Program-made: the position numbers and the translations under genes
Shown: one piece after another, positions 1 to 64,000 of the stretch
Numbering within the stretch: position 1 is the first letter of the stretch
How the letters are laid out: each line of letters begins with the position of its first letter
Assembly (NCBI GenBank): GCA_016218255.1
Contig: JACREN010000044.1
Span: 2,489 to 66,488 of the forward strand
Length of the DNA stretch: 64,000 bases
Reading direction: 5' to 3'
DNA from: Candidatus Gottesmanbacteria bacterium
Lineage (GTDB): Bacteria; Patescibacteriota; Microgenomatia; UBA10105; UBA927
The notes under the pieces: model-generated
The model's database searches: none
The model's input: the letters and a program-made list of their open reading frames with translations, nothing else
What the model was told of the DNA's origin: nothing

Positions 1-221
1 AATTGAGCAGGAAACCAATTTGAGTTTCTTCTTCTCCAACGGGCCAACAACGCGATGATCGAATTATCAGAAACGTGTCTACTGGTAAAAACTTTCAGCG
101 ATCCGGCTGTTCGGGAACGATTTTTTAGTATCGGAATGGTCAATATTCGCATACTGTATTTCGGATGCTTAAGATAATTCATCTGCGATGATACCTTTGC
201 TTTAAACGTCTCTCGCATGTC

Positions 222-1349
222 TTAAGTCACGCCGAGCAGTTCGCGGATAGAATCGGAAACATACGCGACTTCGCGTTCGCCCAAACAAACACCGCTCGGT
301 AAATTTATTCCTGAATATGCAAGCTCATGCGATACAGAAGTGTTGAATTTTGGTTTTGGATAAATACCAAAATCACTTATGGGGTAAAAAAACGGCCGGG
401 TGTCAATATTTCGAAGCTTTAACGCTATTCGAAGTTCATCACGGCTCAGCCGAAATTTCTTTTCCATGACAATAGAAGTCATCCAATAACTGCTCCGAAC
501 ATCTGTCCTCTCGGGATTCATCGATAATCCTTCAATGGTCCCAAGTCTTGACTTGTACCACGAAAATATCTGCCTTTTTCTTGCTATCAAATCTTCAATT
601 TCTTCAAGTCTGGCCAATCCCAGAGCTGCCTGAATATTTGACATAGGATACATATACCCAATCTCATCATGCCAAAACTGACGCTTTGGATTAATTCCAT
701 GATCCACAAGCGATCTGGCTCTCTCAATCCAGGATTTTTTATTCGTTATCAGCATACCGCCTTCACCTATGGCCAGAAGCTTCGCCCCCTGGAAACTAAA
801 TGCTGCTGTGTCGCTTGTTACTCCTGCATGCTTCCCATTCAGAATACATCCTAACCCCTCGCACGCATCCTCAATGACATACAGTTTATATTTTTTTGCC
901 AACGCCCGTATACCACGCATATCCGCTACGTTTCCGTACAGATGCACCGGCATAATAGCCCGGGTTCGCCTGGTTATATACCGCTCGGCTTTTCTGACGT
1001 CAATGGACCATGTATCACGATCCACATCAACCAGTACCGGTCTGGCTCCCGTATACTGTACAGCATTCGCACATGCGATATAGGTAAAGTCTGGTATGAG
1101 CACTTCATCGCCGGGACCAACGCCAGCAAGAATAAGTCCCATATGAAGTGCACTTGTGCCTGTCGGCATCGCGAGAGCATACGAAGTCCCGACGTACCTT
1201 GCGAATGCTTCTTCAAATTTATATATGTAATCACTGTGATGGAAATTCCATCCATTTTTGGCCGCATCCGTCACGTAAGCTAATTCATGACGACTTATCT
1301 TGGGTCCGGCAGTCAGTATCATTTCGTTGGGCTTCTGCATGCGCTTCAT
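222..1349 (-). CDS. DegT/DnrJ/EryC1/StrS-family PLP-dependent sugar aminotransferase
   Basis: 375-aa ORF. It has the Gly-rich PLP fold signature 'AMPTGTSALHMGL' and the catalytic Lys in 'FSFQGAKLLAIGEGG'. Lys (not His) argues for an aminotransferase rather than an E1-type dehydrase. The real start may be the internal Met in 'MILTAGPK' near 1322. Confidence 0.85.
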   Translation of the reverse strand: MKRMQKPNEMILTAGPKISRHELAYVTDAAKNGWNFHHSDYIYKFEEAFARYVGTSYALAMPTGTSALHMGLILAGVGPGDEVLIPDFTYIACANAVQYTGARPVLVDVDRDTWSIDVRKAERYITRRTRAIMPVHLYGNVADMRGIRALAKKYKLYVIEDACEGLGCILNGKHAGVTSDTAAFSFQGAKLLAIGEGGMLITNKKSWIERARSLVDHGINPKRQFWHDEIGYMYPMSNIQAALGLARLEEIEDLIARKRQIFSWYKSRLGTIEGLSMNPERTDVRSSYWMTSIVMEKKFRLSRDELRIALKLRNIDTRPFFYPISDFGIYPKPKFNTSVSHELAYSGINLPSGVCLGEREVAYVSDSIRELLGVT

Positions 1350-2284
1350 AAATTGATGGTGTTCCGAATAATATATCGCGGCCGGCGCTTTACTTCAAGG
1401 AATATTTTTGCCAGGTATTCTGCTATCACGCTTAAACTCAAAAGCTGGACGCCTCCCAAAAATAAAATAAGAATCACGATAGTCGGTATCCCCCGCGGTG
1501 CATCGCGATAGACAATGATCATGCTTATATTGATTATTATAAGAACCAATGTCATGAGCATGACAAAAAATGCGGTTAATGATATCCATTCAAGCGGTTT
1601 AAATGAAAAATTGATAATGAGAGTTTTTGCCCACCAAAACCCGGACATGAGGGATTCATTTGATCTGCCGGCGTGGCGGGCATCCCTCACATAAGAAACG
1701 CCAATTTGGCGAAACCCCACATACGCCCGAAGACACCGGAGATAATAATCATATTCATCCATAGCCAGAAGCGCTTCCATGGGTTTTCGCCCTATAAGAG
1801 AAAACTCTCCTGCGTCAGGAGGAATGGGAAAATAGGCGAGTTTTTGAAGGAAAAAATAAAATCCCCGATACAGTACGTTCATAAGCGCAGTCGCGCCTCT
1901 TCGTTTCTTTCGTACTCCATAAACGATATCGTACCCCTTGCGCCAATGCAAAATAAATTCACGGATGAGCTCCGGCGGATCCTGTATATCTCCGTGCAAA
2001 AGTACCACTGCTTTTCCCTTCGCATACTGAAGTCCGGCCAAAAAACTTGGCTGGGGCGAACCGAAATTCCGGCTCATGACAATGACCTTTACGCGCCGAT
2101 CCCGCTGGCCAAGAGACGAAAAAATGCTTTCTGACCCGTCCGTTGATGCGTTGTCCACAAAAATAAGTTCAAATTCATACCCCGGTAGGGTTGCAATAAC
2201 CGATTTTACCCGAGTATACATCTCTCGGATATTTCCGGATTCGTTATAACAGGTTACAACAACTGATATAAGTGTTTTTCTCAT
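1346..2284 (-). CDS. Family-2 glycosyltransferase, polyprenol-phosphate sugar synthase type (ArnC/GtrB/DPM1-like) with C-terminal TM helices
   Basis: N-terminal GT-A motifs 'ISVVVTCYNE', 'VDNASTDGS' and 'HGDIQDPP', followed by two hydrophobic C-terminal helices. The ORF track gives 1346..2374. An internal ATG at 2284 ('MRKTLISVVV') gives an ATGA overlap with the upstream gene that ends at 2281. Confidence 0.8.
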   Translation of the reverse strand: MRKTLISVVVTCYNESGNIREMYTRVKSVIATLPGYEFELIFVDNASTDGSESIFSSLGQRDRRVKVIVMSRNFGSPQPSFLAGLQYAKGKAVVLLHGDIQDPPELIREFILHWRKGYDIVYGVRKKRRGATALMNVLYRGFYFFLQKLAYFPIPPDAGEFSLIGRKPMEALLAMDEYDYYLRCLRAYVGFRQIGVSYVRDARHAGRSNESLMSGFWWAKTLIINFSFKPLEWISLTAFFVMLMTLVLIIINISMIIVYRDAPRGIPTIVILILFLGGVQLLSLSVIAEYLAKIFLEVKRRPRYIIRNTINL

Positions 2285-3240
2285 CCGTATTTTTTGTACC
2301 AGGCCAATGTTTTCAAGATTCCTCCACGAAGTGAGTAGTGGGGCATCCACCCAAGATTTTTTATCTTTTCCCAATCAAGGTGCTGATAGGGTATTTCATT
2401 CTTCGAAGTGTTTGCGATAGAATATCGTATTCGCTTATGAAGAATTTTTTCGGTACGCTTAATGAGCTCAATAACTGAACACGACACTTCAGAAGATATA
2501 TTAAACGCCTGTCCTTTAATTTTTCCCATACGTTCTAGTAGAAATACATACGCTCTCGCCACATCACCGACGTAGATATAATCACGTATATATGTACCGT
2601 CGCTTCGTAACACCACAGGAACGCCATGGACCAGACTATTCATAATGCCGGGAATAATTCTACTATTATGCAGATCTCCCGGACCATAAATATTGCCAAA
2701 TCTTGTTATAGCTACAGGAACTCCGTATGTCTGCCAATATGCGTTAGCTATTAAATCAGCAGCGGACTTAGAGACTTCATATGGATGATCACCCCGAAGT
2801 GGATCATCCTCTCTGTAAATTTTTTTCAATTTACCATATGCTTTATCCGATGAAGCAAGTATCACGCCATGGACGCGCGGGGTACGGCGGGCAGCCTCAA
2901 GTATAGAAACCGAACCTAATACATTGGTCCGTATCGCTTCTGCTGGATTTTCATAGGACGTTGTCACGATAGCAGAAGCAGCCAAATGGATAATGCTGTC
3001 TATTTCATATCGAGTCACGACATCAATCACACGATCTGTATCGTTGACATCGCAATGCACACTAATCACTTTCTGATCGAGTTCTTTGGTGATAAAATAA
3101 CTATTAGGATCATGACTCCGGACAGTAGTAACGACTCTATATCCCCTTCCGAGAAGCAATTCAATGACGTGACCGCCGACCAAACCGGTTCCGCCAGTAA
3201 CCAGAACCGTCTGACCCGTCAATCGTTCCATATTTTCCAT
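2281..3240 (-). CDS. NAD-dependent extended-SDR sugar-nucleotide dehydratase/epimerase (CDP-glucose 4,6-dehydratase-like)
   Basis: Rossmann motif 'VLVTGGTGLVGGHV' and catalytic 'YEVSK' (YxxxK). It lies immediately downstream of a glucose-1-phosphate cytidylyltransferase, the usual partner of the CDP-glucose 4,6-dehydratase. Confidence 0.6.
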   Translation of the reverse strand: MENMERLTGQTVLVTGGTGLVGGHVIELLLGRGYRVVTTVRSHDPNSYFITKELDQKVISVHCDVNDTDRVIDVVTRYEIDSIIHLAASAIVTTSYENPAEAIRTNVLGSVSILEAARRTPRVHGVILASSDKAYGKLKKIYREDDPLRGDHPYEVSKSAADLIANAYWQTYGVPVAITRFGNIYGPGDLHNSRIIPGIMNSLVHGVPVVLRSDGTYIRDYIYVGDVARAYVFLLERMGKIKGQAFNISSEVSCSVIELIKRTEKILHKRIRYSIANTSKNEIPYQHLDWEKIKNLGWMPHYSLRGGILKTLAWYKKYG

Positions 3241-3998
3241 TTTGGGTCAGTTTTCCAATACATATTAAGGTTTTCTACATCCGAATATGTGTCCATCGAG
3301 TGCCAAAATCCGCTATGAATATACAGAGAAACCTGACGCTCCTTCACAAGGCGGTGGATTGCTGCGTGCTCATACTCCTCGGGCCGGAGGTAGTTAAAAA
3401 AACTTTTCTTAAATACCATAAAACCGCCGTTTACCCATTCGCGGAGAGACGGTTTTTCAATGAAATCGGTTACAATATTATTTTTATCAACCTTCACCTG
3501 ACCATATTTGCTTCGCGGGTATACACCGGTAATCGTTCCTATGGTATTCTGCTTCTTATGAAAAGAGACGAGTTTTGTGATATCGATATTTCCGACACCG
3601 TCACCGTATGTCACCATAAAATTATCCTCAGTAATATAAGGCTTAATACGTAATATCCGCTCCCCGGTCAGCGTCTCCTGACCGGTTTCAACAAATGTAA
3701 TATTAAAATCGTCAATCCGTTTGTCTTTCTTTCTCAAAGTATGAATTTTCGTTTTACCCGTTCTTGTCGAAAGCGTAAAATCATGCAAAAAATATTTCTG
3801 GTTTAGAAAATAGTCCTTAATCGCATCTCCTTTATACCCAAGAGCAATCACAAAATCTTTATATCCATAATGGGCATAAATTTTCATAATATGCCAAAGA
3901 ATCGGCTTATTGCCGATGGTGACGAGCGGCTTTGGCTTAAACTCCGTCTCCTCTTTTAAGCGGTAACCTATACCGCCGGATAATATTATTGTTTTCAT
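3219..3998 (-). CDS. rfbF: Glucose-1-phosphate cytidylyltransferase
   Basis: 259 aa. N-terminus 'MKTIILSGGIGYRLKEETEFKPKPLVTIGNKPILWHIMKIYAHYGYKDFVIALGYKG' matches the RfbF/DdhA nucleotidyltransferase signature over its whole length. Confidence 0.85.
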   Translation of the reverse strand: MKTIILSGGIGYRLKEETEFKPKPLVTIGNKPILWHIMKIYAHYGYKDFVIALGYKGDAIKDYFLNQKYFLHDFTLSTRTGKTKIHTLRKKDKRIDDFNITFVETGQETLTGERILRIKPYITEDNFMVTYGDGVGNIDITKLVSFHKKQNTIGTITGVYPRSKYGQVKVDKNNIVTDFIEKPSLREWVNGGFMVFKKSFFNYLRPEEYEHAAIHRLVKERQVSLYIHSGFWHSMDTYSDVENLNMYWKTDPKWKIWND

Positions 3999-6116
3999 CT
4001 AAAACAGATCTTCTGGATCCCCTCCGTGATACGGAAATAAAAAGAATATTCTAAATCGTCCGATCACAAATGTACTCTTATTGGCAATACTTTGCAACGG
4101 ACGGCGCTCAGTCAGACGCATATCACCCTCCACCTGATATTTGTTATGCGTTCTGGGTCCTTGAAAAAGTCTCGCAGTAGGCCCTTCATAGAAAAGCTGA
4201 GTGCCATACGGCGGATAGTCGCCAAAAAAATATGGCAGACTGCCCCCAGCAATTGCATTATTTTTCACGATAATCTGATTTTCCTTTTCAAGAAAGGTTC
4301 CTTGTATCGGAATCGCCAACCATTCGCGGAAATTCGGCCACGCGGCTGCTTCTGCCAAAGCATCCTCAACTCCAGCATACCCGCCTAATCGTGGCAATGT
4401 CCGCTGCCACTGGCGCACAGCACGTAAATCGACAGGAGACATCCGCATCATCATTGGAACCCGATCAAACAACTCCTGACCATTTAGCATGACAGTCAAA
4501 AACTGGGTTGCGTTCGGATCCTGTATATCCATGATCAGATACCCATTCAAATCACGCAACCTAGATAACGCTTCGTTTCCCAGGGTAATTTCCTGATGTA
4601 TTTCCTCTCCTTGATTCAATGGTTTCCGCCATTCATGCCAATTCCTGCTTCGTATCTCTGGCGCTATGACAATGGAAATATAGACAATGAGAACACTTGG
4701 TAAAAGTTTCTTCGCCCAGTGATGTGCAATAATAAGCTTTGCGTTGCGATCAATCTTCCAAAGCATCCTCAACGCCCATACAACAATTACTCCTGAGACC
4801 AAAAAATTCACGATCCGCCACACGCGACTGTCAGAAATTAACGGGATTATCCGAAGCTCAATTCCGAGAATATACGGGCCTAATAAAATCCATGACAAGA
4901 AGAGTCCGCACAAACTCAACACCGATTTTCTTGCTGATTGATAATTCCAAAGAAACCGTAACTCCTCTATGCCCGCACCTGCCAACAGCAGTAAAATTCC
5001 CAATACGGGCATCTGATATCGAATTTCCTCCACATAATATAAAGACACGAATACCGTATTCCACAGAATCATTGAACTTATGAGAAGCATAAATCTATGA
5101 CGAAGGGCCGCCCTCGTACCCCACGCTGCCAAAAAAAGTATGCCCGCATGAAGCAGCTGAAGACTCCGCTGGTCCGCAAACGGAAAACTCGTCGCATATG
5201 AATTTGCAGCGTGCCGCCACAACCGGCTTACTCGTTCAAGCTCCAATATAAACAATGAAGCCATATTCTGACGCAATAGTAATCTGGAAAACATATCCAT
5301 CCATCCGGATACTTTGATACCATCCATCCACCATCCGTCTGTTGCCAGCGTATGAGCGTTCATGAATGTACTCGCTATACCGCCAACGCCATAAATACTT
5401 GTGCCGGTAAATGTAAGCATTGCGTTCCATGCAATGACCGGTATTGCGTACCCAGCAATCAGACCATATAGATTTTTTCGCTTGATAGTTCTGTCCATTA
5501 ATAATGGTAGACCGATAAAAAGCATCCCATAATAAGTAAAAACATGACGGATCAAACCCATAATAAATAAAATGAATCCGGCGCCAACGAACCAATAGAG
5601 ATGTTTTTTCCGTAATACAATCCAACTTATGGCAAATACGGTAAGCTGCAACGCTACACCCGTTATCTGTTCCGGCATCCACGAATAGATAAACGCGAAA
5701 AACGGCGTATAAAATGCTCCGACCAAGCCTACAGCAAGCGCAATCCATAGTGGGAACAGCTTCAAGGCGGTCAAAAATAATGCTGATACGAATCCCGCGT
5801 TCAAAATTGGAGCCACGTCGCGTGGTGTCCATTTGGCATTTTCCAGTACCGCAACGTATACGTTATAAAGCGGAGACCCATGCGTGTTTGCACCGGCAAA
5901 ATTATGCTTCAGCGCAGCTATGAATGCGGATTGTTCCTCTATCACAAGTGATCCCACGGCAATGCGCCAAAGGTTGTTTACGGCTATCGCGGCGAGTCGA
6001 TACTCCTTTGCATCTGAAGGTTCGTTATAATCTCCAGTCGCTACAAATTCCAGCCGCACCTGGTATGCAATCCAAAAAAGAAAAAGTGTTATTCCAAGGA
6101 TCAGTATTTTTTTCAT
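3999..6116 (-). CDS. GT-C-type glycosyltransferase, ArnT/PMT-like (GT39/GT83 superfamily)
   Basis: 705 aa with an N-terminal TM helix. The first loop carries an acidic motif 'SDAKEYRLAA' resembling the ArnT 'DExRYA' motif. It also has a 'HGSPLY' element, about 10 predicted TM helices and a C-terminal soluble domain of about 230 aa. Confidence 0.55.
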   Translation of the reverse strand: MKKILILGITLFLFWIAYQVRLEFVATGDYNEPSDAKEYRLAAIAVNNLWRIAVGSLVIEEQSAFIAALKHNFAGANTHGSPLYNVYVAVLENAKWTPRDVAPILNAGFVSALFLTALKLFPLWIALAVGLVGAFYTPFFAFIYSWMPEQITGVALQLTVFAISWIVLRKKHLYWFVGAGFILFIMGLIRHVFTYYGMLFIGLPLLMDRTIKRKNLYGLIAGYAIPVIAWNAMLTFTGTSIYGVGGIASTFMNAHTLATDGWWMDGIKVSGWMDMFSRLLLRQNMASLFILELERVSRLWRHAANSYATSFPFADQRSLQLLHAGILFLAAWGTRAALRHRFMLLISSMILWNTVFVSLYYVEEIRYQMPVLGILLLLAGAGIEELRFLWNYQSARKSVLSLCGLFLSWILLGPYILGIELRIIPLISDSRVWRIVNFLVSGVIVVWALRMLWKIDRNAKLIIAHHWAKKLLPSVLIVYISIVIAPEIRSRNWHEWRKPLNQGEEIHQEITLGNEALSRLRDLNGYLIMDIQDPNATQFLTVMLNGQELFDRVPMMMRMSPVDLRAVRQWQRTLPRLGGYAGVEDALAEAAAWPNFREWLAIPIQGTFLEKENQIIVKNNAIAGGSLPYFFGDYPPYGTQLFYEGPTARLFQGPRTHNKYQVEGDMRLTERRPLQSIANKSTFVIGRFRIFFLFPYHGGDPEDLF

Positions 6117-9055
6117 TGTATCCGCGCAGAATAAACTTCAAGGCTTGAAGGATTCGGAGAGCCGACAACGATAATCTTCCGTAAAATGCTGCCGCTGCAA
6201 TCTAATGCGGTCTGAACCGTTTGTCTTCCATGCTGAAGCGGAAATGAACGAAAGTGCCAAAGCCCCCCAATTAATGTCTTTTGGTTTTGATTCTGTTTAC
6301 TCCAGTCCGCATCCTCCGCGCACACCCAGGCAAGCAACATGGTTTTGTACCGAATAAGCGATGACAATGTTTCCTGTATCGAAAAATCGTTCACATAATG
6401 CCAATTGACCCCCGCAAGTTCAAATATCTTATCCGGAGAGTATTGTCTATTGCTAACCGGCTCAATAACGATCTCATCAAGCGATACAGGTGCGGAAGGA
6501 GTCTGCGTAATAACAATCTTCACCGAACGGTATATTCCAGGTATTACCGTCACCGCATGCATTCCGCCATTATTCGGGCTCCAAGAAATCTTTGTATCCT
6601 CACCTATGCGCCCTATCTTTACGTATGATTCTCCGTAACGCGATCCGTAGACTACGCCCTCTAGCGGCATGCGTTCACTTACCATATTTTTCGGTGTATT
6701 GAGCAATATTCTCCCCACATCTGTAGATTCCGCAAAAGAAAGTATTATCTCTATCGGCAAATTATTGTTTCCTAAATAAAATATTTCATCTGGAGCAGGT
6801 GATGGATCGGAAACAAATACTCCATCGATCAACGATTGCGCACGCACCCGCGCATCGGTTTCATCCAGGCCGGATACAGATGCCCGAATCCCCTGTCGAA
6901 TCAAATCAACCTTCTGGATAGCACGATTGATTTGTATCCGGTCATCCAAATTTATTTCTCCCAGTAGACGATCCTGAAAAGACAGCACAGTGAATGAAGA
7001 AAGGATTTCCTGGATGCTCCTTGCAGCTATCGGCGCGTATTCCTTTATCATCCACCAGAATTGTCCCGGTACGCGAGCTTCTTTTGGAATGATTACCGCA
7101 TCGGAAAATGGAAATTGAACATCCGGCAAAATATTCTGACCGAGAGAAATTTCCAACATCGTTGGCAGGAGCAATCTTTCCCCAATTTCACGGCTTGTAA
7201 GCATCGGGCGCTTTGCCAAATAGAGGGTTCCGTTCGTGTCTATTTTCGTAAATTCCGTCTCGGAAACGGCTTCTTCAAAGACGATGGGTACCGGTATAGA
7301 ATTCTCTTTTTCAAAGAAGATTCTTCTCGCCATCCCGGAAATATTCGCAAACACTGACGTCTCAGGATTAGCATAAAAAGCAAAAAACCTGTCCTTCGTA
7401 TATATGCCGGATTCTATAAGATTGCGGATCTCCCGGACATCATTGCTATAAAATAACTCATCCGTTCGATAAAATCCGTATAGCCACCGCCAGCCGGCAA
7501 CATTGACATCAAGTGCATTCCGGACGGGATTTACGGAATAGATAAGCTTCGGCTTTCCGTCGCGGGGAACCATAGCAAAAAATTTATCGATCAACGCCCT
7601 CTCTTTATTACTGATACCCTCAACTATGCCCCGATGACCCTGAATACTCACCATGCTATTCCCCATCAACACGACGAGAGTTACTATCCATCCGACACGA
7701 CCGAATACGATTCCTTTTTTGCCCCAAAGCCAATAAAGACCCACGCCAAACAGCGTACTCACGCCCACAGCGGCAGCAAAAACATATCTCGCTCCCGGGC
7801 CATACGGAGGTGTTATGCGGGAAAAATAAAACGGAAAAAACAATAAATCGCTTTTTGTAGTGATGTAAAGCGGGACGTAAAACATACTGCTCAAGATCAA
7901 TACGACAGAAAAAACAAGAATTTTCGTCACCCAATGCTGGTTTTTCAACCGAAACAACGCGAGAAAACCGATAATAATAAAGCCGATTAAGGACACCAAT
8001 CCGATCCCATATATCAAATACTGCTCAATAAATGGATTTAACACCAGACTTCCGATCCACATCCGCATGGATGGAAAAGCGCCAATAGCATTTGGCATCA
8101 CCAGTTGAGCCATATAATATGCCAAACGCTCGCTGTAGATATCCCATCGGAACGGAGACGCAACCACAACATTGCTCTTCTTCAATACTCCCTCAAGTAC
8201 TGCAGACCATCCGCCTGGAATAAGACGGATTCCGATAAATCCAAGCCACACCAATCCGATCCCAAAGCTCTCTCCCAGACGCATTATAATGCTGCGTTTC
8301 CGCTTTGCTGGCATCCAGAGGATCGCGAAAAGTCCGAACACCAAACCGGCAATCCGTACAAAACCCATTTTGACTGAAGCGATAAAAAATAGTAATGAAA
8401 GCAGATAATATATACTCGCGCGTTTTTGGGAGTAGCGATAAAGAAAAATAAATGAAAGTATATGAAGACCTAATACCAATGGCATACCCTGGGCATTAGC
8501 CTGCCATGAAAACACATCCAAAAATACCGGTGTAGTGGCAAAATACAATGAAGAAAGGAGTGCAATACTTTTTTTATTACTTATGACAAATACTAAAAAA
8601 TATAAACTCACAGCGGCAAAAATAAACCAAAAAAGAGAAACAATATTGTAGAACCACGCATTTGTACCGAACAAAAGATAAGAAAGTACAAATGACGCGA
8701 ATGGATAGCCGTTTATAATGTAATGGAACGGAAAACCTGCAGCGCCATTAGTAACGGGCGTTAATATAGAAGAGCTGTCTTCGGCAAAAAAATAGTAGCG
8801 GAGAATCAATCCGTGCGCGATAACACCTGCAGTCAGTAGTATTCCAATCTGGATCTTATGCTGAGAAATAGTTCTTGCTATCGGGCGAACGAGGTTGCTT
8901 TGCAATAAAAAAATAACGGCTATCACCATTGGCAACGATTGATCTATCACATAGCTCCACCCGACTCCGATTCGGGACTCAAGCCAAACGTAAAGTCCCG
9001 CATTAAAACTCATTATGCTGTAAAAAATTGCCGCAATAATCCACATTAGCGTCAT
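6113..9055 (-). CDS. Large polytopic membrane protein with a C-terminal extracytoplasmic domain of about 500 aa (GT-C-like, function unknown)
   Basis: 980 aa. The N-terminal ~480 aa are strongly hydrophobic with many helices; the C-terminal half is soluble. It has a 4-nt overlap with both flanking genes. Confidence 0.5.
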   Translation of the reverse strand: MTLMWIIAAIFYSIMSFNAGLYVWLESRIGVGWSYVIDQSLPMVIAVIFLLQSNLVRPIARTISQHKIQIGILLTAGVIAHGLILRYYFFAEDSSSILTPVTNGAAGFPFHYIINGYPFASFVLSYLLFGTNAWFYNIVSLFWFIFAAVSLYFLVFVISNKKSIALLSSLYFATTPVFLDVFSWQANAQGMPLVLGLHILSFIFLYRYSQKRASIYYLLSLLFFIASVKMGFVRIAGLVFGLFAILWMPAKRKRSIIMRLGESFGIGLVWLGFIGIRLIPGGWSAVLEGVLKKSNVVVASPFRWDIYSERLAYYMAQLVMPNAIGAFPSMRMWIGSLVLNPFIEQYLIYGIGLVSLIGFIIIGFLALFRLKNQHWVTKILVFSVVLILSSMFYVPLYITTKSDLLFFPFYFSRITPPYGPGARYVFAAAVGVSTLFGVGLYWLWGKKGIVFGRVGWIVTLVVLMGNSMVSIQGHRGIVEGISNKERALIDKFFAMVPRDGKPKLIYSVNPVRNALDVNVAGWRWLYGFYRTDELFYSNDVREIRNLIESGIYTKDRFFAFYANPETSVFANISGMARRIFFEKENSIPVPIVFEEAVSETEFTKIDTNGTLYLAKRPMLTSREIGERLLLPTMLEISLGQNILPDVQFPFSDAVIIPKEARVPGQFWWMIKEYAPIAARSIQEILSSFTVLSFQDRLLGEINLDDRIQINRAIQKVDLIRQGIRASVSGLDETDARVRAQSLIDGVFVSDPSPAPDEIFYLGNNNLPIEIILSFAESTDVGRILLNTPKNMVSERMPLEGVVYGSRYGESYVKIGRIGEDTKISWSPNNGGMHAVTVIPGIYRSVKIVITQTPSAPVSLDEIVIEPVSNRQYSPDKIFELAGVNWHYVNDFSIQETLSSLIRYKTMLLAWVCAEDADWSKQNQNQKTLIGGLWHFRSFPLQHGRQTVQTALDCSGSILRKIIVVGSPNPSSLEVYSARIQ

Positions 9056-10458
9056 TTATTTTTTGAGTATAATACCAAAGCATCCATACGCATCACTTCA
9101 CGGTAATTCTCTCTCATATACGCCAGAAACGGCCATGTGGAAAGCCCGCGGGGCAAATCCGGATGAGCCCAGTCAAACACAATAGCTGCTGGAGGGTTGC
9201 TAGTAAATACCTTCGTTGTTTCAACAAATGGCTCGAGAATAAACGGCGTAAAATTCGTATATTTATTTGCAGGAAGACGGTCAGACAACAAATAGATCAT
9301 CTCGCTCCCGTAGCTTATAATACGGTCTTGCTTATGCGTATTCTCATTTATCCAGACAGCCATTCTTTTTTCAAAATCCCCCCAGTCAGTCAAATATTGC
9401 TCACGGTGAAAACCGTTATCTCTAACAAAACCATTGTATGCACTCATATACCGTGATACCAACGTCATATATCCTATAAACCCGCACACAATGGATAAAC
9501 GGACCCAAGCAGTGTTCTTTTTATGCAACAAACCACGGATCAAATAACCGGCTGCGACGGAAACAAGAGCAAAACTGGTAAATGTCCGATAGGATAAGTA
9601 TGACGGCAACAAAGACGGAATAAGCGCGACAACAAAAAGTGTCAACAAAATAGCTGTCTTCCGTTGCATCCCCAATTGTTTCCATAAGAAAACACAAGGC
9701 AAAAGAAGAATGCCATATGCAAATTCGATATACAAACCGTCCCCGTGATCCAAAAGAGTGAAATTCCGGTATGGACCAACCACAGTATACAGAGAATAAT
9801 ACAGAAAATCGTACAGTGCTCCACGAAAGAAAAAGTATACCCCTATCAAAATAAACGGAACGGTCAACCCAAAGACATATACAAAGCTGCTCCTCATCAG
9901 ACGACTCATAGATTGCTTCCTAATATATAGATAGAATTGAAAAAACGGCAAGATTAAGACCACAAAAATGGTGTTTTGTTTGGTTGCGACAGTAAAGCCC
10001 GCACATATACCCGCTGCTAATGCCCAAACCGGCCGGTTTGTTAACGCATACTGATGAATCAAGAAAAACAGCAAAAGAACCAATAATCCCACCATTAGTT
10101 CGCCCACTTCCACATTGAGGAAGAGTGGAAACAGAAAGACCAAAAAAAATATACACGCCGGATATACTATCTTTCTGTCAATTCTCTTCAAAACCCACAG
10201 AAATATCGACACCAACAGGCCAAACATTACCCAAATAAATAACTGATACGCTGATCCGCTCGCGCCAAACAGTCTGTACCAAGCTGATAACAAAAACATA
10301 TCGAACGGCATACGAAGCCAAATGATATCCTTATACAGCGTTAATCCCTTTGTCATAAACCAGGGATAAATCACACCGGCAGTCCAAACGTGAAATGGAA
10401 GAAAATATATATTAGCAGTTATCCATAAAAGAGACACGAGATACAACATACCCGCCAT
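9052..10458 (-). CDS. Polytopic membrane protein, paralog of 13104..14486 (GT-C/GT87-like candidate)
   Basis: 468 aa. It shares with 13104..14486 an N-terminal 'ITANIYFLPFHVWT...LYKD' region and a TM 'TKQ(N/T)' element. The start codon is ATG at 10458. Confidence 0.5.
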   Translation of the reverse strand: MAGMLYLVSLLWITANIYFLPFHVWTAGVIYPWFMTKGLTLYKDIIWLRMPFDMFLLSAWYRLFGASGSAYQLFIWVMFGLLVSIFLWVLKRIDRKIVYPACIFFLVFLFPLFLNVEVGELMVGLLVLLLFFLIHQYALTNRPVWALAAGICAGFTVATKQNTIFVVLILPFFQFYLYIRKQSMSRLMRSSFVYVFGLTVPFILIGVYFFFRGALYDFLYYSLYTVVGPYRNFTLLDHGDGLYIEFAYGILLLPCVFLWKQLGMQRKTAILLTLFVVALIPSLLPSYLSYRTFTSFALVSVAAGYLIRGLLHKKNTAWVRLSIVCGFIGYMTLVSRYMSAYNGFVRDNGFHREQYLTDWGDFEKRMAVWINENTHKQDRIISYGSEMIYLLSDRLPANKYTNFTPFILEPFVETTKVFTSNPPAAIVFDWAHPDLPRGLSTWPFLAYMRENYREVMRMDALVLYSKNK

Positions 10459-10498
10459 TGTACAAAAGGGGTATTCATTTTACAATCAAACGGAATCT

Positions 10499-11332
10499 AT
10501 GAACGCAGTGATCTTTACCAGTAGCCATCACATGCTCGCCAATTATATCATTAAGCATTTGCTCTCTATGCATGATCTGAATATCGTTGCGATCGTGGAA
10601 TCCGACGCTGTATATCCGGGCAAAGGAAAGTGGCAGTCGCTTATATTTATGATACGGAAATCCGGATTACAGTATGTTGGATCCCAGATAATCAAATTCC
10701 TTTATTTTCATATCGGAAGCACCCTATACGGCTTCTTTCCCGGCAATAAACCGTCACACATTCTCTATTCGTATCATGAAATAACAAAGACTAAACATAT
10801 TCCTATTTTACTTGAAAAAAATATCAACACACAAACATTCATTACCACAATGCAATCACTCAAGCCTGATCTGTTTGTTTCTATTTTTTTCAACCAGATA
10901 TTCAAAAAAAATGTACTTTCGTTGCCAAAGAGAGGTACTATAAATCTCCATCCGGCATATCTTCCGTCATACCGGGGATTAAGTCCGACATTTTGGGTAC
11001 TTGCAAACGGCGAGCATCATACCGGCATCACCGTGCACCGTATAGACAGTGAGGCAATTGACGCTGGACAAATTTTAGGTCAAATCCGGATCCCCATTCT
11101 TGCACAAGATACGGAATACTCCCTTTATTGGCGATGCGTCCGAATGGGCGTTCCTTTGCTTGAGGATATCATTACTTCAATTGATCGAAACAAACGAAAC
11201 CATGCAAAACCTGATAGCCGCGTTAAGCCTAGCTATTTTTCTCTCCCAAAAAAGTCTGATGTCAATCGATTCTGTGCCCGCGGGAGAAAATTTTTAACGC
11301 TTCGGCAACTCGTCGGTTCCCCGAAGTTTTAA
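10499..11332 (+). CDS. Formyltransferase-domain protein (ArnA-N/Fmt-like sugar-nucleotide N-formyltransferase)
   Basis: 277 aa. 'INLHPAYLPSYRGLSPTFWVLANGEHHTGITVHRIDSEAIDAGQIL' matches the formyl_trans_N catalytic core (N/H/D). It is the only plus-strand gene in the first 21 kb and sits between the aminotransferase genes. Confidence 0.75.
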   Translation: MNAVIFTSSHHMLANYIIKHLLSMHDLNIVAIVESDAVYPGKGKWQSLIFMIRKSGLQYVGSQIIKFLYFHIGSTLYGFFPGNKPSHILYSYHEITKTKHIPILLEKNINTQTFITTMQSLKPDLFVSIFFNQIFKKNVLSLPKRGTINLHPAYLPSYRGLSPTFWVLANGEHHTGITVHRIDSEAIDAGQILGQIRIPILAQDTEYSLYWRCVRMGVPLLEDIITSIDRNKRNHAKPDSRVKPSYFSLPKKSDVNRFCARGRKFLTLRQLVGSPKF

Positions 11333-12016
11333 TGAGGCGATCGTATAAGATATAAACATTGGAATGAATCTTGATTTGCTTTCTCCGTAAGGACGGTTAC
11401 GGTAATATACCGGAATTTCATAAAATGTGCCTCCCGCTTGTTTCACTTTTGTTATTAGCCGCATAAAATAATCTCCATACCCGGCAAATAATCCGGCATC
11501 CGAATTTCCGAGTGAAAGGATAAATTTCCGGTCAACACAAAAAAATCCGCTTAAAAAATCAGTAACAGGAAGATGGAATAACAGTCGAAGATATATATTA
11601 AAAAATCGGCTGAGCCAATACCGTCGCGAGTTCTCCATACCGCCACCGGTAATATACCGCGATCCAATAGCAAGTGTTGCTTTTCGACAAGCCTCACCAA
11701 GCTTCGGAATCACAGATGGATCATGGCTCAAGTCTGTATCCATTACCACGACCTGTTTACCCCTGGCTTTCTGAACACCAAACCATATTGCAGAAGCCAG
11801 TCCCCGCTCTTTTTTTCTGACGAAAACCCGAACTGAACGTTTTCCTCTAAACGCATGTTTACATACCACAGCAGTACCATCAGGACTGCTATCGTCGACA
11901 ACGATAGCTTCATATTTCGCTTTCGCAAACAATGCAGTACGAAAAATGCTCTTTATGAGTGGGATAATATTGCCTTTTTCGTTATAAGTTGGAAGAATAA
12001 CGGAAATATCGATCAT
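11294..12016 (-). CDS. Family-2 glycosyltransferase, DPM1-like polyprenol-phosphate sugar synthase (soluble form)
   Basis: 240 aa with motifs 'ISVILPTYNEKGNI', 'VVDDSSPDGT' and 'VMDTDLSHDP', which are DPM1/Ppm1-type. Its 3' end overlaps the formyltransferase 3' end convergently by 39 nt. Confidence 0.8.
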   Translation of the reverse strand: MIDISVILPTYNEKGNIIPLIKSIFRTALFAKAKYEAIVVDDSSPDGTAVVCKHAFRGKRSVRVFVRKKERGLASAIWFGVQKARGKQVVVMDTDLSHDPSVIPKLGEACRKATLAIGSRYITGGGMENSRRYWLSRFFNIYLRLLFHLPVTDFLSGFFCVDRKFILSLGNSDAGLFAGYGDYFMRLITKVKQAGGTFYEIPVYYRNRPYGESKSRFIPMFISYTIASLKLRGTDELPKR

Positions 12017-13107
12017 ACAACACGCAGAATACGAACTATTTGTTTGCAGATATACCGTATATCCTTTTCTGTCACTTTTGCACTCGACGGTAGGCTCATG
12101 CCCCGATCCGAAATATCATCTGAATTCGGAAATGATTTCTTTTTTTTATACATCGGCAAACGATGCAAGGGTACAAAAAATGGCCTTGTTTCAATTCGTG
12201 CGCGAGCGAGTTCTTCCATAAGATATTTTCGGACCGAACAGGAAGGTAAAAGAATGGAATACATCCAATAAATATTACGTGCCCATTCTATGCCAGGCGG
12301 CAAAACAATCCCCCGAACAGATTTTAGAAGCGTATTGTATAGGGCTGCATGTTTTCGTTTTGCAGTAAGAACGACGTCAATGTGCTCCAATTGCGCCAAG
12401 CCGAATGCCGATTGAAGATTAGTTAATCGGTAATTAAAGCCAATTTCGCTATGCATATATTGTTTCTTCTGATCCTGTGCATGAGCCTTCAGATAGGCGA
12501 TCCGGTCGATAATCCCTTTATTGCCGGATACCACCATGCCTCCCTCACCAGTCGTCATAACCTTATTCCCGTAAAAACTAAAACACCCTACATCACCAAT
12601 GGAACCAACTTTTTTGCCTTTATATAGCGCTCCGTGAGACTCACATGCATCTTCTATTACAAGAAGATCATGTTCCCGCGCAACCGCAAGTATTGGATCC
12701 ATATCCGCGGGATGACCGAACAAATGCGCGACAATAATCGCTTTAGTTTTTTTCGTAATGCTACGTTTAATCGCACCAGGATCAATATTCCATGTCTCCA
12801 TGTTTATGTCTGCTAAAACCGGAGTAGCTCCAGCATAGACAACGACATTCGCTGTTGATACAAAAGTAAAATCCGGTACGATCACTTCATCTCCTGGTCC
12901 AATACCTAAAGCAACCAATGCGAGATGAAGCGCTGCAGTTCCACTCGCAACACTGGTTGCATGAGCCACACCACAAAACTTCGCAAATTTATTCTCAAAC
13001 AGATCGACATACGATCCATGCGATATCCAAGTGGATTTTATACAATCCGTCACGTACTTGAGTTCATTTCCCAAAAGTATCGGTTCTGATGCGGGTATAA
13101 TTTTCAT
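12013..13107 (-). CDS. DegT/DnrJ/EryC1-family PLP-dependent sugar aminotransferase
   Basis: 364 aa with 'ATSVASGTAALHLAL' and the catalytic Lys in 'FSFYGNKVMTTGEGG'. The start is typical, 'MKIIPASEPILLGNELKYV'. Confidence 0.85.
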   Translation of the reverse strand: MKIIPASEPILLGNELKYVTDCIKSTWISHGSYVDLFENKFAKFCGVAHATSVASGTAALHLALVALGIGPGDEVIVPDFTFVSTANVVVYAGATPVLADINMETWNIDPGAIKRSITKKTKAIIVAHLFGHPADMDPILAVAREHDLLVIEDACESHGALYKGKKVGSIGDVGCFSFYGNKVMTTGEGGMVVSGNKGIIDRIAYLKAHAQDQKKQYMHSEIGFNYRLTNLQSAFGLAQLEHIDVVLTAKRKHAALYNTLLKSVRGIVLPPGIEWARNIYWMYSILLPSCSVRKYLMEELARARIETRPFFVPLHRLPMYKKKKSFPNSDDISDRGMSLPSSAKVTEKDIRYICKQIVRILRVV

Positions 13108-14486
13108 AACGTATAAATACCAATCGTGTCAAACTCTTGTTGGAGTGTATAGTTCTGACGCAAAAAGTCAAGGAAACCCCATCCGGAGAGCTCCGGCCAA
13201 TCATCTATCAGTCTCCGGTCGTACACGACCACTTTAGGCGGTTTACTTATCAGCTCTGCAGTGGTCTGAGCAAACGGTAAATAATCAATGGGCATTCCGC
13301 CCACGTACCTGTTAAACGGCAGTCTGTTCGCCCTCATCATTATAATGTTATTTGCCATGTTAAACACTTTTTCTGTTTCTTCGGTGTTATCTCGCAACCA
13401 ACGCGCAGCCGCCAGTTCGTTCTCGCTATAATCTACGAGATATTGATTAGGAGAGAAACCATTATCAAGAATGTATCTTCTATATTCATTGACCGGTCTA
13501 ATGATAGATATCAAAAAAACTATAAAGGCCGAAACAAACAACATCTTTCTGGGGGTATTTCCTTTCGTTTTTATATATGTGTTTGCCTCCAGCAATACGA
13601 ACGCTGCGCCAATACACAACAGTGGAAAAGAGGCGACCAAACGGTATGACCAATACGAGGGTAACAGCATAACAAAAAGTGCCAGTATGAATCCCGATAA
13701 CAAATGTTTTACCTTTGACTGTGAGATACTTGTTCTCGCGATCAACAAAAAAGGCACGAGAATTGCCATATATACGCCTATCATATTCAACGCGGTATTT
13801 ATCCCCCATGCCTTTGCCCACCCTTTGTATATTGTCGCTACAAAAAGAAGACCCTGGATATAGTCATTGAGCGCACCATGAAACCAAAGAAACAGAACAA
13901 CAGCAGCCACTGGCATAAGCACTCCCAGGCTATATAGGCCAATCCATTTCCATCGTTTCCACAAAAAAAGAACCATAACAAGGATCAATACACCCGAAGT
14001 CTGCTTCGTCATAAGGCTTAAACCGGAAAATAGTCCTGCCCAGATAAGCCATATCGGCTTATTGCGCCGGGTTAACTCCCAAGAAGAGAAAAACGTGCAC
14101 AACGCAAAAAAACCAACGAGTATTTCCTCTATCTCTGCGTTTGAAAATAAGGGGAACAAAAACACAATAAACATGCTATAAGCAAGCAGCGCAAGTCTTA
14201 GGGATAATTTCCGGAGATATCCAAACAATAGAAATCCTGTCAGTAGAAATACTACTGCTACGACCAGCTGGTAACTTATTGGATGTACGCCGATAATTTT
14301 ATACACGGCCGCCAGCAGCGATATATCAATCATGCCTCTGTTCCATAGATGATCTCTATACGGCAATAGTCCCCGAAGAAGCAACCATGGCCGATACAAA
14401 CCTTCGGTCCAGGGATAAAAGGGAAGTAAAAAAATATTTACCGTTATCCAGATACTTCCCAAAGCTAAAACGATAAAGGGAATCAT
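13104..14486 (-). CDS. Polytopic membrane protein, paralog of 9052..10458 (GT-C/GT87-like candidate)
   Basis: 460 aa. N-terminus 'ITVNIFLLPFYPWTEGLYRPWLLLRGLLPYRDH' is collinear with the 468-aa paralog. It shares the 'MTKQT' TM element. Confidence 0.5.
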   Translation of the reverse strand: MIPFIVLALGSIWITVNIFLLPFYPWTEGLYRPWLLLRGLLPYRDHLWNRGMIDISLLAAVYKIIGVHPISYQLVVAVVFLLTGFLLFGYLRKLSLRLALLAYSMFIVFLFPLFSNAEIEEILVGFFALCTFFSSWELTRRNKPIWLIWAGLFSGLSLMTKQTSGVLILVMVLFLWKRWKWIGLYSLGVLMPVAAVVLFLWFHGALNDYIQGLLFVATIYKGWAKAWGINTALNMIGVYMAILVPFLLIARTSISQSKVKHLLSGFILALFVMLLPSYWSYRLVASFPLLCIGAAFVLLEANTYIKTKGNTPRKMLFVSAFIVFLISIIRPVNEYRRYILDNGFSPNQYLVDYSENELAAARWLRDNTEETEKVFNMANNIIMMRANRLPFNRYVGGMPIDYLPFAQTTAELISKPPKVVVYDRRLIDDWPELSGWGFLDFLRQNYTLQQEFDTIGIYTL

Positions 14487-14488
14487 AG

Positions 14489-15265
14489 CTATTTCACAGC
14501 CTCAACATAACAAAGAGGCCAAAATAACCGGTATTTCAGAAGTGATTGAATAAATCGCCGAAACCACTTCGGAATAAACGCAATAGGGTAATACATGGGA
14601 AAATACGCGACTGTTTTGACCGTGAACCCGGCTTTTAAGAATAACTGTCGCAATTGTCCCGGCGTAAAGGACTGTTCATAACCGTAATGCAAATATTTAC
14701 CACTCATCCACTTCAAATGAAACCATTCCATGAGTTGCCGAAGAATCGGCACATTAGGTATATCGCCCCGCAACTGATGATATGTAAGAGTGGTAAGAGA
14801 AACGACCGGAACAACGGCGATCATCGTCCCTCCCGGCTTAAGCACTCGATATGCCTCCTTTATCGCTTTCTTCGTACTCCGAACATATTCCAAAGACATG
14901 CAGGACCAAATAAATGAGAACTCATTTTCACGAAATGGCAACGCGAGCAAATTTCCTTGAACAAAAAATCCACGGCTGCCACGTTTTTTGAATAATTGTT
15001 TCGATTTGATAACCGCTTCTTTGGTTATATCTACACCGGTCACATGCCCTCCTGATTGGGCAACCAAGCTCGACACCCATGCAACGCCGCACCCAAGGTC
15101 CAAAAACGAAATGGAGTTCCATTTTCTATGATACTTCAAAAGAAATCGCCAATAGGATTGAATGGTAGGATCTTTTTCTATCACTCGGTCAAGAGATTCT
15201 TTCTTATGTAATCCTTCCCACCGCATCTTGGACAGCAGTACATCTGTGGTAGCTATAGGTTTCAT
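14489..15265 (-). CDS. Class I SAM-dependent methyltransferase
   Basis: Motif I 'FLDLGCGVAWVS' and post-I 'VTGVDI', then 'VLKPGGTMIAV'. The ORF track extends to 15394. An internal ATG ('MKPIATT') at 15265 gives an ATGA overlap with the upstream gene that ends at 15262. Confidence 0.75.
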   Translation of the reverse strand: MKPIATTDVLLSKMRWEGLHKKESLDRVIEKDPTIQSYWRFLLKYHRKWNSISFLDLGCGVAWVSSLVAQSGGHVTGVDITKEAVIKSKQLFKKRGSRGFFVQGNLLALPFRENEFSFIWSCMSLEYVRSTKKAIKEAYRVLKPGGTMIAVVPVVSLTTLTYHQLRGDIPNVPILRQLMEWFHLKWMSGKYLHYGYEQSFTPGQLRQLFLKAGFTVKTVAYFPMYYPIAFIPKWFRRFIQSLLKYRLFWPLCYVEAVK

Positions 15266-16173
15266 GAGATCGATACGTCTGCCATGCCTATCTGATAAAA
15301 ATAATTCTTTCTGCCGCTGTAATACAGAACAAGTCTGTTCCCCTCCCTGTAAGGACATGCACGGCTTGCAGAAATCGCGTCCCATGATCCCCAAGTCACA
15401 TCAAGGACAGGATTAGCCGAATATTTTTTCCAATGAATCAAATCACGACTTTCAGCCGCACCGGTCCGCTCAATACCTGAAGCGTCGATACCGCTGTAAA
15501 ACATTACATACACACCGCCATATTCGATAACTCTGGGATCGGATATGCTTTTCTCATCCCATGCACCCGCACTTCCCACATCCAGAACCGGCTTCGGAAA
15601 CCGTGTAGTAATCGACGACAATGTCTTTCCGGTCGCCAGACCTACCCGTTCCCGCTCGCCGTCATGGCCGGCATAATACATATAGTATATGCCCTTTTTC
15701 CGATAAACCGCGCACCGGCTCACATGCCGCTTTTCCCACCACGCCGCACCGACACGAAAAATCGGATTTGACGGATACCTTCGCCAATTAACGCCATCCG
15801 TGCTATCCGCCAGACCGATCTCTTCCAGCCAGTCTCCAACCCTGCTTCCGTCATAAAGCATGGATATATTTTTTCCGTGGTCAAACACATACGCATGAGC
15901 GGTAAAATCGCTATCCCACGAATCTTCTACTCCGTTTGGTAACGCCACCACCCCCGTTTTTACCCAATGCGTCAGACTCTCACCTCTTGCTGCAAGCGTA
16001 TAATGCCGGATTCCTAATCCGATGCTTTTTCCGGTATAAAAAAGCAAACGGTGCTTCCCCAAGCGGACTGCCACAGGATGATACGCCCACAACGCATCAG
16101 GGGCAAAAAAATTACCGGAAAATATTCCCGGAGAAAGAATCGGCTTAGGATATTTTTTAATCTGAATTCTCAT
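15262..16173 (-). CDS. Five-bladed beta-propeller glycoside hydrolase/phosphorylase-like protein (GH130/GH43-like fold)
   Basis: 303 aa with repeated W-D/E blade signatures: 'SWDSDFTAHAYVF', 'GAWDEKSISDPRVIEYGGVYVMFYSG' and 'GSWDAISASRA'. This resembles GH130 mannoside phosphorylases. Confidence 0.45.
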   Translation of the reverse strand: MRIQIKKYPKPILSPGIFSGNFFAPDALWAYHPVAVRLGKHRLLFYTGKSIGLGIRHYTLAARGESLTHWVKTGVVALPNGVEDSWDSDFTAHAYVFDHGKNISMLYDGSRVGDWLEEIGLADSTDGVNWRRYPSNPIFRVGAAWWEKRHVSRCAVYRKKGIYYMYYAGHDGERERVGLATGKTLSSITTRFPKPVLDVGSAGAWDEKSISDPRVIEYGGVYVMFYSGIDASGIERTGAAESRDLIHWKKYSANPVLDVTWGSWDAISASRACPYREGNRLVLYYSGRKNYFYQIGMADVSIS

Positions 16174-16180
16174 GTTTTGC

Positions 16181-16819
16181 TCATTCAGTATTCTTTTTTG
16201 TAATTATCGCTGCATTATACGCACAAAATGCTCTTGGCATAAGATGTTCCATGATGAACTCGTATATCTTAAACAACGGTAGAAACGCCGAAGGATAGAG
16301 ATGAGCCTCAAAAAAACGAAACGAAATCGTATCCTCACTAAATACAGTCCGCACCAATTTCATAAAGTATGATTGTATAAAATGGTCGTGTCCGCGCATG
16401 CGCACCATATGAGGATAGAATAACGGGTTGTACCGATTACCTTCAACAATCACTACTGACCCGCCCGGCTTACATACCCGCCGCAATTCTCTCAGTCCTT
16501 CTTTGTGTTTATCCGTGCGCTGTCTTCGTTCATCGATATGGTGCAGGACGTCATGAACAAAAACATAATCGAATGCATCACTCTTATAAGGCAATGCGTA
16601 TATGCTTCCCAATGTGAAACGGGACCGAAAACGCCCCATGGCGTTATGTCTGTATATATCTGTACCCCTCCATACTAATCCATACTCCCGTAAAAAGATT
16701 TCTGCGTCAGTTCCCTCACCACATCCCACGTCTAATATAACACTTCCCTTTCTCCAGGAGACTCCAAGCTTATTAAAAAAATCATTCTTATATTGATTGT
16801 ACCGGGTAATACGTTTCAT
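16181..16819 (-). CDS. Class I SAM-dependent methyltransferase
   Basis: 212 aa with motif I 'ILDVGCGEGTDA' and 'VCKPGGSVVIVEGN'. Confidence 0.75.
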   Translation of the reverse strand: MKRITRYNQYKNDFFNKLGVSWRKGSVILDVGCGEGTDAEIFLREYGLVWRGTDIYRHNAMGRFRSRFTLGSIYALPYKSDAFDYVFVHDVLHHIDERRQRTDKHKEGLRELRRVCKPGGSVVIVEGNRYNPLFYPHMVRMRGHDHFIQSYFMKLVRTVFSEDTISFRFFEAHLYPSAFLPLFKIYEFIMEHLMPRAFCAYNAAIITKKNTE

Positions 16820-16832
16820 CGAAGATGAAATA

Positions 16833-17954
16833 TCACAATTTATGATATTTTCTAATGGCAGTATGTCCTAATATAATCTTTACCACCTTTTCCGATACAT
16901 TGACATCGCGGTAGTCAGCGGGAATAACCCGATGTTCCTGGAACTCACCTGTCGCCATTTTAATCGCATCATTTAACGCATCTTTATGAAATCCGGTTAC
17001 GATAATAGACCCTGCATCAAAAGCTTCGGGTCGTTCCGTGGATACCCGCACTTGCACAGCCGGAAAACCTGCGATTGCGGATTCCTCCTGTATCGTACCG
17101 CTATCTGAAATAACACAGAAGGCATTTTTTTCCAGTCTTGCGAATTCTAAAAACCCAAACGGTTTATGACAGTGAATAAGCGGATGCAACGAACCCAATG
17201 ACGCCAGTTTTTTCTGAGTTCTGGGATGCACAGATAGCAAAACAGGCTTCTTATAAGCATCTGCCAGACTACCCAATGAAGCAAATAGCTCACGGATTCT
17301 GTCCGGCTTTTCTATATTTTCCTCTCTGTGAACGCTGACAAGAAAATATCCCCCTGGTATAAGATTCAAATCAGTAAGCACAGTATTACCGGATATAGCA
17401 GAATTATAATAAGCAAGAATTTCCGCGTATGGACTTCCGGTGACAAATATAGTTTTTGGGTGAAGTCCTTCACGGATAAGATACCGCCTGGCATGTTCCG
17501 TGTAACAAAGATTAAAATCGCTGATATGATCCACAATTCTCCGATTTACTTCCTCCGGCACATCCCAATCGAACGAACGATTTCCTGCTTCCATATGGAA
17601 AATGGGAATATGCATCCGTTTAGCGATCACCGCCGACAAGCAACTATTGGTATCTCCCAATACGAGAAGTGCATCAGGCATTTCTTTTTTAAGGACTGCT
17701 TCCGATTGTTCAATTATTCGCGCGATCTGCCCCCCCAGGGAATCTGACTTCACATCCAAAAAGTAATCAGGTCTTCGAAGCTCTAATTCCTCAAAAAAAA
17801 TATCGCTCAATTCATAATCATAACTTTGCCTCGTATAGACCATGATGTGATGAAAATACTCATCCAGTTTCGGCAACACCCGTGATAAACGGATAATTTC
17901 CGGCCGAGTACCAACTATAGACATAATGGTCAATGACTTTTTCTGTTGTTTCAT
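16833..17954 (-). CDS. UDP-N-acetylglucosamine 2-epimerase family (WecB/FnlC/CapG-like)
   Basis: 373 aa with 'MSIVGTRPEIIRL' and 'HMEAGNRSFDWDVPEEVNRR', which are epimerase_2 signatures. Confidence 0.85.
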   Translation of the reverse strand: MKQQKKSLTIMSIVGTRPEIIRLSRVLPKLDEYFHHIMVYTRQSYDYELSDIFFEELELRRPDYFLDVKSDSLGGQIARIIEQSEAVLKKEMPDALLVLGDTNSCLSAVIAKRMHIPIFHMEAGNRSFDWDVPEEVNRRIVDHISDFNLCYTEHARRYLIREGLHPKTIFVTGSPYAEILAYYNSAISGNTVLTDLNLIPGGYFLVSVHREENIEKPDRIRELFASLGSLADAYKKPVLLSVHPRTQKKLASLGSLHPLIHCHKPFGFLEFARLEKNAFCVISDSGTIQEESAIAGFPAVQVRVSTERPEAFDAGSIIVTGFHKDALNDAIKMATGEFQEHRVIPADYRDVNVSEKVVKIILGHTAIRKYHKL

Positions 17955-19006
17955 TTTTTTTGAATTTGTATTAGCTCATCTTGTATTTCAGAGAGCCCGG
18001 ATAATATCCGTACAACCTCTTCAACCTTTGCACGGGGAGTATTTTCAGATGTATATGCCTCCTTCATGGATTCAAGCTTTCGTTCACCGTCCAAAAAATA
18101 ACGGTTGTACTCTAGCCCCTGACTTTCCGGTGGGATATCAAAATAGCTACCACGGTCTACTACCCGAGCAAGTTCTTCACATGTCAAAAGCGTTTCATGG
18201 TATTTCTCTCCTGCCCGAATACCAACTTCGCGATACCCTTTTGCGTGTGAAAAAATTCTGCACACAGCTTCTACTAGCACACCCACAGTACACGCACGCG
18301 ACTTCCGCACATACAGATGTCCATTTTCTCCATTTACAAGCGCATACAATACCAAATCAACCGCTTCCGGCAATGGCAGAAGAAATCGAGTCATCGAAGG
18401 GTTGGTCACAGGCAGGGTGTTATTTTTTTTAACCTGCTCAATAAAAAATGGAAGCACCGACCCCCGCGAATAAAGGACATTCCCGTAGCGCACACCGCAA
18501 AAAACAGTATGCTTGTTTCCACTCTCCGAGAGCTTCCGCGCAGCAGCGACCATAACCTTTTCCATAATCGCCTTAGTCATCCCCATAGCATTTATGGGGT
18601 ACGCCGCCTTATCCGTACTCAAAATCACAACCCTGGATACGTCGGCAGCAATTGCGCTATCCAGCACATTCTGGGTGCCTAATACGTTTGTTTTAACGGC
18701 CTCAATTGGAAAAAATTCACATGACGGCACCTGCTTGAGCGCAGCCGCATGGAATACAAAATCCACTCCGTCCATGGCTTCTGAAACACTAGCTCCATCC
18801 CGCACATCGCCAATAATAAATCTTAAAAGCCGCGAATTATAATAGTTTCGCATGTCAAATTGCTTCTTTTCATCACGGCTGAAAATGACTATCCGTGCCG
18901 GCTCAAGTGACAATAGTTTTTCAATAACCGTATTGCCAAATGATCCCGTTCCCCCAGTTATTAAAATCGTTTTATTTTTTATATGCTCTCTGACGCTTTT
19001 TTTCAT
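17951..19006 (-). CDS. UDP-GlcNAc 4,6-dehydratase/epimerase of the CapD/FnlA/PseB family
   Basis: 351 aa with 'KTILITGGTGSFGNTVIEKLL' and 'IVIFSRDEKKQ', which are Polysacc_synt_2 short-form hallmarks. Confidence 0.8.
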   Translation of the reverse strand: MKKSVREHIKNKTILITGGTGSFGNTVIEKLLSLEPARIVIFSRDEKKQFDMRNYYNSRLLRFIIGDVRDGASVSEAMDGVDFVFHAAALKQVPSCEFFPIEAVKTNVLGTQNVLDSAIAADVSRVVILSTDKAAYPINAMGMTKAIMEKVMVAAARKLSESGNKHTVFCGVRYGNVLYSRGSVLPFFIEQVKKNNTLPVTNPSMTRFLLPLPEAVDLVLYALVNGENGHLYVRKSRACTVGVLVEAVCRIFSHAKGYREVGIRAGEKYHETLLTCEELARVVDRGSYFDIPPESQGLEYNRYFLDGERKLESMKEAYTSENTPRAKVEEVVRILSGLSEIQDELIQIQKK

Positions 19007-20175
19007 AATGATAAAGCACGGATGACATTAATTGTGTATAGAGTGTTGTAGTCAAAACGCCGAACGTACGATATCGCACATTTTCTATATGAGGTATGCA
19101 ATTTTTCGTCCGTCAGGAACCTTACTATAGCACGAACCAATGCTTCTTTTCTATAAGGAACGACGATCCCGCACCTATGAATTTGTATATCGCGGGCGCT
19201 GGCAATTGCATCTGTTACCACTACCGGTAACCCGCATACCATATAGTCCTTTATTTTCCCTGGATCTGCATTTTTTACTTTTTCATCCAGAATATACGTA
19301 TTAAATGGTGCAACACCTACCGCGCCTCGGCATAGTATTCGTTCAAGCTGTTTCCGGTCAGTTACCCAACCGTAAAAGCGGACATACTTTGTGAGATGCA
19401 ATATGGCAGTCAACTTCTGAAGTGCCTCCATCTGCTCGCCCCCCCCGACAATAACTAACGACGCATCTGGTACCTTCTTACGTATATCAGCAAATGCGCG
19501 AATAAGCATATCTACCCCCATATGCATCACAAGGTGACCGGAAAAAACAATGAGACGAGTGTTGATTTGTGACCGCGGCAGGCGCTTCACCTGATCAAAC
19601 CAAATGCCAATCGGAACCGTATGCTGACTACCCATCTCCCCCTTAGAGCGGTGAAATTTCCTCCTCGCAGCAACCATGGCTTCTGACACATTCCATGTTT
19701 CATCAGAATGTCGCACACAAAATAAATCAATTGCATGATACAGTCGATTCATGAATGGATTTGCGAATCGAGTCGGGAAATAATCAATCGTATAATATAC
19801 AACCCGCCGTACTATGCCCAATCGTTTCAAAAATAGCCCCAGAAGTGCGTTCATATTATCAACGCCGATAAACAAATCAAATCTCTTTCCCGCTTGAAGG
19901 ATACGGCCCAGAGCGAATAACGCTTCAAACCCTGAACTTAATACGACATTACGAAACCGCACTGGTGCACGAACACCAGAAACGATGTTATTACCGCGGC
20001 TGAGCTCTGCAAAGGATCGATCAAAATCATGAACATCTGCCATCGGCAATGGATGGCTTATATAAAGCAAATTCCGGCACCCATGAACGCGCAAAAAATC
20101 TCTCATCGCCTGTGAAGCAGAATACACTCTGGCATGGGTAGCCAAAATAATTGACGATTGTTTAATGATATTCAT
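19003..20175 (-). CDS. GT4 (GT-B fold) glycosyltransferase
   Basis: 390 aa. The C-terminal Glycos_transf_1-type region 'LVIVGGGEQMEALQKL...FYGWVTDRKQLERILCRGAVGVAPF' has the E-x7-E-like pattern. Confidence 0.7.
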   Translation of the reverse strand: MNIIKQSSIILATHARVYSASQAMRDFLRVHGCRNLLYISHPLPMADVHDFDRSFAELSRGNNIVSGVRAPVRFRNVVLSSGFEALFALGRILQAGKRFDLFIGVDNMNALLGLFLKRLGIVRRVVYYTIDYFPTRFANPFMNRLYHAIDLFCVRHSDETWNVSEAMVAARRKFHRSKGEMGSQHTVPIGIWFDQVKRLPRSQINTRLIVFSGHLVMHMGVDMLIRAFADIRKKVPDASLVIVGGGEQMEALQKLTAILHLTKYVRFYGWVTDRKQLERILCRGAVGVAPFNTYILDEKVKNADPGKIKDYMVCGLPVVVTDAIASARDIQIHRCGIVVPYRKEALVRAIVRFLTDEKLHTSYRKCAISYVRRFDYNTLYTINVIRALSL

Positions 20176-20987
20176 AGTCCCAATGTCCTACCCAATCCCT
20201 CATAAATCAATGTGGTCGGCTCCCACCCCAATATTTGACTCGCACGCGAAAAGGAACAAATTGGGAGTACTGATTCCTTATTCGGCGATGGCGCATACGA
20301 TACTGAAATTTCTTTTCCAACCAATTTACTCATTGTATGAATAAGCCCATTGATAGATACTCGTTCTCCTGAGCAAACATCGATTACTGGACAAATTTCC
20401 ACCCCTCTATACATAACCGACCGAAATATTGCTAAGGCAGCATCTTTCACATAGAGATAATCACGAATTTGCTTACCATCTCCATGAACCACGATCGGCT
20501 TTCCGGACTGGATTAGGTGAGCGAATGTCGAAATTGCTGAATTATAAAACGGACGGCCACCGGGGCCATAAAGATTCGAAAAACGCAATACTACTGCCCG
20601 CATTCCCCTTGATCTGCTTTCATATCCAATCACCTCTTCAGCGCATCGCTTGCTCCAACCGTAAAAACTATTCTTCCATGCTGCCTGCACGGATGAAGCA
20701 AATATTAGCGCTGCCTTCGGACAGTATAATCGCATCGCTTCCATAAGGCGGACGGTACCTAGCAGATTTACCTTCGCCAGCTTATAATTCGTATCACGGT
20801 TAGCTCCGGCGAGATGCACTACTGCAGACGCTCCTATCAATAATTCCGAAAGGGATTGAGGAATGAATAAGTCTTGCGTTTCTTTTTTTAGAAATGACGT
20901 GGTAACTGATTCTTGCTGAAAGAGTTGCATCACATGAGCACCAAGGAATCCTGTTGCCCCGGTGATAGCAATTTTTTTCGTTTTCAT
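20172..20987 (-). CDS. Short NAD(P)-dependent SDR, sugar-nucleotide reductase/epimerase-like
   Basis: 271 aa with 'KIAITGATGFLGAHV' and 'YGWSK' (YxxxK). Its position after a CapD-like dehydratase suggests a 4-reductase role. Confidence 0.65.
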   Translation of the reverse strand: MKTKKIAITGATGFLGAHVMQLFQQESVTTSFLKKETQDLFIPQSLSELLIGASAVVHLAGANRDTNYKLAKVNLLGTVRLMEAMRLYCPKAALIFASSVQAAWKNSFYGWSKRCAEEVIGYESRSRGMRAVVLRFSNLYGPGGRPFYNSAISTFAHLIQSGKPIVVHGDGKQIRDYLYVKDAALAIFRSVMYRGVEICPVIDVCSGERVSINGLIHTMSKLVGKEISVSYAPSPNKESVLPICSFSRASQILGWEPTTLIYEGLGRTLGL

Positions 20988-21799
20988 ACCATTCTACCCC
21001 TCACAAATCCTGCAAACCCTGCTACCTGTTCAAAACCGAGCATTATAATCATCCCAATCGCATGAACTGGGTCCCGTGCCAATAAGCGCCAATTTCGATA
21101 AAATGCAGGGCGAAACAGATACACCAACTGTGTACCAGTAACGGACAGCGGGTGTTGTGAAATATATTTCGACACTTTCAGACCATAATAAAACTTTTTC
21201 TTCATTAGAGATCGCAAACGTACCCTTCGCTCGTTGTGCATAATATATGAGAAAATTCTTCTAAGGGGGTACTTCTGTTGCATTCTTTGCGGTAAATCCC
21301 AATCCTCGGGTCCGGTCAGCCTTTCATCATACCCGCCGGCGTCCCAAAACGCTTTCTTGTCAAAAAACCGTGCTGCCTCAAGCGTTGCATCTCCTTCATA
21401 ACACCTGCGCTCAAGCGTCTTACAGGCAGCCCAAAATCCCACTCCGGCTGACCGCTCCGGCACAACGATTAATTTCGCATCCGAATTCTTTACCGCCATA
21501 TCGACACATTCAAATACTACAGATTCAGACAAAACCATGTCCGCATCTAAAAAAAAGACGTATCGTCCCCTAGCGCACTTAGCGCCCGCATTTCTCTGTG
21601 CACTCCGCTCCGGCCCATCGGTCAGAACCGCAATCCCAAAGCGTTTCACGATATCGCATGTTTTGTCCGTAGAATGGTTATCTACAACTATTATCTCAAT
21701 ATTCGGATAGGTCTGCCTCTTCACGCTTTTAAGTAGAGACGCAATAACGTCCTCTTCGTTTTTTGTTGTAATAATGATAGATACAGCCGGATATTTCAT
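20984..21799 (-). CDS. Family-2 glycosyltransferase (soluble GT-A)
   Basis: 'VSIIITTKNEEDVI', 'IVVDNHSTDKT' and 'FLDADMV'. The ORF track start at 21859 is a TTG. An ATG at 21799 ('MKYPAVSIIITT') is more plausible and leaves a 65-bp divergent intergenic region. Confidence 0.8.
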   Translation of the reverse strand: MKYPAVSIIITTKNEEDVIASLLKSVKRQTYPNIEIIVVDNHSTDKTCDIVKRFGIAVLTDGPERSAQRNAGAKCARGRYVFFLDADMVLSESVVFECVDMAVKNSDAKLIVVPERSAGVGFWAACKTLERRCYEGDATLEAARFFDKKAFWDAGGYDERLTGPEDWDLPQRMQQKYPLRRIFSYIMHNERRVRLRSLMKKKFYYGLKVSKYISQHPLSVTGTQLVYLFRPAFYRNWRLLARDPVHAIGMIIMLGFEQVAGFAGFVRGRMV

Positions 21800-21864
21800 T
21801 CTGGTGCAATCATTATACCATCGGCGGTTGACGAAGCAGGAAAATCCCCGTATACTCAAACGAT

Positions 21865-22449
21865 ATGAAAAAAATAATCCAATCTTCTTTAGTACTGTTT
21901 ATTTCGGTATGTACTGTTCTATTGATCCCGCTAAGCAAATCGTTTGCCCAAGAGGTTCTCTCCGTACAAAGCGAATCAACTCCTATATATGTAGAATATG
22001 AACTGGCCTTTCCAGGTATGTTGCCGGATCACCCTCTCTATAAAGCAAAAATAATGCGCGACCGAATCATGGCCTTTGTCACCTCCAACCCTCAAAAACT
22101 TGCTGACTTTTATCTTCTTCAGACAGATAAGGGCATCTTAGCAGCTGCTATGTTAGTCGACAAAAATAACTCCAAGCTCGCCGCAACAACAGCGCTCAAA
22201 GCCGAACACAACTTCACTTTGCTGACGCAGCAATTGTTCCGGTTCCCCAAGAAGCCGGAGACAGCCTTTTATCAAAAACTAAAAACTGCCGCTGCGAAGC
22301 ATCAGGAAGTACTCGCATCTCTTGAAAAAAGAACAACAGGTGAAGAAGCAAAAACCTTTGAAACAATTATCGAATTTTCAAAGAAAAACGTGCAGACAAT
22401 CACCGATTTTCAAACGAAAAAGACCTTCGAAGAATCGCTTCTGGAATAA
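21865..22449 (+). CDS. Small secreted protein with a 'Y-x-L-x-[FY]-P-G-x-[LM]-P-[DG]' motif, paralog of 47857..48372
   Basis: 194 aa. The N-terminus is a signal peptide, 'MKKIIQSSLVLFISVCTVLLIPLSKSFAQE'. 'YVEYELAFPGMLPDHPLYKAKIMRDR' aligns with 'YVLPYPGSMPGSKFYLLSRIADS' of the paralog. Confidence 0.6.
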   Translation: MKKIIQSSLVLFISVCTVLLIPLSKSFAQEVLSVQSESTPIYVEYELAFPGMLPDHPLYKAKIMRDRIMAFVTSNPQKLADFYLLQTDKGILAAAMLVDKNNSKLAATTALKAEHNFTLLTQQLFRFPKKPETAFYQKLKTAAAKHQEVLASLEKRTTGEEAKTFETIIEFSKKNVQTITDFQTKKTFEESLLE

Positions 22450-22464
22450 TGCTATAATACCACC

Positions 22465-23415
22465 ATGCAAAAAAGCAGTGTAAATCCGGAGCTGTCCGTT
22501 ATTATTCCTGTTTACAACGAAGAGCAATCACTTCCGATACTGCACAAAGAACTCATTTCGGCACTCGAAAAAATCGGGTACACTTTTGAAATCCTCTATG
22601 TAGATGATGGCTCTACGGATCGCTCCCAAAATATACTCAGACGATTAACAAATCCGCGAGTTCATCTCATTACATTTCGGGCCAACTTCGGCAAATCGGA
22701 AGCACTTGCTGTTGGTTTTAGAACTGTAAAAGGGCGATATATTATCACGATGGATGCGGATCTACAAGATGATCCAACACAAATCAAACTGCTACTCGAT
22801 AAACTCATTTGTGGATATGACCTAGTGAGTGGCTGGCGCGTAAAACGAGAAGATACAAAGACAAAAAAAATCTCAAGCTTTCTTTTTAATAGAGGGACAT
22901 CGCTCCTCTCGGGCGTGAACCTACATGATGCGAATTGCGGCCTGAAAATATTTACCAAAGAAGTAGCGGATCAGATATCGCTTTACGGTGAGCTCCATAG
23001 ATTCATTCCAATTCTGGCTGCCAAAAAGAAATTCCGTGTCGCTGAATTACCTATTCATCACCGCAAAAGAAAATTCGGTGTCTCCAAGTATGGCTGGGAA
23101 CGCGGTTGGCGTGGAATCATTGATTTATTTACCACTCTCTTTGTCACGGATTACGCTACAAAACCTGCACACTTCTTTGGAAAAATTGGACTTCTCCTTT
23201 TCATAATAGGATTTATCATGGACGGATATGTCACCGCTCTAAAAATATTCACCGGCACCACACAGGGAAGAATCCCTCTGTTTCTTGCTGGTATATTGTG
23301 TATGGTCCTCGGAGTACAACTGCTCTCAACAGGACTTATTGCGGAGATGATGACGTACTATTTCCTGCGCCGGAATCCAAAAACCACACCCGGGCACGGC
23401 GGACCTGAACAATAG
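22465..23415 (+). CDS. Family-2 glycosyltransferase, polyprenol-phosphate sugar synthase type (GtrB/ArnC-like) with C-terminal TM helices
   Basis: 316 aa with 'LSVIIPVYNEEQSL', 'VDDGSTDRS' and 'ITMDADLQDDP', plus two C-terminal hydrophobic helices. Confidence 0.8.
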   Translation: MQKSSVNPELSVIIPVYNEEQSLPILHKELISALEKIGYTFEILYVDDGSTDRSQNILRRLTNPRVHLITFRANFGKSEALAVGFRTVKGRYIITMDADLQDDPTQIKLLLDKLICGYDLVSGWRVKREDTKTKKISSFLFNRGTSLLSGVNLHDANCGLKIFTKEVADQISLYGELHRFIPILAAKKKFRVAELPIHHRKRKFGVSKYGWERGWRGIIDLFTTLFVTDYATKPAHFFGKIGLLLFIIGFIMDGYVTALKIFTGTTQGRIPLFLAGILCMVLGVQLLSTGLIAEMMTYYFLRRNPKTTPGHGGPEQ

Positions 23416-25387
23416 GGCACACATTGTCAATTTCTGAAAATAATCCAATCATTGACGCCTTATCTGCTGGAAACGAATAAGAAAGCGATGTATTCCCCAG
23501 AGTGTATGACCTGTCCCCATCACCCATTTGAGTAATAAGAAAATACGGACTGAACCATTTATCTCCGTTTGATGAAACGCCAATTTTTATATTTTCCGGA
23601 GGTATACACCCGTCATTATCGAAAATTAACTCCAATTTTGTAATCTTTACTTCCCGAAGCAGACGAATAATGAGATCTTTCCCTTCTAACGCAAATGCTA
23701 CTTCTTCCATTTGTTGATTACGATACTCTGATTTTATGTTGGCTGGATCATTTTTCCATATCGTCAGAACCGTAGTGCCGTCAACACGTACCTCATAAAC
23801 CGGTTTAAGAAAACGTTCCAAAAATGCCGGCTCGAAGTATCGAAGCGCTTCAAAATCCATAGAGGTAGCCTCCATGATATATTCACCGCGGTGCGCGTAT
23901 CCGCTCCATACACTATCATCAAATATGATATCCGAACGCAAAAATGGACGGGGCAACGCGGACGTTCCCCGATGAACAAGAGTCAGGCGGGCTCCCTGTT
24001 CTGCATACTGATTTAGCCACTGTGCGCCTTGACGATACACGCTACCGAGATCTTCACCGGCAGAAGGGATTCGCAATGCATAAGCCCCACGCAATCCTCC
24101 GATAAGTTCATTTACATAAAGCGTCTCATTGGGATGAATTCGGATAAGCTTCGCGCCAGCAATGACAAATCCTGCAAAAATGAGTATTAAAATCATCACA
24201 CGCCACATACCGGTCAATCTCCAAACTATAAAGCGAGCGCCATACCCCGCTAATAAGCAGAACGCTGGAATATATTCCATGAGAAGTCTTGCACCGCCGT
24301 ATATAGATGTTCCTGGCATGCTTGCGCGCACTATAGGAATCGTCATCCAAAGGATGAGAAGCGTACCGAGCGGAGACGTTCGTCTTATGGTGTATGCGAA
24401 CGCAGCAATAAACCCAATTCCCCCCAATGCAAGAATCACGAGCGGTGTTGTCAACCCGATCCACGCGAGAGGATAGCTATTAAAACCAAAAAATAAATAT
24501 GCCGGCTGATACGGTTGGTATGTTCCAATTGATACGTAATATCCCAATATTTTTTTGAGATGTTCAATTGGCGCCGTCCAAAGAAACGGCCAGGACAAAA
24601 AAAACAGGGAAACTGCAATGACGCCTGCAAATGGAAATAATACAATAATCTTAGTAAGATTTCTTTTTCTTTCGGGTCGTTGAATCAACCAATAATACAA
24701 AAACCACAACCCTGCAATAATCGGCAGAAACGCGCTATTTAATTTCGTAGCCAGCGCAAACCCCCAGGCGATGCCGGAAAAAACAAGAAGCTTCCGGGAG
24801 TTTTTCGTCACCGCACGGTAAAAAAGAAGTACCGCAATGCTGAAAAACACCGTGAGCGGCGGATCCTTCACGTTAAAATGCGTCTCTGCCAAAAAAATAG
24901 GGTAGAGAAAAAGAGACAAGCCGCTCACGATGCCAGCGAGTATTCCGATTTCCTGTATCGCGAACCACACAAGAATTCCAATAAATAAAGAGGACAGAAA
25001 AATTCCAAAAACACTGTACGCTTCAATATCTCCGAGAACGCCAAACACTTCATAAAAAATGGTATTGGCCGCGGCAAACAATATGCCATTGAGCGGCGGA
25101 TGTCCACTATCGTTGAAACGCCAATACTGGGCGGTCATGTTGGGCAACTGATACATTGACCTTCGAGGCAACTGCGGACTATTTCCGATTAGCGGCGATA
25201 AAAAATACGTCAGGTAAGCCTTTCCCCGAACATAATGTGCGGGATCGTCCCAACTGATCCCATAATGAGAAAGCGTCGATAAACCAACAGCAAAGAACAC
25301 GAAACTAAAAATTACTGCGATGAATATATCAAATCGTTTTTTCACGTCTGTTATTGTATTATATACGTATGAAACGGCTGATTCCAA
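23336..25387 (-). CDS. GT-C-type glycosyltransferase, PMT/ArnT-like, paralog of 33352..35397
   Basis: 683 aa. It has an N-terminal TM helix, then 'GISWDDPAHYVRGKAY' and 'NDSGHPPLNGILFAAA', matching the DE-loop plus 'HPPL' architecture of GT39/GT83. The ORF track start is a TTG; a GTG at 25345 is possible. Confidence 0.55.
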   Translation of the reverse strand: MESAVSYVYNTITDVKKRFDIFIAVIFSFVFFAVGLSTLSHYGISWDDPAHYVRGKAYLTYFLSPLIGNSPQLPRRSMYQLPNMTAQYWRFNDSGHPPLNGILFAAANTIFYEVFGVLGDIEAYSVFGIFLSSLFIGILVWFAIQEIGILAGIVSGLSLFLYPIFLAETHFNVKDPPLTVFFSIAVLLFYRAVTKNSRKLLVFSGIAWGFALATKLNSAFLPIIAGLWFLYYWLIQRPERKRNLTKIIVLFPFAGVIAVSLFFLSWPFLWTAPIEHLKKILGYYVSIGTYQPYQPAYLFFGFNSYPLAWIGLTTPLVILALGGIGFIAAFAYTIRRTSPLGTLLILWMTIPIVRASMPGTSIYGGARLLMEYIPAFCLLAGYGARFIVWRLTGMWRVMILILIFAGFVIAGAKLIRIHPNETLYVNELIGGLRGAYALRIPSAGEDLGSVYRQGAQWLNQYAEQGARLTLVHRGTSALPRPFLRSDIIFDDSVWSGYAHRGEYIMEATSMDFEALRYFEPAFLERFLKPVYEVRVDGTTVLTIWKNDPANIKSEYRNQQMEEVAFALEGKDLIIRLLREVKITKLELIFDNDGCIPPENIKIGVSSNGDKWFSPYFLITQMGDGDRSYTLGNTSLSYSFPADKASMIGLFSEIDNVCPIVQVRRARVWFLDSGAGNSTSSSPQ

Positions 25388-27123
25388 TGATTATTTCAAC
25401 CATTTGTACCCTCTTCTTGCTTGAGGCAACACTCCGTATTTTTTGGGTTCCAGCCAACCTTGATCCCCGCTTTAGAAGACACGATATCCAATGGATGGAG
25501 CAAAACGTCGTATACAATTCATACGGATATCGTGATGTCGAATATACCCAAGGAAAGCCGGCCAATATCTTTCGCATCTATAGCCTGGGCGACTCGTACA
25601 CCTTTGGCTGGTATCTGCCGGATACGAAAAATACCTACACGAAGCTTCTTGAACATGATCTGAACGAAAATCAACACATTGCCAGCCAAATCATAAACGC
25701 TGCTTCCCCAGGGTTTTCCATGAAAGAAGAAGTGGATCGCTTTATGGAAGAAGGACGGTACTTTAACCCGGATCTGGTAACGATTGGCCTAAACTATGGA
25801 GACTTTATCACCGTGGGCCAGTTCCCAAACATCATGCTGCCATTCCAAAATGAACTGAACAAATCGTATCTCTATCGGACATCAGTCGGCAGACTCATTC
25901 AAATCATCGAATCTAAACGCCGCCGCGAGTATCTTCTGAATATTTTCCAAAATCCCGACTCTCCGGACTGGAAAGAGGCAGAGAAACTCTTAGTACATCT
26001 TCAAAAAGAAACGGCAGCGATCAATGCAAAGCTCGTTATCGTCCTGTTTCCGCATCTTGATACGGGAAATCCCGACGGACCATATTTATATATACCCATG
26101 CACGAAAAACTTACCGCATTTGCCAAAGAGCACGATATCACACTCGTCGACCCGTTGCCCTTGTATAAAAAATATAAAGACAAGGAGAAACTTGTCCTCA
26201 ATCCCATCGACGCCCATCCGACTAACGAAGCGCATGTATTGGTGTTTCAGGCATTTTTGAGATCGTTTTCATTTTCTTCGTATATTGCGAGCCATCAACC
26301 GTACCAACCACGAAAATTTTCAGTTTCCGTCCGATCCGAACGAGATAGGCTGCCGGCATTCAAAAAAATATGGCATATTAAATCTTCTGATCCAGGTATC
26401 CCGTGGGTGTACATGAATGATGACCAATCAGTTAAAACCATACCCCTTATAGATGCTGCGGCGCGCCAATCACCCATTTATCAGGATACGCTGCAAATTT
26501 TTAAACCGTCTCAGCCCGGCCAGCCTGGCAATACCATCGGCGCGTCGATGAAATATCATATTCTGGCAAAAAATCAATCCCAAGGGCAAATCATAATTCC
26601 CACGATTCTTTACGGATATCCTGTGGTCGGCATAGAAAATATCCAGGGATTATATATAGAAAAACAAGGGGGTACGGTAAAAGAATTTATCACGCCAATG
26701 AATATAAATTTCACCCCACAACAGATCACAATTTTTTATAAACCTGCTGCGGATTACTATGTCTTCCAGCTGGAGCTTGCCGTTGCCGTCAAACAGCTCA
26801 CCGTCACGGCAGATGGCCGAATTGCATACATAACCAAAACATCCATCATCACATACCCAATGAAAAAATCCGATACCCGTATTTCCATCCCGATAGGTGC
26901 TCCAATTGTCGGACTCCCGCAATTTACGGATATGAATGACAGTTACTCGTACGTCATTGATAATGGGGTCTTAACGCGCCTCCAGGAAATACACGTTACG
27001 GACAATCAACTCGATCTGCAGTTTGTCCACCCGATACGCGCGAACGCCGAGATTTCCATTCCCGTGGAACTAGGATATACTATAGACAATAATGAAGTTC
27101 TGACGCTTGACCTTGAACAATGA
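25354..27123 (+). CDS. Membrane-anchored SGNH/GDSL-family hydrolase or acyl-esterase, with a C-terminal beta-rich domain of about 300 aa and unknown function
   Basis: 589 aa. SGNH blocks are 'YSLGDSYTFGW' (I), 'NAASPGFS' (II), 'GLNYGDF' (III) and 'IDAHPTNEAH' (V). It has an N-terminal TM helix. The ORF track start is a TTG; the first ATG is at 25369. Confidence 0.65.
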   Translation: MYYIRMKRLIPMIISTICTLFLLEATLRIFWVPANLDPRFRRHDIQWMEQNVVYNSYGYRDVEYTQGKPANIFRIYSLGDSYTFGWYLPDTKNTYTKLLEHDLNENQHIASQIINAASPGFSMKEEVDRFMEEGRYFNPDLVTIGLNYGDFITVGQFPNIMLPFQNELNKSYLYRTSVGRLIQIIESKRRREYLLNIFQNPDSPDWKEAEKLLVHLQKETAAINAKLVIVLFPHLDTGNPDGPYLYIPMHEKLTAFAKEHDITLVDPLPLYKKYKDKEKLVLNPIDAHPTNEAHVLVFQAFLRSFSFSSYIASHQPYQPRKFSVSVRSERDRLPAFKKIWHIKSSDPGIPWVYMNDDQSVKTIPLIDAAARQSPIYQDTLQIFKPSQPGQPGNTIGASMKYHILAKNQSQGQIIIPTILYGYPVVGIENIQGLYIEKQGGTVKEFITPMNINFTPQQITIFYKPAADYYVFQLELAVAVKQLTVTADGRIAYITKTSIITYPMKKSDTRISIPIGAPIVGLPQFTDMNDSYSYVIDNGVLTRLQEIHVTDNQLDLQFVHPIRANAEISIPVELGYTIDNNEVLTLDLEQ

Positions 27124-27290
27124 AGTGCTTTTTCGGCAAAATAAAAATTATTGGGGAGATATTTGAATTTCTTGGGCATGAACGGCTGTGGTGGCTCGCC
27201 CCGCCGATTATCATATTGCTCTTGTTTGGTCTTCTGTTTGTCCTGTCTCACGGTACGGTGCTTGCCCCATTTTTGTATCCACTATTCTGA
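27120..27290 (+). CDS. Tiny single-TM membrane protein (56 aa) of a family often found next to carbamoyltransferases
   Basis: The ATG at 27120 overlaps the stop of the SGNH gene (ATGA). The product is 'MKCFFGKIKIIGEIFEFLGHERLWWLAPPIIILLLFGLLFVLSHGTVLAPFLYPLF'. It is not called as such in the ORF track. Confidence 0.5.
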   Translation: MKCFFGKIKIIGEIFEFLGHERLWWLAPPIIILLLFGLLFVLSHGTVLAPFLYPLF

Positions 27291-27484
27291 TGAAGAAAAT
27301 TCTTGTTTTGATATCAGATATCCAAATGACGATTATTATGACGATATTTTACCTCGTCATACTTGCTCCCTTTTCACTATTTGTAAAAAGTAAAATTAAG
27401 CCTTTTAAGACAAAAAAAAAGAACAGCAATTGGGAGCGCATACATATTACTTCAAATAATAAAGATCTGATGAAACAATACTAA
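27290..27484 (+). CDS. Tiny single-TM membrane protein (64 aa)
   Basis: Its ATG shares one nucleotide with the preceding stop (TGATG). The product is 'MKKILVLISDIQMTIIMTIFYLVILAPFSLFVKSKIKPFKTKKKNSNWERIHITSNNKDLMKQY'. It ends 7 nt before the carbamoyltransferase start. Confidence 0.4.
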   Translation: MKKILVLISDIQMTIIMTIFYLVILAPFSLFVKSKIKPFKTKKKNSNWERIHITSNNKDLMKQY

Positions 27485-27491
27485 TGCACCC

Positions 27492-29273
27492 ATGAATATC
27501 CTTGGCATTTCCTGTGATTATCATGATAGTGCTGCAGTTCTCGTTCGCGATGGAATTCTGGTCTCCGCAGCCCAGGAAGAACGGTTCACCCGATTAAAAA
27601 ATGATTCCTCCATCCCGCGCCATGCCGTTGATTTCTGCCTTTCACAGGGTAACATCGGGCTGAAAGATATTGATCGGGTTGCTTTTTATGAAAAGCCGTT
27701 CCGAAAATTTCACAGAATTCTGCTCTCATCGTTAGCCACATATCCGGCTGGTCTGCCGTTTTTTGTCGCAGCTATGCGTTCGTTTCTTTTGGAGAAATTG
27801 TGGATCAAAAATAAAATCATTGAAGAACTACATATACCGGAAGACCGTGTCTCATTCGTCCCCCATCACATTTCCCATGGGGCATCAACATTTTTTGCAT
27901 CACCATACTGCGACGCAACCATCGTAACGATTGACGGTGTCGGAGAATGGGCGACCTCAACCATTGGAAAAGGAAAAGATAACAATATCACGGTAATGGC
28001 TGAACAGCAGTTTCCCCATTCTCTTGGGCTTCTTTACAGCACAATCACCGCGTTTTTGGGATTCGAGGTTAATGAGGGGGAATACAAAGTCATGGGCATG
28101 GCACCGTTTGGAAAACCAATATATGCTGACAAAATTTGGAAACTTCTCAACCTGTTTCCAGATAGCAGCTTTCGGTTAAACCTAGAATATTTTTCCTTTC
28201 AGATATCAGAAAGCAGTCCATATAGTTCAAAGCTTATTTCTCTGTTGGGCAAGCCCAGGGATCCCGGCAGTCACTTTTTCACCAAACGCTCCGGTTTTCC
28301 TTCATATTTTGGCAAAAAACCAGCCGACTACGCGAAGCGTTGTGAAGAAAATCAACACTTTGCCGACATTGCCGCATCGCTGCAATACGTAGCGGAGCAT
28401 ATCATATTTTCTGTTATTCGCCACGCCTACACGATAGCGCCATCAAAAAATCTGTGTCTCGCCGGGGGAGTTTTCTTAAACAGTGTCGCAAACGGCAAAC
28501 TTCAAAAAAATACTCCTTTCCAACATATCTATATCCAGCCGGCGGCAGGTGACGCAGGCGGCGCATTAGGCGCTGCGCTTTATGTAAACAGAACCGTATA
28601 TCAATCCAAGCCTTTTATCATGACTCACGCGTATTGGGGCAAAGAATTCTCGGAAACAGAAATATTGCACGCAGCAAAATCATATAATCTCTCCTTTCGA
28701 AAAATACGCAATACGCGCAAACTCAACACAGTCATCATCAATGCGATAATGAATGAAAAAGTCGTCGGCTGGTTTAACGGGCGAAGCGAATGGGGTCCGA
28801 GGGCTTTGGGCAATCGAAGTATTCTGGCAGATCCCAGAGATCCCGCCATAAAGGATATTGTCAATACAAAAATAAAGTTCCGTGAGCCATTCCGTCCGTT
28901 CGCTGCTTCTGTTCTCGCCGGACATGAACATGAAATATTCGATATACCTGCTTCTCCGGGTTTACCCATCAATTTTATGCTCTGCGTGTATCCGGTCAAT
29001 AAGAAATGGCGTAAAAAAATTCCTGCAGTCACGCACGTCAACGGAACCAGCAGACCCCAGGTCGTCAACAAAAAAGATAATAAACGCTACTGGGAGCTTA
29101 TCAACGATTTTTATAAAAAAACCGGTGTGCCATTGCTATTGAATACATCGTTTAACATCAAAGGCGAACCGATCGTGAACACCCCGACTGATGCCATACA
29201 AACATTCCTCACAAGTGAACTCGATCTGTTAGTCATGGGAAATTTCATTATAACAAAACAATCAAATAGCTGA
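27492..29273 (+). CDS. O-carbamoyltransferase of the NodU/CmcH/TobZ family
   Basis: 593 aa. 'ILGISCDYHDSAAVLVRDGILVSAAQEERFTRLKNDSSIPRHAVDFCL' is the hallmark N-terminus of the family. A YrdC-like C-terminal region is present. Confidence 0.85.
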   Translation: MNILGISCDYHDSAAVLVRDGILVSAAQEERFTRLKNDSSIPRHAVDFCLSQGNIGLKDIDRVAFYEKPFRKFHRILLSSLATYPAGLPFFVAAMRSFLLEKLWIKNKIIEELHIPEDRVSFVPHHISHGASTFFASPYCDATIVTIDGVGEWATSTIGKGKDNNITVMAEQQFPHSLGLLYSTITAFLGFEVNEGEYKVMGMAPFGKPIYADKIWKLLNLFPDSSFRLNLEYFSFQISESSPYSSKLISLLGKPRDPGSHFFTKRSGFPSYFGKKPADYAKRCEENQHFADIAASLQYVAEHIIFSVIRHAYTIAPSKNLCLAGGVFLNSVANGKLQKNTPFQHIYIQPAAGDAGGALGAALYVNRTVYQSKPFIMTHAYWGKEFSETEILHAAKSYNLSFRKIRNTRKLNTVIINAIMNEKVVGWFNGRSEWGPRALGNRSILADPRDPAIKDIVNTKIKFREPFRPFAASVLAGHEHEIFDIPASPGLPINFMLCVYPVNKKWRKKIPAVTHVNGTSRPQVVNKKDNKRYWELINDFYKKTGVPLLLNTSFNIKGEPIVNTPTDAIQTFLTSELDLLVMGNFIITKQSNS

Positions 29274-29648
29274 GGCAAATGTATCAGGTTTGGCCTGATC
29301 AAGGGGCTCATTCACAAACGCGAGAAGAAACATTTCTCCCTGGCCGATATTTTCCAGCTTATGCGCGACACCAGCAGGCACAGCGACCATGGTCGGTTTA
29401 TCTCCACTGACCACAACCTCCTCACGCTCATGCGTTTTCAAATCTTCAAATGAAATTTTTGCTTTCCCTTTAATAATGAGAAACCATTCTTGTTTTTTAG
29501 TATGAAAGTGCTGACCGCGTACAACCCCTTTCTTCGAATATGACACAAAGAAATGCTTCATCGCGCGGGATAAAAACGGATATTCGTTCTGTACGAGCCA
29601 GCCGCGTTCATCACGCCGAACTTTCAGAGGATACGTATCTATTTTCAT
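29262..29648 (-). CDS. Cupin sugar-nucleotide 3,4-ketoisomerase-like protein (FdtA/WxcM-C-like)
   Basis: 128 aa with 'ERGWLVQNE' and 'VRGQHFHTKKQEWFLIIKGKAKI', containing the His pair typical of FdtA-type isomerases. Confidence 0.65.
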   Translation of the reverse strand: MKIDTYPLKVRRDERGWLVQNEYPFLSRAMKHFFVSYSKKGVVRGQHFHTKKQEWFLIIKGKAKISFEDLKTHEREEVVVSGDKPTMVAVPAGVAHKLENIGQGEMFLLAFVNEPLDQAKPDTFASAI

Positions 29649-30640
29649 ATCCAGCCCGTTTTTTTCAAAAGTCTAATAATAGCATTCCGATCCATAAAAT
29701 TACCCGCTAAGTCCGTACGATATTCATTATATTTTTTCCGCAATCCGGAAACTCTTTCTCCATACGGGTAAATAACGAAATAATCATTCCTTTCGACTGC
29801 GCGATGCATTTCCTCTTCTGAAACTAAGGCTTCATACAACTGTTCCCCTTCTCGGGAACCAATCCTTTTCATAGGATATTCTTCTCTACCAGTCAAAGCT
29901 TTGCTCATGACAGCGGCTATATCTGTGATTCGAGCAACCGGCATCTTTTTTACAAAAATTTCTCTTCCTTTTCCTTCTGTGGTCGCTGTAAATACTAAAT
30001 CCATAGCGTCTTCTAAGCTGATCAGGAATCGGGTCATATCAGATTCTGTAATGGTCAAAGGTTCTTTTTTATCAATCTGATCTTTAAAAAGCGGCACCAC
30101 GCTACCCCGGCTTCCCACAACATTGCCGAAACGGACACACGTAAATAATGTTTTATCGGTTTTATGAGCAAACAGCAGAATTCTTTCCTGAATGGCTTTT
30201 GTCATTCCCATGACATTTACTGAACGGACTGCTTTATCAGTGCTAATTGCTATGACCTTTTGCACGCCGTTTTGGATAGCGGCTTCCCGCAAGTTAAAGG
30301 CGCCATGAACATTTGTATATACCGCTTCCATAGGATTTTCTTCACAAATCGGCACATGCTTCATCGCAGCGGCATGATAGATAATATCCACTCCGCGGCA
30401 CGCAGCCAGCAATGTAGAAAAATTTCGTACATCACCGATGGAAAATGTAAGGCGATCGGCAAACGCTGACAGATCGCGACGCAATATGTGCTGTTTCCAT
30501 TCATCCCGGGAAAACACAATGATCTTCCGTGGGGAGAATTTCAAAAGATGCCGTACTAAATATTCTCCAAAGCTCCCCGTCCCTCCCGTGACGAGCACTG
30601 TTTTATCATTAAAAAACTCTGCCATCGCTAACGTGTTCAT
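29645..30640 (-). CDS. UDP-GlcNAc 4,6-dehydratase (PseB/PglF/CapD short-form family)
   Basis: 331 aa with 'KTVLVTGGTGSFGEYLVRHLL' and 'IIVFSRDEWKQ'. It is a paralog of 17951..19006. Confidence 0.8.
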   Translation of the reverse strand: MNTLAMAEFFNDKTVLVTGGTGSFGEYLVRHLLKFSPRKIIVFSRDEWKQHILRRDLSAFADRLTFSIGDVRNFSTLLAACRGVDIIYHAAAMKHVPICEENPMEAVYTNVHGAFNLREAAIQNGVQKVIAISTDKAVRSVNVMGMTKAIQERILLFAHKTDKTLFTCVRFGNVVGSRGSVVPLFKDQIDKKEPLTITESDMTRFLISLEDAMDLVFTATTEGKGREIFVKKMPVARITDIAAVMSKALTGREEYPMKRIGSREGEQLYEALVSEEEMHRAVERNDYFVIYPYGERVSGLRKKYNEYRTDLAGNFMDRNAIIRLLKKTGWI

Positions 30641-31725
30641 AGTGCTTTCTCAATAAATTCCGCAATAAAGTGAATCTGTTTTTTTGTAATCTTCGGATGA
30701 ACCGGCAGCGAAAGCGCTTCCCGGCTTAATTGCTCTGCAATCGGAAAGTTGCCGCGAAACCCGCGTACAAGCAGTTCCTTTTGCTGATGAATGGGTACGG
30801 GATAATAGATCCCATATCCTATGCCTGCACCGTCAAATGCGTGAATGAGCGTCTGTCTATTTTTTTCTTTTTGCTCTCTTACGCGTATCGTATATTGATG
30901 ATACACGTGCTGCACGCATCCCGCAACGACGGGCGTAACAAGCTGAGGCATATCACTCAATAGCTCATTATAGTACGCAGCATGCTCTCTTCGAATCTTA
31001 TTAAACCGATCAAGTTTGGCAAGTTGTACCAGACCCAATGCGGCCTGCATTTCCGTCATTCGCATATTATAACCTAAAAAATCATGATAATATCGAACTC
31101 GACCACCGTGGCTTCTAGCCATCTTCGCATAATCATTAATATCCTTATCGTCCGTCACAATCATGCCTCCCTCACCGGTTGTCATATTTTTGGTCGCGTA
31201 AAATGAAAAACAACCAATATCCCCAATAGATCCTGCCTTTTTGCTTTTGTATATGGCTCCATGGGCTTGGCAAGCATCTTCTATGATCTTCAGATCGTGA
31301 CGTCTGGCGACGTCCCGGATTATGTCCATATCACAAACATTTCCAAATAAATGAACCGGCAAAATTGCCTTTGTTCGTTTGGTAATTTTTTCTTCTATCT
31401 TTCCTGCGTCAATATGAAAGTCTTTACCAATATCGACAAACACCGGCGTTGCACCCACATACAAAATCGCGTTGGTCGAAGCGATAAAACTATAGGGGGT
31501 CGTTATCACCTCATCACCCGGACCGATGCCAAGAGCAAGAAGAGCAATATGAAGAGCTACCGTGCCATTTGCCACCGCAACCGCATACCCCGAACCCATA
31601 TAGGAAGCAAATTGCTTTTCAAAAGCCGCCACCGTTTCCCCTTGTGCCAATTGTCCGGAGCGCAGGACCTTGACCACCGCCTGCTCTTCCTCATGGGTAA
31701 AAGAAACATGAGTAATAGGAATCAT
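30637..31725 (-). CDS. DegT/DnrJ/EryC1-family sugar aminotransferase (PglE/PseC-like)
   Basis: 362 aa with 'AVANGTVALHIALLALG' and the catalytic Lys in 'FSFYATKNMTTGEGG'. Confidence 0.85.
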   Translation of the reverse strand: MIPITHVSFTHEEEQAVVKVLRSGQLAQGETVAAFEKQFASYMGSGYAVAVANGTVALHIALLALGIGPGDEVITTPYSFIASTNAILYVGATPVFVDIGKDFHIDAGKIEEKITKRTKAILPVHLFGNVCDMDIIRDVARRHDLKIIEDACQAHGAIYKSKKAGSIGDIGCFSFYATKNMTTGEGGMIVTDDKDINDYAKMARSHGGRVRYYHDFLGYNMRMTEMQAALGLVQLAKLDRFNKIRREHAAYYNELLSDMPQLVTPVVAGCVQHVYHQYTIRVREQKEKNRQTLIHAFDGAGIGYGIYYPVPIHQQKELLVRGFRGNFPIAEQLSREALSLPVHPKITKKQIHFIAEFIEKAL

Positions 31726-32282
31726 ATAGATATTTCAGCTTTACACACAGGGCACATCTGCCCTACCCCCTTTTTCACGAGCTTTGCTCCACAAAGACAG
31801 ACATATCCATGCGCGCGGGCAGGATTTCCATATACCAGGCTATGTCGAGCAACATCTCTTGTCACTACTGACCCAGCGCCTATCATCGCCCATTCTCCGA
31901 TAGTTACCCCTGGAACGATAACGCTACCCGCTCCCACAGATGCACCTCGCTTCACCACCGTCTTGGTTACTACCCAATCCTTGACTCCCTTTGGTTTCTC
32001 TTTTGGTGTCACGGCACGGGGCACTTTATCATTCGCAAAACATACGTGAGGACCCACAAACACTCCGTCTTCTATAGTAACACCCACATAAATCGACACG
32101 TAATTACCTATCTTACAATTATTGCCAACTATAACATCATGATCAATATACACGCCTTTTGCGATAATGCAACTGTTGCCCAATCTCGCATGCTCGCGTA
32201 TTTGTGCGTGATGCCAAATTTTAGTTCTTTCTCCAATATGGGCATTTTTGCTTACCTCCGCAGTTGGGTGAATATATATCAT
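31722..32282 (-). CDS. Left-handed beta-helix (hexapeptide-repeat) N-acetyltransferase (PglD/WbpD-like) with a C-terminal Cys4 tail
   Basis: 186 aa with imperfect hexapeptide repeats, for example 'IGERTKI', 'IREHARLGNSCII' and 'VIVGNNCKIGNYVSI'. The C-terminus reads 'VCLCGAKLVKKGVGQMCPVCKAEISI'. Confidence 0.8.
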   Translation of the reverse strand: MIYIHPTAEVSKNAHIGERTKIWHHAQIREHARLGNSCIIAKGVYIDHDVIVGNNCKIGNYVSIYVGVTIEDGVFVGPHVCFANDKVPRAVTPKEKPKGVKDWVVTKTVVKRGASVGAGSVIVPGVTIGEWAMIGAGSVVTRDVARHSLVYGNPARAHGYVCLCGAKLVKKGVGQMCPVCKAEISI

Positions 32283-33355
32283 AACGTATTATAAAAAAAA
32301 TCGACAACAACGTCACTTGGCCGACTCGTAACTTGCTTGTGACGGCGTAGTCTCCTGTACGAATTCAAAAACCAAACAACTCTCCTCATTTCCAACTTCG
32401 ACAAGTAAGCAGTCTCCCCAATGCCAATATCCTGTTCAATAACTTCTCTTAAAATAAGCATTGGAGTATTGAGAACAAACGTTTCTGTCTGCAACCCACC
32501 GCTGTCAGAAGCTACAAACTGACTGTGTCTGACTGCATGCATAAAATCAACATAATCAAAAAGATAACTGGTAACGAGCGGAAACTTACGTTTTAGCTCC
32601 AATATAGTCTGCCAAACTCCCTGCTTTTTAAGCTCAAAAACAGTATTGGTATGGATCGGCCATATGACGATAAACCCTCGGCGCAAAATTTCCTCCAATA
32701 TTCGGATAATGCGATGCAACCTTTCTTTGTTGAATAAATTTTCTTTTCTATGAAACGTAATGAGTACATATTTTTTTCCAAAAAATTGCTTTATCTTATT
32801 TGACGGTGGTCTTTGCAAAGCCAGTCTCGCCGAATCCAACGCCGTATTTCCGTTGGTAATGAAAATACTCTGCTTTCTCTTGATTGTGTCTGCGTCTCTC
32901 TGATATGGACAAAAACTAATATCGCTATACCTGGATACGACCGTTCGGGTAATCTCCTCAGGAAATGGTTCAAAAAAATTCCAACTGCGAATTCCGGACT
33001 CCAGATGCACGATGCGCGCACCAAACCATTTTGCAATGAGAAAACCCAAAATAGTTGACTCTGCGTCTCCATGGATAAGAACGTAATCATGTTTGGTTAT
33101 AGGAAGCTTACGCGCATTCCACAGCACATGAGGCGCCCAACACAACAGTTCCCAGATATTTGCAAGGTCCCTTTTTTTCATCGTCAGGTAGATATCCGGC
33201 TTGCGAATTCCCAATCTTTTTCTGGTATTTTCTATGATATGATAATGTTGACATATATGTATAAACTGATAGGGTACCCGACGCTTATCAAGCCCCTGCA
33301 TAACAGGAAACGTCTTCATGAATTGTCCCTTTGTGCCGATGAGTATATATATCAT
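32279..33355 (-). CDS. UDP-N-acetylglucosamine 2-epimerase family protein, second copy; a hydrolysing NeuC/LegG-like role is possible
   Basis: 358 aa with 'IVHLESGIRSWNFFEPFPEEITR' and 'FVASDSGGLQTE', which are epimerase_2 motifs. Confidence 0.65.
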   Translation of the reverse strand: MIYILIGTKGQFMKTFPVMQGLDKRRVPYQFIHICQHYHIIENTRKRLGIRKPDIYLTMKKRDLANIWELLCWAPHVLWNARKLPITKHDYVLIHGDAESTILGFLIAKWFGARIVHLESGIRSWNFFEPFPEEITRTVVSRYSDISFCPYQRDADTIKRKQSIFITNGNTALDSARLALQRPPSNKIKQFFGKKYVLITFHRKENLFNKERLHRIIRILEEILRRGFIVIWPIHTNTVFELKKQGVWQTILELKRKFPLVTSYLFDYVDFMHAVRHSQFVASDSGGLQTETFVLNTPMLILREVIEQDIGIGETAYLSKLEMRRVVWFLNSYRRLRRHKQVTSRPSDVVVDFFYNTL

Positions 33356-35352
33356 AATTTCTCTATTCCCTTAGGTCCATAAACACGAACTTGAATATAG
33401 GAAAGTATACAAGAAAGGAAATCGTTTGGAACGATATCGATCATTCGTGCCATTGTAGCCGGAAAAAAATAATACCATGTATTTGGCTTAAAATAAAATT
33501 TTTGATATTGCCCATAGATGCTTTTGAAAAACCGCATATCCTCCTCCATTCTTATTAAGTTCTCCCCATCAGCAATATATTGTACCCCGCCGTCATCCGC
33601 TTTGCTACAGTCCAACGTGTTGTGATCGACCTCTATTCGCGTTATTATTCTTAATCTGTCGAGACGAATTTTTATAAATCCTTCGTTTCGACCGCCTGTG
33701 ATGTCCACATTTGGAATAATCATCTCATTTGAAAGTTCAGGTTTAAAATATGTCGCCTCATTTTTCCAAATTTTCAAAACGGGTATGCCTTCAACGCTGA
33801 TTATATCGACTGGATTCATCATTTGATTTAAATAGAGAAAGTTATATCGCGGCGGCGGAAAATCTACCGACACCATTTCCATCATGTATTCCCCCTCATG
33901 TCTTAATGCAGAAAAATATGCACCAAATCGTATATCCTTCCGGATATACTGCCCTGGAATATTCGAAAGCAGCCCAACAGGCAAACCGACTCGGGCGTTC
34001 TGTTCTGCATGTTTATTAAGCCACCTGATGCCCTGCAGATATACATTTCCCATGGATTCCGCGGCTCCGGGAATCTTGTGTGCAACCGCACCGGATACAC
34101 CGCCAATCAGACTATTAAGAAATAAATTCTCATTCGGATGCATGCGCATCATCGTCAAAAGCGTTGGGACAAACAATAATACAATGACGACCGAAGAAAA
34201 AAATCTGCGCCCTGTTATTTTCACTAGCACTTCTCTACATATATGTGCGCCAAACCCTGTCAACAATACAAGAGCAGGTAAGTATTCCAAAATCTGCCTG
34301 ACGCCGCTATAAATGGATGCGCCCGGCCACATCACCCGCACGATCGGCACGCATAACCAAAATACCACCAGCCAGACAAACCGGCTCTTCTCCTTAAAAC
34401 GACCAGTCAATACTCCAACAAATCCAACAACCGCAAAAAGCAAAGAAACCAGCGGCGTTGATATAACGACAAAAAAGGGTGGATACATATTCCACCCGTA
34501 AAAAAGAAACGACGGCTGATTGGCATTGCCCGTACCTATTCCCTTGTAATACATGATTGTATCCCGCAGTCTTCCGATCGGATCAGACCAAAGATATGGC
34601 CAGGACGAGTAAAAAATCAAAAAAACGATAGCAGGAAAAAGCAAAAAAGACAAAATCATTCTCCGTGTAAAAAAGCGCGTTGGCCGGCAAATAATAAGAT
34701 AGGGCAGCAGCATAAAAGGAACAAAAACAATATTAAATTTTGTTGATAAAGCTAATCCGCATAAAAACGCAGACCACAGCAGCAGAGACGCTTTATTTTT
34801 CGTTATCCCGAGGTAAAAAAAATATACAGTTCCGGCAAAAAATGCGGTTTCTACCGGATCTTTGATATTAAAGCGTGATTCTCCCAAAAAAAGTGGGTAA
34901 AGGGCAAGGGCTAGGGCCGCGATACCTCCAGCAAACGCCCCAAGCGTGTCCCGCCCCATCACAAATACAAGAAACACCAATAAACCGGCAACAAGTACTT
35001 CAAACGCGTGATATGATTCCAAATCTCCCATAATTCCCAACTTCTCATAAAGTATCCGGTTGCTTAATGCAGCAATAATTCCGTTTAGAGCTGGATGCCC
35101 ACCGTCATTTTTCAGAAAATATTGCCCATTGTATTGCTGAATCTTCCATGCGCTTACTCTCGGTCCAATCAAATTCGATGGACGGTAAGAATACTGGCCA
35201 GTCGTCAATAAGTGTAAATATGCCTGACCACGAATAAAATGAATCGGCTCATCAATATTGATGCCGTAATCAGAAAGCGTCGCAACACCCACAACAAAAA
35301 AAACCATCGCTATAATTATTCCCCCAAAATACCGGATTATAAAATTTTTCAT
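33352..35352 (-). CDS. GT-C-type glycosyltransferase, PMT/ArnT-like, paralog of 23336..25387
   Basis: Motifs 'GINIDEPIHFIRGQAY' and 'DGGHPALNGIIAAL', with the same length and architecture as the paralog. The ORF track extends to 35397. The ATG at 35352 gives an ATGA overlap with the GT4 gene ending at 35349. Confidence 0.55.
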   Translation of the reverse strand: MKNFIIRYFGGIIIAMVFFVVGVATLSDYGINIDEPIHFIRGQAYLHLLTTGQYSYRPSNLIGPRVSAWKIQQYNGQYFLKNDGGHPALNGIIAALSNRILYEKLGIMGDLESYHAFEVLVAGLLVFLVFVMGRDTLGAFAGGIAALALALYPLFLGESRFNIKDPVETAFFAGTVYFFYLGITKNKASLLLWSAFLCGLALSTKFNIVFVPFMLLPYLIICRPTRFFTRRMILSFLLFPAIVFLIFYSSWPYLWSDPIGRLRDTIMYYKGIGTGNANQPSFLFYGWNMYPPFFVVISTPLVSLLFAVVGFVGVLTGRFKEKSRFVWLVVFWLCVPIVRVMWPGASIYSGVRQILEYLPALVLLTGFGAHICREVLVKITGRRFFSSVVIVLLFVPTLLTMMRMHPNENLFLNSLIGGVSGAVAHKIPGAAESMGNVYLQGIRWLNKHAEQNARVGLPVGLLSNIPGQYIRKDIRFGAYFSALRHEGEYMMEMVSVDFPPPRYNFLYLNQMMNPVDIISVEGIPVLKIWKNEATYFKPELSNEMIIPNVDITGGRNEGFIKIRLDRLRIITRIEVDHNTLDCSKADDGGVQYIADGENLIRMEEDMRFFKSIYGQYQKFYFKPNTWYYFFPATMARMIDIVPNDFLSCILSYIQVRVYGPKGIEKL

Positions 35353-36413
35353 ACAGATAATAAAACCCCTAACGCCTTCCGGGCCGCCAGATTCCAACTT
35401 CTTCTTTTTGCCTGAACAAGTGCGCCCATCTGCAACACTCTGTATAACTTCTTATCCTGTAATACACGAATCGCTTCACGAGCAAGTGAATCTGGATTCG
35501 GCGCAGTTAGTATGCCGCTCGTTCCATCCATTACGACATCCCGTACTCCCGATACATTATATGCAATCGTTGGGGTACGCACGAGTCCGGCCTCACTCAC
35601 CACCAACCCCCAACCCTCATGAATAGAAGGAAATAAAAGCAAATGAGCCTTTGCCAAAAAGGAAAATTTCTTTGTTTCAGATACCTTACCAAAAAAACGC
35701 ACCGAGTTTTTTCTCCAATGTGATTTTATCGGTCCTTCACCAATCACCCAAAAGTTGGCTTCTGGAAAATGATTTTTGACAAGATCAAAAGCCAATAGAG
35801 CGTCCTCCGTACCTTTTTGTTTATTGATTCTCCCCAAATACACCAACGTTGGATTATTTTCTTTTTTTGTTTTTGGTAGATGTCGAGGCATATCTACACC
35901 CAATGGAATAACTGTAATTCCTCGATCATTGAACCCTTCAGCGATAAGATCGTCCTTTGTTGATTTTGAAATTGTTATAGTCGGAACATTTCGGTACAAA
36001 TAGAAATATATTCTTTCAATCCAACGTCCCAATGCAGCCAAGGGCTTAGGAAACAAAACCGGAAAAAGTTTTTTGGCTACTTCACACGCCAAAAGTACTG
36101 TCTTATTACCTGCATAGAATACTGCAAAAAATGGATACCAATGCACTTCATCTATTACTACATCTGTAGCTTTTTTGAATCGAAAAAAATAATACCAAAC
36201 TGCCAATGCATGCACATTCCACCATCGGCCTCGCCGAAATATTCTCACCCCGTCAATATATTCATCGGGCAAACTTCCCCGATAACCGGCACAAAAGACA
36301 GTAACACTATGTCCCCAGATCACCCAGCGCTTTGCGAGTTCATGCGTGAGTCTTTCAGCACCCCCACCAGCCGGATTTTTGATATCACGCCAATTGAGAA
36401 TGAGGATTCGCAT
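35349..36413 (-). CDS. GT4 (GT-B fold) glycosyltransferase
   Basis: 354 aa with 'MRILILNWRDIKNPAGGGAERLTHELAKRW' and C-terminal 'LFPSIHEGWGLVVSEAGLVRTPTIAYNVSG'. Confidence 0.75.
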   Translation of the reverse strand: MRILILNWRDIKNPAGGGAERLTHELAKRWVIWGHSVTVFCAGYRGSLPDEYIDGVRIFRRGRWWNVHALAVWYYFFRFKKATDVVIDEVHWYPFFAVFYAGNKTVLLACEVAKKLFPVLFPKPLAALGRWIERIYFYLYRNVPTITISKSTKDDLIAEGFNDRGITVIPLGVDMPRHLPKTKKENNPTLVYLGRINKQKGTEDALLAFDLVKNHFPEANFWVIGEGPIKSHWRKNSVRFFGKVSETKKFSFLAKAHLLLFPSIHEGWGLVVSEAGLVRTPTIAYNVSGVRDVVMDGTSGILTAPNPDSLAREAIRVLQDKKLYRVLQMGALVQAKRRSWNLAARKALGVLLSV

Positions 36414-36419
36414 GGGACT

Positions 36420-37280
36420 TTAGCCAATATTAATGCGGAAATTTAGCTCCGGATCATATCGCCATTGCTGACTGTTTAAATTGTCGTAGTACCGTAAAAT
36501 TTTCAGCCGATAAAATACAGCCGCGGTATCCCACAGCATATGATAAATAATATTCCATAAGTTAGCGGATGTAATGCTAGAAGCTCCCGAAAAATCCAGT
36601 TCAACCGGCGCTTCAAAAATCCGACGATACCCTAAATGATGCGCCACTGCCAAAATTTCGATATCAAAGGCAAACTCTTTCACCAACAGCCTCGGCAACA
36701 CATCCTCTAGAACCTTCCGCCGAAAAAGTTTCATTCCCACTTGTGAATCACGGATGTTAAGACCAAACATAACACGTACTACCATTTGATACCCCCACGA
36801 CAACAGCGTTCGGGAAAAAGGATAATGCACTTTTGATACCGGATGCCTCTTGCTTCCGATAATAATATCCGCGTTGTACCAGCGGTAATGTTCCAAAAAC
36901 ATGGATACCCCTTCTGCCCGAATATCGCTTCCGGCATCCAAAAATGCAATCACATCACCCTTGGCTCTGGCCATACCGTAACGCACCGCATATCCCTTTC
37001 CGTGATTATGCTCATATCCTACGACGACGATATGTTTTCTGACAAGCTTACGTGCCCGCGCATATGTCTGATCCTCTTTTCCATCCACAACCACAATGAG
37101 TTCATAGGGAATTTTTATATGCACAAGAGATGCATCAATTTGCCGGATATCTTGCTCTATGCTCTTTGACTGTTTATAAGCGGGAATGATAACGGAGAGC
37201 AATTTTGGATCGTGCTGCATAGGCGTAATATAGCAAAAGCACGCCCAAAAGAGAAGCTGTAACAGCCAATGATACACCAA
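36420..37280 (-). CDS. Family-2 glycosyltransferase
   Basis: 'LSVIIPAYKQSKSIEQDI', 'VVVDGKEDQT' and 'FLDAGSDI'. Its 5' end overlaps the upstream flippase gene by up to 107 nt, so the start is uncertain. Confidence 0.7.
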   Translation of the reverse strand: MVYHWLLQLLFWACFCYITPMQHDPKLLSVIIPAYKQSKSIEQDIRQIDASLVHIKIPYELIVVVDGKEDQTYARARKLVRKHIVVVGYEHNHGKGYAVRYGMARAKGDVIAFLDAGSDIRAEGVSMFLEHYRWYNADIIIGSKRHPVSKVHYPFSRTLLSWGYQMVVRVMFGLNIRDSQVGMKLFRRKVLEDVLPRLLVKEFAFDIEILAVAHHLGYRRIFEAPVELDFSGASSITSANLWNIIYHMLWDTAAVFYRLKILRYYDNLNSQQWRYDPELNFRINIG

Positions 37281-38430
37281 TCACATTTGCAAGTGTACTA
37301 TGAAAAAACCATATAACGCTCGCCTGAGCAACCGCAGCAACGGGCATAAAAAATATCGGAGTTGCTTTGTGCGCACCGAAATAAAACATGGTCACTACAT
37401 TGACGAGGGCGCACACAGACAAAAATAAACCAAACATCGGCAAATAAGACGCAGCACTTACGTATTTTGCTCCGATAAGAGCCCGGATTACAATTTCTGG
37501 AAACATCCAATATACGAAACTGATCCCGCCAGCCAATAGTGCGGTAAGGCCGAGACTATAAAGAAACATCTTATGATATCCGTCTCCCTTTGCGTAGGCC
37601 GCAGACACCAAAGGCAGCATGGTATTGGCAATCGGCGCCGATCCGAAATAAATAATTTTTCCCAGCACGGATAGCGCGGCATACGTACCTGCTTCACCAG
37701 GTAAAAAATGTCTCACTAGAACAACATCAACATTAAAAAAGGCGATCATGCTCATGGTCATAATAAAGCTAATCACCGACTCGCTCCCTATTCTGCGCCA
37801 ACCTATATCCGCGGCAACCACGGAACGAGACATATTCTTTTCGATGACAATTAACGTGTATAAGTATGTAAAAACTCCGGCAAGCACAAATGCTCCAAAA
37901 GCGCCGGTTGACCCCCAACCAACCAATACTGCCAATATCCCCAATGCCAATTTTCCATAAGACTCAATTACATTCGCGACTACCAATTCAAAAAATTTAG
38001 AAATTCCCTGAATAATACTCCTATTCAAAATCTGCAGAAGTCCAAAAAACAATGCGATATCCAAAAATACAAAACTGCCGAATGAAGAAATATGCAAAAA
38101 GGATAAAACAGGTCCCGAGAAAATCAAAAAGATTATACCCCCAATGACCAGTATTTTCCAAAAATACGCCGTCAGCCGGTAATAGAGAAAATTTATTTTT
38201 CCGTGCTCTCCGAATCCCGCAAATTGAGCCACAAATTTGACCATCATCATATTCAGCATCACCAACGGAACTGTTATGATATTGGACAACGAAATCAGAC
38301 TCTGGAGAATGCCGTATTCAGAGGGCGGCAACATGCGGCCAACCAGCAAGTGGTATAGATATGCTCCTGACTGAGCAGCGAAAGCGCCGCCAACCATTAA
38401 CACATTCGCATGAATAAAATCCTTCTTCAT
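37174..38430 (-). CDS. Wzx/MOP-superfamily oligosaccharide (lipid-linked glycan) flippase-like membrane protein
   Basis: 418 aa with about 12 TM helices. The N-terminus 'VGGAFAAQSGAYLYHLLVGRMLPPSEYGILQSLISLSNII' is typical of polysaccharide-biosynthesis flippases. Confidence 0.6.
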   Translation of the reverse strand: MKKDFIHANVLMVGGAFAAQSGAYLYHLLVGRMLPPSEYGILQSLISLSNIITVPLVMLNMMMVKFVAQFAGFGEHGKINFLYYRLTAYFWKILVIGGIIFLIFSGPVLSFLHISSFGSFVFLDIALFFGLLQILNRSIIQGISKFFELVVANVIESYGKLALGILAVLVGWGSTGAFGAFVLAGVFTYLYTLIVIEKNMSRSVVAADIGWRRIGSESVISFIMTMSMIAFFNVDVVLVRHFLPGEAGTYAALSVLGKIIYFGSAPIANTMLPLVSAAYAKGDGYHKMFLYSLGLTALLAGGISFVYWMFPEIVIRALIGAKYVSAASYLPMFGLFLSVCALVNVVTMFYFGAHKATPIFFMPVAAVAQASVIWFFHSTLANVIGVSLAVTASLLGVLLLYYAYAARSKIALRYHSRL

Positions 38431-38434
38431 GTTA

Positions 38435-39118
38435 TCAGGTAAATCTGTATCGGATTAGTGTCCATAATGCGGCGATTCCATCTCTCCATGTCAGCTTCTT
38501 TCCTTCAGAAAATTTTCGTCCGTAATATGAAATAGGCACCTCATAGATCTGATAACCCGCCTTTAGAGTTTTTGCAGTAAATTCAGGCTCAAAATCGAAC
38601 CGCTTCGAACAAATGGTAATTCCCTCTAATACTTGACGGCGAAATACTTTATAGCCTGTTTCCATATCCGTAATATTTGTGTTATAAAGCACATTTGTCA
38701 TAAGAGTAACAAACTTATTACCCATCATATATAGATACATCGTGGACAAATGCGGCCCCAAAAATCGTGATCCATATACCACATCGACTCGAGCGTCATG
38801 GAACGGTTCCAATAGTTTCTCGTAGTCATCTGGGCTATATTCCAAATCCGCATCTTGAATAAGAATAATATCACCAATAGCCTCCACGAAGCCCAATACC
38901 AAGGCCGCACCCTTTCCATTATTGATAGGCGCGTGTATCACATCGCACCGCTTCTCCCATTTTTTTAATATCTCGCCCGTACCATCAGTCGATCCATCAT
39001 TCACTACAATGATTTGCTTCTTCCAGTCTGATAGTTTTTTTGAAAAAACCGCAGACAAAATTTTATCAATGGAAAACGCTTCGTTATAGACTGGTATAAT
39101 AATAGAAACTGTTTTCAT
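38435..39118 (-). CDS. Family-2 glycosyltransferase, DPM1-like polyprenol-phosphate sugar synthase (soluble form)
   Basis: 227 aa with 'VSIIIPVYNEAFSI', 'VVNDGSTDGT' and 'IQDADLEYSPDD'. Confidence 0.8.
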   Translation of the reverse strand: MKTVSIIIPVYNEAFSIDKILSAVFSKKLSDWKKQIIVVNDGSTDGTGEILKKWEKRCDVIHAPINNGKGAALVLGFVEAIGDIILIQDADLEYSPDDYEKLLEPFHDARVDVVYGSRFLGPHLSTMYLYMMGNKFVTLMTNVLYNTNITDMETGYKVFRRQVLEGITICSKRFDFEPEFTAKTLKAGYQIYEVPISYYGRKFSEGKKLTWRDGIAALWTLIRYRFT

Positions 39119-39122
39119 ATTA

Positions 39123-40226
39123 TTAGGCGATAAAATAACCCCGTAAAAATGCGGTAGCGGACAAAATGAAACCCACCATAAAGATCAAAAATGCTAAAAT
39201 CTTTATCCACATATTATGCATGCTTCCGAACATAAAAAAAAGAGGAAAAGCAGAAAGCACATATCTGGGCAATGAAGAGAGGGTACCAGTGAGCGTCGGA
39301 ATAATAAGTATAGCCAACGAATATATAAGATACAACATTCTGACATGGTGTTTATAGCCCCACCACAAAACCCATAATCCTCCTGACAGAACAGCAAATT
39401 CAAATACAGAGATCGCGTAGGTAAGCGAAAACGGAGAAACGGAAGTAAAAATCTTCATATATCTCCAAATAACCTGTGGCAAAAAAATCAATGTATTACC
39501 GCTCCGCTCCGCTCCAAACGCTGGCTGAACGTGAAAAAATGCAAACGGGTCACCGATTGAAAAATACAAATATGCCATATAACTACACAATCCTACTGGA
39601 ATCAATAAAAGACTCGCGAAGGATAATATGGAACGATTCCGCAACTTTTGAGAAAAATATTCACAAAGAATCGCAGGAAATAAGAATATCCCAAACATCC
39701 TTGTGCCGCTAGCAAGGCCGCCGCTAATTCCAGCTAATAACCACCACTTCTTTCTCGAAGAGAATAAACACAAAGCAGAAAGAAATAGAAATAAGCTTTC
39801 CGTGTAAATTGCAGAGAAAAAAAAACTTGTCGGAAATACAAGAAACAGTAATAACCCCCAACGAGCAGTCGACTTATTATAGTCTTCTGCAAGAGCGTAA
39901 AACAACAATATACCCAAATAAAACGATATATGGGAAATTATCAAAGAAACACTTATGTCATTTATACCAGTTAATACCGTAATCCACCGGATGAGCAACG
40001 GATACAACGGAAAAAATGCCTGTTGGTAAGGTCCATATCCCCCTCTCGCAATTGTGAGATAATATACACCGTCTAAATTTGCCCAATAAGAAGGACCCAA
40101 AAACCGCTGATAAAGAGGCCAAAATGCCGGAGCAACCGATTCAATAATCCATAGTGCCACTCTCCAAACAATATACGCAGCACTTACGTTAATTACTATC
40201 CCCAAAGGCTTTTTCATAGGCCCCAA
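39123..40226 (-). CDS. Polytopic membrane protein, GT-C (GT87/DUF2029- or PIG-V-like) mannosyltransferase candidate
   Basis: 367 aa. 'LDGVYYLTIARGGYGPYQQAFFPLYPLL' resembles the D...Y..A...G.(N)PY motif of polyprenol-P-mannose-dependent GT-C enzymes. Confidence 0.45.
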   Translation of the reverse strand: MGPMKKPLGIVINVSAAYIVWRVALWIIESVAPAFWPLYQRFLGPSYWANLDGVYYLTIARGGYGPYQQAFFPLYPLLIRWITVLTGINDISVSLIISHISFYLGILLFYALAEDYNKSTARWGLLLFLVFPTSFFFSAIYTESLFLFLSALCLFSSRKKWWLLAGISGGLASGTRMFGIFLFPAILCEYFSQKLRNRSILSFASLLLIPVGLCSYMAYLYFSIGDPFAFFHVQPAFGAERSGNTLIFLPQVIWRYMKIFTSVSPFSLTYAISVFEFAVLSGGLWVLWWGYKHHVRMLYLIYSLAILIIPTLTGTLSSLPRYVLSAFPLFFMFGSMHNMWIKILAFLIFMVGFILSATAFLRGYFIA

Positions 40227-41229
40227 CAGTCGCGCCCGCTGTCTTTCTCCAGGTGAATTGTCTGACCCATGTAAATTGTTTCTGACGTAATTTCTCCCGT
40301 TCGCCGATGGAAATATTTATTGCAATCTTGATGCCCTGAAAAATCGCATCTTGATCTGATGCGTCTACCCTTATCGCCGGCCCGGCAATTTCGTCTAAAC
40401 TTGACCCTCGTGCACAGATAACCGGACAGCCGCTCGAAAAGGCCTCTAACACTGGTAATCCAAATCCTTCTGCGAAGGATGGCTGAATATATGCGGTTGC
40501 CAGATTGTATATGGCTGCCAACTCAGCATCGGTGACATAACCGGTTCGAATTATATCAGCATCTGCCTGAATTGCATGAATCAATGCATTGATACGCTGC
40601 GTTTCAGATAATGCATCGCTCTTGAACGATTTACCAACCAGAACAAGTTTTAAGCCTTTCGGCTTAGCACGCAATAACCCTATAACATTTTTATTCCAAT
40701 TTACATCACCAACATACAGAAGATATTGCGTTGGCAACTGATATTTTCTTTGTACTGAAGACAGTTCTTTTTTGTCATTTATTGGACGAAATATGTCACC
40801 GGGCGCAAGATAAACCGTATCAATCAAAGCATCCGGAACACCTACTATCTTCTGAATGTCTTGCTTGGAAGCAAAGGAATCTGTAATAATCCGTCGTGCA
40901 CCCCGAAGAGATGCTCTCTGTATATACCATTTCACTTTCCCACGAACACCGCTGGGAAAGTATTCAGGATACACCAAGGGAATAACGTCGTGCACGGTCA
41001 CTACCACTGGTTTGGATTTCACCAACGGGAGAGTAAGAAAAAATGGATCGAAGTAAGGATAATGGACTATATCAGCACTTTTGGGTACTTTTTGTTTTCG
41101 GGTAAAAAAAGAATATGAATGTTTATTTTCATATTTCTGCAACGCCTCTATTAATAATCCTGTATAGGACCCAATGCCTCTATCTCTGTGCTCGCCCTCC
41201 AAAGAGGTGGTATCAATGGCAATATGCAT
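40189..41229 (-). CDS. GT4 (GT-B fold) glycosyltransferase
   Basis: 346 aa with 'YLLYVGDVNWNKNVIGLL' and 'PSFAEGFGLPVLEAFSSGCPVICARGSSLDEIAG'. Confidence 0.75.
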   Translation of the reverse strand: MHIAIDTTSLEGEHRDRGIGSYTGLLIEALQKYENKHSYSFFTRKQKVPKSADIVHYPYFDPFFLTLPLVKSKPVVVTVHDVIPLVYPEYFPSGVRGKVKWYIQRASLRGARRIITDSFASKQDIQKIVGVPDALIDTVYLAPGDIFRPINDKKELSSVQRKYQLPTQYLLYVGDVNWNKNVIGLLRAKPKGLKLVLVGKSFKSDALSETQRINALIHAIQADADIIRTGYVTDAELAAIYNLATAYIQPSFAEGFGLPVLEAFSSGCPVICARGSSLDEIAGPAIRVDASDQDAIFQGIKIAINISIGEREKLRQKQFTWVRQFTWRKTAGATVGAYEKAFGDSN

Positions 41230-42790
41230 ATCTTCTGAGTATACCCAATCCCATCATGCACGACAAACTGACGATCGAGATTAAATCTGCGCCAACCCTA
41301 ATAGGAGTTTCCGCAAACAGAACTTCAATCGCGTGAACTCCCTTTCTCGCCGAGAAAAATATCGTCCCGTCTTCGCTATAGTTAATAAGCTGTTTATTTC
41401 CATCAATCATAACGACCCATCCCGGGAAATACAGACGATTCAGCCGAATCACAGCATCTTCTTCGATATCCGCCACGGCTCGCATAGTAAGTGGCGTTTG
41501 TGTTTGCACAATTATCGTTCCTTTACCTTGCAATACCTCAACGGATTGTGCTGCACGACTTGATTTCCAAGGAGACCATACAGTAGAAAAACTATTGCCG
41601 AGCGATGATGTTCCGTCGGTAAATTCCCTGCGCGACAAATAGTAGGCATCATCACGGTCCATGTAGACAACTGGGTTCATATACTGCAACGAAAACCCGA
41701 TACAGAGAATCGCAAGACCAATCGCAACCCATCGAGCACGAATTCGATAGCTCACATATGCGACAAAAAAGCCAGCTAAAGGCATGACCACTACCAATAA
41801 CCTCCATGGATACTGCACAAACTGCAAAACAGAAAAAAACTCCCATAAGGGGAGAGTTATGGTCTGCATCAACAGAATGACAAATAAAAACAATACGAGA
41901 CCTCCGCTCACCAGTATTTTCAACCATCGTTTTCTTTCAAAAATATTACATACGAACGCAAGGAAAGCCGCCACAACCGCTATGACGCCTAATTGCTGAG
42001 ACATCTCCCCGTCAGGAACGCCTACCTGTGAAAAATTAGTCCCCCAGGAAGGAATCAGCAGCTGGGACAATTCAGGAAAATGTTCACGAAAATTTACGAC
42101 GTTCAAACCCACCATAAAGTTTCTTTCCAAGATAGCGGGTATCCAAAAATATGCGGATAAACCAAGCCCCATCATGGCATATCCGAGATATCGCCACCTT
42201 CTAATGAACAGATAGATAACTACAATAGGAAAGAAAACAATAGAAAGAATATTGTGAGAAAGTATCATTCCTGCAGTTGCCAGGCTTATAACGATCTCTC
42301 TCTGGTGCTCCACGGCTGCCAATAAAAGCATGAACCAGGCCATGAAGATCACTTCCCCGATAGACCCACGAACATATAATTCCACAAACCAGTAAGGAAC
42401 AAAAAGAAATGCGATGGTTCCTACTGCACCTGAAAACTTTCCAAATATCTTTGATAGCCAAACATAGCAAAAAAGACCAGCGGAAAGATACCCGGCCGCC
42501 AGAGCCAACTTGAACGAATCAGTCAAATTCCAACCCAAAGCATGAAAGAAAACACCGATGTAATTCGGAAGCGGGTAGTGAAAATTAAAAAGAGGCAAAC
42601 CGTATCCGCTGTTTAAACCAGGCGCCCACCGCGGGAACCAATATCCTGACCGCAGCATAGTCTCAAATTCATAAAACCGAATCAAATGGTATTCACCATC
42701 ATGAGTCGGAATAAATCCCGGCCTCAAAAGAGGCAATACTGCTGCTATTGATGCGAGCATTAAAATTAAAAATACGATCTTCGTTTTCAT
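41213..42790 (-). CDS. Polytopic membrane protein of the 'HDG' family (GT-C/YfhO- or PTPS-related-like), paralog of 49127..50722 and 59290..60915
   Basis: 525 aa. N-terminal TM helix, then 'PTHDGEYHLIRFYEF...RWAPGLNSGYGLPLFNFHYPLPNYI'. It is collinear with the two paralogs. Confidence 0.5.
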   Translation of the reverse strand: MKTKIVFLILMLASIAAVLPLLRPGFIPTHDGEYHLIRFYEFETMLRSGYWFPRWAPGLNSGYGLPLFNFHYPLPNYIGVFFHALGWNLTDSFKLALAAGYLSAGLFCYVWLSKIFGKFSGAVGTIAFLFVPYWFVELYVRGSIGEVIFMAWFMLLLAAVEHQREIVISLATAGMILSHNILSIVFFPIVVIYLFIRRWRYLGYAMMGLGLSAYFWIPAILERNFMVGLNVVNFREHFPELSQLLIPSWGTNFSQVGVPDGEMSQQLGVIAVVAAFLAFVCNIFERKRWLKILVSGGLVLFLFVILLMQTITLPLWEFFSVLQFVQYPWRLLVVVMPLAGFFVAYVSYRIRARWVAIGLAILCIGFSLQYMNPVVYMDRDDAYYLSRREFTDGTSSLGNSFSTVWSPWKSSRAAQSVEVLQGKGTIIVQTQTPLTMRAVADIEEDAVIRLNRLYFPGWVVMIDGNKQLINYSEDGTIFFSARKGVHAIEVLFAETPIRVGADLISIVSLSCMMGLGILRRYAYCH

Positions 42791-42794
42791 ACTT

Positions 42795-44039
42795 TCATCT
42801 CAATGCTATAATTCCCATTTGATATACAATAACGGAGAAAACGACACCGACAATATATAACGCATTGATCTTGCCCTCTAGGCCAAATAGCAACAAGAGC
42901 ACCAATATTGCGGTAATATCGAGCGAATACCGATATCCGAACTGCATCCACCCGGTACTATAAAGAAGAAGACTGGGAATCATTGTGATAATCGCAGCAA
43001 CCCAGAGAGATAAGATATACGGATCAATTATCAATCGCCCGCGAACTCTACGCCAAAATTTTGCTAAAAAGATTGCCAGAAAAGGAGGCGTCAGATAGAA
43101 AATCGAGCTTCCCTTCAGGTCGAAATTTAATCGCAACCCATGGCTCCAATACAGGGTAGGCAATTCAAAAAACATATAGCGTATATTCGTTGCGACGTGA
43201 GATAGCGACATAATTCCGTATCGCTCGCGCAGGGATGACAGATTTGGCGCTTCGGTAATAAATCGATACCCATATTCCAGTGGATTTCCGAACCGGAGCC
43301 AATTATAGAGAAAAAATATGCCGGTAAAAATACCTAACGGTATTCCGAATATCGCTATCCCATTTCGAATAGCACGCACTTTCTGCTTCCATAAGACCAT
43401 TGCAGAAAGAAAAAAATCCCAACTATAAAGCAAAGCCGGTATACTAACCAGTAGCACAATCGTTGCCCGACCCATCAGAACAACTCCAAAACATAACACC
43501 GAAAAAAAGTATGACCACTGCGTCCGTTTTTTTTTAAATACGCTGTATATACCAAGTGTGCCAAAAAAGTTCGATACCATCTGGTCTACGTGCCAGACCG
43601 AACCGAGAGTCCCCACATAAATATGTGTTGTCCCAAAGGCAAATAAAAACAACGCTAACCACAAAGACGACTCTGACAGATAAGGCAAAAATTCCTGTTT
43701 TATGCGCCGCAGAAGAAAATAAAAAACTACCACATCCGCGCTCGCAAAAAACAAGGTTAAATAAAGCGGTGGAACGAAACGCCCCTTTATGAGCTGAACC
43801 GGAATCAGAAACAAAGCTGGCAACATGCCCCATGGGGCATACCATTTGCCGCCATATTGCACCAAATCATATGTCACCGGCGGATTGACGATATCAAAAC
43901 GGCCTTGCCGAATCGACTGCGCCAACGGATTAAAGTAATCCAAATACCATTTAGGCTGAAACGAAAAACCGGTTGCAATACCAAAAGACAGTACAAAAAC
44001 TGATAGAAAGAGTACAAGTGGTACGCCTATCTTTTTCAT
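42795..44039 (-). CDS. Polytopic membrane protein, function unknown
   Basis: 414 aa with more than 10 predicted helices and no recognised soluble domain. Confidence 0.4.
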   Translation of the reverse strand: MKKIGVPLVLFLSVFVLSFGIATGFSFQPKWYLDYFNPLAQSIRQGRFDIVNPPVTYDLVQYGGKWYAPWGMLPALFLIPVQLIKGRFVPPLYLTLFFASADVVVFYFLLRRIKQEFLPYLSESSLWLALFLFAFGTTHIYVGTLGSVWHVDQMVSNFFGTLGIYSVFKKKRTQWSYFFSVLCFGVVLMGRATIVLLVSIPALLYSWDFFLSAMVLWKQKVRAIRNGIAIFGIPLGIFTGIFFLYNWLRFGNPLEYGYRFITEAPNLSSLRERYGIMSLSHVATNIRYMFFELPTLYWSHGLRLNFDLKGSSIFYLTPPFLAIFLAKFWRRVRGRLIIDPYILSLWVAAIITMIPSLLLYSTGWMQFGYRYSLDITAILVLLLLFGLEGKINALYIVGVVFSVIVYQMGIIALR

Positions 44040-45649
44040 AATCGATATACCGTAACTCTGTCATCACGATAGGAAACCGTAAGATTCGTATCAAATACAG
44101 ATCGGTCTATGATATATCTGAAATTTGCTGGCGGATGTGTCGGAATAGCAATATAATCAATGTTGTTTGATTTTGCATCATGCAAATCAGTATCGCTTTT
44201 TGCCTCAAAAAATCTCGTCGCATTTCTTCTTCGCTCCGATATAGGGTACCCCATCACCTCACCATAATACGTAGCGCCGAAATAGTTTCTTCTGCCGGCA
44301 AGCGTCACCGGATCGAGTGTATCTTCCCGTGAAAGAAAAACGGCGTTGGGAGATGTACTTGTTTTAATCCACTGCATAAACGCATCTGTTGGTGCATCCG
44401 GAACGGCAAACTGAAAATCATTTTTCACCGCCATCATGTCGACGACGCCGGAAGCCGTCAGTAAAATTACCAACACCAAACTCGCGCATTTCATACATAC
44501 ATTTCGCCTCCACATTTCTATAATTGCATATGCGATAAAGATGTTGGTGAAAATCAAAAAATAATTAATCAGTGTATGATTATGATCGATTCTATAGCTA
44601 AGCTGAAACACGTTCGCTATAACAAAAAGCGGTACTACCGACCAAAATAATTTTCGTGCCTTTGGAGCGGCAATTGCTATGGCATATGCCAACACGAATG
44701 GGGCAATGCCTAAATTTTGCCACCAATACGCGAAAAATCCGGCTACAGTCAGCGGCCGTGGCGCTAAAAAACCGGGATTTAACCACTTGTATCCCAAATC
44801 AGGGTCACGATACTGCAAAAGATCCGCTATTCTGGGAAATGCCACGAGAAGTGCCGCAACATACAATGCCGCCAGTCTCTTCCCCTGATGAAAATATATA
44901 AACAGCAAGCCGATCACGATCAAGTTTGCCGCAAAAATCAGTGTATGAATCCAGAAGATCATACCCAATAATAATCCTGTGCCAATAAGCGCAGTAAGCG
45001 GAATTTTCCTCTTATTCATGAGCCGCGGCAATAGATAGACGATTACCCCAAGACTCGTCGCCAATGCCACAATCAGATGCCGTTGATTCAACAACACGTT
45101 CAGCGTAAAAAATAGAGAAATAGTCGATCCGTCAAACGGCCCTTTGTTCAGATAATCAGGCAAATACCAAAACCGCCGTATAAGGTCAGGCCCGATACTA
45201 TTTTGCTTTATAAAATCCACGAATGTCAGATTGCTATGAAAAATAAATAACAAAACGGAAAGTATTCCCGTAGTGACATTTCTTCCGAAGAGAATACCGG
45301 TAAGCCGGTAAATATAAAAGAGTGCCACGGCAAAGGCAAGCGCACTGAGTCCGTTCAGCGCAATATCTATGCGTATACCTGCACGCTCCAATAGGCCGAC
45401 GGTTAAATCAAAACCATAGTGGTACGGGAGAGGCCTCCCGGGGAAAAAAGGCAGCTGAGCAGGGAAATTATTACCCCAGGAAAATGACCGTATTAAAGAG
45501 AGGTGCAACCCGAAATCTCCCAGCTGGTGGCGCGCAATGCGGAACGCATGACCCGATGCATTGTAGCCGAACGATTTATTCATCAGCCAAAATGCAAAAA
45601 GCAAGAAAATGCCAAATAACAGAAGATCACTTTTTTTTATGTGCTGCAT
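44036..45649 (-). CDS. Polytopic membrane protein with a C-terminal soluble domain, function unknown (GT-C-like topology)
   Basis: 537 aa. The N-terminal two-thirds is hydrophobic; the C-terminal ~150 aa is soluble. Confidence 0.4.
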   Translation of the reverse strand: MQHIKKSDLLLFGIFLLFAFWLMNKSFGYNASGHAFRIARHQLGDFGLHLSLIRSFSWGNNFPAQLPFFPGRPLPYHYGFDLTVGLLERAGIRIDIALNGLSALAFAVALFYIYRLTGILFGRNVTTGILSVLLFIFHSNLTFVDFIKQNSIGPDLIRRFWYLPDYLNKGPFDGSTISLFFTLNVLLNQRHLIVALATSLGVIVYLLPRLMNKRKIPLTALIGTGLLLGMIFWIHTLIFAANLIVIGLLFIYFHQGKRLAALYVAALLVAFPRIADLLQYRDPDLGYKWLNPGFLAPRPLTVAGFFAYWWQNLGIAPFVLAYAIAIAAPKARKLFWSVVPLFVIANVFQLSYRIDHNHTLINYFLIFTNIFIAYAIIEMWRRNVCMKCASLVLVILLTASGVVDMMAVKNDFQFAVPDAPTDAFMQWIKTSTSPNAVFLSREDTLDPVTLAGRRNYFGATYYGEVMGYPISERRRNATRFFEAKSDTDLHDAKSNNIDYIAIPTHPPANFRYIIDRSVFDTNLTVSYRDDRVTVYRL

Positions 45650-46745
45650 AAAGTCCCATAAAGACGGCGGGCGGGATAAATGTTACCAGTTTTTTTGTAA
45701 GCGGCGTAACCCCACCCCAATTGCGATGATACACAAATGGAGCAAACCGCAACGGTAATCCAAACGCGAAACCCAACGTCGTTATCTGCAGCCATGACCA
45801 CGGAGAACCAAGCGCTACAAATGTCAGCGGCCAAAGCAGGTACCATGCATATATCTCTTCTCGGATGGGAGAAAGAAAAAATATCATATACATCACGATG
45901 GCGCACCATCGCCAAACAGATTCCCATCGTATAGGCTTCCCTTGCACAACCATCGCAAAAGTTACCACATAGACAGGTAATAAAAACACCGTCGCAAATT
46001 TAATCAATATTGAAGCCAAAAGTGCAACCAGTGACCAATACCATCGTTTTCTCGCTATTAACTCAAAACTTAACAGGGCAAAAAACATCATCACAATGTC
46101 ATTGTGCCCGCTCCCCAACGTTTCGATCAGAACCAATGGATTGAGACCGAAAAACGCAACGGAAAATGCACTTTTAGACCTCTTCCATACCAAAGAAAGA
46201 ACACCGACATAAAACGCGGCAGCAAACAATTTGAACATCCCGATAGTGAGCAATAGATTGTTAAACCCCAAAATATATGGTACTCCGGTCAACGCAATCC
46301 ATACGGGTCCATAGAGCGCAACCTTATTGGAAGCATGAAGAAAACGCAGCATTGGTTCATTTGGGATATCGATCGGCATAATGAGATACGGGTTCTCCCG
46401 ATAAAGAAATGTGATTTTTGCCGTCGCAATGTAATTAAATACATCATAGGAAAACCCTGGAAACGAAAACAGCAAAATTGCGGCGCTTACCGACATGAGC
46501 ACAATGACATGTTTTAATAGCATCCGCTTCCGATATATCTGATACAAAAACAAAATATACCCTACAAATAATAATGCCTGGAGCGCTACGTAGGAAACTG
46601 CCGCCCACGGACGCAGTAAAACAACAAATTCATAGAGTAATGGAACGGTACGAATCGGCATATTCGCGTCCACAAAACCCCACGAAAATATACCTACGAG
46701 GATAAGTACTAAGCTATAAAAAACGGACAATACAATAATGTTCAT
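45627..46745 (-). CDS. Polytopic membrane protein, GT87/DUF2029-like GT-C candidate
   Basis: 372 aa. 'FSYDVFNYIATAKITFLYRENPY' and 'ILIKFATVFLLPVY' parallel the motifs in 56551..57813. Confidence 0.45.
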   Translation of the reverse strand: MNIIVLSVFYSLVLILVGIFSWGFVDANMPIRTVPLLYEFVVLLRPWAAVSYVALQALLFVGYILFLYQIYRKRMLLKHVIVLMSVSAAILLFSFPGFSYDVFNYIATAKITFLYRENPYLIMPIDIPNEPMLRFLHASNKVALYGPVWIALTGVPYILGFNNLLLTIGMFKLFAAAFYVGVLSLVWKRSKSAFSVAFFGLNPLVLIETLGSGHNDIVMMFFALLSFELIARKRWYWSLVALLASILIKFATVFLLPVYVVTFAMVVQGKPIRWESVWRWCAIVMYMIFFLSPIREEIYAWYLLWPLTFVALGSPWSWLQITTLGFAFGLPLRFAPFVYHRNWGGVTPLTKKLVTFIPPAVFMGLYAAHKKK

Positions 46746-47860
46746 ATGTGCCTACCCAAAAAGCTGCGGACTGCCTGTGTCCCTAAAATATACGCAACCG
46801 GCAAAAACGGCAGCAAAAAACGGGACGAAACCACACCAAGAGAAAGAAATAGCCCATACAGCAATACCCACCAAACGAGAACGAATAAATAAGGGGAAAC
46901 CTGGAGTTTTTTCTTTAGGATAAAATAAATCAAAATCAAAGACAGCCCAGTGCCTATTGCCCAAGTTATCTGCCAGTCATCTGCGGGTATGACATCCATA
47001 TTCCCCCACCATGTTTGCCACTGATTGAAAAATACAAGCCGCCATACGGAAAAAGGGAACAATAATTTACTTTTCTGGTAGAGAATAATCCACTTCTGAA
47101 AGCCTAAAAAACTTATAAAAGAATATCCGTCAAGAAATGTCCTGGTGTATGAAACTACCAATACTCCGAGAGATACCGGCAACCAAAGAAACAATCGCCA
47201 TACTGATGAAATCCGCTTTTGAAAGATCAAAAATAATACGAAAGTAATACACAGAAGAAATGCCGGAAAATGCGTTTTGGTCGCCATAACAAGACCGAGA
47301 CATAATGCAGTAAACATAAAGCGCTGTTTTGGATATTCCACAATAAATACATAGAGAGAAAGCAATATGAACGGCAGTTGGATAATGTCCAGAAGCGGCG
47401 CGGTAGTCAGCTGGTTAAGAAATAAAGTATCCGATGAAAAAACAGCAATCGGGACGAGCGCCCATGCGGTTGACCGGAAAATCCTTTTCCCCAACAAAAA
47501 TAAACTGACGAGCGTAACGAGACCAAAAGGAATCGCAACAAATTTGTCATTTTTTAATATCGAGATCGACGCGGCGATAAAATATTTCCCGAGCGGCGTC
47601 GTCTCGGAATTTACCAATATGGGATCGACGCCGTGCAAATATGCTCCCGCTGCATAGCTAAATACCGTCTGATCCGGTATTATTGCCGGGTCTTTCGTTT
47701 TCCGGTATTGAGATTCATTAAAAACACGTTCAAAATCCTTGTAAATTCCCTCTGAATAATACGGATCAACGTAGGCACCGATACTTGGAAACAAAGTGGA
47801 ACCAACGCGGATTACGACATACCCGGCCAAAATGCACGATACCCAAAATGAACGCTTCAT
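46742..47860 (-). CDS. Short PMT/ArnT-like (GT39-type) membrane glycosyltransferase
   Basis: 372 aa. 'DQTVFSYAAGAYLHGVDPILVNSETTPLGKYFIAASI' resembles the PMT loop-1 region ('HPPLGK'). Confidence 0.5.
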   Translation of the reverse strand: MKRSFWVSCILAGYVVIRVGSTLFPSIGAYVDPYYSEGIYKDFERVFNESQYRKTKDPAIIPDQTVFSYAAGAYLHGVDPILVNSETTPLGKYFIAASISILKNDKFVAIPFGLVTLVSLFLLGKRIFRSTAWALVPIAVFSSDTLFLNQLTTAPLLDIIQLPFILLSLYVFIVEYPKQRFMFTALCLGLVMATKTHFPAFLLCITFVLFLIFQKRISSVWRLFLWLPVSLGVLVVSYTRTFLDGYSFISFLGFQKWIILYQKSKLLFPFSVWRLVFFNQWQTWWGNMDVIPADDWQITWAIGTGLSLILIYFILKKKLQVSPYLFVLVWWVLLYGLFLSLGVVSSRFLLPFLPVAYILGTQAVRSFLGRHI

Positions 47861-48372
47861 AATATCCGTTTTTGTTTCGCTTCAAAAAATATTTTTGTAA
47901 AATCCAAAAAAACCGGCTCCAGCTTCTCCGGTTTCCACACATATTGAGCAGGTACTTCTGTCTGTATTCCATCTAATGTTTTCAGATGCTTTTCCGAAGC
48001 TTCGCTGATTTTTTGCCGCAATTTGGAAACATTTTTTCCTTCTTTTTCTATCTCATGAAGAAGCCCGGGGAGGACAGTAAATTGCTCATTTGATCGCGTT
48101 AATGCATCGACTGCCAAAACATATTGCTGATATTCAAATAATGTTTTTGCTTCAACCAAATATTTATCCGATAGCTGTAAATGATACTGTAGCGACGCAA
48201 TAGATCCCCAATACCAGTATCGTTTCAACGAATCGGCTATACGGGATAGCAAGTAAAATTTACTTCCCGGCATTGACCCCGGATATGGCAATACATATTC
48301 TGCCCTCACGGTTGTCGTCCACAAAAACGCCGCAAAAACGAGTAATATATATAGAAAATATTGTTTTTTCAT
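47857..48372 (-). CDS. Small secreted protein, paralog of 21865..22449
   Basis: 171 aa. Signal peptide 'MKKQYFLYILLVFAAFLWTTTVRAEY', then 'VLPYPGSMPGSKFYLL'. Confidence 0.6.
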   Translation of the reverse strand: MKKQYFLYILLVFAAFLWTTTVRAEYVLPYPGSMPGSKFYLLSRIADSLKRYWYWGSIASLQYHLQLSDKYLVEAKTLFEYQQYVLAVDALTRSNEQFTVLPGLLHEIEKEGKNVSKLRQKISEASEKHLKTLDGIQTEVPAQYVWKPEKLEPVFLDFTKIFFEAKQKRIL

Positions 48373-49130
48373 TTTTGGCGTACACGATACTTTTGATACG
48401 CTATTGGATAATGCAGTGCCGAGAAAAGCGCGAATAAAAACCCATATATGCCATCGAGAAATCCTTTATGTCGTAAAAAAATAGAGAGAAACGTCTTTAC
48501 CGGCATAACTATTTCATATTGGATATAGGAAGCGATATTTTTTTTCTCGGCCACTCGAGCCAACTCATCAGCAGTCAACGACGTATATGCGTCAGCTTTT
48601 CTCCAGTAGTCTTTCATAGTTCGATAAGAATAATGCTCTAACGGTTCTTTCAGATATCCGACAGGACCTTCCACCACTATTTGTTCGTGGATATTTTTAG
48701 CGGGAAACCAACCCTTACCGCGCTTAAACAGACGCATCACATAATCAGGATATTGTCCGCCCTTATGAAGCCAATGTCCAAGAAAATAATTCCTTCGGGA
48801 AATATAATATCCGTTTTCTTTTGGATTACCGTCGATCATTTTAATGATCTCATTACGTAATTCATGCGTCACCACTTCATCGGCATCCAGCTGCAAAATC
48901 CAAATTCCGCTGCATGCATCCAATGCCTTCTGTTTATTTATGTGAAAAATCGGCGGGTTGGTCGTTTCAATGATTTTCGCCCCGAACGTCTTGGCTATGA
49001 GAACCGTATTGTCTCTCGACCCTCCATCAACAAGCACAATTTCATCCGCCCATCCGGACACCGACGCCAGAGAGCGCCCGATATGCGCTTCTTCATTAAA
49101 TGTTGCAATTGCAACAGAAAGTTTTTTCAT
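48369..49130 (-). CDS. Family-2 glycosyltransferase (small soluble GT-A)
   Basis: 253 aa with 'LSVAIATFNEEAHI', 'VLVDGGSRDNT' and 'LQLDADEVV'. Confidence 0.8.
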   Translation of the reverse strand: MKKLSVAIATFNEEAHIGRSLASVSGWADEIVLVDGGSRDNTVLIAKTFGAKIIETTNPPIFHINKQKALDACSGIWILQLDADEVVTHELRNEIIKMIDGNPKENGYYISRRNYFLGHWLHKGGQYPDYVMRLFKRGKGWFPAKNIHEQIVVEGPVGYLKEPLEHYSYRTMKDYWRKADAYTSLTADELARVAEKKNIASYIQYEIVMPVKTFLSIFLRHKGFLDGIYGFLFALFSALHYPIAYQKYRVRQK

Positions 49131-50722
49131 AATATGAGTAATATCGCTCCGACCACGCTTATGGCATTCGCCGCCTTTCGTAATTTCGTTTCTTGAAAAC
49201 GAACTTCGACCTGATGTTCCCCTGCCGGAACTTCAAACGTCATAAGCCCTCGCCATTCCGGATTCTGAAATTCTACAAAAACCGGCTTTCCGTCAACTGC
49301 CACTTCCCAACCCGGAAAATATAATGTATTTTCGACCAACTTCGCCTTCTGTGATGCAATCACACGATACCTATGGCGTGTCGTTGATCGGGATAATTCG
49401 GTTACGGTCACAAGCCCCTCGACAGCTTCGAGAGCCGCTTTGGACCGAGCCTCCATAAATCTTACAGACCAAATGGGGCTGCTTTCCCCTGTGTCAGTGG
49501 TCCCCTCATAGACACTAGTATAATAACTTTCCGGCTTTATACTATACGCTTGGGCGTGCCACATGGGAAACGTGAAGGCAAAACTCGCGAGTAGTACGAT
49601 ACCGCAAAACATTATTCTTGATGTTTTCCTTACCGATGACACGACCACTCCTCCCAAAGCAGATACAAAAAATACCGTAAGGGTTAATAATCTCCAAGGA
49701 AACTGAAACTTCTGCAAAATAGTAACCTGCTGCCAAATGCCGGACGACCAACCAATCATAAGAAATATTGACAATGCCAGCGATATGAATAAGGGTCCAA
49801 TCATCCACCGTATCACGTTCTTTTTCGATCTGAAAAAGGTCACGGCACTCGCCATAATCACAAACCACTGAGCCATACCCAATTCCTTAGGCAATTCATT
49901 CCCTCCGCCATAATTCCAAGGCGTAAAGAAAAATTTTTGTATTGGCACAAACCGGTCCGAAAAATCACCCCTGGTTACAATATCCCGCAGTGTGTATTTT
50001 CCTTCAAAAAATGCCGGAACCCAAAAAAACGATGCCAGCATAAATCCGATCGCAATAGACCAGACCCCAAAAACGATAAACCAACGGCGTTGGGTGGTCT
50101 CAAAAAAGTTCAAATATACCCCATAGAGAAATATCACAGGAAAAAACATTAAACTTATGGCGTTATGCGAGAGAAGAAGCCCGGCAGTAGAAGCCGCGAC
50201 CACCATACCCCACCGACGATTGCCAGAACGCGCCAGCTTTAAAAGTCCCCAGAGCACGAGCGGAAGAAAGACAAACGCAACATGTTCCCCTATGGCTCCG
50301 CGCACGTACAAATCCACAAAACGATACGGAGCAAAGCCATACAGCACTGACGCGGCTAGTCCAGCAATGCTGCCCCATTGAGACCCTGCCCATACGAACA
50401 TTGCGATCATGCTTATTATATACGCCGCTGCAAACACCAGTTTGGTCGCATCAACGAATGAAAACCCTACAAAATGAAAAAACGACGCGACATATGATGG
50501 CAACGGATATAAAAACATGAGAATCGGATGTCCGTATCCCCAATTAAGATTTCCTGCCCAGCGAGGAACAATATGCCCTTCGGAAAGAGACTGATAAAAA
50601 TTCGCTATACGCGTTACATGGTCCTGTCCGTCATGCGTAACAGGTAAACCGGTATGCAATAAATCCCAAAGAGGGAGTAGTGAAAATACTATGATAACGA
50701 ATAGCCACCAACGTGTTTTCAT
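49127..50722 (-). CDS. Polytopic membrane protein of the 'HDG' family, paralog
   Basis: 531 aa with 'PVTHDGQDHVTRIANF...RWAGNLNWGYGHPILMFLYPLPSYV'. Confidence 0.5.
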   Translation of the reverse strand: MKTRWWLFVIIVFSLLPLWDLLHTGLPVTHDGQDHVTRIANFYQSLSEGHIVPRWAGNLNWGYGHPILMFLYPLPSYVASFFHFVGFSFVDATKLVFAAAYIISMIAMFVWAGSQWGSIAGLAASVLYGFAPYRFVDLYVRGAIGEHVAFVFLPLVLWGLLKLARSGNRRWGMVVAASTAGLLLSHNAISLMFFPVIFLYGVYLNFFETTQRRWFIVFGVWSIAIGFMLASFFWVPAFFEGKYTLRDIVTRGDFSDRFVPIQKFFFTPWNYGGGNELPKELGMAQWFVIMASAVTFFRSKKNVIRWMIGPLFISLALSIFLMIGWSSGIWQQVTILQKFQFPWRLLTLTVFFVSALGGVVVSSVRKTSRIMFCGIVLLASFAFTFPMWHAQAYSIKPESYYTSVYEGTTDTGESSPIWSVRFMEARSKAALEAVEGLVTVTELSRSTTRHRYRVIASQKAKLVENTLYFPGWEVAVDGKPVFVEFQNPEWRGLMTFEVPAGEHQVEVRFQETKLRKAANAISVVGAILLIL

Positions 50723-52245
50723 GGTTCTACGGAAACTGCCGATAATGCAGGCGTACCGTCAAGCAAATAAAACCTTGCTGCAGTAACGGCGTTATCAGGA
50801 AAATCCTTCACATTCCCAATGTATAGCGTCCGCGACGCAGGCTTTTCCTGTTTCCATATGATCGGCCGGAAATCATATTTACCAATACTATGCGTTTCCG
50901 CATACCCACCACTCTTCGTTCCTCCTAGGCGCTGATACATGCCCGGATCAAATCGCGTGTAATACAAATACATCATATAGGACTGGTATGTCTGGTCGGC
51001 ATTGGAAAATACAATTTTTCCGTATTGATCTTCCCTAGCCACTGCATACGGAATAGCTTTCGATAAGGCATATAAAAAAGACCGCGACTGTTCTTTAGGA
51101 AAAACAACGTAGTAATTTCGGTAGAAAGATTGCAAACTCACAGCAATCAAGAATATAAAAACTACTAGACTCAGTGTGTTGATTCTCCTGAGAGCTGCAT
51201 ACACAGAGAGCAAACCAAATGCAGTAAAGATTTGCCATGTGGGCAAAAACGCGTATGAACGCATGGCATGAGGCGTTTGCGTAGCAACAGATGCGGGTAG
51301 CGGCCCAAGAACAAACCATAAAAATACAAGTTGTTTTCCGCGCGTATTAATATCGCGGTGGAAAAGAAACGCAATAATTCCGATCAGAATAAATGGAAGT
51401 TCCCAAACATATAAAAACCCCATATTCGGTACCTTAAATGATTCTCTACCCGAGTTAGTAAAAAGCCATTTTATCTTGAAGTGGGATACATAATTTTCAA
51501 CAAATATTTTACCGTTCGTTATCTTTTTTTGAGTCAAATCAAATGCACTTGTCCCCTGAAACCGTACCAGAGCCGAGGGCGAAAAAATGGACCAAAAAAT
51601 AAAAATAAGAAATGGGGTAAAAACGAGAAGCGGGACAACAAATTTCTTATATGATGCTCTATATATAGCGAGGAGTCCGAGTCCAAACAACGGCACAAAA
51701 ATTTGGCCGGCATAATAACTTATGATTGAAAGAGCAAAAAAAAGCAGAGCGGTAAGCAGCCGATCTTTCAAAAAAAACATCACTCCGAGAACAAGGAACG
51801 AAAGATACGCGTTGGATTCATGACCCAATCGGGAAATATAAATATGCCAGGGACTAATTGTCAAAAGAAACGAAACGAGTAGTCCGACGTTTTGTGCATT
51901 TGCTGTTTGTTTTGAAAAAAGATGATATACGATTTGATATGTTGCCCATACTGTAATGATCGACAAAATAACCGCAGGCAGCCTCACTGCCGTTACCTGA
52001 AGATTAAAAATCGTAACGAACGGCACAACAAGCAGTAAGTACGTTGATCTGCGCCAGTCATCGTACGCGCGCTGTGATATGAGGGGAAATACCCCGTACT
52101 CATCTACGCCGATTTTCGAAACGGAATAGGCGTTGTATCCTATGGACGCTTCGTCCATGGAAGCGCTCGGTGGCACGTTTCCCAAATTCCATAATCTCAA
52201 AAAGGCAGCCAAAGTCACTATCGCAATCAATAATAATTTTTTCAT
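50719..52245 (-). CDS. ArnT/PMT-family (GT39/GT83) GT-C glycosyltransferase
   Basis: 'PPSASMDEASIGYNAYS' and 'VRLPAVILSIITVWATY'. The ORF track extends to 52353. The ATG at 52245 ('MKKLLLIAIV') gives an ATGA overlap with the SDR gene ending at 52242. Confidence 0.65.
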   Translation of the reverse strand: MKKLLLIAIVTLAAFLRLWNLGNVPPSASMDEASIGYNAYSVSKIGVDEYGVFPLISQRAYDDWRRSTYLLLVVPFVTIFNLQVTAVRLPAVILSIITVWATYQIVYHLFSKQTANAQNVGLLVSFLLTISPWHIYISRLGHESNAYLSFLVLGVMFFLKDRLLTALLFFALSIISYYAGQIFVPLFGLGLLAIYRASYKKFVVPLLVFTPFLIFIFWSIFSPSALVRFQGTSAFDLTQKKITNGKIFVENYVSHFKIKWLFTNSGRESFKVPNMGFLYVWELPFILIGIIAFLFHRDINTRGKQLVFLWFVLGPLPASVATQTPHAMRSYAFLPTWQIFTAFGLLSVYAALRRINTLSLVVFIFLIAVSLQSFYRNYYVVFPKEQSRSFLYALSKAIPYAVAREDQYGKIVFSNADQTYQSYMMYLYYTRFDPGMYQRLGGTKSGGYAETHSIGKYDFRPIIWKQEKPASRTLYIGNVKDFPDNAVTAARFYLLDGTPALSAVSVEP

Positions 52246-53306
52246 GAAAGTTTTTTTAAGAGCGTAAATATCCCCATTTTCGGCAAGCTCCGATTTGCCG
52301 AGATGTTGCTCGATCCGATCTTTGTAAATTCTTTTTTGTGCTGGATATACCATTCGTAATTTTCAACGAATGAATCTATATTCGTTTTTCGAGGCTTCCA
52401 TCTCAACTTTTTTTTGATTTTGGTCGTGTCTGCATACATCGATTGGCCTATCATCGAATACTGATAAACCCCCAAAGGGGAAACATTGAGCCGATCCAGA
52501 ATGGCAAGTGCGACTAACGCAGGAAATTTTGGCAATGAAATGATTTTCGACGAGCTTTTTGCATACGCTATAACGCTCTGATATAACTCTCGAAGCGTCA
52601 TAACGCCGTCCCCACCAATAGTATAGATATCAAAACCAGAAATACTTGCCGCTTTCTCAAGAGCAGTGCACACATCTCCCGCATCGACAAACTGGTACTT
52701 ATTCAATCCGTCACCCAATACATAGACATTGCGATTTTCCGATATAAATTCAAACAGAATAGCCTGAAGCCCCAATCTGCCAATACCTGAAATCACCGGA
52801 CAGCGGAATATCTGTATATTCATACGGTTTTTGTATTTCTCAAGTTCCTCTTCGGCCTGCTTCTTGCTTTTTCCGTATGTTTCCACTGGAAGAGTATGGG
52901 TGTTCTCTGTCACAGGCAAATCTCTGGGCACACCATAAGTCACATTGCTGGAGGTAAATATGAACGATTTTACACCGGTTCTTGCCGATTCAGCAGCCAA
53001 AAATTTTGTCCCTTCAACATTCGTTTTCCATATCATCTCATCGGAATCTGCCTTGTTTGGCATAGCGGATGCTAAATGAAAGACAATTGCAAACGGCCCA
53101 TACCTATCAAAACATGCATGGATATCGCTTTGGGAAAGAATGTTCCCCTTGCAAAAGGATGCAGTCTTGGGGTACTTCTTCGTCCCATCACGATCTAGCT
53201 TGTCGAATATGACAACATCATATCCACCTATACGCGATAAATACTGAACAAGATATGAACCCAAAAAACCCTCTCCGCCGGTGATAAGAACACGTTTATT
53301 ATTCAT
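52242..53306 (-). CDS. NAD-dependent epimerase/dehydratase (extended SDR)
   Basis: 354 aa with 'KRVLITGGEGFLGSYLVQYL' and 'YGKSK' (YxxxK). Confidence 0.75.
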   Translation of the reverse strand: MNNKRVLITGGEGFLGSYLVQYLSRIGGYDVVIFDKLDRDGTKKYPKTASFCKGNILSQSDIHACFDRYGPFAIVFHLASAMPNKADSDEMIWKTNVEGTKFLAAESARTGVKSFIFTSSNVTYGVPRDLPVTENTHTLPVETYGKSKKQAEEELEKYKNRMNIQIFRCPVISGIGRLGLQAILFEFISENRNVYVLGDGLNKYQFVDAGDVCTALEKAASISGFDIYTIGGDGVMTLRELYQSVIAYAKSSSKIISLPKFPALVALAILDRLNVSPLGVYQYSMIGQSMYADTTKIKKKLRWKPRKTNIDSFVENYEWYIQHKKEFTKIGSSNISANRSLPKMGIFTLLKKLS

Positions 53307-53312
53307 GCATGG

Positions 53313-54935
53313 TCAGTCGGCAATTTTTATAGCTTCTTTCCCGTCCAGATAACGAATCGTCATGAGGCCGGGACCCGGAATTTCACCCGGCGTGCCAATG
53401 TACAGCACCGTACCGTCTTTAACGTCCGTGTCCCAATGAATGGGACGGAATTCGTATATATCAAATGTATTTCGCACCTCTGCAAATCCGCCGGACGAAG
53501 TACCTCCTTTAGCCAGATACTTGACCGGATCATACTTCAAAAAATAGAGAAAAAACATATGCGGCTGCTCAAGTTTTGTGGAAACAACAATTTTTTTATA
53601 TCTGTCTTTCTGTATCTTTGTGTACTCGACGGCCTGAGCGTATCCATACTGCCATGATGAAGAATATTCCTCATTCAAGTGGCCGAAATACATATGGAGA
53701 TAATACAGAACATTCACAGCAAAAAGCGCGGTAACAAAAAGACGAAGAATATAATCTTTATATTTAAAATAACGCTTATAAAAATTTATCAGCCCCACTG
53801 CCGTAAATATCTGAAATGTCGGTAAAAATACGAGCGTCCGTATGGCATGAGGCAATTCAGTAGTTGGTGATGCCGCGATCGGTGCGATCAAAAACCATCC
53901 GAATATGATGCGTGCTTGTCTGCCTCTTTGCCGCGCCAATATAAACATGCCCCACAACAGGAACGGCAACTCTGCTAAATACAATAACCCCATATCAGGA
54001 GCATGATGACGCGCGTTATCCCCGGTCAAAAACAGCCATCGCAGTGAGTAATGAGAGAGATATCCACTTGTCAATGTTTTTATCCAGACGATACGCCGGT
54101 TATCGAACATGACTCCCCACGGATTATTCGCTTTCTGATCTTCTTCAAGTTTCCATACGCTTCTTGCCAATAATCCGGTCTGATCTGCCAGAGAACTGGT
54201 CCCGCGCAGCCGCATCAGCGTATTCTGATTCATAAATACCGGCACGAGCGGCGCCACAGTCATCAATCCTACGATTGCCGCTATCACTACGTTTACCCGC
54301 ATCCGAAAAAGTTCCTTTCGGTAATTCAAGACGAGAATCACCAAGAGCAATGGGAGAAATATCCGCTCACTATGATATGCATAAAATCCCAAACCAAACA
54401 AAAATGCAGACACCGATAACCACCGTCTGCTTAAAACGCCTTTCAAAAAAAATACTACGGCCCAAATGTTTATCGTGACACCGATATTTGCTTCAAAAGC
54501 AATACGGGAAAACTGAATGTGCCAGGGTGAAATAGCCAACAACAACATTGCTGTTACCGGAATACCAAATAAAGACTCCTTATTTGCACGTTTTAACAAT
54601 TCTTGTGTTAGGAAATAGGTTCCGATGACCGCAAGTATTCCTGCAATCACCGATGGAAGCCGAACAGCCCATGTATTTAACCCAAACAAGGCAACCGAAG
54701 GGACGGTTAAATACATATATAGTGGTGGCTTATAGTCGTCGAAAGATCGAAGCGTGAGCGGAAACCACGTACCGTACTCATCGCGGCCGGTTTTCAGCAC
54801 CGAATATGCATTGTATCCAAGCGCTGCTTCATCCCAGTCAGGACTTGGTGGCACTTGCCCAAGCTGCCATAATCGCAGCCAAGCAGCAACTAAAACGATG
54901 ATAAAGATACAAAAATAGGAAAATTTCTTGCTCAT
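53313..54935 (-). CDS. ArnT/PMT-family (GT39/GT83) GT-C glycosyltransferase
   Basis: 540 aa with 'PPSPDWDEAALGYNAYSVLKTGRDEYG' and 'AVRLPSVIAGILAVIGTY'. It is a tandem paralog of the flanking genes. Confidence 0.65.
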   Translation of the reverse strand: MSKKFSYFCIFIIVLVAAWLRLWQLGQVPPSPDWDEAALGYNAYSVLKTGRDEYGTWFPLTLRSFDDYKPPLYMYLTVPSVALFGLNTWAVRLPSVIAGILAVIGTYFLTQELLKRANKESLFGIPVTAMLLLAISPWHIQFSRIAFEANIGVTINIWAVVFFLKGVLSRRWLSVSAFLFGLGFYAYHSERIFLPLLLVILVLNYRKELFRMRVNVVIAAIVGLMTVAPLVPVFMNQNTLMRLRGTSSLADQTGLLARSVWKLEEDQKANNPWGVMFDNRRIVWIKTLTSGYLSHYSLRWLFLTGDNARHHAPDMGLLYLAELPFLLWGMFILARQRGRQARIIFGWFLIAPIAASPTTELPHAIRTLVFLPTFQIFTAVGLINFYKRYFKYKDYILRLFVTALFAVNVLYYLHMYFGHLNEEYSSSWQYGYAQAVEYTKIQKDRYKKIVVSTKLEQPHMFFLYFLKYDPVKYLAKGGTSSGGFAEVRNTFDIYEFRPIHWDTDVKDGTVLYIGTPGEIPGPGLMTIRYLDGKEAIKIAD

Positions 54936-56554
54936 AATCCCTGATCAAACAACACAAGCGCTGTTTTTCCGTTTAACAATCGAACCGTGGTGATGACCCG
55001 CGCAGAATCCGGTAAATACTGCGGTTCAAGAACATACAATATCCTTGGTTCCATTTTGTCGATCCCCTGCCGGACAAACCGGTATTTACCCAACCGGTGC
55101 GGGTTATAGAACCCGGCCGCATCGAATGCCCCATCCATTGTTTTTCTGTATTCTCCAGGGTCTAATCGTTCATAAAACGCTATATACATATGAGGCCGAC
55201 CGATATTTTCCGTCATAACGATAGCGTCGTATTGATTTTTAATAGGTTCGATTGCACGAATTGCTTCACGATACCCGTACTGCCATTCACCTGAATACTC
55301 CACTACATAATGAGTAAAATAGTTATGCCAATAATACGAAAAGCTAGCAGAATACAGAAACGCTATTGCGCCCAATAAAATAAATTTTTTCTTGGCCAGT
55401 ATAGGATACCGAATAGCGGATAGCAATCCACACGCGATAAATATCTGCCAAACTGGCAGGCTGTTTTCAATGCGGAGTGCATGTGGCGTTTCACGAGCCG
55501 TTGCCGCAGGAATTATTGCGCCTATCAGCCAAGCAGCCAGAAACCATGCCGTGCGTCGGTCTCGCACAAAAAGCCAATATATCCCTGCAATCAATAACGG
55601 CAACTCAATAATATGCAACTGTCCCACATCCTGGATAGAAAATTTCGGGTTCCCGTCGCCACGAATAAACAGAAAACTCGGTTCAAAGTGATCCAGCAGA
55701 TGGAGTAAATAGCTTTTTGTATAGCCGATGCGACGATTATGAAATATTTTAGACCACCAACTGTTTCCATCTGTCTCAATCCGGTGATTTGCAGTCTGCA
55801 CGACGGAAAAGTCAGTAAAAATATTTACCTCTGCAAACCGCAGCCGCGCCTGTGGCGAAATTAGGTATGGCACGATAGGAAACAAAAATACAAAAGCAAC
55901 GATTACTCCAGCAACGAATTGTTTTGTGTGGCGACGCACCTCTTTCCAACAGTAAATAATGAGTAGCACCCCTAAAATAGGTGCAAAGTATCGAGCGCTA
56001 TTAAATGTGTAAATACTCGCAACAAACGGCAACCACGCGACAATAAATAAATGGTTCCTTTCTCGAGCTTTTAATACACACCAAATTCCTAAAACAACAA
56101 AAAATAACGCGGTGTTTGCTTCGAATCCCGCTCGAGACAACTGCATATGCCACGGAGAAATAGCAAGTAAAAATGAAGCAAGAAGTGATAAACGGATCAA
56201 GTGAGGTGATTTGTTAAACAATTCTCTAACAAGGAAATAAGTCAGTAAAACGGTCAAAGTTCCGGCAACAACTGATGGCAAACGTACTGCGAGTTCACTA
56301 AGCCCAAATAATGCAACAAACGGAACAGTAAGATATACTGGCAAGACCGGTTTGTAATCTCCATACGCGACAAATGCATCCAGCGGGAAAAGACGCCCAA
56401 ATTCATCTCTACCGGTCTTCAAAATGCTATATGCGTTGTATCCTATGGAAACTTCATCCCAAGATAAAGACGGAGGTATTTGTGCTACCTTATAAAACCT
56501 GAGGAAAAATGCCAGAACCACTGTCAGTGCCAAGACCGCATAGGTTTTTTTCAT
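54932..56554 (-). CDS. ArnT/PMT-family (GT39/GT83) GT-C glycosyltransferase
   Basis: 540 aa with 'PPSLSWDEVSIGYNAYSILKTGRDEFG' and 'AVRLPSVVAGTLTVLLTY'. Confidence 0.65.
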   Translation of the reverse strand: MKKTYAVLALTVVLAFFLRFYKVAQIPPSLSWDEVSIGYNAYSILKTGRDEFGRLFPLDAFVAYGDYKPVLPVYLTVPFVALFGLSELAVRLPSVVAGTLTVLLTYFLVRELFNKSPHLIRLSLLASFLLAISPWHMQLSRAGFEANTALFFVVLGIWCVLKARERNHLFIVAWLPFVASIYTFNSARYFAPILGVLLIIYCWKEVRRHTKQFVAGVIVAFVFLFPIVPYLISPQARLRFAEVNIFTDFSVVQTANHRIETDGNSWWSKIFHNRRIGYTKSYLLHLLDHFEPSFLFIRGDGNPKFSIQDVGQLHIIELPLLIAGIYWLFVRDRRTAWFLAAWLIGAIIPAATARETPHALRIENSLPVWQIFIACGLLSAIRYPILAKKKFILLGAIAFLYSASFSYYWHNYFTHYVVEYSGEWQYGYREAIRAIEPIKNQYDAIVMTENIGRPHMYIAFYERLDPGEYRKTMDGAFDAAGFYNPHRLGKYRFVRQGIDKMEPRILYVLEPQYLPDSARVITTVRLLNGKTALVLFDQGL

Positions 56555-57813
56555 GTTTCCTTTTCATCGAGATCTTTTAATATTCCCAAAGCGAATATGC
56601 TGGAAAGATATCCTACGTGACTGTTATTGAAATACCTGCTCGCCCACCACCAGACAAATAAAAACGCACCATATCCGATTAACAATCGGGACATTGTCCC
56701 TCGCTTCCAAAGTGCTCCTAGGCTAACGCCAAGTACCGGTATTGCCAGCACAATCTGCCAAACAAAAAAAGGATAGTATGCATGTATATCCCGGACAACA
56801 CCGGCCTCTCGAAGCACCATGCCCAACCCATACCCGGAGACAGGATAGGAAAATGCCGAACCTCCGCTTAAATATAAAATCGTACTTTCAACGAAAGCAC
56901 GATAATCCCACAAAAGAAACGGGCCAGCCAACACAAAAAGAACACCCGTTGCCGGTACTGCGATCTTGACAAAAAACGGCGTAATTTTCTTTAGCGATAT
57001 CCACGCATATATGCCATAAAAAGGAAGTGCCAGCCACACCGTCTGTTTTGACAGGATAGCCAAACTGAATAACAACGAAGACCAGACATACCGTTTCTTT
57101 TCTAGCGAATAGAGCGAACACATGAGCCAGAAAAGGGCAAATATATCGCTCCTGCCTTCAATAAGATAATCAACAGTTGCCGGCGACAACGCAGTTAAAG
57201 CAACGGCAATGAACGCGATTGACTTATTCCTGAACCAAAAAAGCAAAAGTGCTAAAACACCAAACGCGCTGAAAAGAAGCTGCATCCGTCCGTCAAAAAA
57301 TCCAAATAGGGGTATGGCTACCGCATAAAACGGCAATGCAGACAACAAATACCACGGCGGCATGACAAAATGGTAAAGTGCCGGGTTTACGGCTTCTTTA
57401 CCTTCTTCTGCATAATGCCAGCTTTCCAAAGGTGTTCCAAAATATGTTTCCTTATACGGATTTTTGCCCGAAATGAGATACCGCATTGCTGCTTCCTGCT
57501 GGAGGATAATATCGTGCACCCCGTATACCGGAGCAGTTTTGCTCCGGTCCACCATAGCCGTCACCATCGTACCGCCCAATACGATCATAACCGTCACAAT
57601 AAGCAAGACCAGTTTTATCTTTAGTACCCGTATTTCTTTTCCGATAAACCCGGGATACATAGAAATGAGAACATTTATAAGAAGCACGAAAAATAATATG
57701 CCGAATAACCAATATGGTGTACCCGTAACCGGAAAAATTCTATACCGCATCACCACCGGCACCGAGAGAGAGAAAAGAAGCAGCGCGTCCAATGCCAGAA
57801 GATTCATATGCAC
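56551..57813 (-). CDS. Polytopic membrane protein, GT87/DUF2029-like GT-C candidate
   Basis: 420 aa with 'VHDIILQQEAAMRYLISGKNPY' and 'LAILSKQTVWLALPFY'. Confidence 0.45.
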   Translation of the reverse strand: MHMNLLALDALLLFSLSVPVVMRYRIFPVTGTPYWLFGILFFVLLINVLISMYPGFIGKEIRVLKIKLVLLIVTVMIVLGGTMVTAMVDRSKTAPVYGVHDIILQQEAAMRYLISGKNPYKETYFGTPLESWHYAEEGKEAVNPALYHFVMPPWYLLSALPFYAVAIPLFGFFDGRMQLLFSAFGVLALLLFWFRNKSIAFIAVALTALSPATVDYLIEGRSDIFALFWLMCSLYSLEKKRYVWSSLLFSLAILSKQTVWLALPFYGIYAWISLKKITPFFVKIAVPATGVLFVLAGPFLLWDYRAFVESTILYLSGGSAFSYPVSGYGLGMVLREAGVVRDIHAYYPFFVWQIVLAIPVLGVSLGALWKRGTMSRLLIGYGAFLFVWWWASRYFNNSHVGYLSSIFALGILKDLDEKET

Positions 57814-59297
57814 TATCGATTGTACACGTAGATGCGAGCATTTTCCACGTCTGACGTTTTATCTAATTGCCAACCGGTTAGATCCAATACCGGATGTTCA
57901 CCGCCGCAAAATCGTTTGAAGCAAACAATGTCAAGTCTCGTTTTCTCCTTCATATCCGACTCACCTGGACATATTTCTGATTCGCAGACCAAAAATAATC
58001 GCCGGTAATTCGGGTCGCTCATTATCACGGGCTCATTGTGCCGCCATAGGAAGAAATACCGGTAGTGCAAATCAGAAAATGATCGGGATGCAAACAACGC
58101 AAATGAATACGGTGTAGCACCGGACTCATCTCGTATAACGTCAACGACATGGCCAATGCGGGATATATCCCGGGGTCCAGCAGTAAATACATCTGTCTGG
58201 TGGATACTCCAAACAAACAATACTATCGAGATGATAATCAAACCTTTTTTAGGGATAGCCGATTCAAGCGCTTGAAGTACACCACCCATAAATACAAACG
58301 GCAAGGGAAGCATAAAATGCAGATAATGGTCAAATACCGTCCCCTTATATAGGGATATAGCGGCGATGCCGCCGACATACCATACTCCCCAAAAAAATGA
58401 CCAAAACGATCGCTTCCAAAACAGAGCAACGACGGCAAACAATTGAATTGCTATCAGCATATTACGGCTGACGCCAGGAATCATCGTTCCAAATAATCGA
58501 CTCGAGTAATCAATCATCTGTTCCCACATCGGAGCTACAGTAGCCGCCCCGTTTCCACCAGAAGTCAGCATGGTAAAAGCGATTTCCCTCACATCCGCCC
58601 ATGCATGGCTCATTTCATAGACAAAAAACGGCGTAAGCACGCCGAAAAAGCCAATCACACCTCCCACTGCTCCCAGAGCAAGCGGCCAAATACGGCAGCG
58701 CTTGTTTAATGCCATGGCAAGAATCAAAATCAAACTTAACCCGACAAAGATGACATTGGGGTAATGAAGCTGTACTAGAATTCCTACGACTATTCCCAAA
58801 GGCAACAACGAAAACGGAAACTGTTTCTCGTAGGCACGGTAAGCCAGATAAAGGAAAAAAATTACAAAGAGAGGCACTATGGTGGGTTCCCAAAGCGTCC
58901 GGTCAGCTCGAACGATAGACGGAGAAACTGCATACAGCCCGGCTACTGCAATTCCTATCCAGGATCCATACAGTATGGATGCAAACCGGTACAATAATAA
59001 AACAGCTAGAATCCCAAGCATCGCCATAAAAATGCTTGGAATGATGGGATGAAAACCCCCGAAGACAAACGGCAGCCCGATAATATAGTAAAAGGCCGGA
59101 CCCAAAAATTGTCCCGTAAGGACTGGTGGTCCAACTAAGGGCAATTGCCGGACTTTCCAAGCTTCATAAATGATCATTCCCGTCCGGCCTTGATCACCCA
59201 GGAACTCCGTTAAGTCGTTTATACGCCACAGGCGAAAAAACCCCGCAAAGACAAGAAGCACCAATATAAAAACCTTGGTATAATGAACCTTGCTCAT
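57813..59297 (-). CDS. Polytopic membrane protein, PMT_2-like GT-C candidate
   Basis: 494 aa with 'FLGDQGRTGMIIYEAWKVRQLPLVGPPVLTG'. The ATG at 59297 shares a CATG palindrome with the divergent gene start. Confidence 0.4.
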   Translation of the reverse strand: MSKVHYTKVFILVLLVFAGFFRLWRINDLTEFLGDQGRTGMIIYEAWKVRQLPLVGPPVLTGQFLGPAFYYIIGLPFVFGGFHPIIPSIFMAMLGILAVLLLYRFASILYGSWIGIAVAGLYAVSPSIVRADRTLWEPTIVPLFVIFFLYLAYRAYEKQFPFSLLPLGIVVGILVQLHYPNVIFVGLSLILILAMALNKRCRIWPLALGAVGGVIGFFGVLTPFFVYEMSHAWADVREIAFTMLTSGGNGAATVAPMWEQMIDYSSRLFGTMIPGVSRNMLIAIQLFAVVALFWKRSFWSFFWGVWYVGGIAAISLYKGTVFDHYLHFMLPLPFVFMGGVLQALESAIPKKGLIIISIVLFVWSIHQTDVFTAGPRDISRIGHVVDVIRDESGATPYSFALFASRSFSDLHYRYFFLWRHNEPVIMSDPNYRRLFLVCESEICPGESDMKEKTRLDIVCFKRFCGGEHPVLDLTGWQLDKTSDVENARIYVYNR

Positions 59298-60915
59298 GAA
59301 ATCATTTAAACATTATCTTCTCATACTTGCAATTTCTGTTCTTCCGGTCGCAACCGTATTTTTTACTCCTGACCTACCACATACCCATGATGGACCTGTA
59401 CATTTAGCACGAATGGCAGCGTATTACAAGGCACTTACTGCCGGACAAATTTTTCCTCGCTGGGCAAGCGACCTCAATTACGGCTATGGCATGCCGCTGT
59501 TTAATTTTATCTATCAATTGCCGTACCTGATAGCGTCAGTGTTTCTTTTTCTGAACACCAGCCTTGTGTTGTCTTTTAAATACACACTGGCACTGAGTTA
59601 TTTACTTTCCGGTATATTTATGTTTGCTTTTGCCAAAGCGTTCTGGAAAGATGATAAAAAGGCGCTATTGGTCGCACTTTTTTATCAATTCGCGCCGTTC
59701 CGGTTGGTTGAACTTTTTGTACGCGGAAGCTTTGGAGAGATTTATACATACGCACTGCTTCCGCTTGTCCTCTTGGGCCTCACACAAATCCGAGCATATT
59801 TTATCCTCACAAGTGTGGCTTCAGCGCTTCTTATCATCTCGCATAATTCCATGAGTTTGATTTTTTTCGGCGTTTGCGTACTTTTTGTGTTCTTTTTTGC
59901 AAAAACTGCCAAACTACGAGCGCTTTCCTTTATTGCCTTAATCTGCGGCCTTCTTCTTTCTGCCTGGTATTGGCTTCCTGCGATCATGGAACACCGATAC
60001 ACGTACGGCGATCTTTTCATGAAGGATATGTACCGGGACCATTTCGCTCCAATTTGGCAATTTATATTACCCAATTTCATAAATAGCCCGTTACTCCAAA
60101 CCGGCGGTGTAAGCGTTCAATGGGGCATCTTCCACATCGGTGCCGTGTTCCTTTCGCTCGTATTCATTGTTCGAAATAAGCTGTCCGCCTCGGAAAAAAC
60201 TGTAGCGATTTTTTCTCTTATACTTACCACTGGGTCGCTGTTTTTTATGCTATACCCGTCGATATATTTCTGGAAAACTATTCCAATCCTTCGCCAATTT
60301 CAATTTCCCTGGAGGCTTGTCGGACTTGCAGGCTTTACCACGTCATTACTTTCCGTTTATTACCTATCACTCCCAATTTTCCATAAAACGAAGGCCTTCA
60401 CACTGCTACTCACCCTTGTTGTACTATCGACTTCATATTATTGGCTGCCTCCATTAGGTTTTGATCAAGTACGGGATGAGTCTCAATATTGGAATTATCC
60501 CCTGAACACCACATATTTCGGCGAAACAGACGTCATCTGGTCAGCAGGTCCCGCAAAGGCATACCCAAAAGAGCGTGTTGAGGTAGCAGAGGGAAAAGCA
60601 GTTATCTCCGCTTTTACCCAAAAATCTATCGTCCAAACACTCCAAGTCAACGCAACAACCAATGCGACTCTCGTATCACATACTCAATATTTTCCGGGGT
60701 GGCGGGTATTTGTAGATAACAACAAGGTACCCATTCAATTTCAAAACGCCAATTGGAGAGGCCTCATCACCTTCCCCGTTCCGACGGGCCAGCACACCAT
60801 ACACATAAAACTCGGAAAAACCAAAGTACAATTTATTTCGGAAATTCTCTCGCTGTCAACGCTCATACTCATGACGGGAGTTGTATTATGGAGAAGGGTA
60901 GGACGCACGACATGA
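59290..60915 (+). CDS. Polytopic membrane protein of the 'HDG' family, paralog (plus strand)
   Basis: 541 aa with 'PHTHDGPVHLARMAAY...RWASDLNYGYGMPLFNFIYQLPYLI'. The ORF track start is a TTG; the ATG is at 59296. Confidence 0.5.
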   Translation: MLMKSFKHYLLILAISVLPVATVFFTPDLPHTHDGPVHLARMAAYYKALTAGQIFPRWASDLNYGYGMPLFNFIYQLPYLIASVFLFLNTSLVLSFKYTLALSYLLSGIFMFAFAKAFWKDDKKALLVALFYQFAPFRLVELFVRGSFGEIYTYALLPLVLLGLTQIRAYFILTSVASALLIISHNSMSLIFFGVCVLFVFFFAKTAKLRALSFIALICGLLLSAWYWLPAIMEHRYTYGDLFMKDMYRDHFAPIWQFILPNFINSPLLQTGGVSVQWGIFHIGAVFLSLVFIVRNKLSASEKTVAIFSLILTTGSLFFMLYPSIYFWKTIPILRQFQFPWRLVGLAGFTTSLLSVYYLSLPIFHKTKAFTLLLTLVVLSTSYYWLPPLGFDQVRDESQYWNYPLNTTYFGETDVIWSAGPAKAYPKERVEVAEGKAVISAFTQKSIVQTLQVNATTNATLVSHTQYFPGWRVFVDNNKVPIQFQNANWRGLITFPVPTGQHTIHIKLGKTKVQFISEILSLSTLILMTGVVLWRRVGRTT

Positions 60916-63230
60916 AACGCTTTTTCCCATTGTTTGTGTTGCTAGCGATTGTAGCAATCTTTTTTTATAAAACGTTTCTTTATGGTCTCATACCGTTCCC
61001 CGGTGATTTATTGCTTGCGGAATATAAACCGTGGCAATCCTATTCTTTTGCCGGATACGTTCCAGGCTCTATTCCAAACAAAGCACAGTACCCCGACACA
61101 ATCCGGCAATTATATCCATGGCGGACGCTCGCAACAAATGAACTAAGGTCCGGAAGAATGCCCCTGTGGAATCCATATAATTTCTCCGGTACCCCGCTTT
61201 TGGCAAATTTTCAATCCGCAGCATTTTATCCGCCCAACATTCTCTATGTTGTATTTCCCCAAACTGTGGCCTGGAGCATGCTAGTTATCCTGCAACCCTT
61301 ACTCTCTCTCCTGTTCACGTATTGGTATATTAGAAAAATTGACGCTTCGCTACTGGCCGCAATACTTGCAGGCATTTCCTATGCATTTTCTCTATTTGCC
61401 ATTGTATGGCTACAATATAATTCCATCGGGCATGTCATGATTTGGTTACCGCTCATGCTTCTTGCTATCGAATCGCTCAAGCGTCAGCGCACACGATCCT
61501 GGTTTGCACTACTTGTAGCCGCTGAAGCAAGTGCGCTTCTTGCCGGCCATCCACAACTTGGAGGCTATCTGCTTTTATTCGTTCTTGCATATACTTTTTT
61601 TCTGGCGAGGCCATTGATCAAAAACGTTACACTGTCTATGCTGTTTGCATTGGGAATCGCTGCTATCCAACTCATACCCGGTATGGAGCTCGTCTGGTAC
61701 GCCGCCAGAAGTTCACATGAATTTTCCCTTATCTTTCAGAAAATACTTATCCAACCGCAGCAACTATTCATGACAATTATCCCAAATCTTTTTGGCCACC
61801 CTGCAACACGCACCTATTGGCCGCAAGACACTTTTATCGGCAAAGTCACCTATGTCGGTCTCGTCCCGCTCTTTTTCCTTTTGGCAGCATTCCGGATTAA
61901 ATCGCGACACATAAAATTTTTCGGGATCTCTAGTCTCATTGTTCTGGTTCTAGTAACTGCCAATCCGATCACCTTTATCCTCTACAAATTTAATCTCCCA
62001 CTATTTTCCTCAAGCAGTCCGACGCTTATGGAATTTCTGCTTGCTTTTTCACTTGCCGTCATAACGTCTTTAGGCTTAGATGGGTGGATACAAGAAAAAC
62101 ACTCCATCGGCAAACTCGCCCATCGGTCCCTGAGCGTCATTATTTTCTTCATCATCATATGGTTAGGCTTCCGGTCTATTGAACACTCCCGCACTGCCAT
62201 GAATGCAATTCTTTATTCAGGCGTACTGGCAACAATTATACTCTCCGGATTTTTCATAGCAATAACGCGTAAAAAATTTATGATTCCTGTCGTACTACTT
62301 CTTATAGCACTGCATACAACGGATCTCTTTATCCAATTTCAAAAATTCAATCCTTTTGTTCCTGCGTCTTTTGTTTTCCCCCAAACCTCAATAATCCAGT
62401 ATCTTAAAGAGCATGCAGGTAACAATCGTTTTTGGGGTTATGGCACCGCAAGTATCCAGACAAATATAGCAACCCAATATCAGATCTATTCAACCGATGG
62501 ATACGACCCACTCTATCCAAAATGGTATGGTGAACTTCTCAATGCTTCAAAAAACGGCCAAATACTCAAAAAATTTACGAACGATACAAGGTCTGATGCA
62601 ATTTTAGCGCAGGGCTTTGGAGAATTTGACCTGCCAAATAATCAATACCGCTTACGCATGCTTGACGCACTTAGTGTGAAATATATACTCGACAGACCCG
62701 AGAATGGCAGCACTCAAAATACACTGCCGCAAGATCGTTTTCAGCCTGTTGCAGATATTGATGGATGGAAAGTATATGAAAATCTTAAAGCCGCTCCACG
62801 CGCATTTTTGGTTTCCGACTTTGCTACGTACGCCTCACCCAAAGAATTCGAAGACCATTTTTTCTCTAAAGAATTTAACCCTTCAACGGCTATCTTGTTA
62901 GAAAAACCGATCAATGAACGTCTTGGACAAATCAACGGCACATCCGTACAAATCAAAAAATATCAACCAAATGAAGTATCACTCGATCTTGTTTCCAACG
63001 GAAATCTGCTCTATCTTTCCGATACCTATTATCCTGGATGGAAAGCATTCATAGATGAAGCAAATACACCCATCCTGAAAGCAAACTATGCCTTCAGGGC
63101 AATATACGTACCCCGGGGCGCACACACAGTTCGCTTTATATTTGATCCACTATCTTTCAAAATTGGGCTCGTCGTCAGCGTGATAAGTTTGGCTGCTTCA
63201 ATTATATTCCTAAAGAAATATGAAGCATAA
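60912..63230 (+). CDS. YfhO-like GT-C-type large membrane protein
   Basis: 'GDLLLAEYKPW...LWNPYNFSGTPLLANFQSAAFYPPNIL' resembles the YfhO-family N-terminal region. It has many TM helices and a C-terminal soluble domain. The ORF track start is at 60753. The ATG at 60912 ('MKRFFPLFVLL') gives an ATGA overlap with the preceding gene. Confidence 0.5.
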   Translation: MKRFFPLFVLLAIVAIFFYKTFLYGLIPFPGDLLLAEYKPWQSYSFAGYVPGSIPNKAQYPDTIRQLYPWRTLATNELRSGRMPLWNPYNFSGTPLLANFQSAAFYPPNILYVVFPQTVAWSMLVILQPLLSLLFTYWYIRKIDASLLAAILAGISYAFSLFAIVWLQYNSIGHVMIWLPLMLLAIESLKRQRTRSWFALLVAAEASALLAGHPQLGGYLLLFVLAYTFFLARPLIKNVTLSMLFALGIAAIQLIPGMELVWYAARSSHEFSLIFQKILIQPQQLFMTIIPNLFGHPATRTYWPQDTFIGKVTYVGLVPLFFLLAAFRIKSRHIKFFGISSLIVLVLVTANPITFILYKFNLPLFSSSSPTLMEFLLAFSLAVITSLGLDGWIQEKHSIGKLAHRSLSVIIFFIIIWLGFRSIEHSRTAMNAILYSGVLATIILSGFFIAITRKKFMIPVVLLLIALHTTDLFIQFQKFNPFVPASFVFPQTSIIQYLKEHAGNNRFWGYGTASIQTNIATQYQIYSTDGYDPLYPKWYGELLNASKNGQILKKFTNDTRSDAILAQGFGEFDLPNNQYRLRMLDALSVKYILDRPENGSTQNTLPQDRFQPVADIDGWKVYENLKAAPRAFLVSDFATYASPKEFEDHFFSKEFNPSTAILLEKPINERLGQINGTSVQIKKYQPNEVSLDLVSNGNLLYLSDTYYPGWKAFIDEANTPILKANYAFRAIYVPRGAHTVRFIFDPLSFKIGLVVSVISLAASIIFLKKYEA

Positions 63231-64000
63231 ACAAGTATTTCTTCTTGTACTGATCATTTTCCTGGCCGCTTTCCTTCGCCTCTTTCGAGTGAACGAAATC
63301 CCCCCAGGAGTCAATCGGGATGAAGCATCTATAGGATTTACTGCGTATTCTCTCATGCAAACCGGCAACGATGAATACGGAAAACCATTTCCGCTGTCTT
63401 TCCAGTCATTCGGGGACTGGAAACTACCTCTCTATATCTACACAACAATCCCGTTCGTCAAGCTATTCGGCCTAAATGAGCTTGCCGTGCGGTTGCCATC
63501 CGTTATTGCAGGAACGCTTACCGTGTTTCTGACATATTTTTTAGTAAAGGAGCTTTGTAAAGCTTACAACCGTTATATTGCGCTTCTAAGCGCACTTCTT
63601 CTCGCTATATCGCCTTGGCATATTCATCTTTCCCGAGTCGAATCAGAATCCAATGTTGCAGTTTTCCTCACGGTAAGCGCCTTACTTCTTTTCCTTAAGG
63701 GCCTAAAGAATACACCCGTACTCCTTGGGCTCAGTTTCCCAATCTTTGCTCTTACCTACTATACCTATCACGGCAACCATGTATTTACCACACTCCTTCT
63801 TATTAGTCTTTGTGCTATATACCACAAAGATATCCCTCGAAAGCTGCCTGTTTTTGTTGGCGCAATTTTGAGTGTCGTTCTTATAGTATTTATCCTGTCT
63901 CAAACTCTGCTTGGAGCTGACAAAACAAAAATTTCCGGCATAAGCATATTTGGGAGTCCAAATGTCATTCATGAAAATATTGAGCTCCCTCGCAACCGTT
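63220..64000 (+). CDS. ArnT/PMT-family GT-C glycosyltransferase (5' part; runs off the window)
   Basis: ATG at 63220. The product begins 'MKHKQVFLLVLIIFLAAFLRLFRVNEIPPGVNRDEASIGFTAYSLMQTGNDEYGKPFPL...AVRLPSVIAGTLTVFLTYF', collinear with the three paralogs at 50719..56554. It is not in the ORF track because it is open-ended. Confidence 0.65.
   Translation, partial: MKHKQVFLLVLIIFLAAFLRLFRVNEIPPGVNRDEASIGFTAYSLMQTGNDEYGKPFPLSFQSFGDWKLPLYIYTTIPFVKLFGLNELAVRLPSVIAGTLTVFLTYFLVKELCKAYNRYIALLSALLLAISPWHIHLSRVESESNVAVFLTVSALLLFLKGLKNTPVLLGLSFPIFALTYYTYHGNHVFTTLLLISLCAIYHKDIPRKLPVFVGAILSVVLIVFILSQTLLGADKTKISGISIFGSPNVIHENIELPRNR

Follow-up and report, generated by a model that had tools for sequence, protein, structure and literature searches.

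A 64-kb stretch of the genome of Candidatus Gottesmanbacteria, a groundwater bacterium with a tiny genome, forms the window analysed here, all of which is devoted to envelope-glycan biosynthesis and which encodes around 22 polytopic membrane proteins. Four of these are paralogs of the GT-C type, referred to as c1 to c4. Three lie on the minus strand: c1 (positions 50719 to 52245, 508 aa, subtype c1A), c2 (53313 to 54935, 540 aa) and c3 (54932 to 56554, 540 aa), with a gene for a 354 aa extended SDR of the NAD-dependent epimerase/reductase type (52242 to 53306) situated between c1 and c2. The same strand carries, upstream in the operon, Pfam-identified genes for a GT87/ALG3-like polytopic protein (56551 to 57813) and a distant PMT_2 GT-C (57813 to 59297), and, further downstream than c1, a PTPS_related/YfhO-like GT-C (49127 to 50722) and a GT2 (48369 to 49130), again assigned by Pfam. 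A divergent arm on the plus strand consists of a PTPS_related-like GT-C, termed PTb (59290 to 60915), a YfhO-family GT-C (60912 to 63230; Pfam YfhO E 6e-25) and c4 (63220 to 64000), of which 260 aa are seen. A scan for promoters and terminators was uninformative, promoter-like sites being fewer than in shuffled sequence.

The four ORFs had been put forward in a preliminary description as ArnT/PMT-like paralogs, and all are present and collinear. BLASTP identities are 36% for each of c1-c2, c1-c3 and c2-c3, and 41-42% between the visible part of c4 and the other copies, with E-values of 1e-35 to 1e-100 that are well outside chance. The loop strings originally quoted, MDEASIGYNAYS, WDEAALGYNAYS, WDEVSIGYNAYS and RDEASIGFTAYS, match the sequence exactly, and this 'WDEA-x-GYNAYS' loop is the loop-1 Asp-Glu (DE) motif that is the hallmark of the GT-C superfamily, whose members have an acidic D-E or D-D pair in the first loop outside the cytoplasm (PMC8698208, PMC7801869). 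A second string said to be common to the copies, AVRLPSV(I/V)AG, occurs in c2, c3 and c4 but not in c1, which reads AVRLPAVILS. At the DNA level, similarity is confined to the 64 nt encoding the DE motif (73-75% identity; minus strand, 54771 to 54834 in c2, covering D35 and E36, G40-x-NAYS, and D52 and E53, with equivalents at 52093 to 52156 in c1 and 56396 to 56459 in c3), and the copies are therefore neither recent duplicates nor assembly artefacts. Near-identical copies, which had been named as a sign of artefact, were not seen (identities being 36-42%), nor were frameshifted or degenerate ones, every copy being free of frameshifts and internal stops.

The duplication proved to be old, as had been proposed. 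Across about 85 related Microgenomates loci (labelled L001 to L086), each copy constitutes a separate ortholog lineage, with positional 1:1 orthologs in Gottesman-, Curtiss-, Levy-, Woese- and Roizmanbacteria, and protein identity is 45-56% inside lineages against 28-39% across them. All lineages have retained an identical set of 32 core residues, from which it follows that the duplication is ancient and that none of the copies is a pseudogene. Residues invariant across six lineages include D35, E36, D52, E53 and D67, as well as R92, W138, H139, R144, E148, H363 and R366 (c2 numbering throughout). A further 12 positions are fixed in a lineage-specific manner (42, 66, 69, 70, 147, 187, 242, 246, 300, 311, 358 and 428), and residues 181-300 have no consensus common to the lineages; these variable positions were mapped at the secondary-structure level of a c2 model. 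A reading of the genes as decaying pseudogenes, or as artefacts of assembly or duplication, has nothing in its favour and practically no chance of being correct, given protein identities of 36-41%, DNA similarity limited to 64 nt, intact ORFs with the core residues in every lineage, and the recurrence of the arrangement in more than 80 independent assemblies.

The label 'ArnT/PMT-like' holds for the fold and the Pfam clan, but no copy is orthologous to ArnT or to a classical PMT. Scores against PMT_2 (PF13231) are 53.4 bits for c2 (E 4.5e-14), 45.5 for c3 (E 1.2e-11) and 38.4 for c4 (E 2e-9), above the gathering cut-off of 26.1, while PF02366 (PMT) matches only c3 (32 bits, E 1.2e-7) and c4 (38.9 bits, E 9e-10), within the N-terminal 210 residues. 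The c1 protein has no Pfam match at E<=0.01, yet its homology to c2 is clear (E 4.5e-91). Neither MIR nor PMT_4TMC, the domains of classical protein O-mannosyltransferases, was found by Pfam in any copy. Each enzyme comprises a polytopic membrane domain of the GT-C superfamily fold, which STT3, PMT, ArnT and the ALG enzymes have in common, and an extracytoplasmic C-terminal domain of around 115 residues, the latter with no detectable structural match. In an AF2 model of c2 (pLDDT 84, pTM 0.87), D35-E36 directly follows TM1 (helix 3-22, loop, helix 34-49). A fold search finds GT-C proteins, with the highest Foldseek TM-scores for ArnT (0.55-0.57), although such a search does not separate users of monophosphate-linked sugars (ArnT, PMT) from users of diphosphate-linked oligosaccharides (STT3, PglB).

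ArnT (GT83, undecaprenyl-phosphate-L-Ara4N:lipid A transferase; 5ezm/5f15) resembles the four copies in its fold, its length of about 540-580 aa, its loop-1 Asp-Glu pair, its small extracytoplasmic C-terminal domain and a basic residue set in a K-P-P where TM2 begins. It is also the sole solved protein reached by the family sequence profile (5ezm, E 0.019, TM2-TM7), at 13% identity and with the KPP sequences of the two aligned; a single-sequence PDB search with c2 returned only a spurious TetR match (E 0.089). It is accordingly conceivable, but very unlikely, that c1 to c4 are ArnT-like lipid modifiers adding different (amino)sugars to a membrane lipid or lipoteichoic-acid-like anchor and tuning surface charge. 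The profile match, the fold scores and the similar length favour this reading, as does the presence elsewhere in the window of an Arn-like module (formyltransferase, GT2, aminotransferase and PMT_2; 10499 to 14486), but that module has its own GT-C (13104 to 14486), which falls outside the c1-c4 family. Furthermore, the curated ArnT models of NCBIfam are unmatched by the copies, which obtain only Agl23 (TIGR03663; 24-46 bits, where the cut-off is 126), and charge tuning would need fewer than a dozen GT-Cs in fixed order. The acceptor is a further difficulty, as lipid A is not expected in CPR bacteria.

A kinship with oligosaccharyltransferases (GT66; STT3/AglB/PglB), which would imply en bloc transfer of a pre-assembled oligosaccharide from a polyprenyl-diphosphate carrier to protein, has been given a still lower probability. 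Some c2 orthologs match Pfam STT3, but the match is confined to the N-terminal TM portion, which is generic (positions 58-241 of the 405 in the profile). Likewise, a WQYGY conserved in c2 and c3 just past the last TM helix lies where these enzymes have WWDYG, but it contains no Asp, and its equivalent in c1 is FQYAL. Oligosaccharyltransferase C-terminal domains span several hundred residues, against only about 115 here.

The arrangement of the genes departs from the 'tandem triplet' first described: the paralogs are real, but c3 and c2 form an invariant pair, next to which a variable slot holds, in this window, the SDR gene and c1. The c3 gene is immediately upstream of c2 in 81/81 loci, and the two overlap by 4 nt in the window, making them a fixed, translationally coupled pair. 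Across genomes, the pairwise identities of c2 rise and fall with those of c3 (rho 0.90, calculated from non-independent pairs). The lineage with the highest conservation is that of c2, to which orthologs from 80 genomes are 47-76% identical; an NCBI protein 100% identical to c2 carries the name 'glycosyltransferase family 39 protein [Candidatus Gottesmanbacteria bacterium]', a label that covers at least four ancient, non-interchangeable ortholog groups. The conserved surroundings extend on both sides. The gene at 56551 to 57813 overlaps the c3 start by 4 nt, and its orthologs, together with those of 57813 to 59297, are syntenic in L001, L004-L006 and most of L007-L086, while the genes at 49127 to 50722 and 48369 to 49130 close the variable slot and are found after it in nearly all loci.

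What occupies the c1 position differs from locus to locus, in 13 complete layouts, and c1 is an accessory member that fills this variable slot. Previously taken to be of ~540 aa, a length that is true of c2 and c3, c1 encodes 508 aa rather than 544: the long ORF (start 52353) would overlap the SDR gene by 112 nt, whereas the true start, an ATG at 52245 that overlaps the SDR stop as ATGA, matches the point at which c2, c3, c4 and all orthologs begin. The protein is around 24 residues short in the large loop. It is 82% identical to its closest relative, in L017, and 66% to that of L005, but only 45% to the same-position gene of L001.

The intervening gene, described at the outset as an SDR epimerase gene, does encode an extended SDR (Pfam Epimerase E 2e-34) with an NAD site (GGEGFLG, for GxxGxxG) and a catalytic YGKSK (YxxxK). 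Its closest PDB relatives are GalE 4-epimerases (1.6e-20), but it scores well under every NCBIfam equivalog cut-off, including that of GalE itself (TIGR01179; 93.7 bits against 262.3, with the match limited to the N-terminal half), and TSSN stands in place of the dehydratase TDE motif. A basic/hydrophobic C-terminal tail, S-x-N-[RK]-S-[LV]-P-K-M, is conserved in 11/11 orthologs; as a strong amphipathic helix it is unconvincing, with a hydrophobic moment of only 0.34-0.42.

The SDR gene is directly followed by c1A in 14/14 loci, and the two form a two-gene cassette. The idea that the SDR gene is a private insertion next to a 'fast evolving' c1 was discarded, the same pair being present in Curtissbacteria and 12 other loci and c1A being 82% identical in the closest relative. 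The history of the cassette is partly decoupled from that of the core genes, with a rho between pairwise identities of 0.35 for c2-c1A against 0.65 for SDR-c1A, values that derive from non-independent pairs and hence do not constitute a test of lateral transfer. Sub-functionalisation of the copies, suggested in the preliminary description, would fit their common core residues combined with the 12 lineage-specific positions and the lack of consensus over residues 181-300, and the strict association of the SDR with a single c1 subtype points to a difference in donor sugar.

The fourth copy at 63220 is, as reported, a collinear paralog cut by the window end; it is truncated by that edge rather than degenerate. 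Its orthologs span 528-561 aa, and it is 72% identical to a full-length 536 aa ortholog in L001 that is likewise placed after YfhO. The order PTb-YfhO-c4 is conserved among loci, with c4 ending the arm.

A plausible source of donor is a minus-strand GT2 gene at 38435 to 39118, encoding a 227 aa candidate polyprenyl-phosphate-sugar synthase. In a PDB search the protein is related to dolichol-P-mannose synthase (5mlz, 5e-17), ArnC (8e-15) and GtrB (5ekp), and orthologs 63-70% identical are found in many related clusters. By contrast, the conserved-core GT2 at 48369 to 49130 resembles GmaR, its best PDB relative and a protein-glycosylating enzyme, rather than a polyprenyl-P-sugar synthase. The window also includes several nucleotide-sugar modules, and the GT-C families of the operon are varied (GT87/MptA-like, ALG3-like, YfhO and PTPS_related). 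A DPMS/ArnC/GtrB-like GT2 accompanied by GT-Cs recalls the three-component Gtr systems (GtrA flippase, GtrB GT2, GtrX GT-C), in which, as here, a variable GT-C module suggests serotype-like variation. However, no family match to a GtrA-type flippase was detected in any scanned ORF of the window, and the variable module here is an SDR plus a GT-C inside a large fixed array.

These observations can be accommodated by a scheme, to which we assign about an even chance, in which c1 to c4 are anciently diverged GT-C glycosyltransferases occupying the middle of an operon that is conserved in Microgenomates and assembles a cell-surface glycoconjugate at the outer face of the membrane. A GT2 such as that at 38435 to 39118 would attach the sugar to a carrier on the cytoplasmic side, and the loaded carrier would be flipped across the membrane. 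Each of the four enzymes would then transfer a sugar, with inversion, from the polyprenyl-monophosphate carrier to an acceptor. Following the roles described in the literature for the DE motif and for K85 of ArnT (PMC8698208, PMC7801869), the loop-1 pair (D35/E36 in c2) may position or activate the acceptor, and H363 and R366, along with a basic side chain at position 69 of c2 (K; R in c1), may hold the carrier phosphate. The c3 and c2 enzymes would perform two obligatory steps, and c4 would act in the divergent sub-operon together with the YfhO-type enzyme. The SDR is the most probable source of a special sugar, epimerised or reduced, for transfer by c1A; with the two co-inherited, the cassette would contribute an optional, lineage-variable decoration.

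The nature of the acceptor separates this scheme from one in which c1 to c4 are protein O-glycosyltransferases of the PMT or Pgf kind, taking a monosaccharide from a polyprenyl-P-sugar and attaching it to Ser/Thr residues of proteins that are secreted or displayed at the surface (for example pilins, S-layer proteins or disordered Ser/Thr-rich regions), with paralogs differing in protein or site. A c3-c2 heterodimer like yeast Pmt1-Pmt2 would be compatible with the invariant, translationally coupled pair, and the core GT2 at 48369 to 49130 is akin to the flagellin glycosyltransferase GmaR. There are bacterial precedents: secreted cellulases of C. bescii are glycosylated by a 556 aa GT39 (PMC6151902), and the pgf operon of S. 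mutans (pgfS-pgfM1-pgfE-pgfM2), which O-glycosylates surface proteins (PMC12041528), has the same parts, namely a GT2, two GT-C paralogs and, between these two, a GalE-type 4-epimerase, and similarly relies on extracytoplasmic transfer from a lipid-linked sugar. However, PgfM1 and PgfM2 belong to the YfhO family, whereas c1 to c4 are of the PMT_2 type; even the window's YfhO gene matches their NCBIfam models only faintly (E 1e-4, 20 bits against cut-offs of 1400-1500), and the Pgf system has four genes against a fixed array of about 14. The copies also differ from the GT39 protein O-mannosyltransferases (yeast Pmt1-Pmt2 and Pmt4, actinobacterial Pmt, C. bescii Cbes_1864) in their lack of MIR and PMT_4TMC and, for c1, in missing all Pfam models. 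Protein O-mannosylating bacteria normally need one PMT, and characterised bacterial systems use one, as opposed to four paralogs and many other GT-Cs, of a dozen families, per operon; furthermore, no Ser/Thr-rich acceptor candidate is encoded within the window. Protein O-glycosylation is the next most probable scheme, but an unlikely one.

For the scheme of outer-face glycoconjugate assembly, the most likely acceptor, by analogy with mycobacterial and corynebacterial assembly of LM, LAM and arabinogalactan (PimE, MptA/B/C, EmbA/B/C, AftA-D, Ppm1, DprE1/E2), is not one protein but a growing envelope glycopolymer, either a lipoglycan or a polysaccharide of the wall. There, as proposed here, GT-Cs act serially on polyprenyl-P-sugars outside the membrane and a dedicated epimerase system generates a special lipid-linked donor, and MptA_B/GT87-like proteins are encoded in the operon described here. 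The mycobacterial enzymes nevertheless have no sequence orthology to c1 to c4, and the present organism is a member of the CPR whose genome measures about 1 Mb. No description of a GT-C cluster from CPR or Microgenomates was found in searches of the literature.

The genes themselves are of an ordinary enzyme type, one copy being an exchangeable module invariably accompanied by a presumed sugar-modifying enzyme of its own, and the c1 lineage escapes annotation by Pfam entirely. Their interest lies in the setting: CPR/Patescibacteria have genomes of around 1 Mb and an envelope biology almost uncharacterised by experiment, yet this organism spends at least 64 kb on glycan synthesis and its relatives retain a fixed GT-C array. 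The universal c3-c2 core pair, the exchangeable c1 and the dedicated SDR offer testable handles on how a surface that presumably mediates host and phage contact is built and varied. More speculatively, and with a low probability of being right in full, c3 and c2 might form an obligate hetero-oligomer like Pmt1-Pmt2 at the core of a Microgenomates-specific extracytoplasmic line of around 14 GT-Cs building a previously unknown envelope glycopolymer, with the post-c2 slot, through its 13 complete layouts and a laterally mobile SDR-c1A cassette, acting as a serotype-like generator of diversity. If so, these bacteria, which are ultra-small and probably episymbiotic, would use the slot to adjust their surface to host attachment or to the avoidance of phages.

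The preliminary description had proposed a tandem triplet of ArnT/PMT-like paralogs with a fourth copy at the window's end, and both the finding, which is real, and its interpretation proved essentially right. Three adjacent genes on the minus strand, c1 (50719-52353 as its intact, longest reading of 544 aa), c2 (53313-54935) and c3 (54932-56554), the latter two intact ORFs of the 540-544 aa class, are homologous to c4, a plus-strand gene beginning at 63220 and cut off by the window's end after 260 codons. BLASTP identities are 36% for each pairing of c1, c2 and c3, and 41-42% between c4 and the others, with E-values from 1e-35 to 1e-100, and the four motif strings originally quoted match the translations exactly. 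The true start of c1 is the ATG at 52245, giving a 508 aa protein and an ATGA overlap with the stop of the upstream short-chain dehydrogenase/reductase (SDR) gene; c2, c3, c4 and all orthologs begin at the equivalent point, and the 544 aa reading would run 112 nt into the SDR gene. Hence the length of ~540 aa holds for c2 and c3 but not for c1, which also departs from the shared AVRLPSV(I/V)AG motif in reading AVRLPAVILS. Near-identity had been named as the sign of a recent duplication or artefact. At the DNA level, similarity among the copies is confined to the 64 nt encoding the loop motif (73-75% identity), and the lack of any beyond this stretch excludes a recent duplication, gene conversion or an artefact of assembly; with three ORFs intact, an origin as pseudogenes is likewise refuted.

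The suggestion that the duplication is old was borne out by aligning the copies with their homologues. For each copy, related contigs carry a 1:1 ortholog at the corresponding position, and in a neighbour-joining tree sequences cluster by position rather than by genome. Since identity in the large alignment is 45-56% within lineages versus 28-39% between them, the duplications are older than the split of the Gottesman-, Curtiss-, Levy-, Woese- and Roizmanbacteria. Many of the Microgenomates-type cluster contigs (L007, L009, L012-L014 and others) are TPA assemblies titled 'uncultured Gammaproteobacteria bacterium', and among L069 and L083 one record bears the title 'Pacearchaeota archaeon' and another that of 'Limnocylindrales'; mislabelling or mis-binning is probable for all of them. 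In the GenBank assembly L001 (18269-19782), the counterpart of the window's 537 aa gene (44036-45649) is split into ORFs of 255 and 242 aa. This ortholog is intact at 537 aa in L003 (17079-18692), an assembly from ENA that represents another sample of the same project and has an identical c2 protein; the split is due to a frameshift or to an error of assembly.

The four proteins belong, as yet uncharacterised, to a well-known enzyme superfamily. An NCBI protein annotated as glycosyltransferase family 39 is 100% identical to c2 and places the window in the Microgenomates (CPR/Patescibacteria). At E<=1e-30 the family comprises 2,716 cluster representatives at the 50% identity level. Pfam PMT_2 matches c2, c3 and c4, and PMT matches c3 and c4, all above gathering cut-offs; the same scan returned no match for c1, and NCBIfam gave only sub-threshold Agl23 matches. 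In 'WDEA-x-GYNAYS' one recognises the Asp-Glu motif of loop 1 that is the catalytic hallmark of GT-C enzymes, equivalent to D55/E56 of ArnT, D77/E78 of yeast Pmt1, D55/E56 of Mycobacterium tuberculosis Pmt and D113/E114 of Streptomyces coelicolor Pmt (PMC7801869, PMC8698208). The predicted model places it immediately behind TM1, where the first juxtamembrane helix begins. Across 221 family members from ~85 loci and six lineages, 32 positions keep one and the same residue in every lineage at 85% conservation or more, including D35, E36, D52, E53, D67, R92, W138, H139, R144, E148, H363 and R366, and because this core is kept all four window copies look catalytically competent. Immediately after the last TM helix, c2 (residues 428-440, window 53613-53651) and c3 carry a conserved WQYGY motif, the counterparts being WG..Y in c4 and FQYAL in c1. 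By position this is reminiscent of the WWDYG of oligosaccharyltransferases (OST); modelling of the C-terminal domain gave no OST match, and OST-like transfer of a glycan en bloc is less likely than either glycopolymer assembly or protein O-glycosylation.

A synteny survey anchored on c2, in which every ORF was classified in 80 species-representative genomes, recast the triplet: the three copies are indeed adjacent, but they constitute an invariant c3-c2 pair plus a variable slot. The c3 gene lies directly upstream of c2, overlapping it by 4 nt in the window, at 81/81 loci with the upstream region present. The interval from c2 to the next conserved genes, which encode a PTPS_related-type GT-C and a GT2, takes 13 complete layouts, in which the slot is empty or holds a distant ~420 aa PMT_2-like gene, c1B, c1C, SDR plus c1A, or combinations of these. 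About half of the complete loci have a c1-type gene, and the c1 lineage comprises three subtypes 38-45% identical to each other. The window's c1, of subtype c1A, is 82% identical to that of L017, 66% to that of a Curtissbacteria locus, and only 45% to the same-position gene of the Gottesmanbacteria genome closest by c2, c3 and c4 among the first contigs examined. The large extracytoplasmic loop of c2 has a fixed length (85 residues in 85/85 sequences), and c1A, c1B and c1C carry independent deletions in theirs, among them one of 24 residues in the window's c1.

The gene between c1 and c2 (52242-53306, minus strand), first described as an SDR epimerase, is a 354 aa ORF (Pfam Epimerase, E 2e-34) that encodes an extended SDR; its best solved relatives are GalE enzymes, it carries GGxGFxG and YGKSK motifs, lacks the 4,6-dehydratase TDE motif and scores far under every NCBIfam equivalog cut-off. 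The C-terminal tail (window 52242-52300), S-x-N-[RK]-S-[LV]-P-K-M-G-x-[FL]-x-[LW]-[LV]-K-x-x-S or, in simpler form, N-R-S-L-P-K-M-G-I-F-x-L-L-K-x-L-S, is strongly conserved in 11/11 orthologs; its hydrophobic moment is only modest, and it might dock the enzyme to the membrane or to a partner. A c1A-type gene directly follows the SDR at 14/14 loci, comprising 11 anchored on c2 (the window included) and three found independently from the SDR, and no c1A was seen without an SDR among the loci surveyed. Rank correlations (Spearman's rho) of pairwise identities across 13 cassette-bearing loci are 0.90 for c2 and c3, 0.83 for c2 and the downstream GT-C, 0.65 for SDR and c1A, 0.43 for c2 and SDR, and 0.35 for c2 and c1A, which suggests, on pairs that are non-independent, a cassette history partly independent of the core.

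In the best-supported reading, to which as a whole we give an about even chance, c1-c4 would be inverting GT-C transferases using polyprenyl-monophosphate sugars at the membrane's outer face to build a glycopolymer. The loop-1 Asp-Glu would act on the acceptor, and a basic residue at position 69 with H363 and R366 would hold the carrier phosphate. The c3 and c2 enzymes would perform two obligatory steps, and SDR plus c1A an optional decoration, the SDR making the sugar. The acceptor would be the growing glycopolymer, on the model of lipoglycan and arabinogalactan assembly in actinobacteria. The main rival, protein O-glycosylation as by PMTs, GT39 of Caldicellulosiruptor bescii (PMC6151902) or the Streptococcus mutans Pgf system, is clearly less probable; in the Pgf operon, as with the SDR here, a 4-epimerase gene is flanked by two GT-C paralogs (PMC12041528).

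The entire 64 kb is devoted to envelope-glycan biosynthesis, a reading drawn in part from its amino-sugar pathways, a further sugar-nucleotide set and a carbamoyltransferase. Two amino-sugar nucleotide pathways (16833-20987 and 29262-33355) each include a UDP-GlcNAc 2-epimerase and a CapD/PseB-like dehydratase, the second adding a DegT aminotransferase, an acetyltransferase and a cupin; the further aminotransferase/GT2/SDR/nucleotidyltransferase set and the carbamoyltransferase lie at 222-3998 and 27492-29273. The window also encodes ~22 polytopic membrane proteins and several GT2 and GT4 enzymes. One GT2 (38435-39118), closest to dolichol-P-mannose synthase, ArnC and GtrB, is the best candidate loader of polyprenyl-phosphate donors; the GT2 of the conserved core (48369-49130) resembles GmaR. 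A module resembling ArnA-FT/ArnC/ArnB/ArnT comprises a formyltransferase domain protein (10499-11332, plus strand), a 240 aa GT2 (11294-12016), a DegT-type aminotransferase (12013-13107) and a 460 aa PMT_2 GT-C (13104-14486). The sequence profile of the c1-c4 family reaches only ArnT, weakly (E 0.019), aligning the K-P-P of the two. To our knowledge lipid A is not expected in such an organism, and ArnT-like lipid modification is a less likely role for c1-c4 than glycopolymer assembly or protein O-glycosylation.

Interleaved with the c1-c4 family are three ~530 aa polytopic PTPS_related/YfhO-like proteins (41213-42790, 49127-50722 and 59290-60915), 30-33% identical to one another, each matched by a separate conserved ortholog in related genomes. 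From 59297 downwards the genes are tightly packed, overlapping by 1-4 nt, consistent with a single long operon. The divergent pair here has back-to-back or overlapping starts (ATG 59297 on the minus strand; TTG 59290 or ATG 59296 on the plus), and relatives range from a 13 nt gap to a 2 nt overlap; with essentially no intergenic DNA, each of the two promoters must fall within a coding region. Two small DUF5667 proteins (21865-22449, plus; 47857-48372, minus) each have one N-terminal TM segment and an adjoining GT2 gene, and most related genomes retain the second within the GT-C operon. Three large polytopic ORFs follow one another at 3999-10458 (705, 980 and 468 aa, ~8-12 predicted TM segments each); none had a Pfam match at E<=0.001.

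In the searchable literature we found no description of the c3-c2 pair, the SDR+c1A slot or this GT-C investment. What these loci add to the superfamily is an invariant c3-c2 pair, a variable slot beside it that can take a dedicated SDR+c1A cassette, and the sheer extent to which a lineage with a ~1 Mb genome invests in GT-C enzymes.
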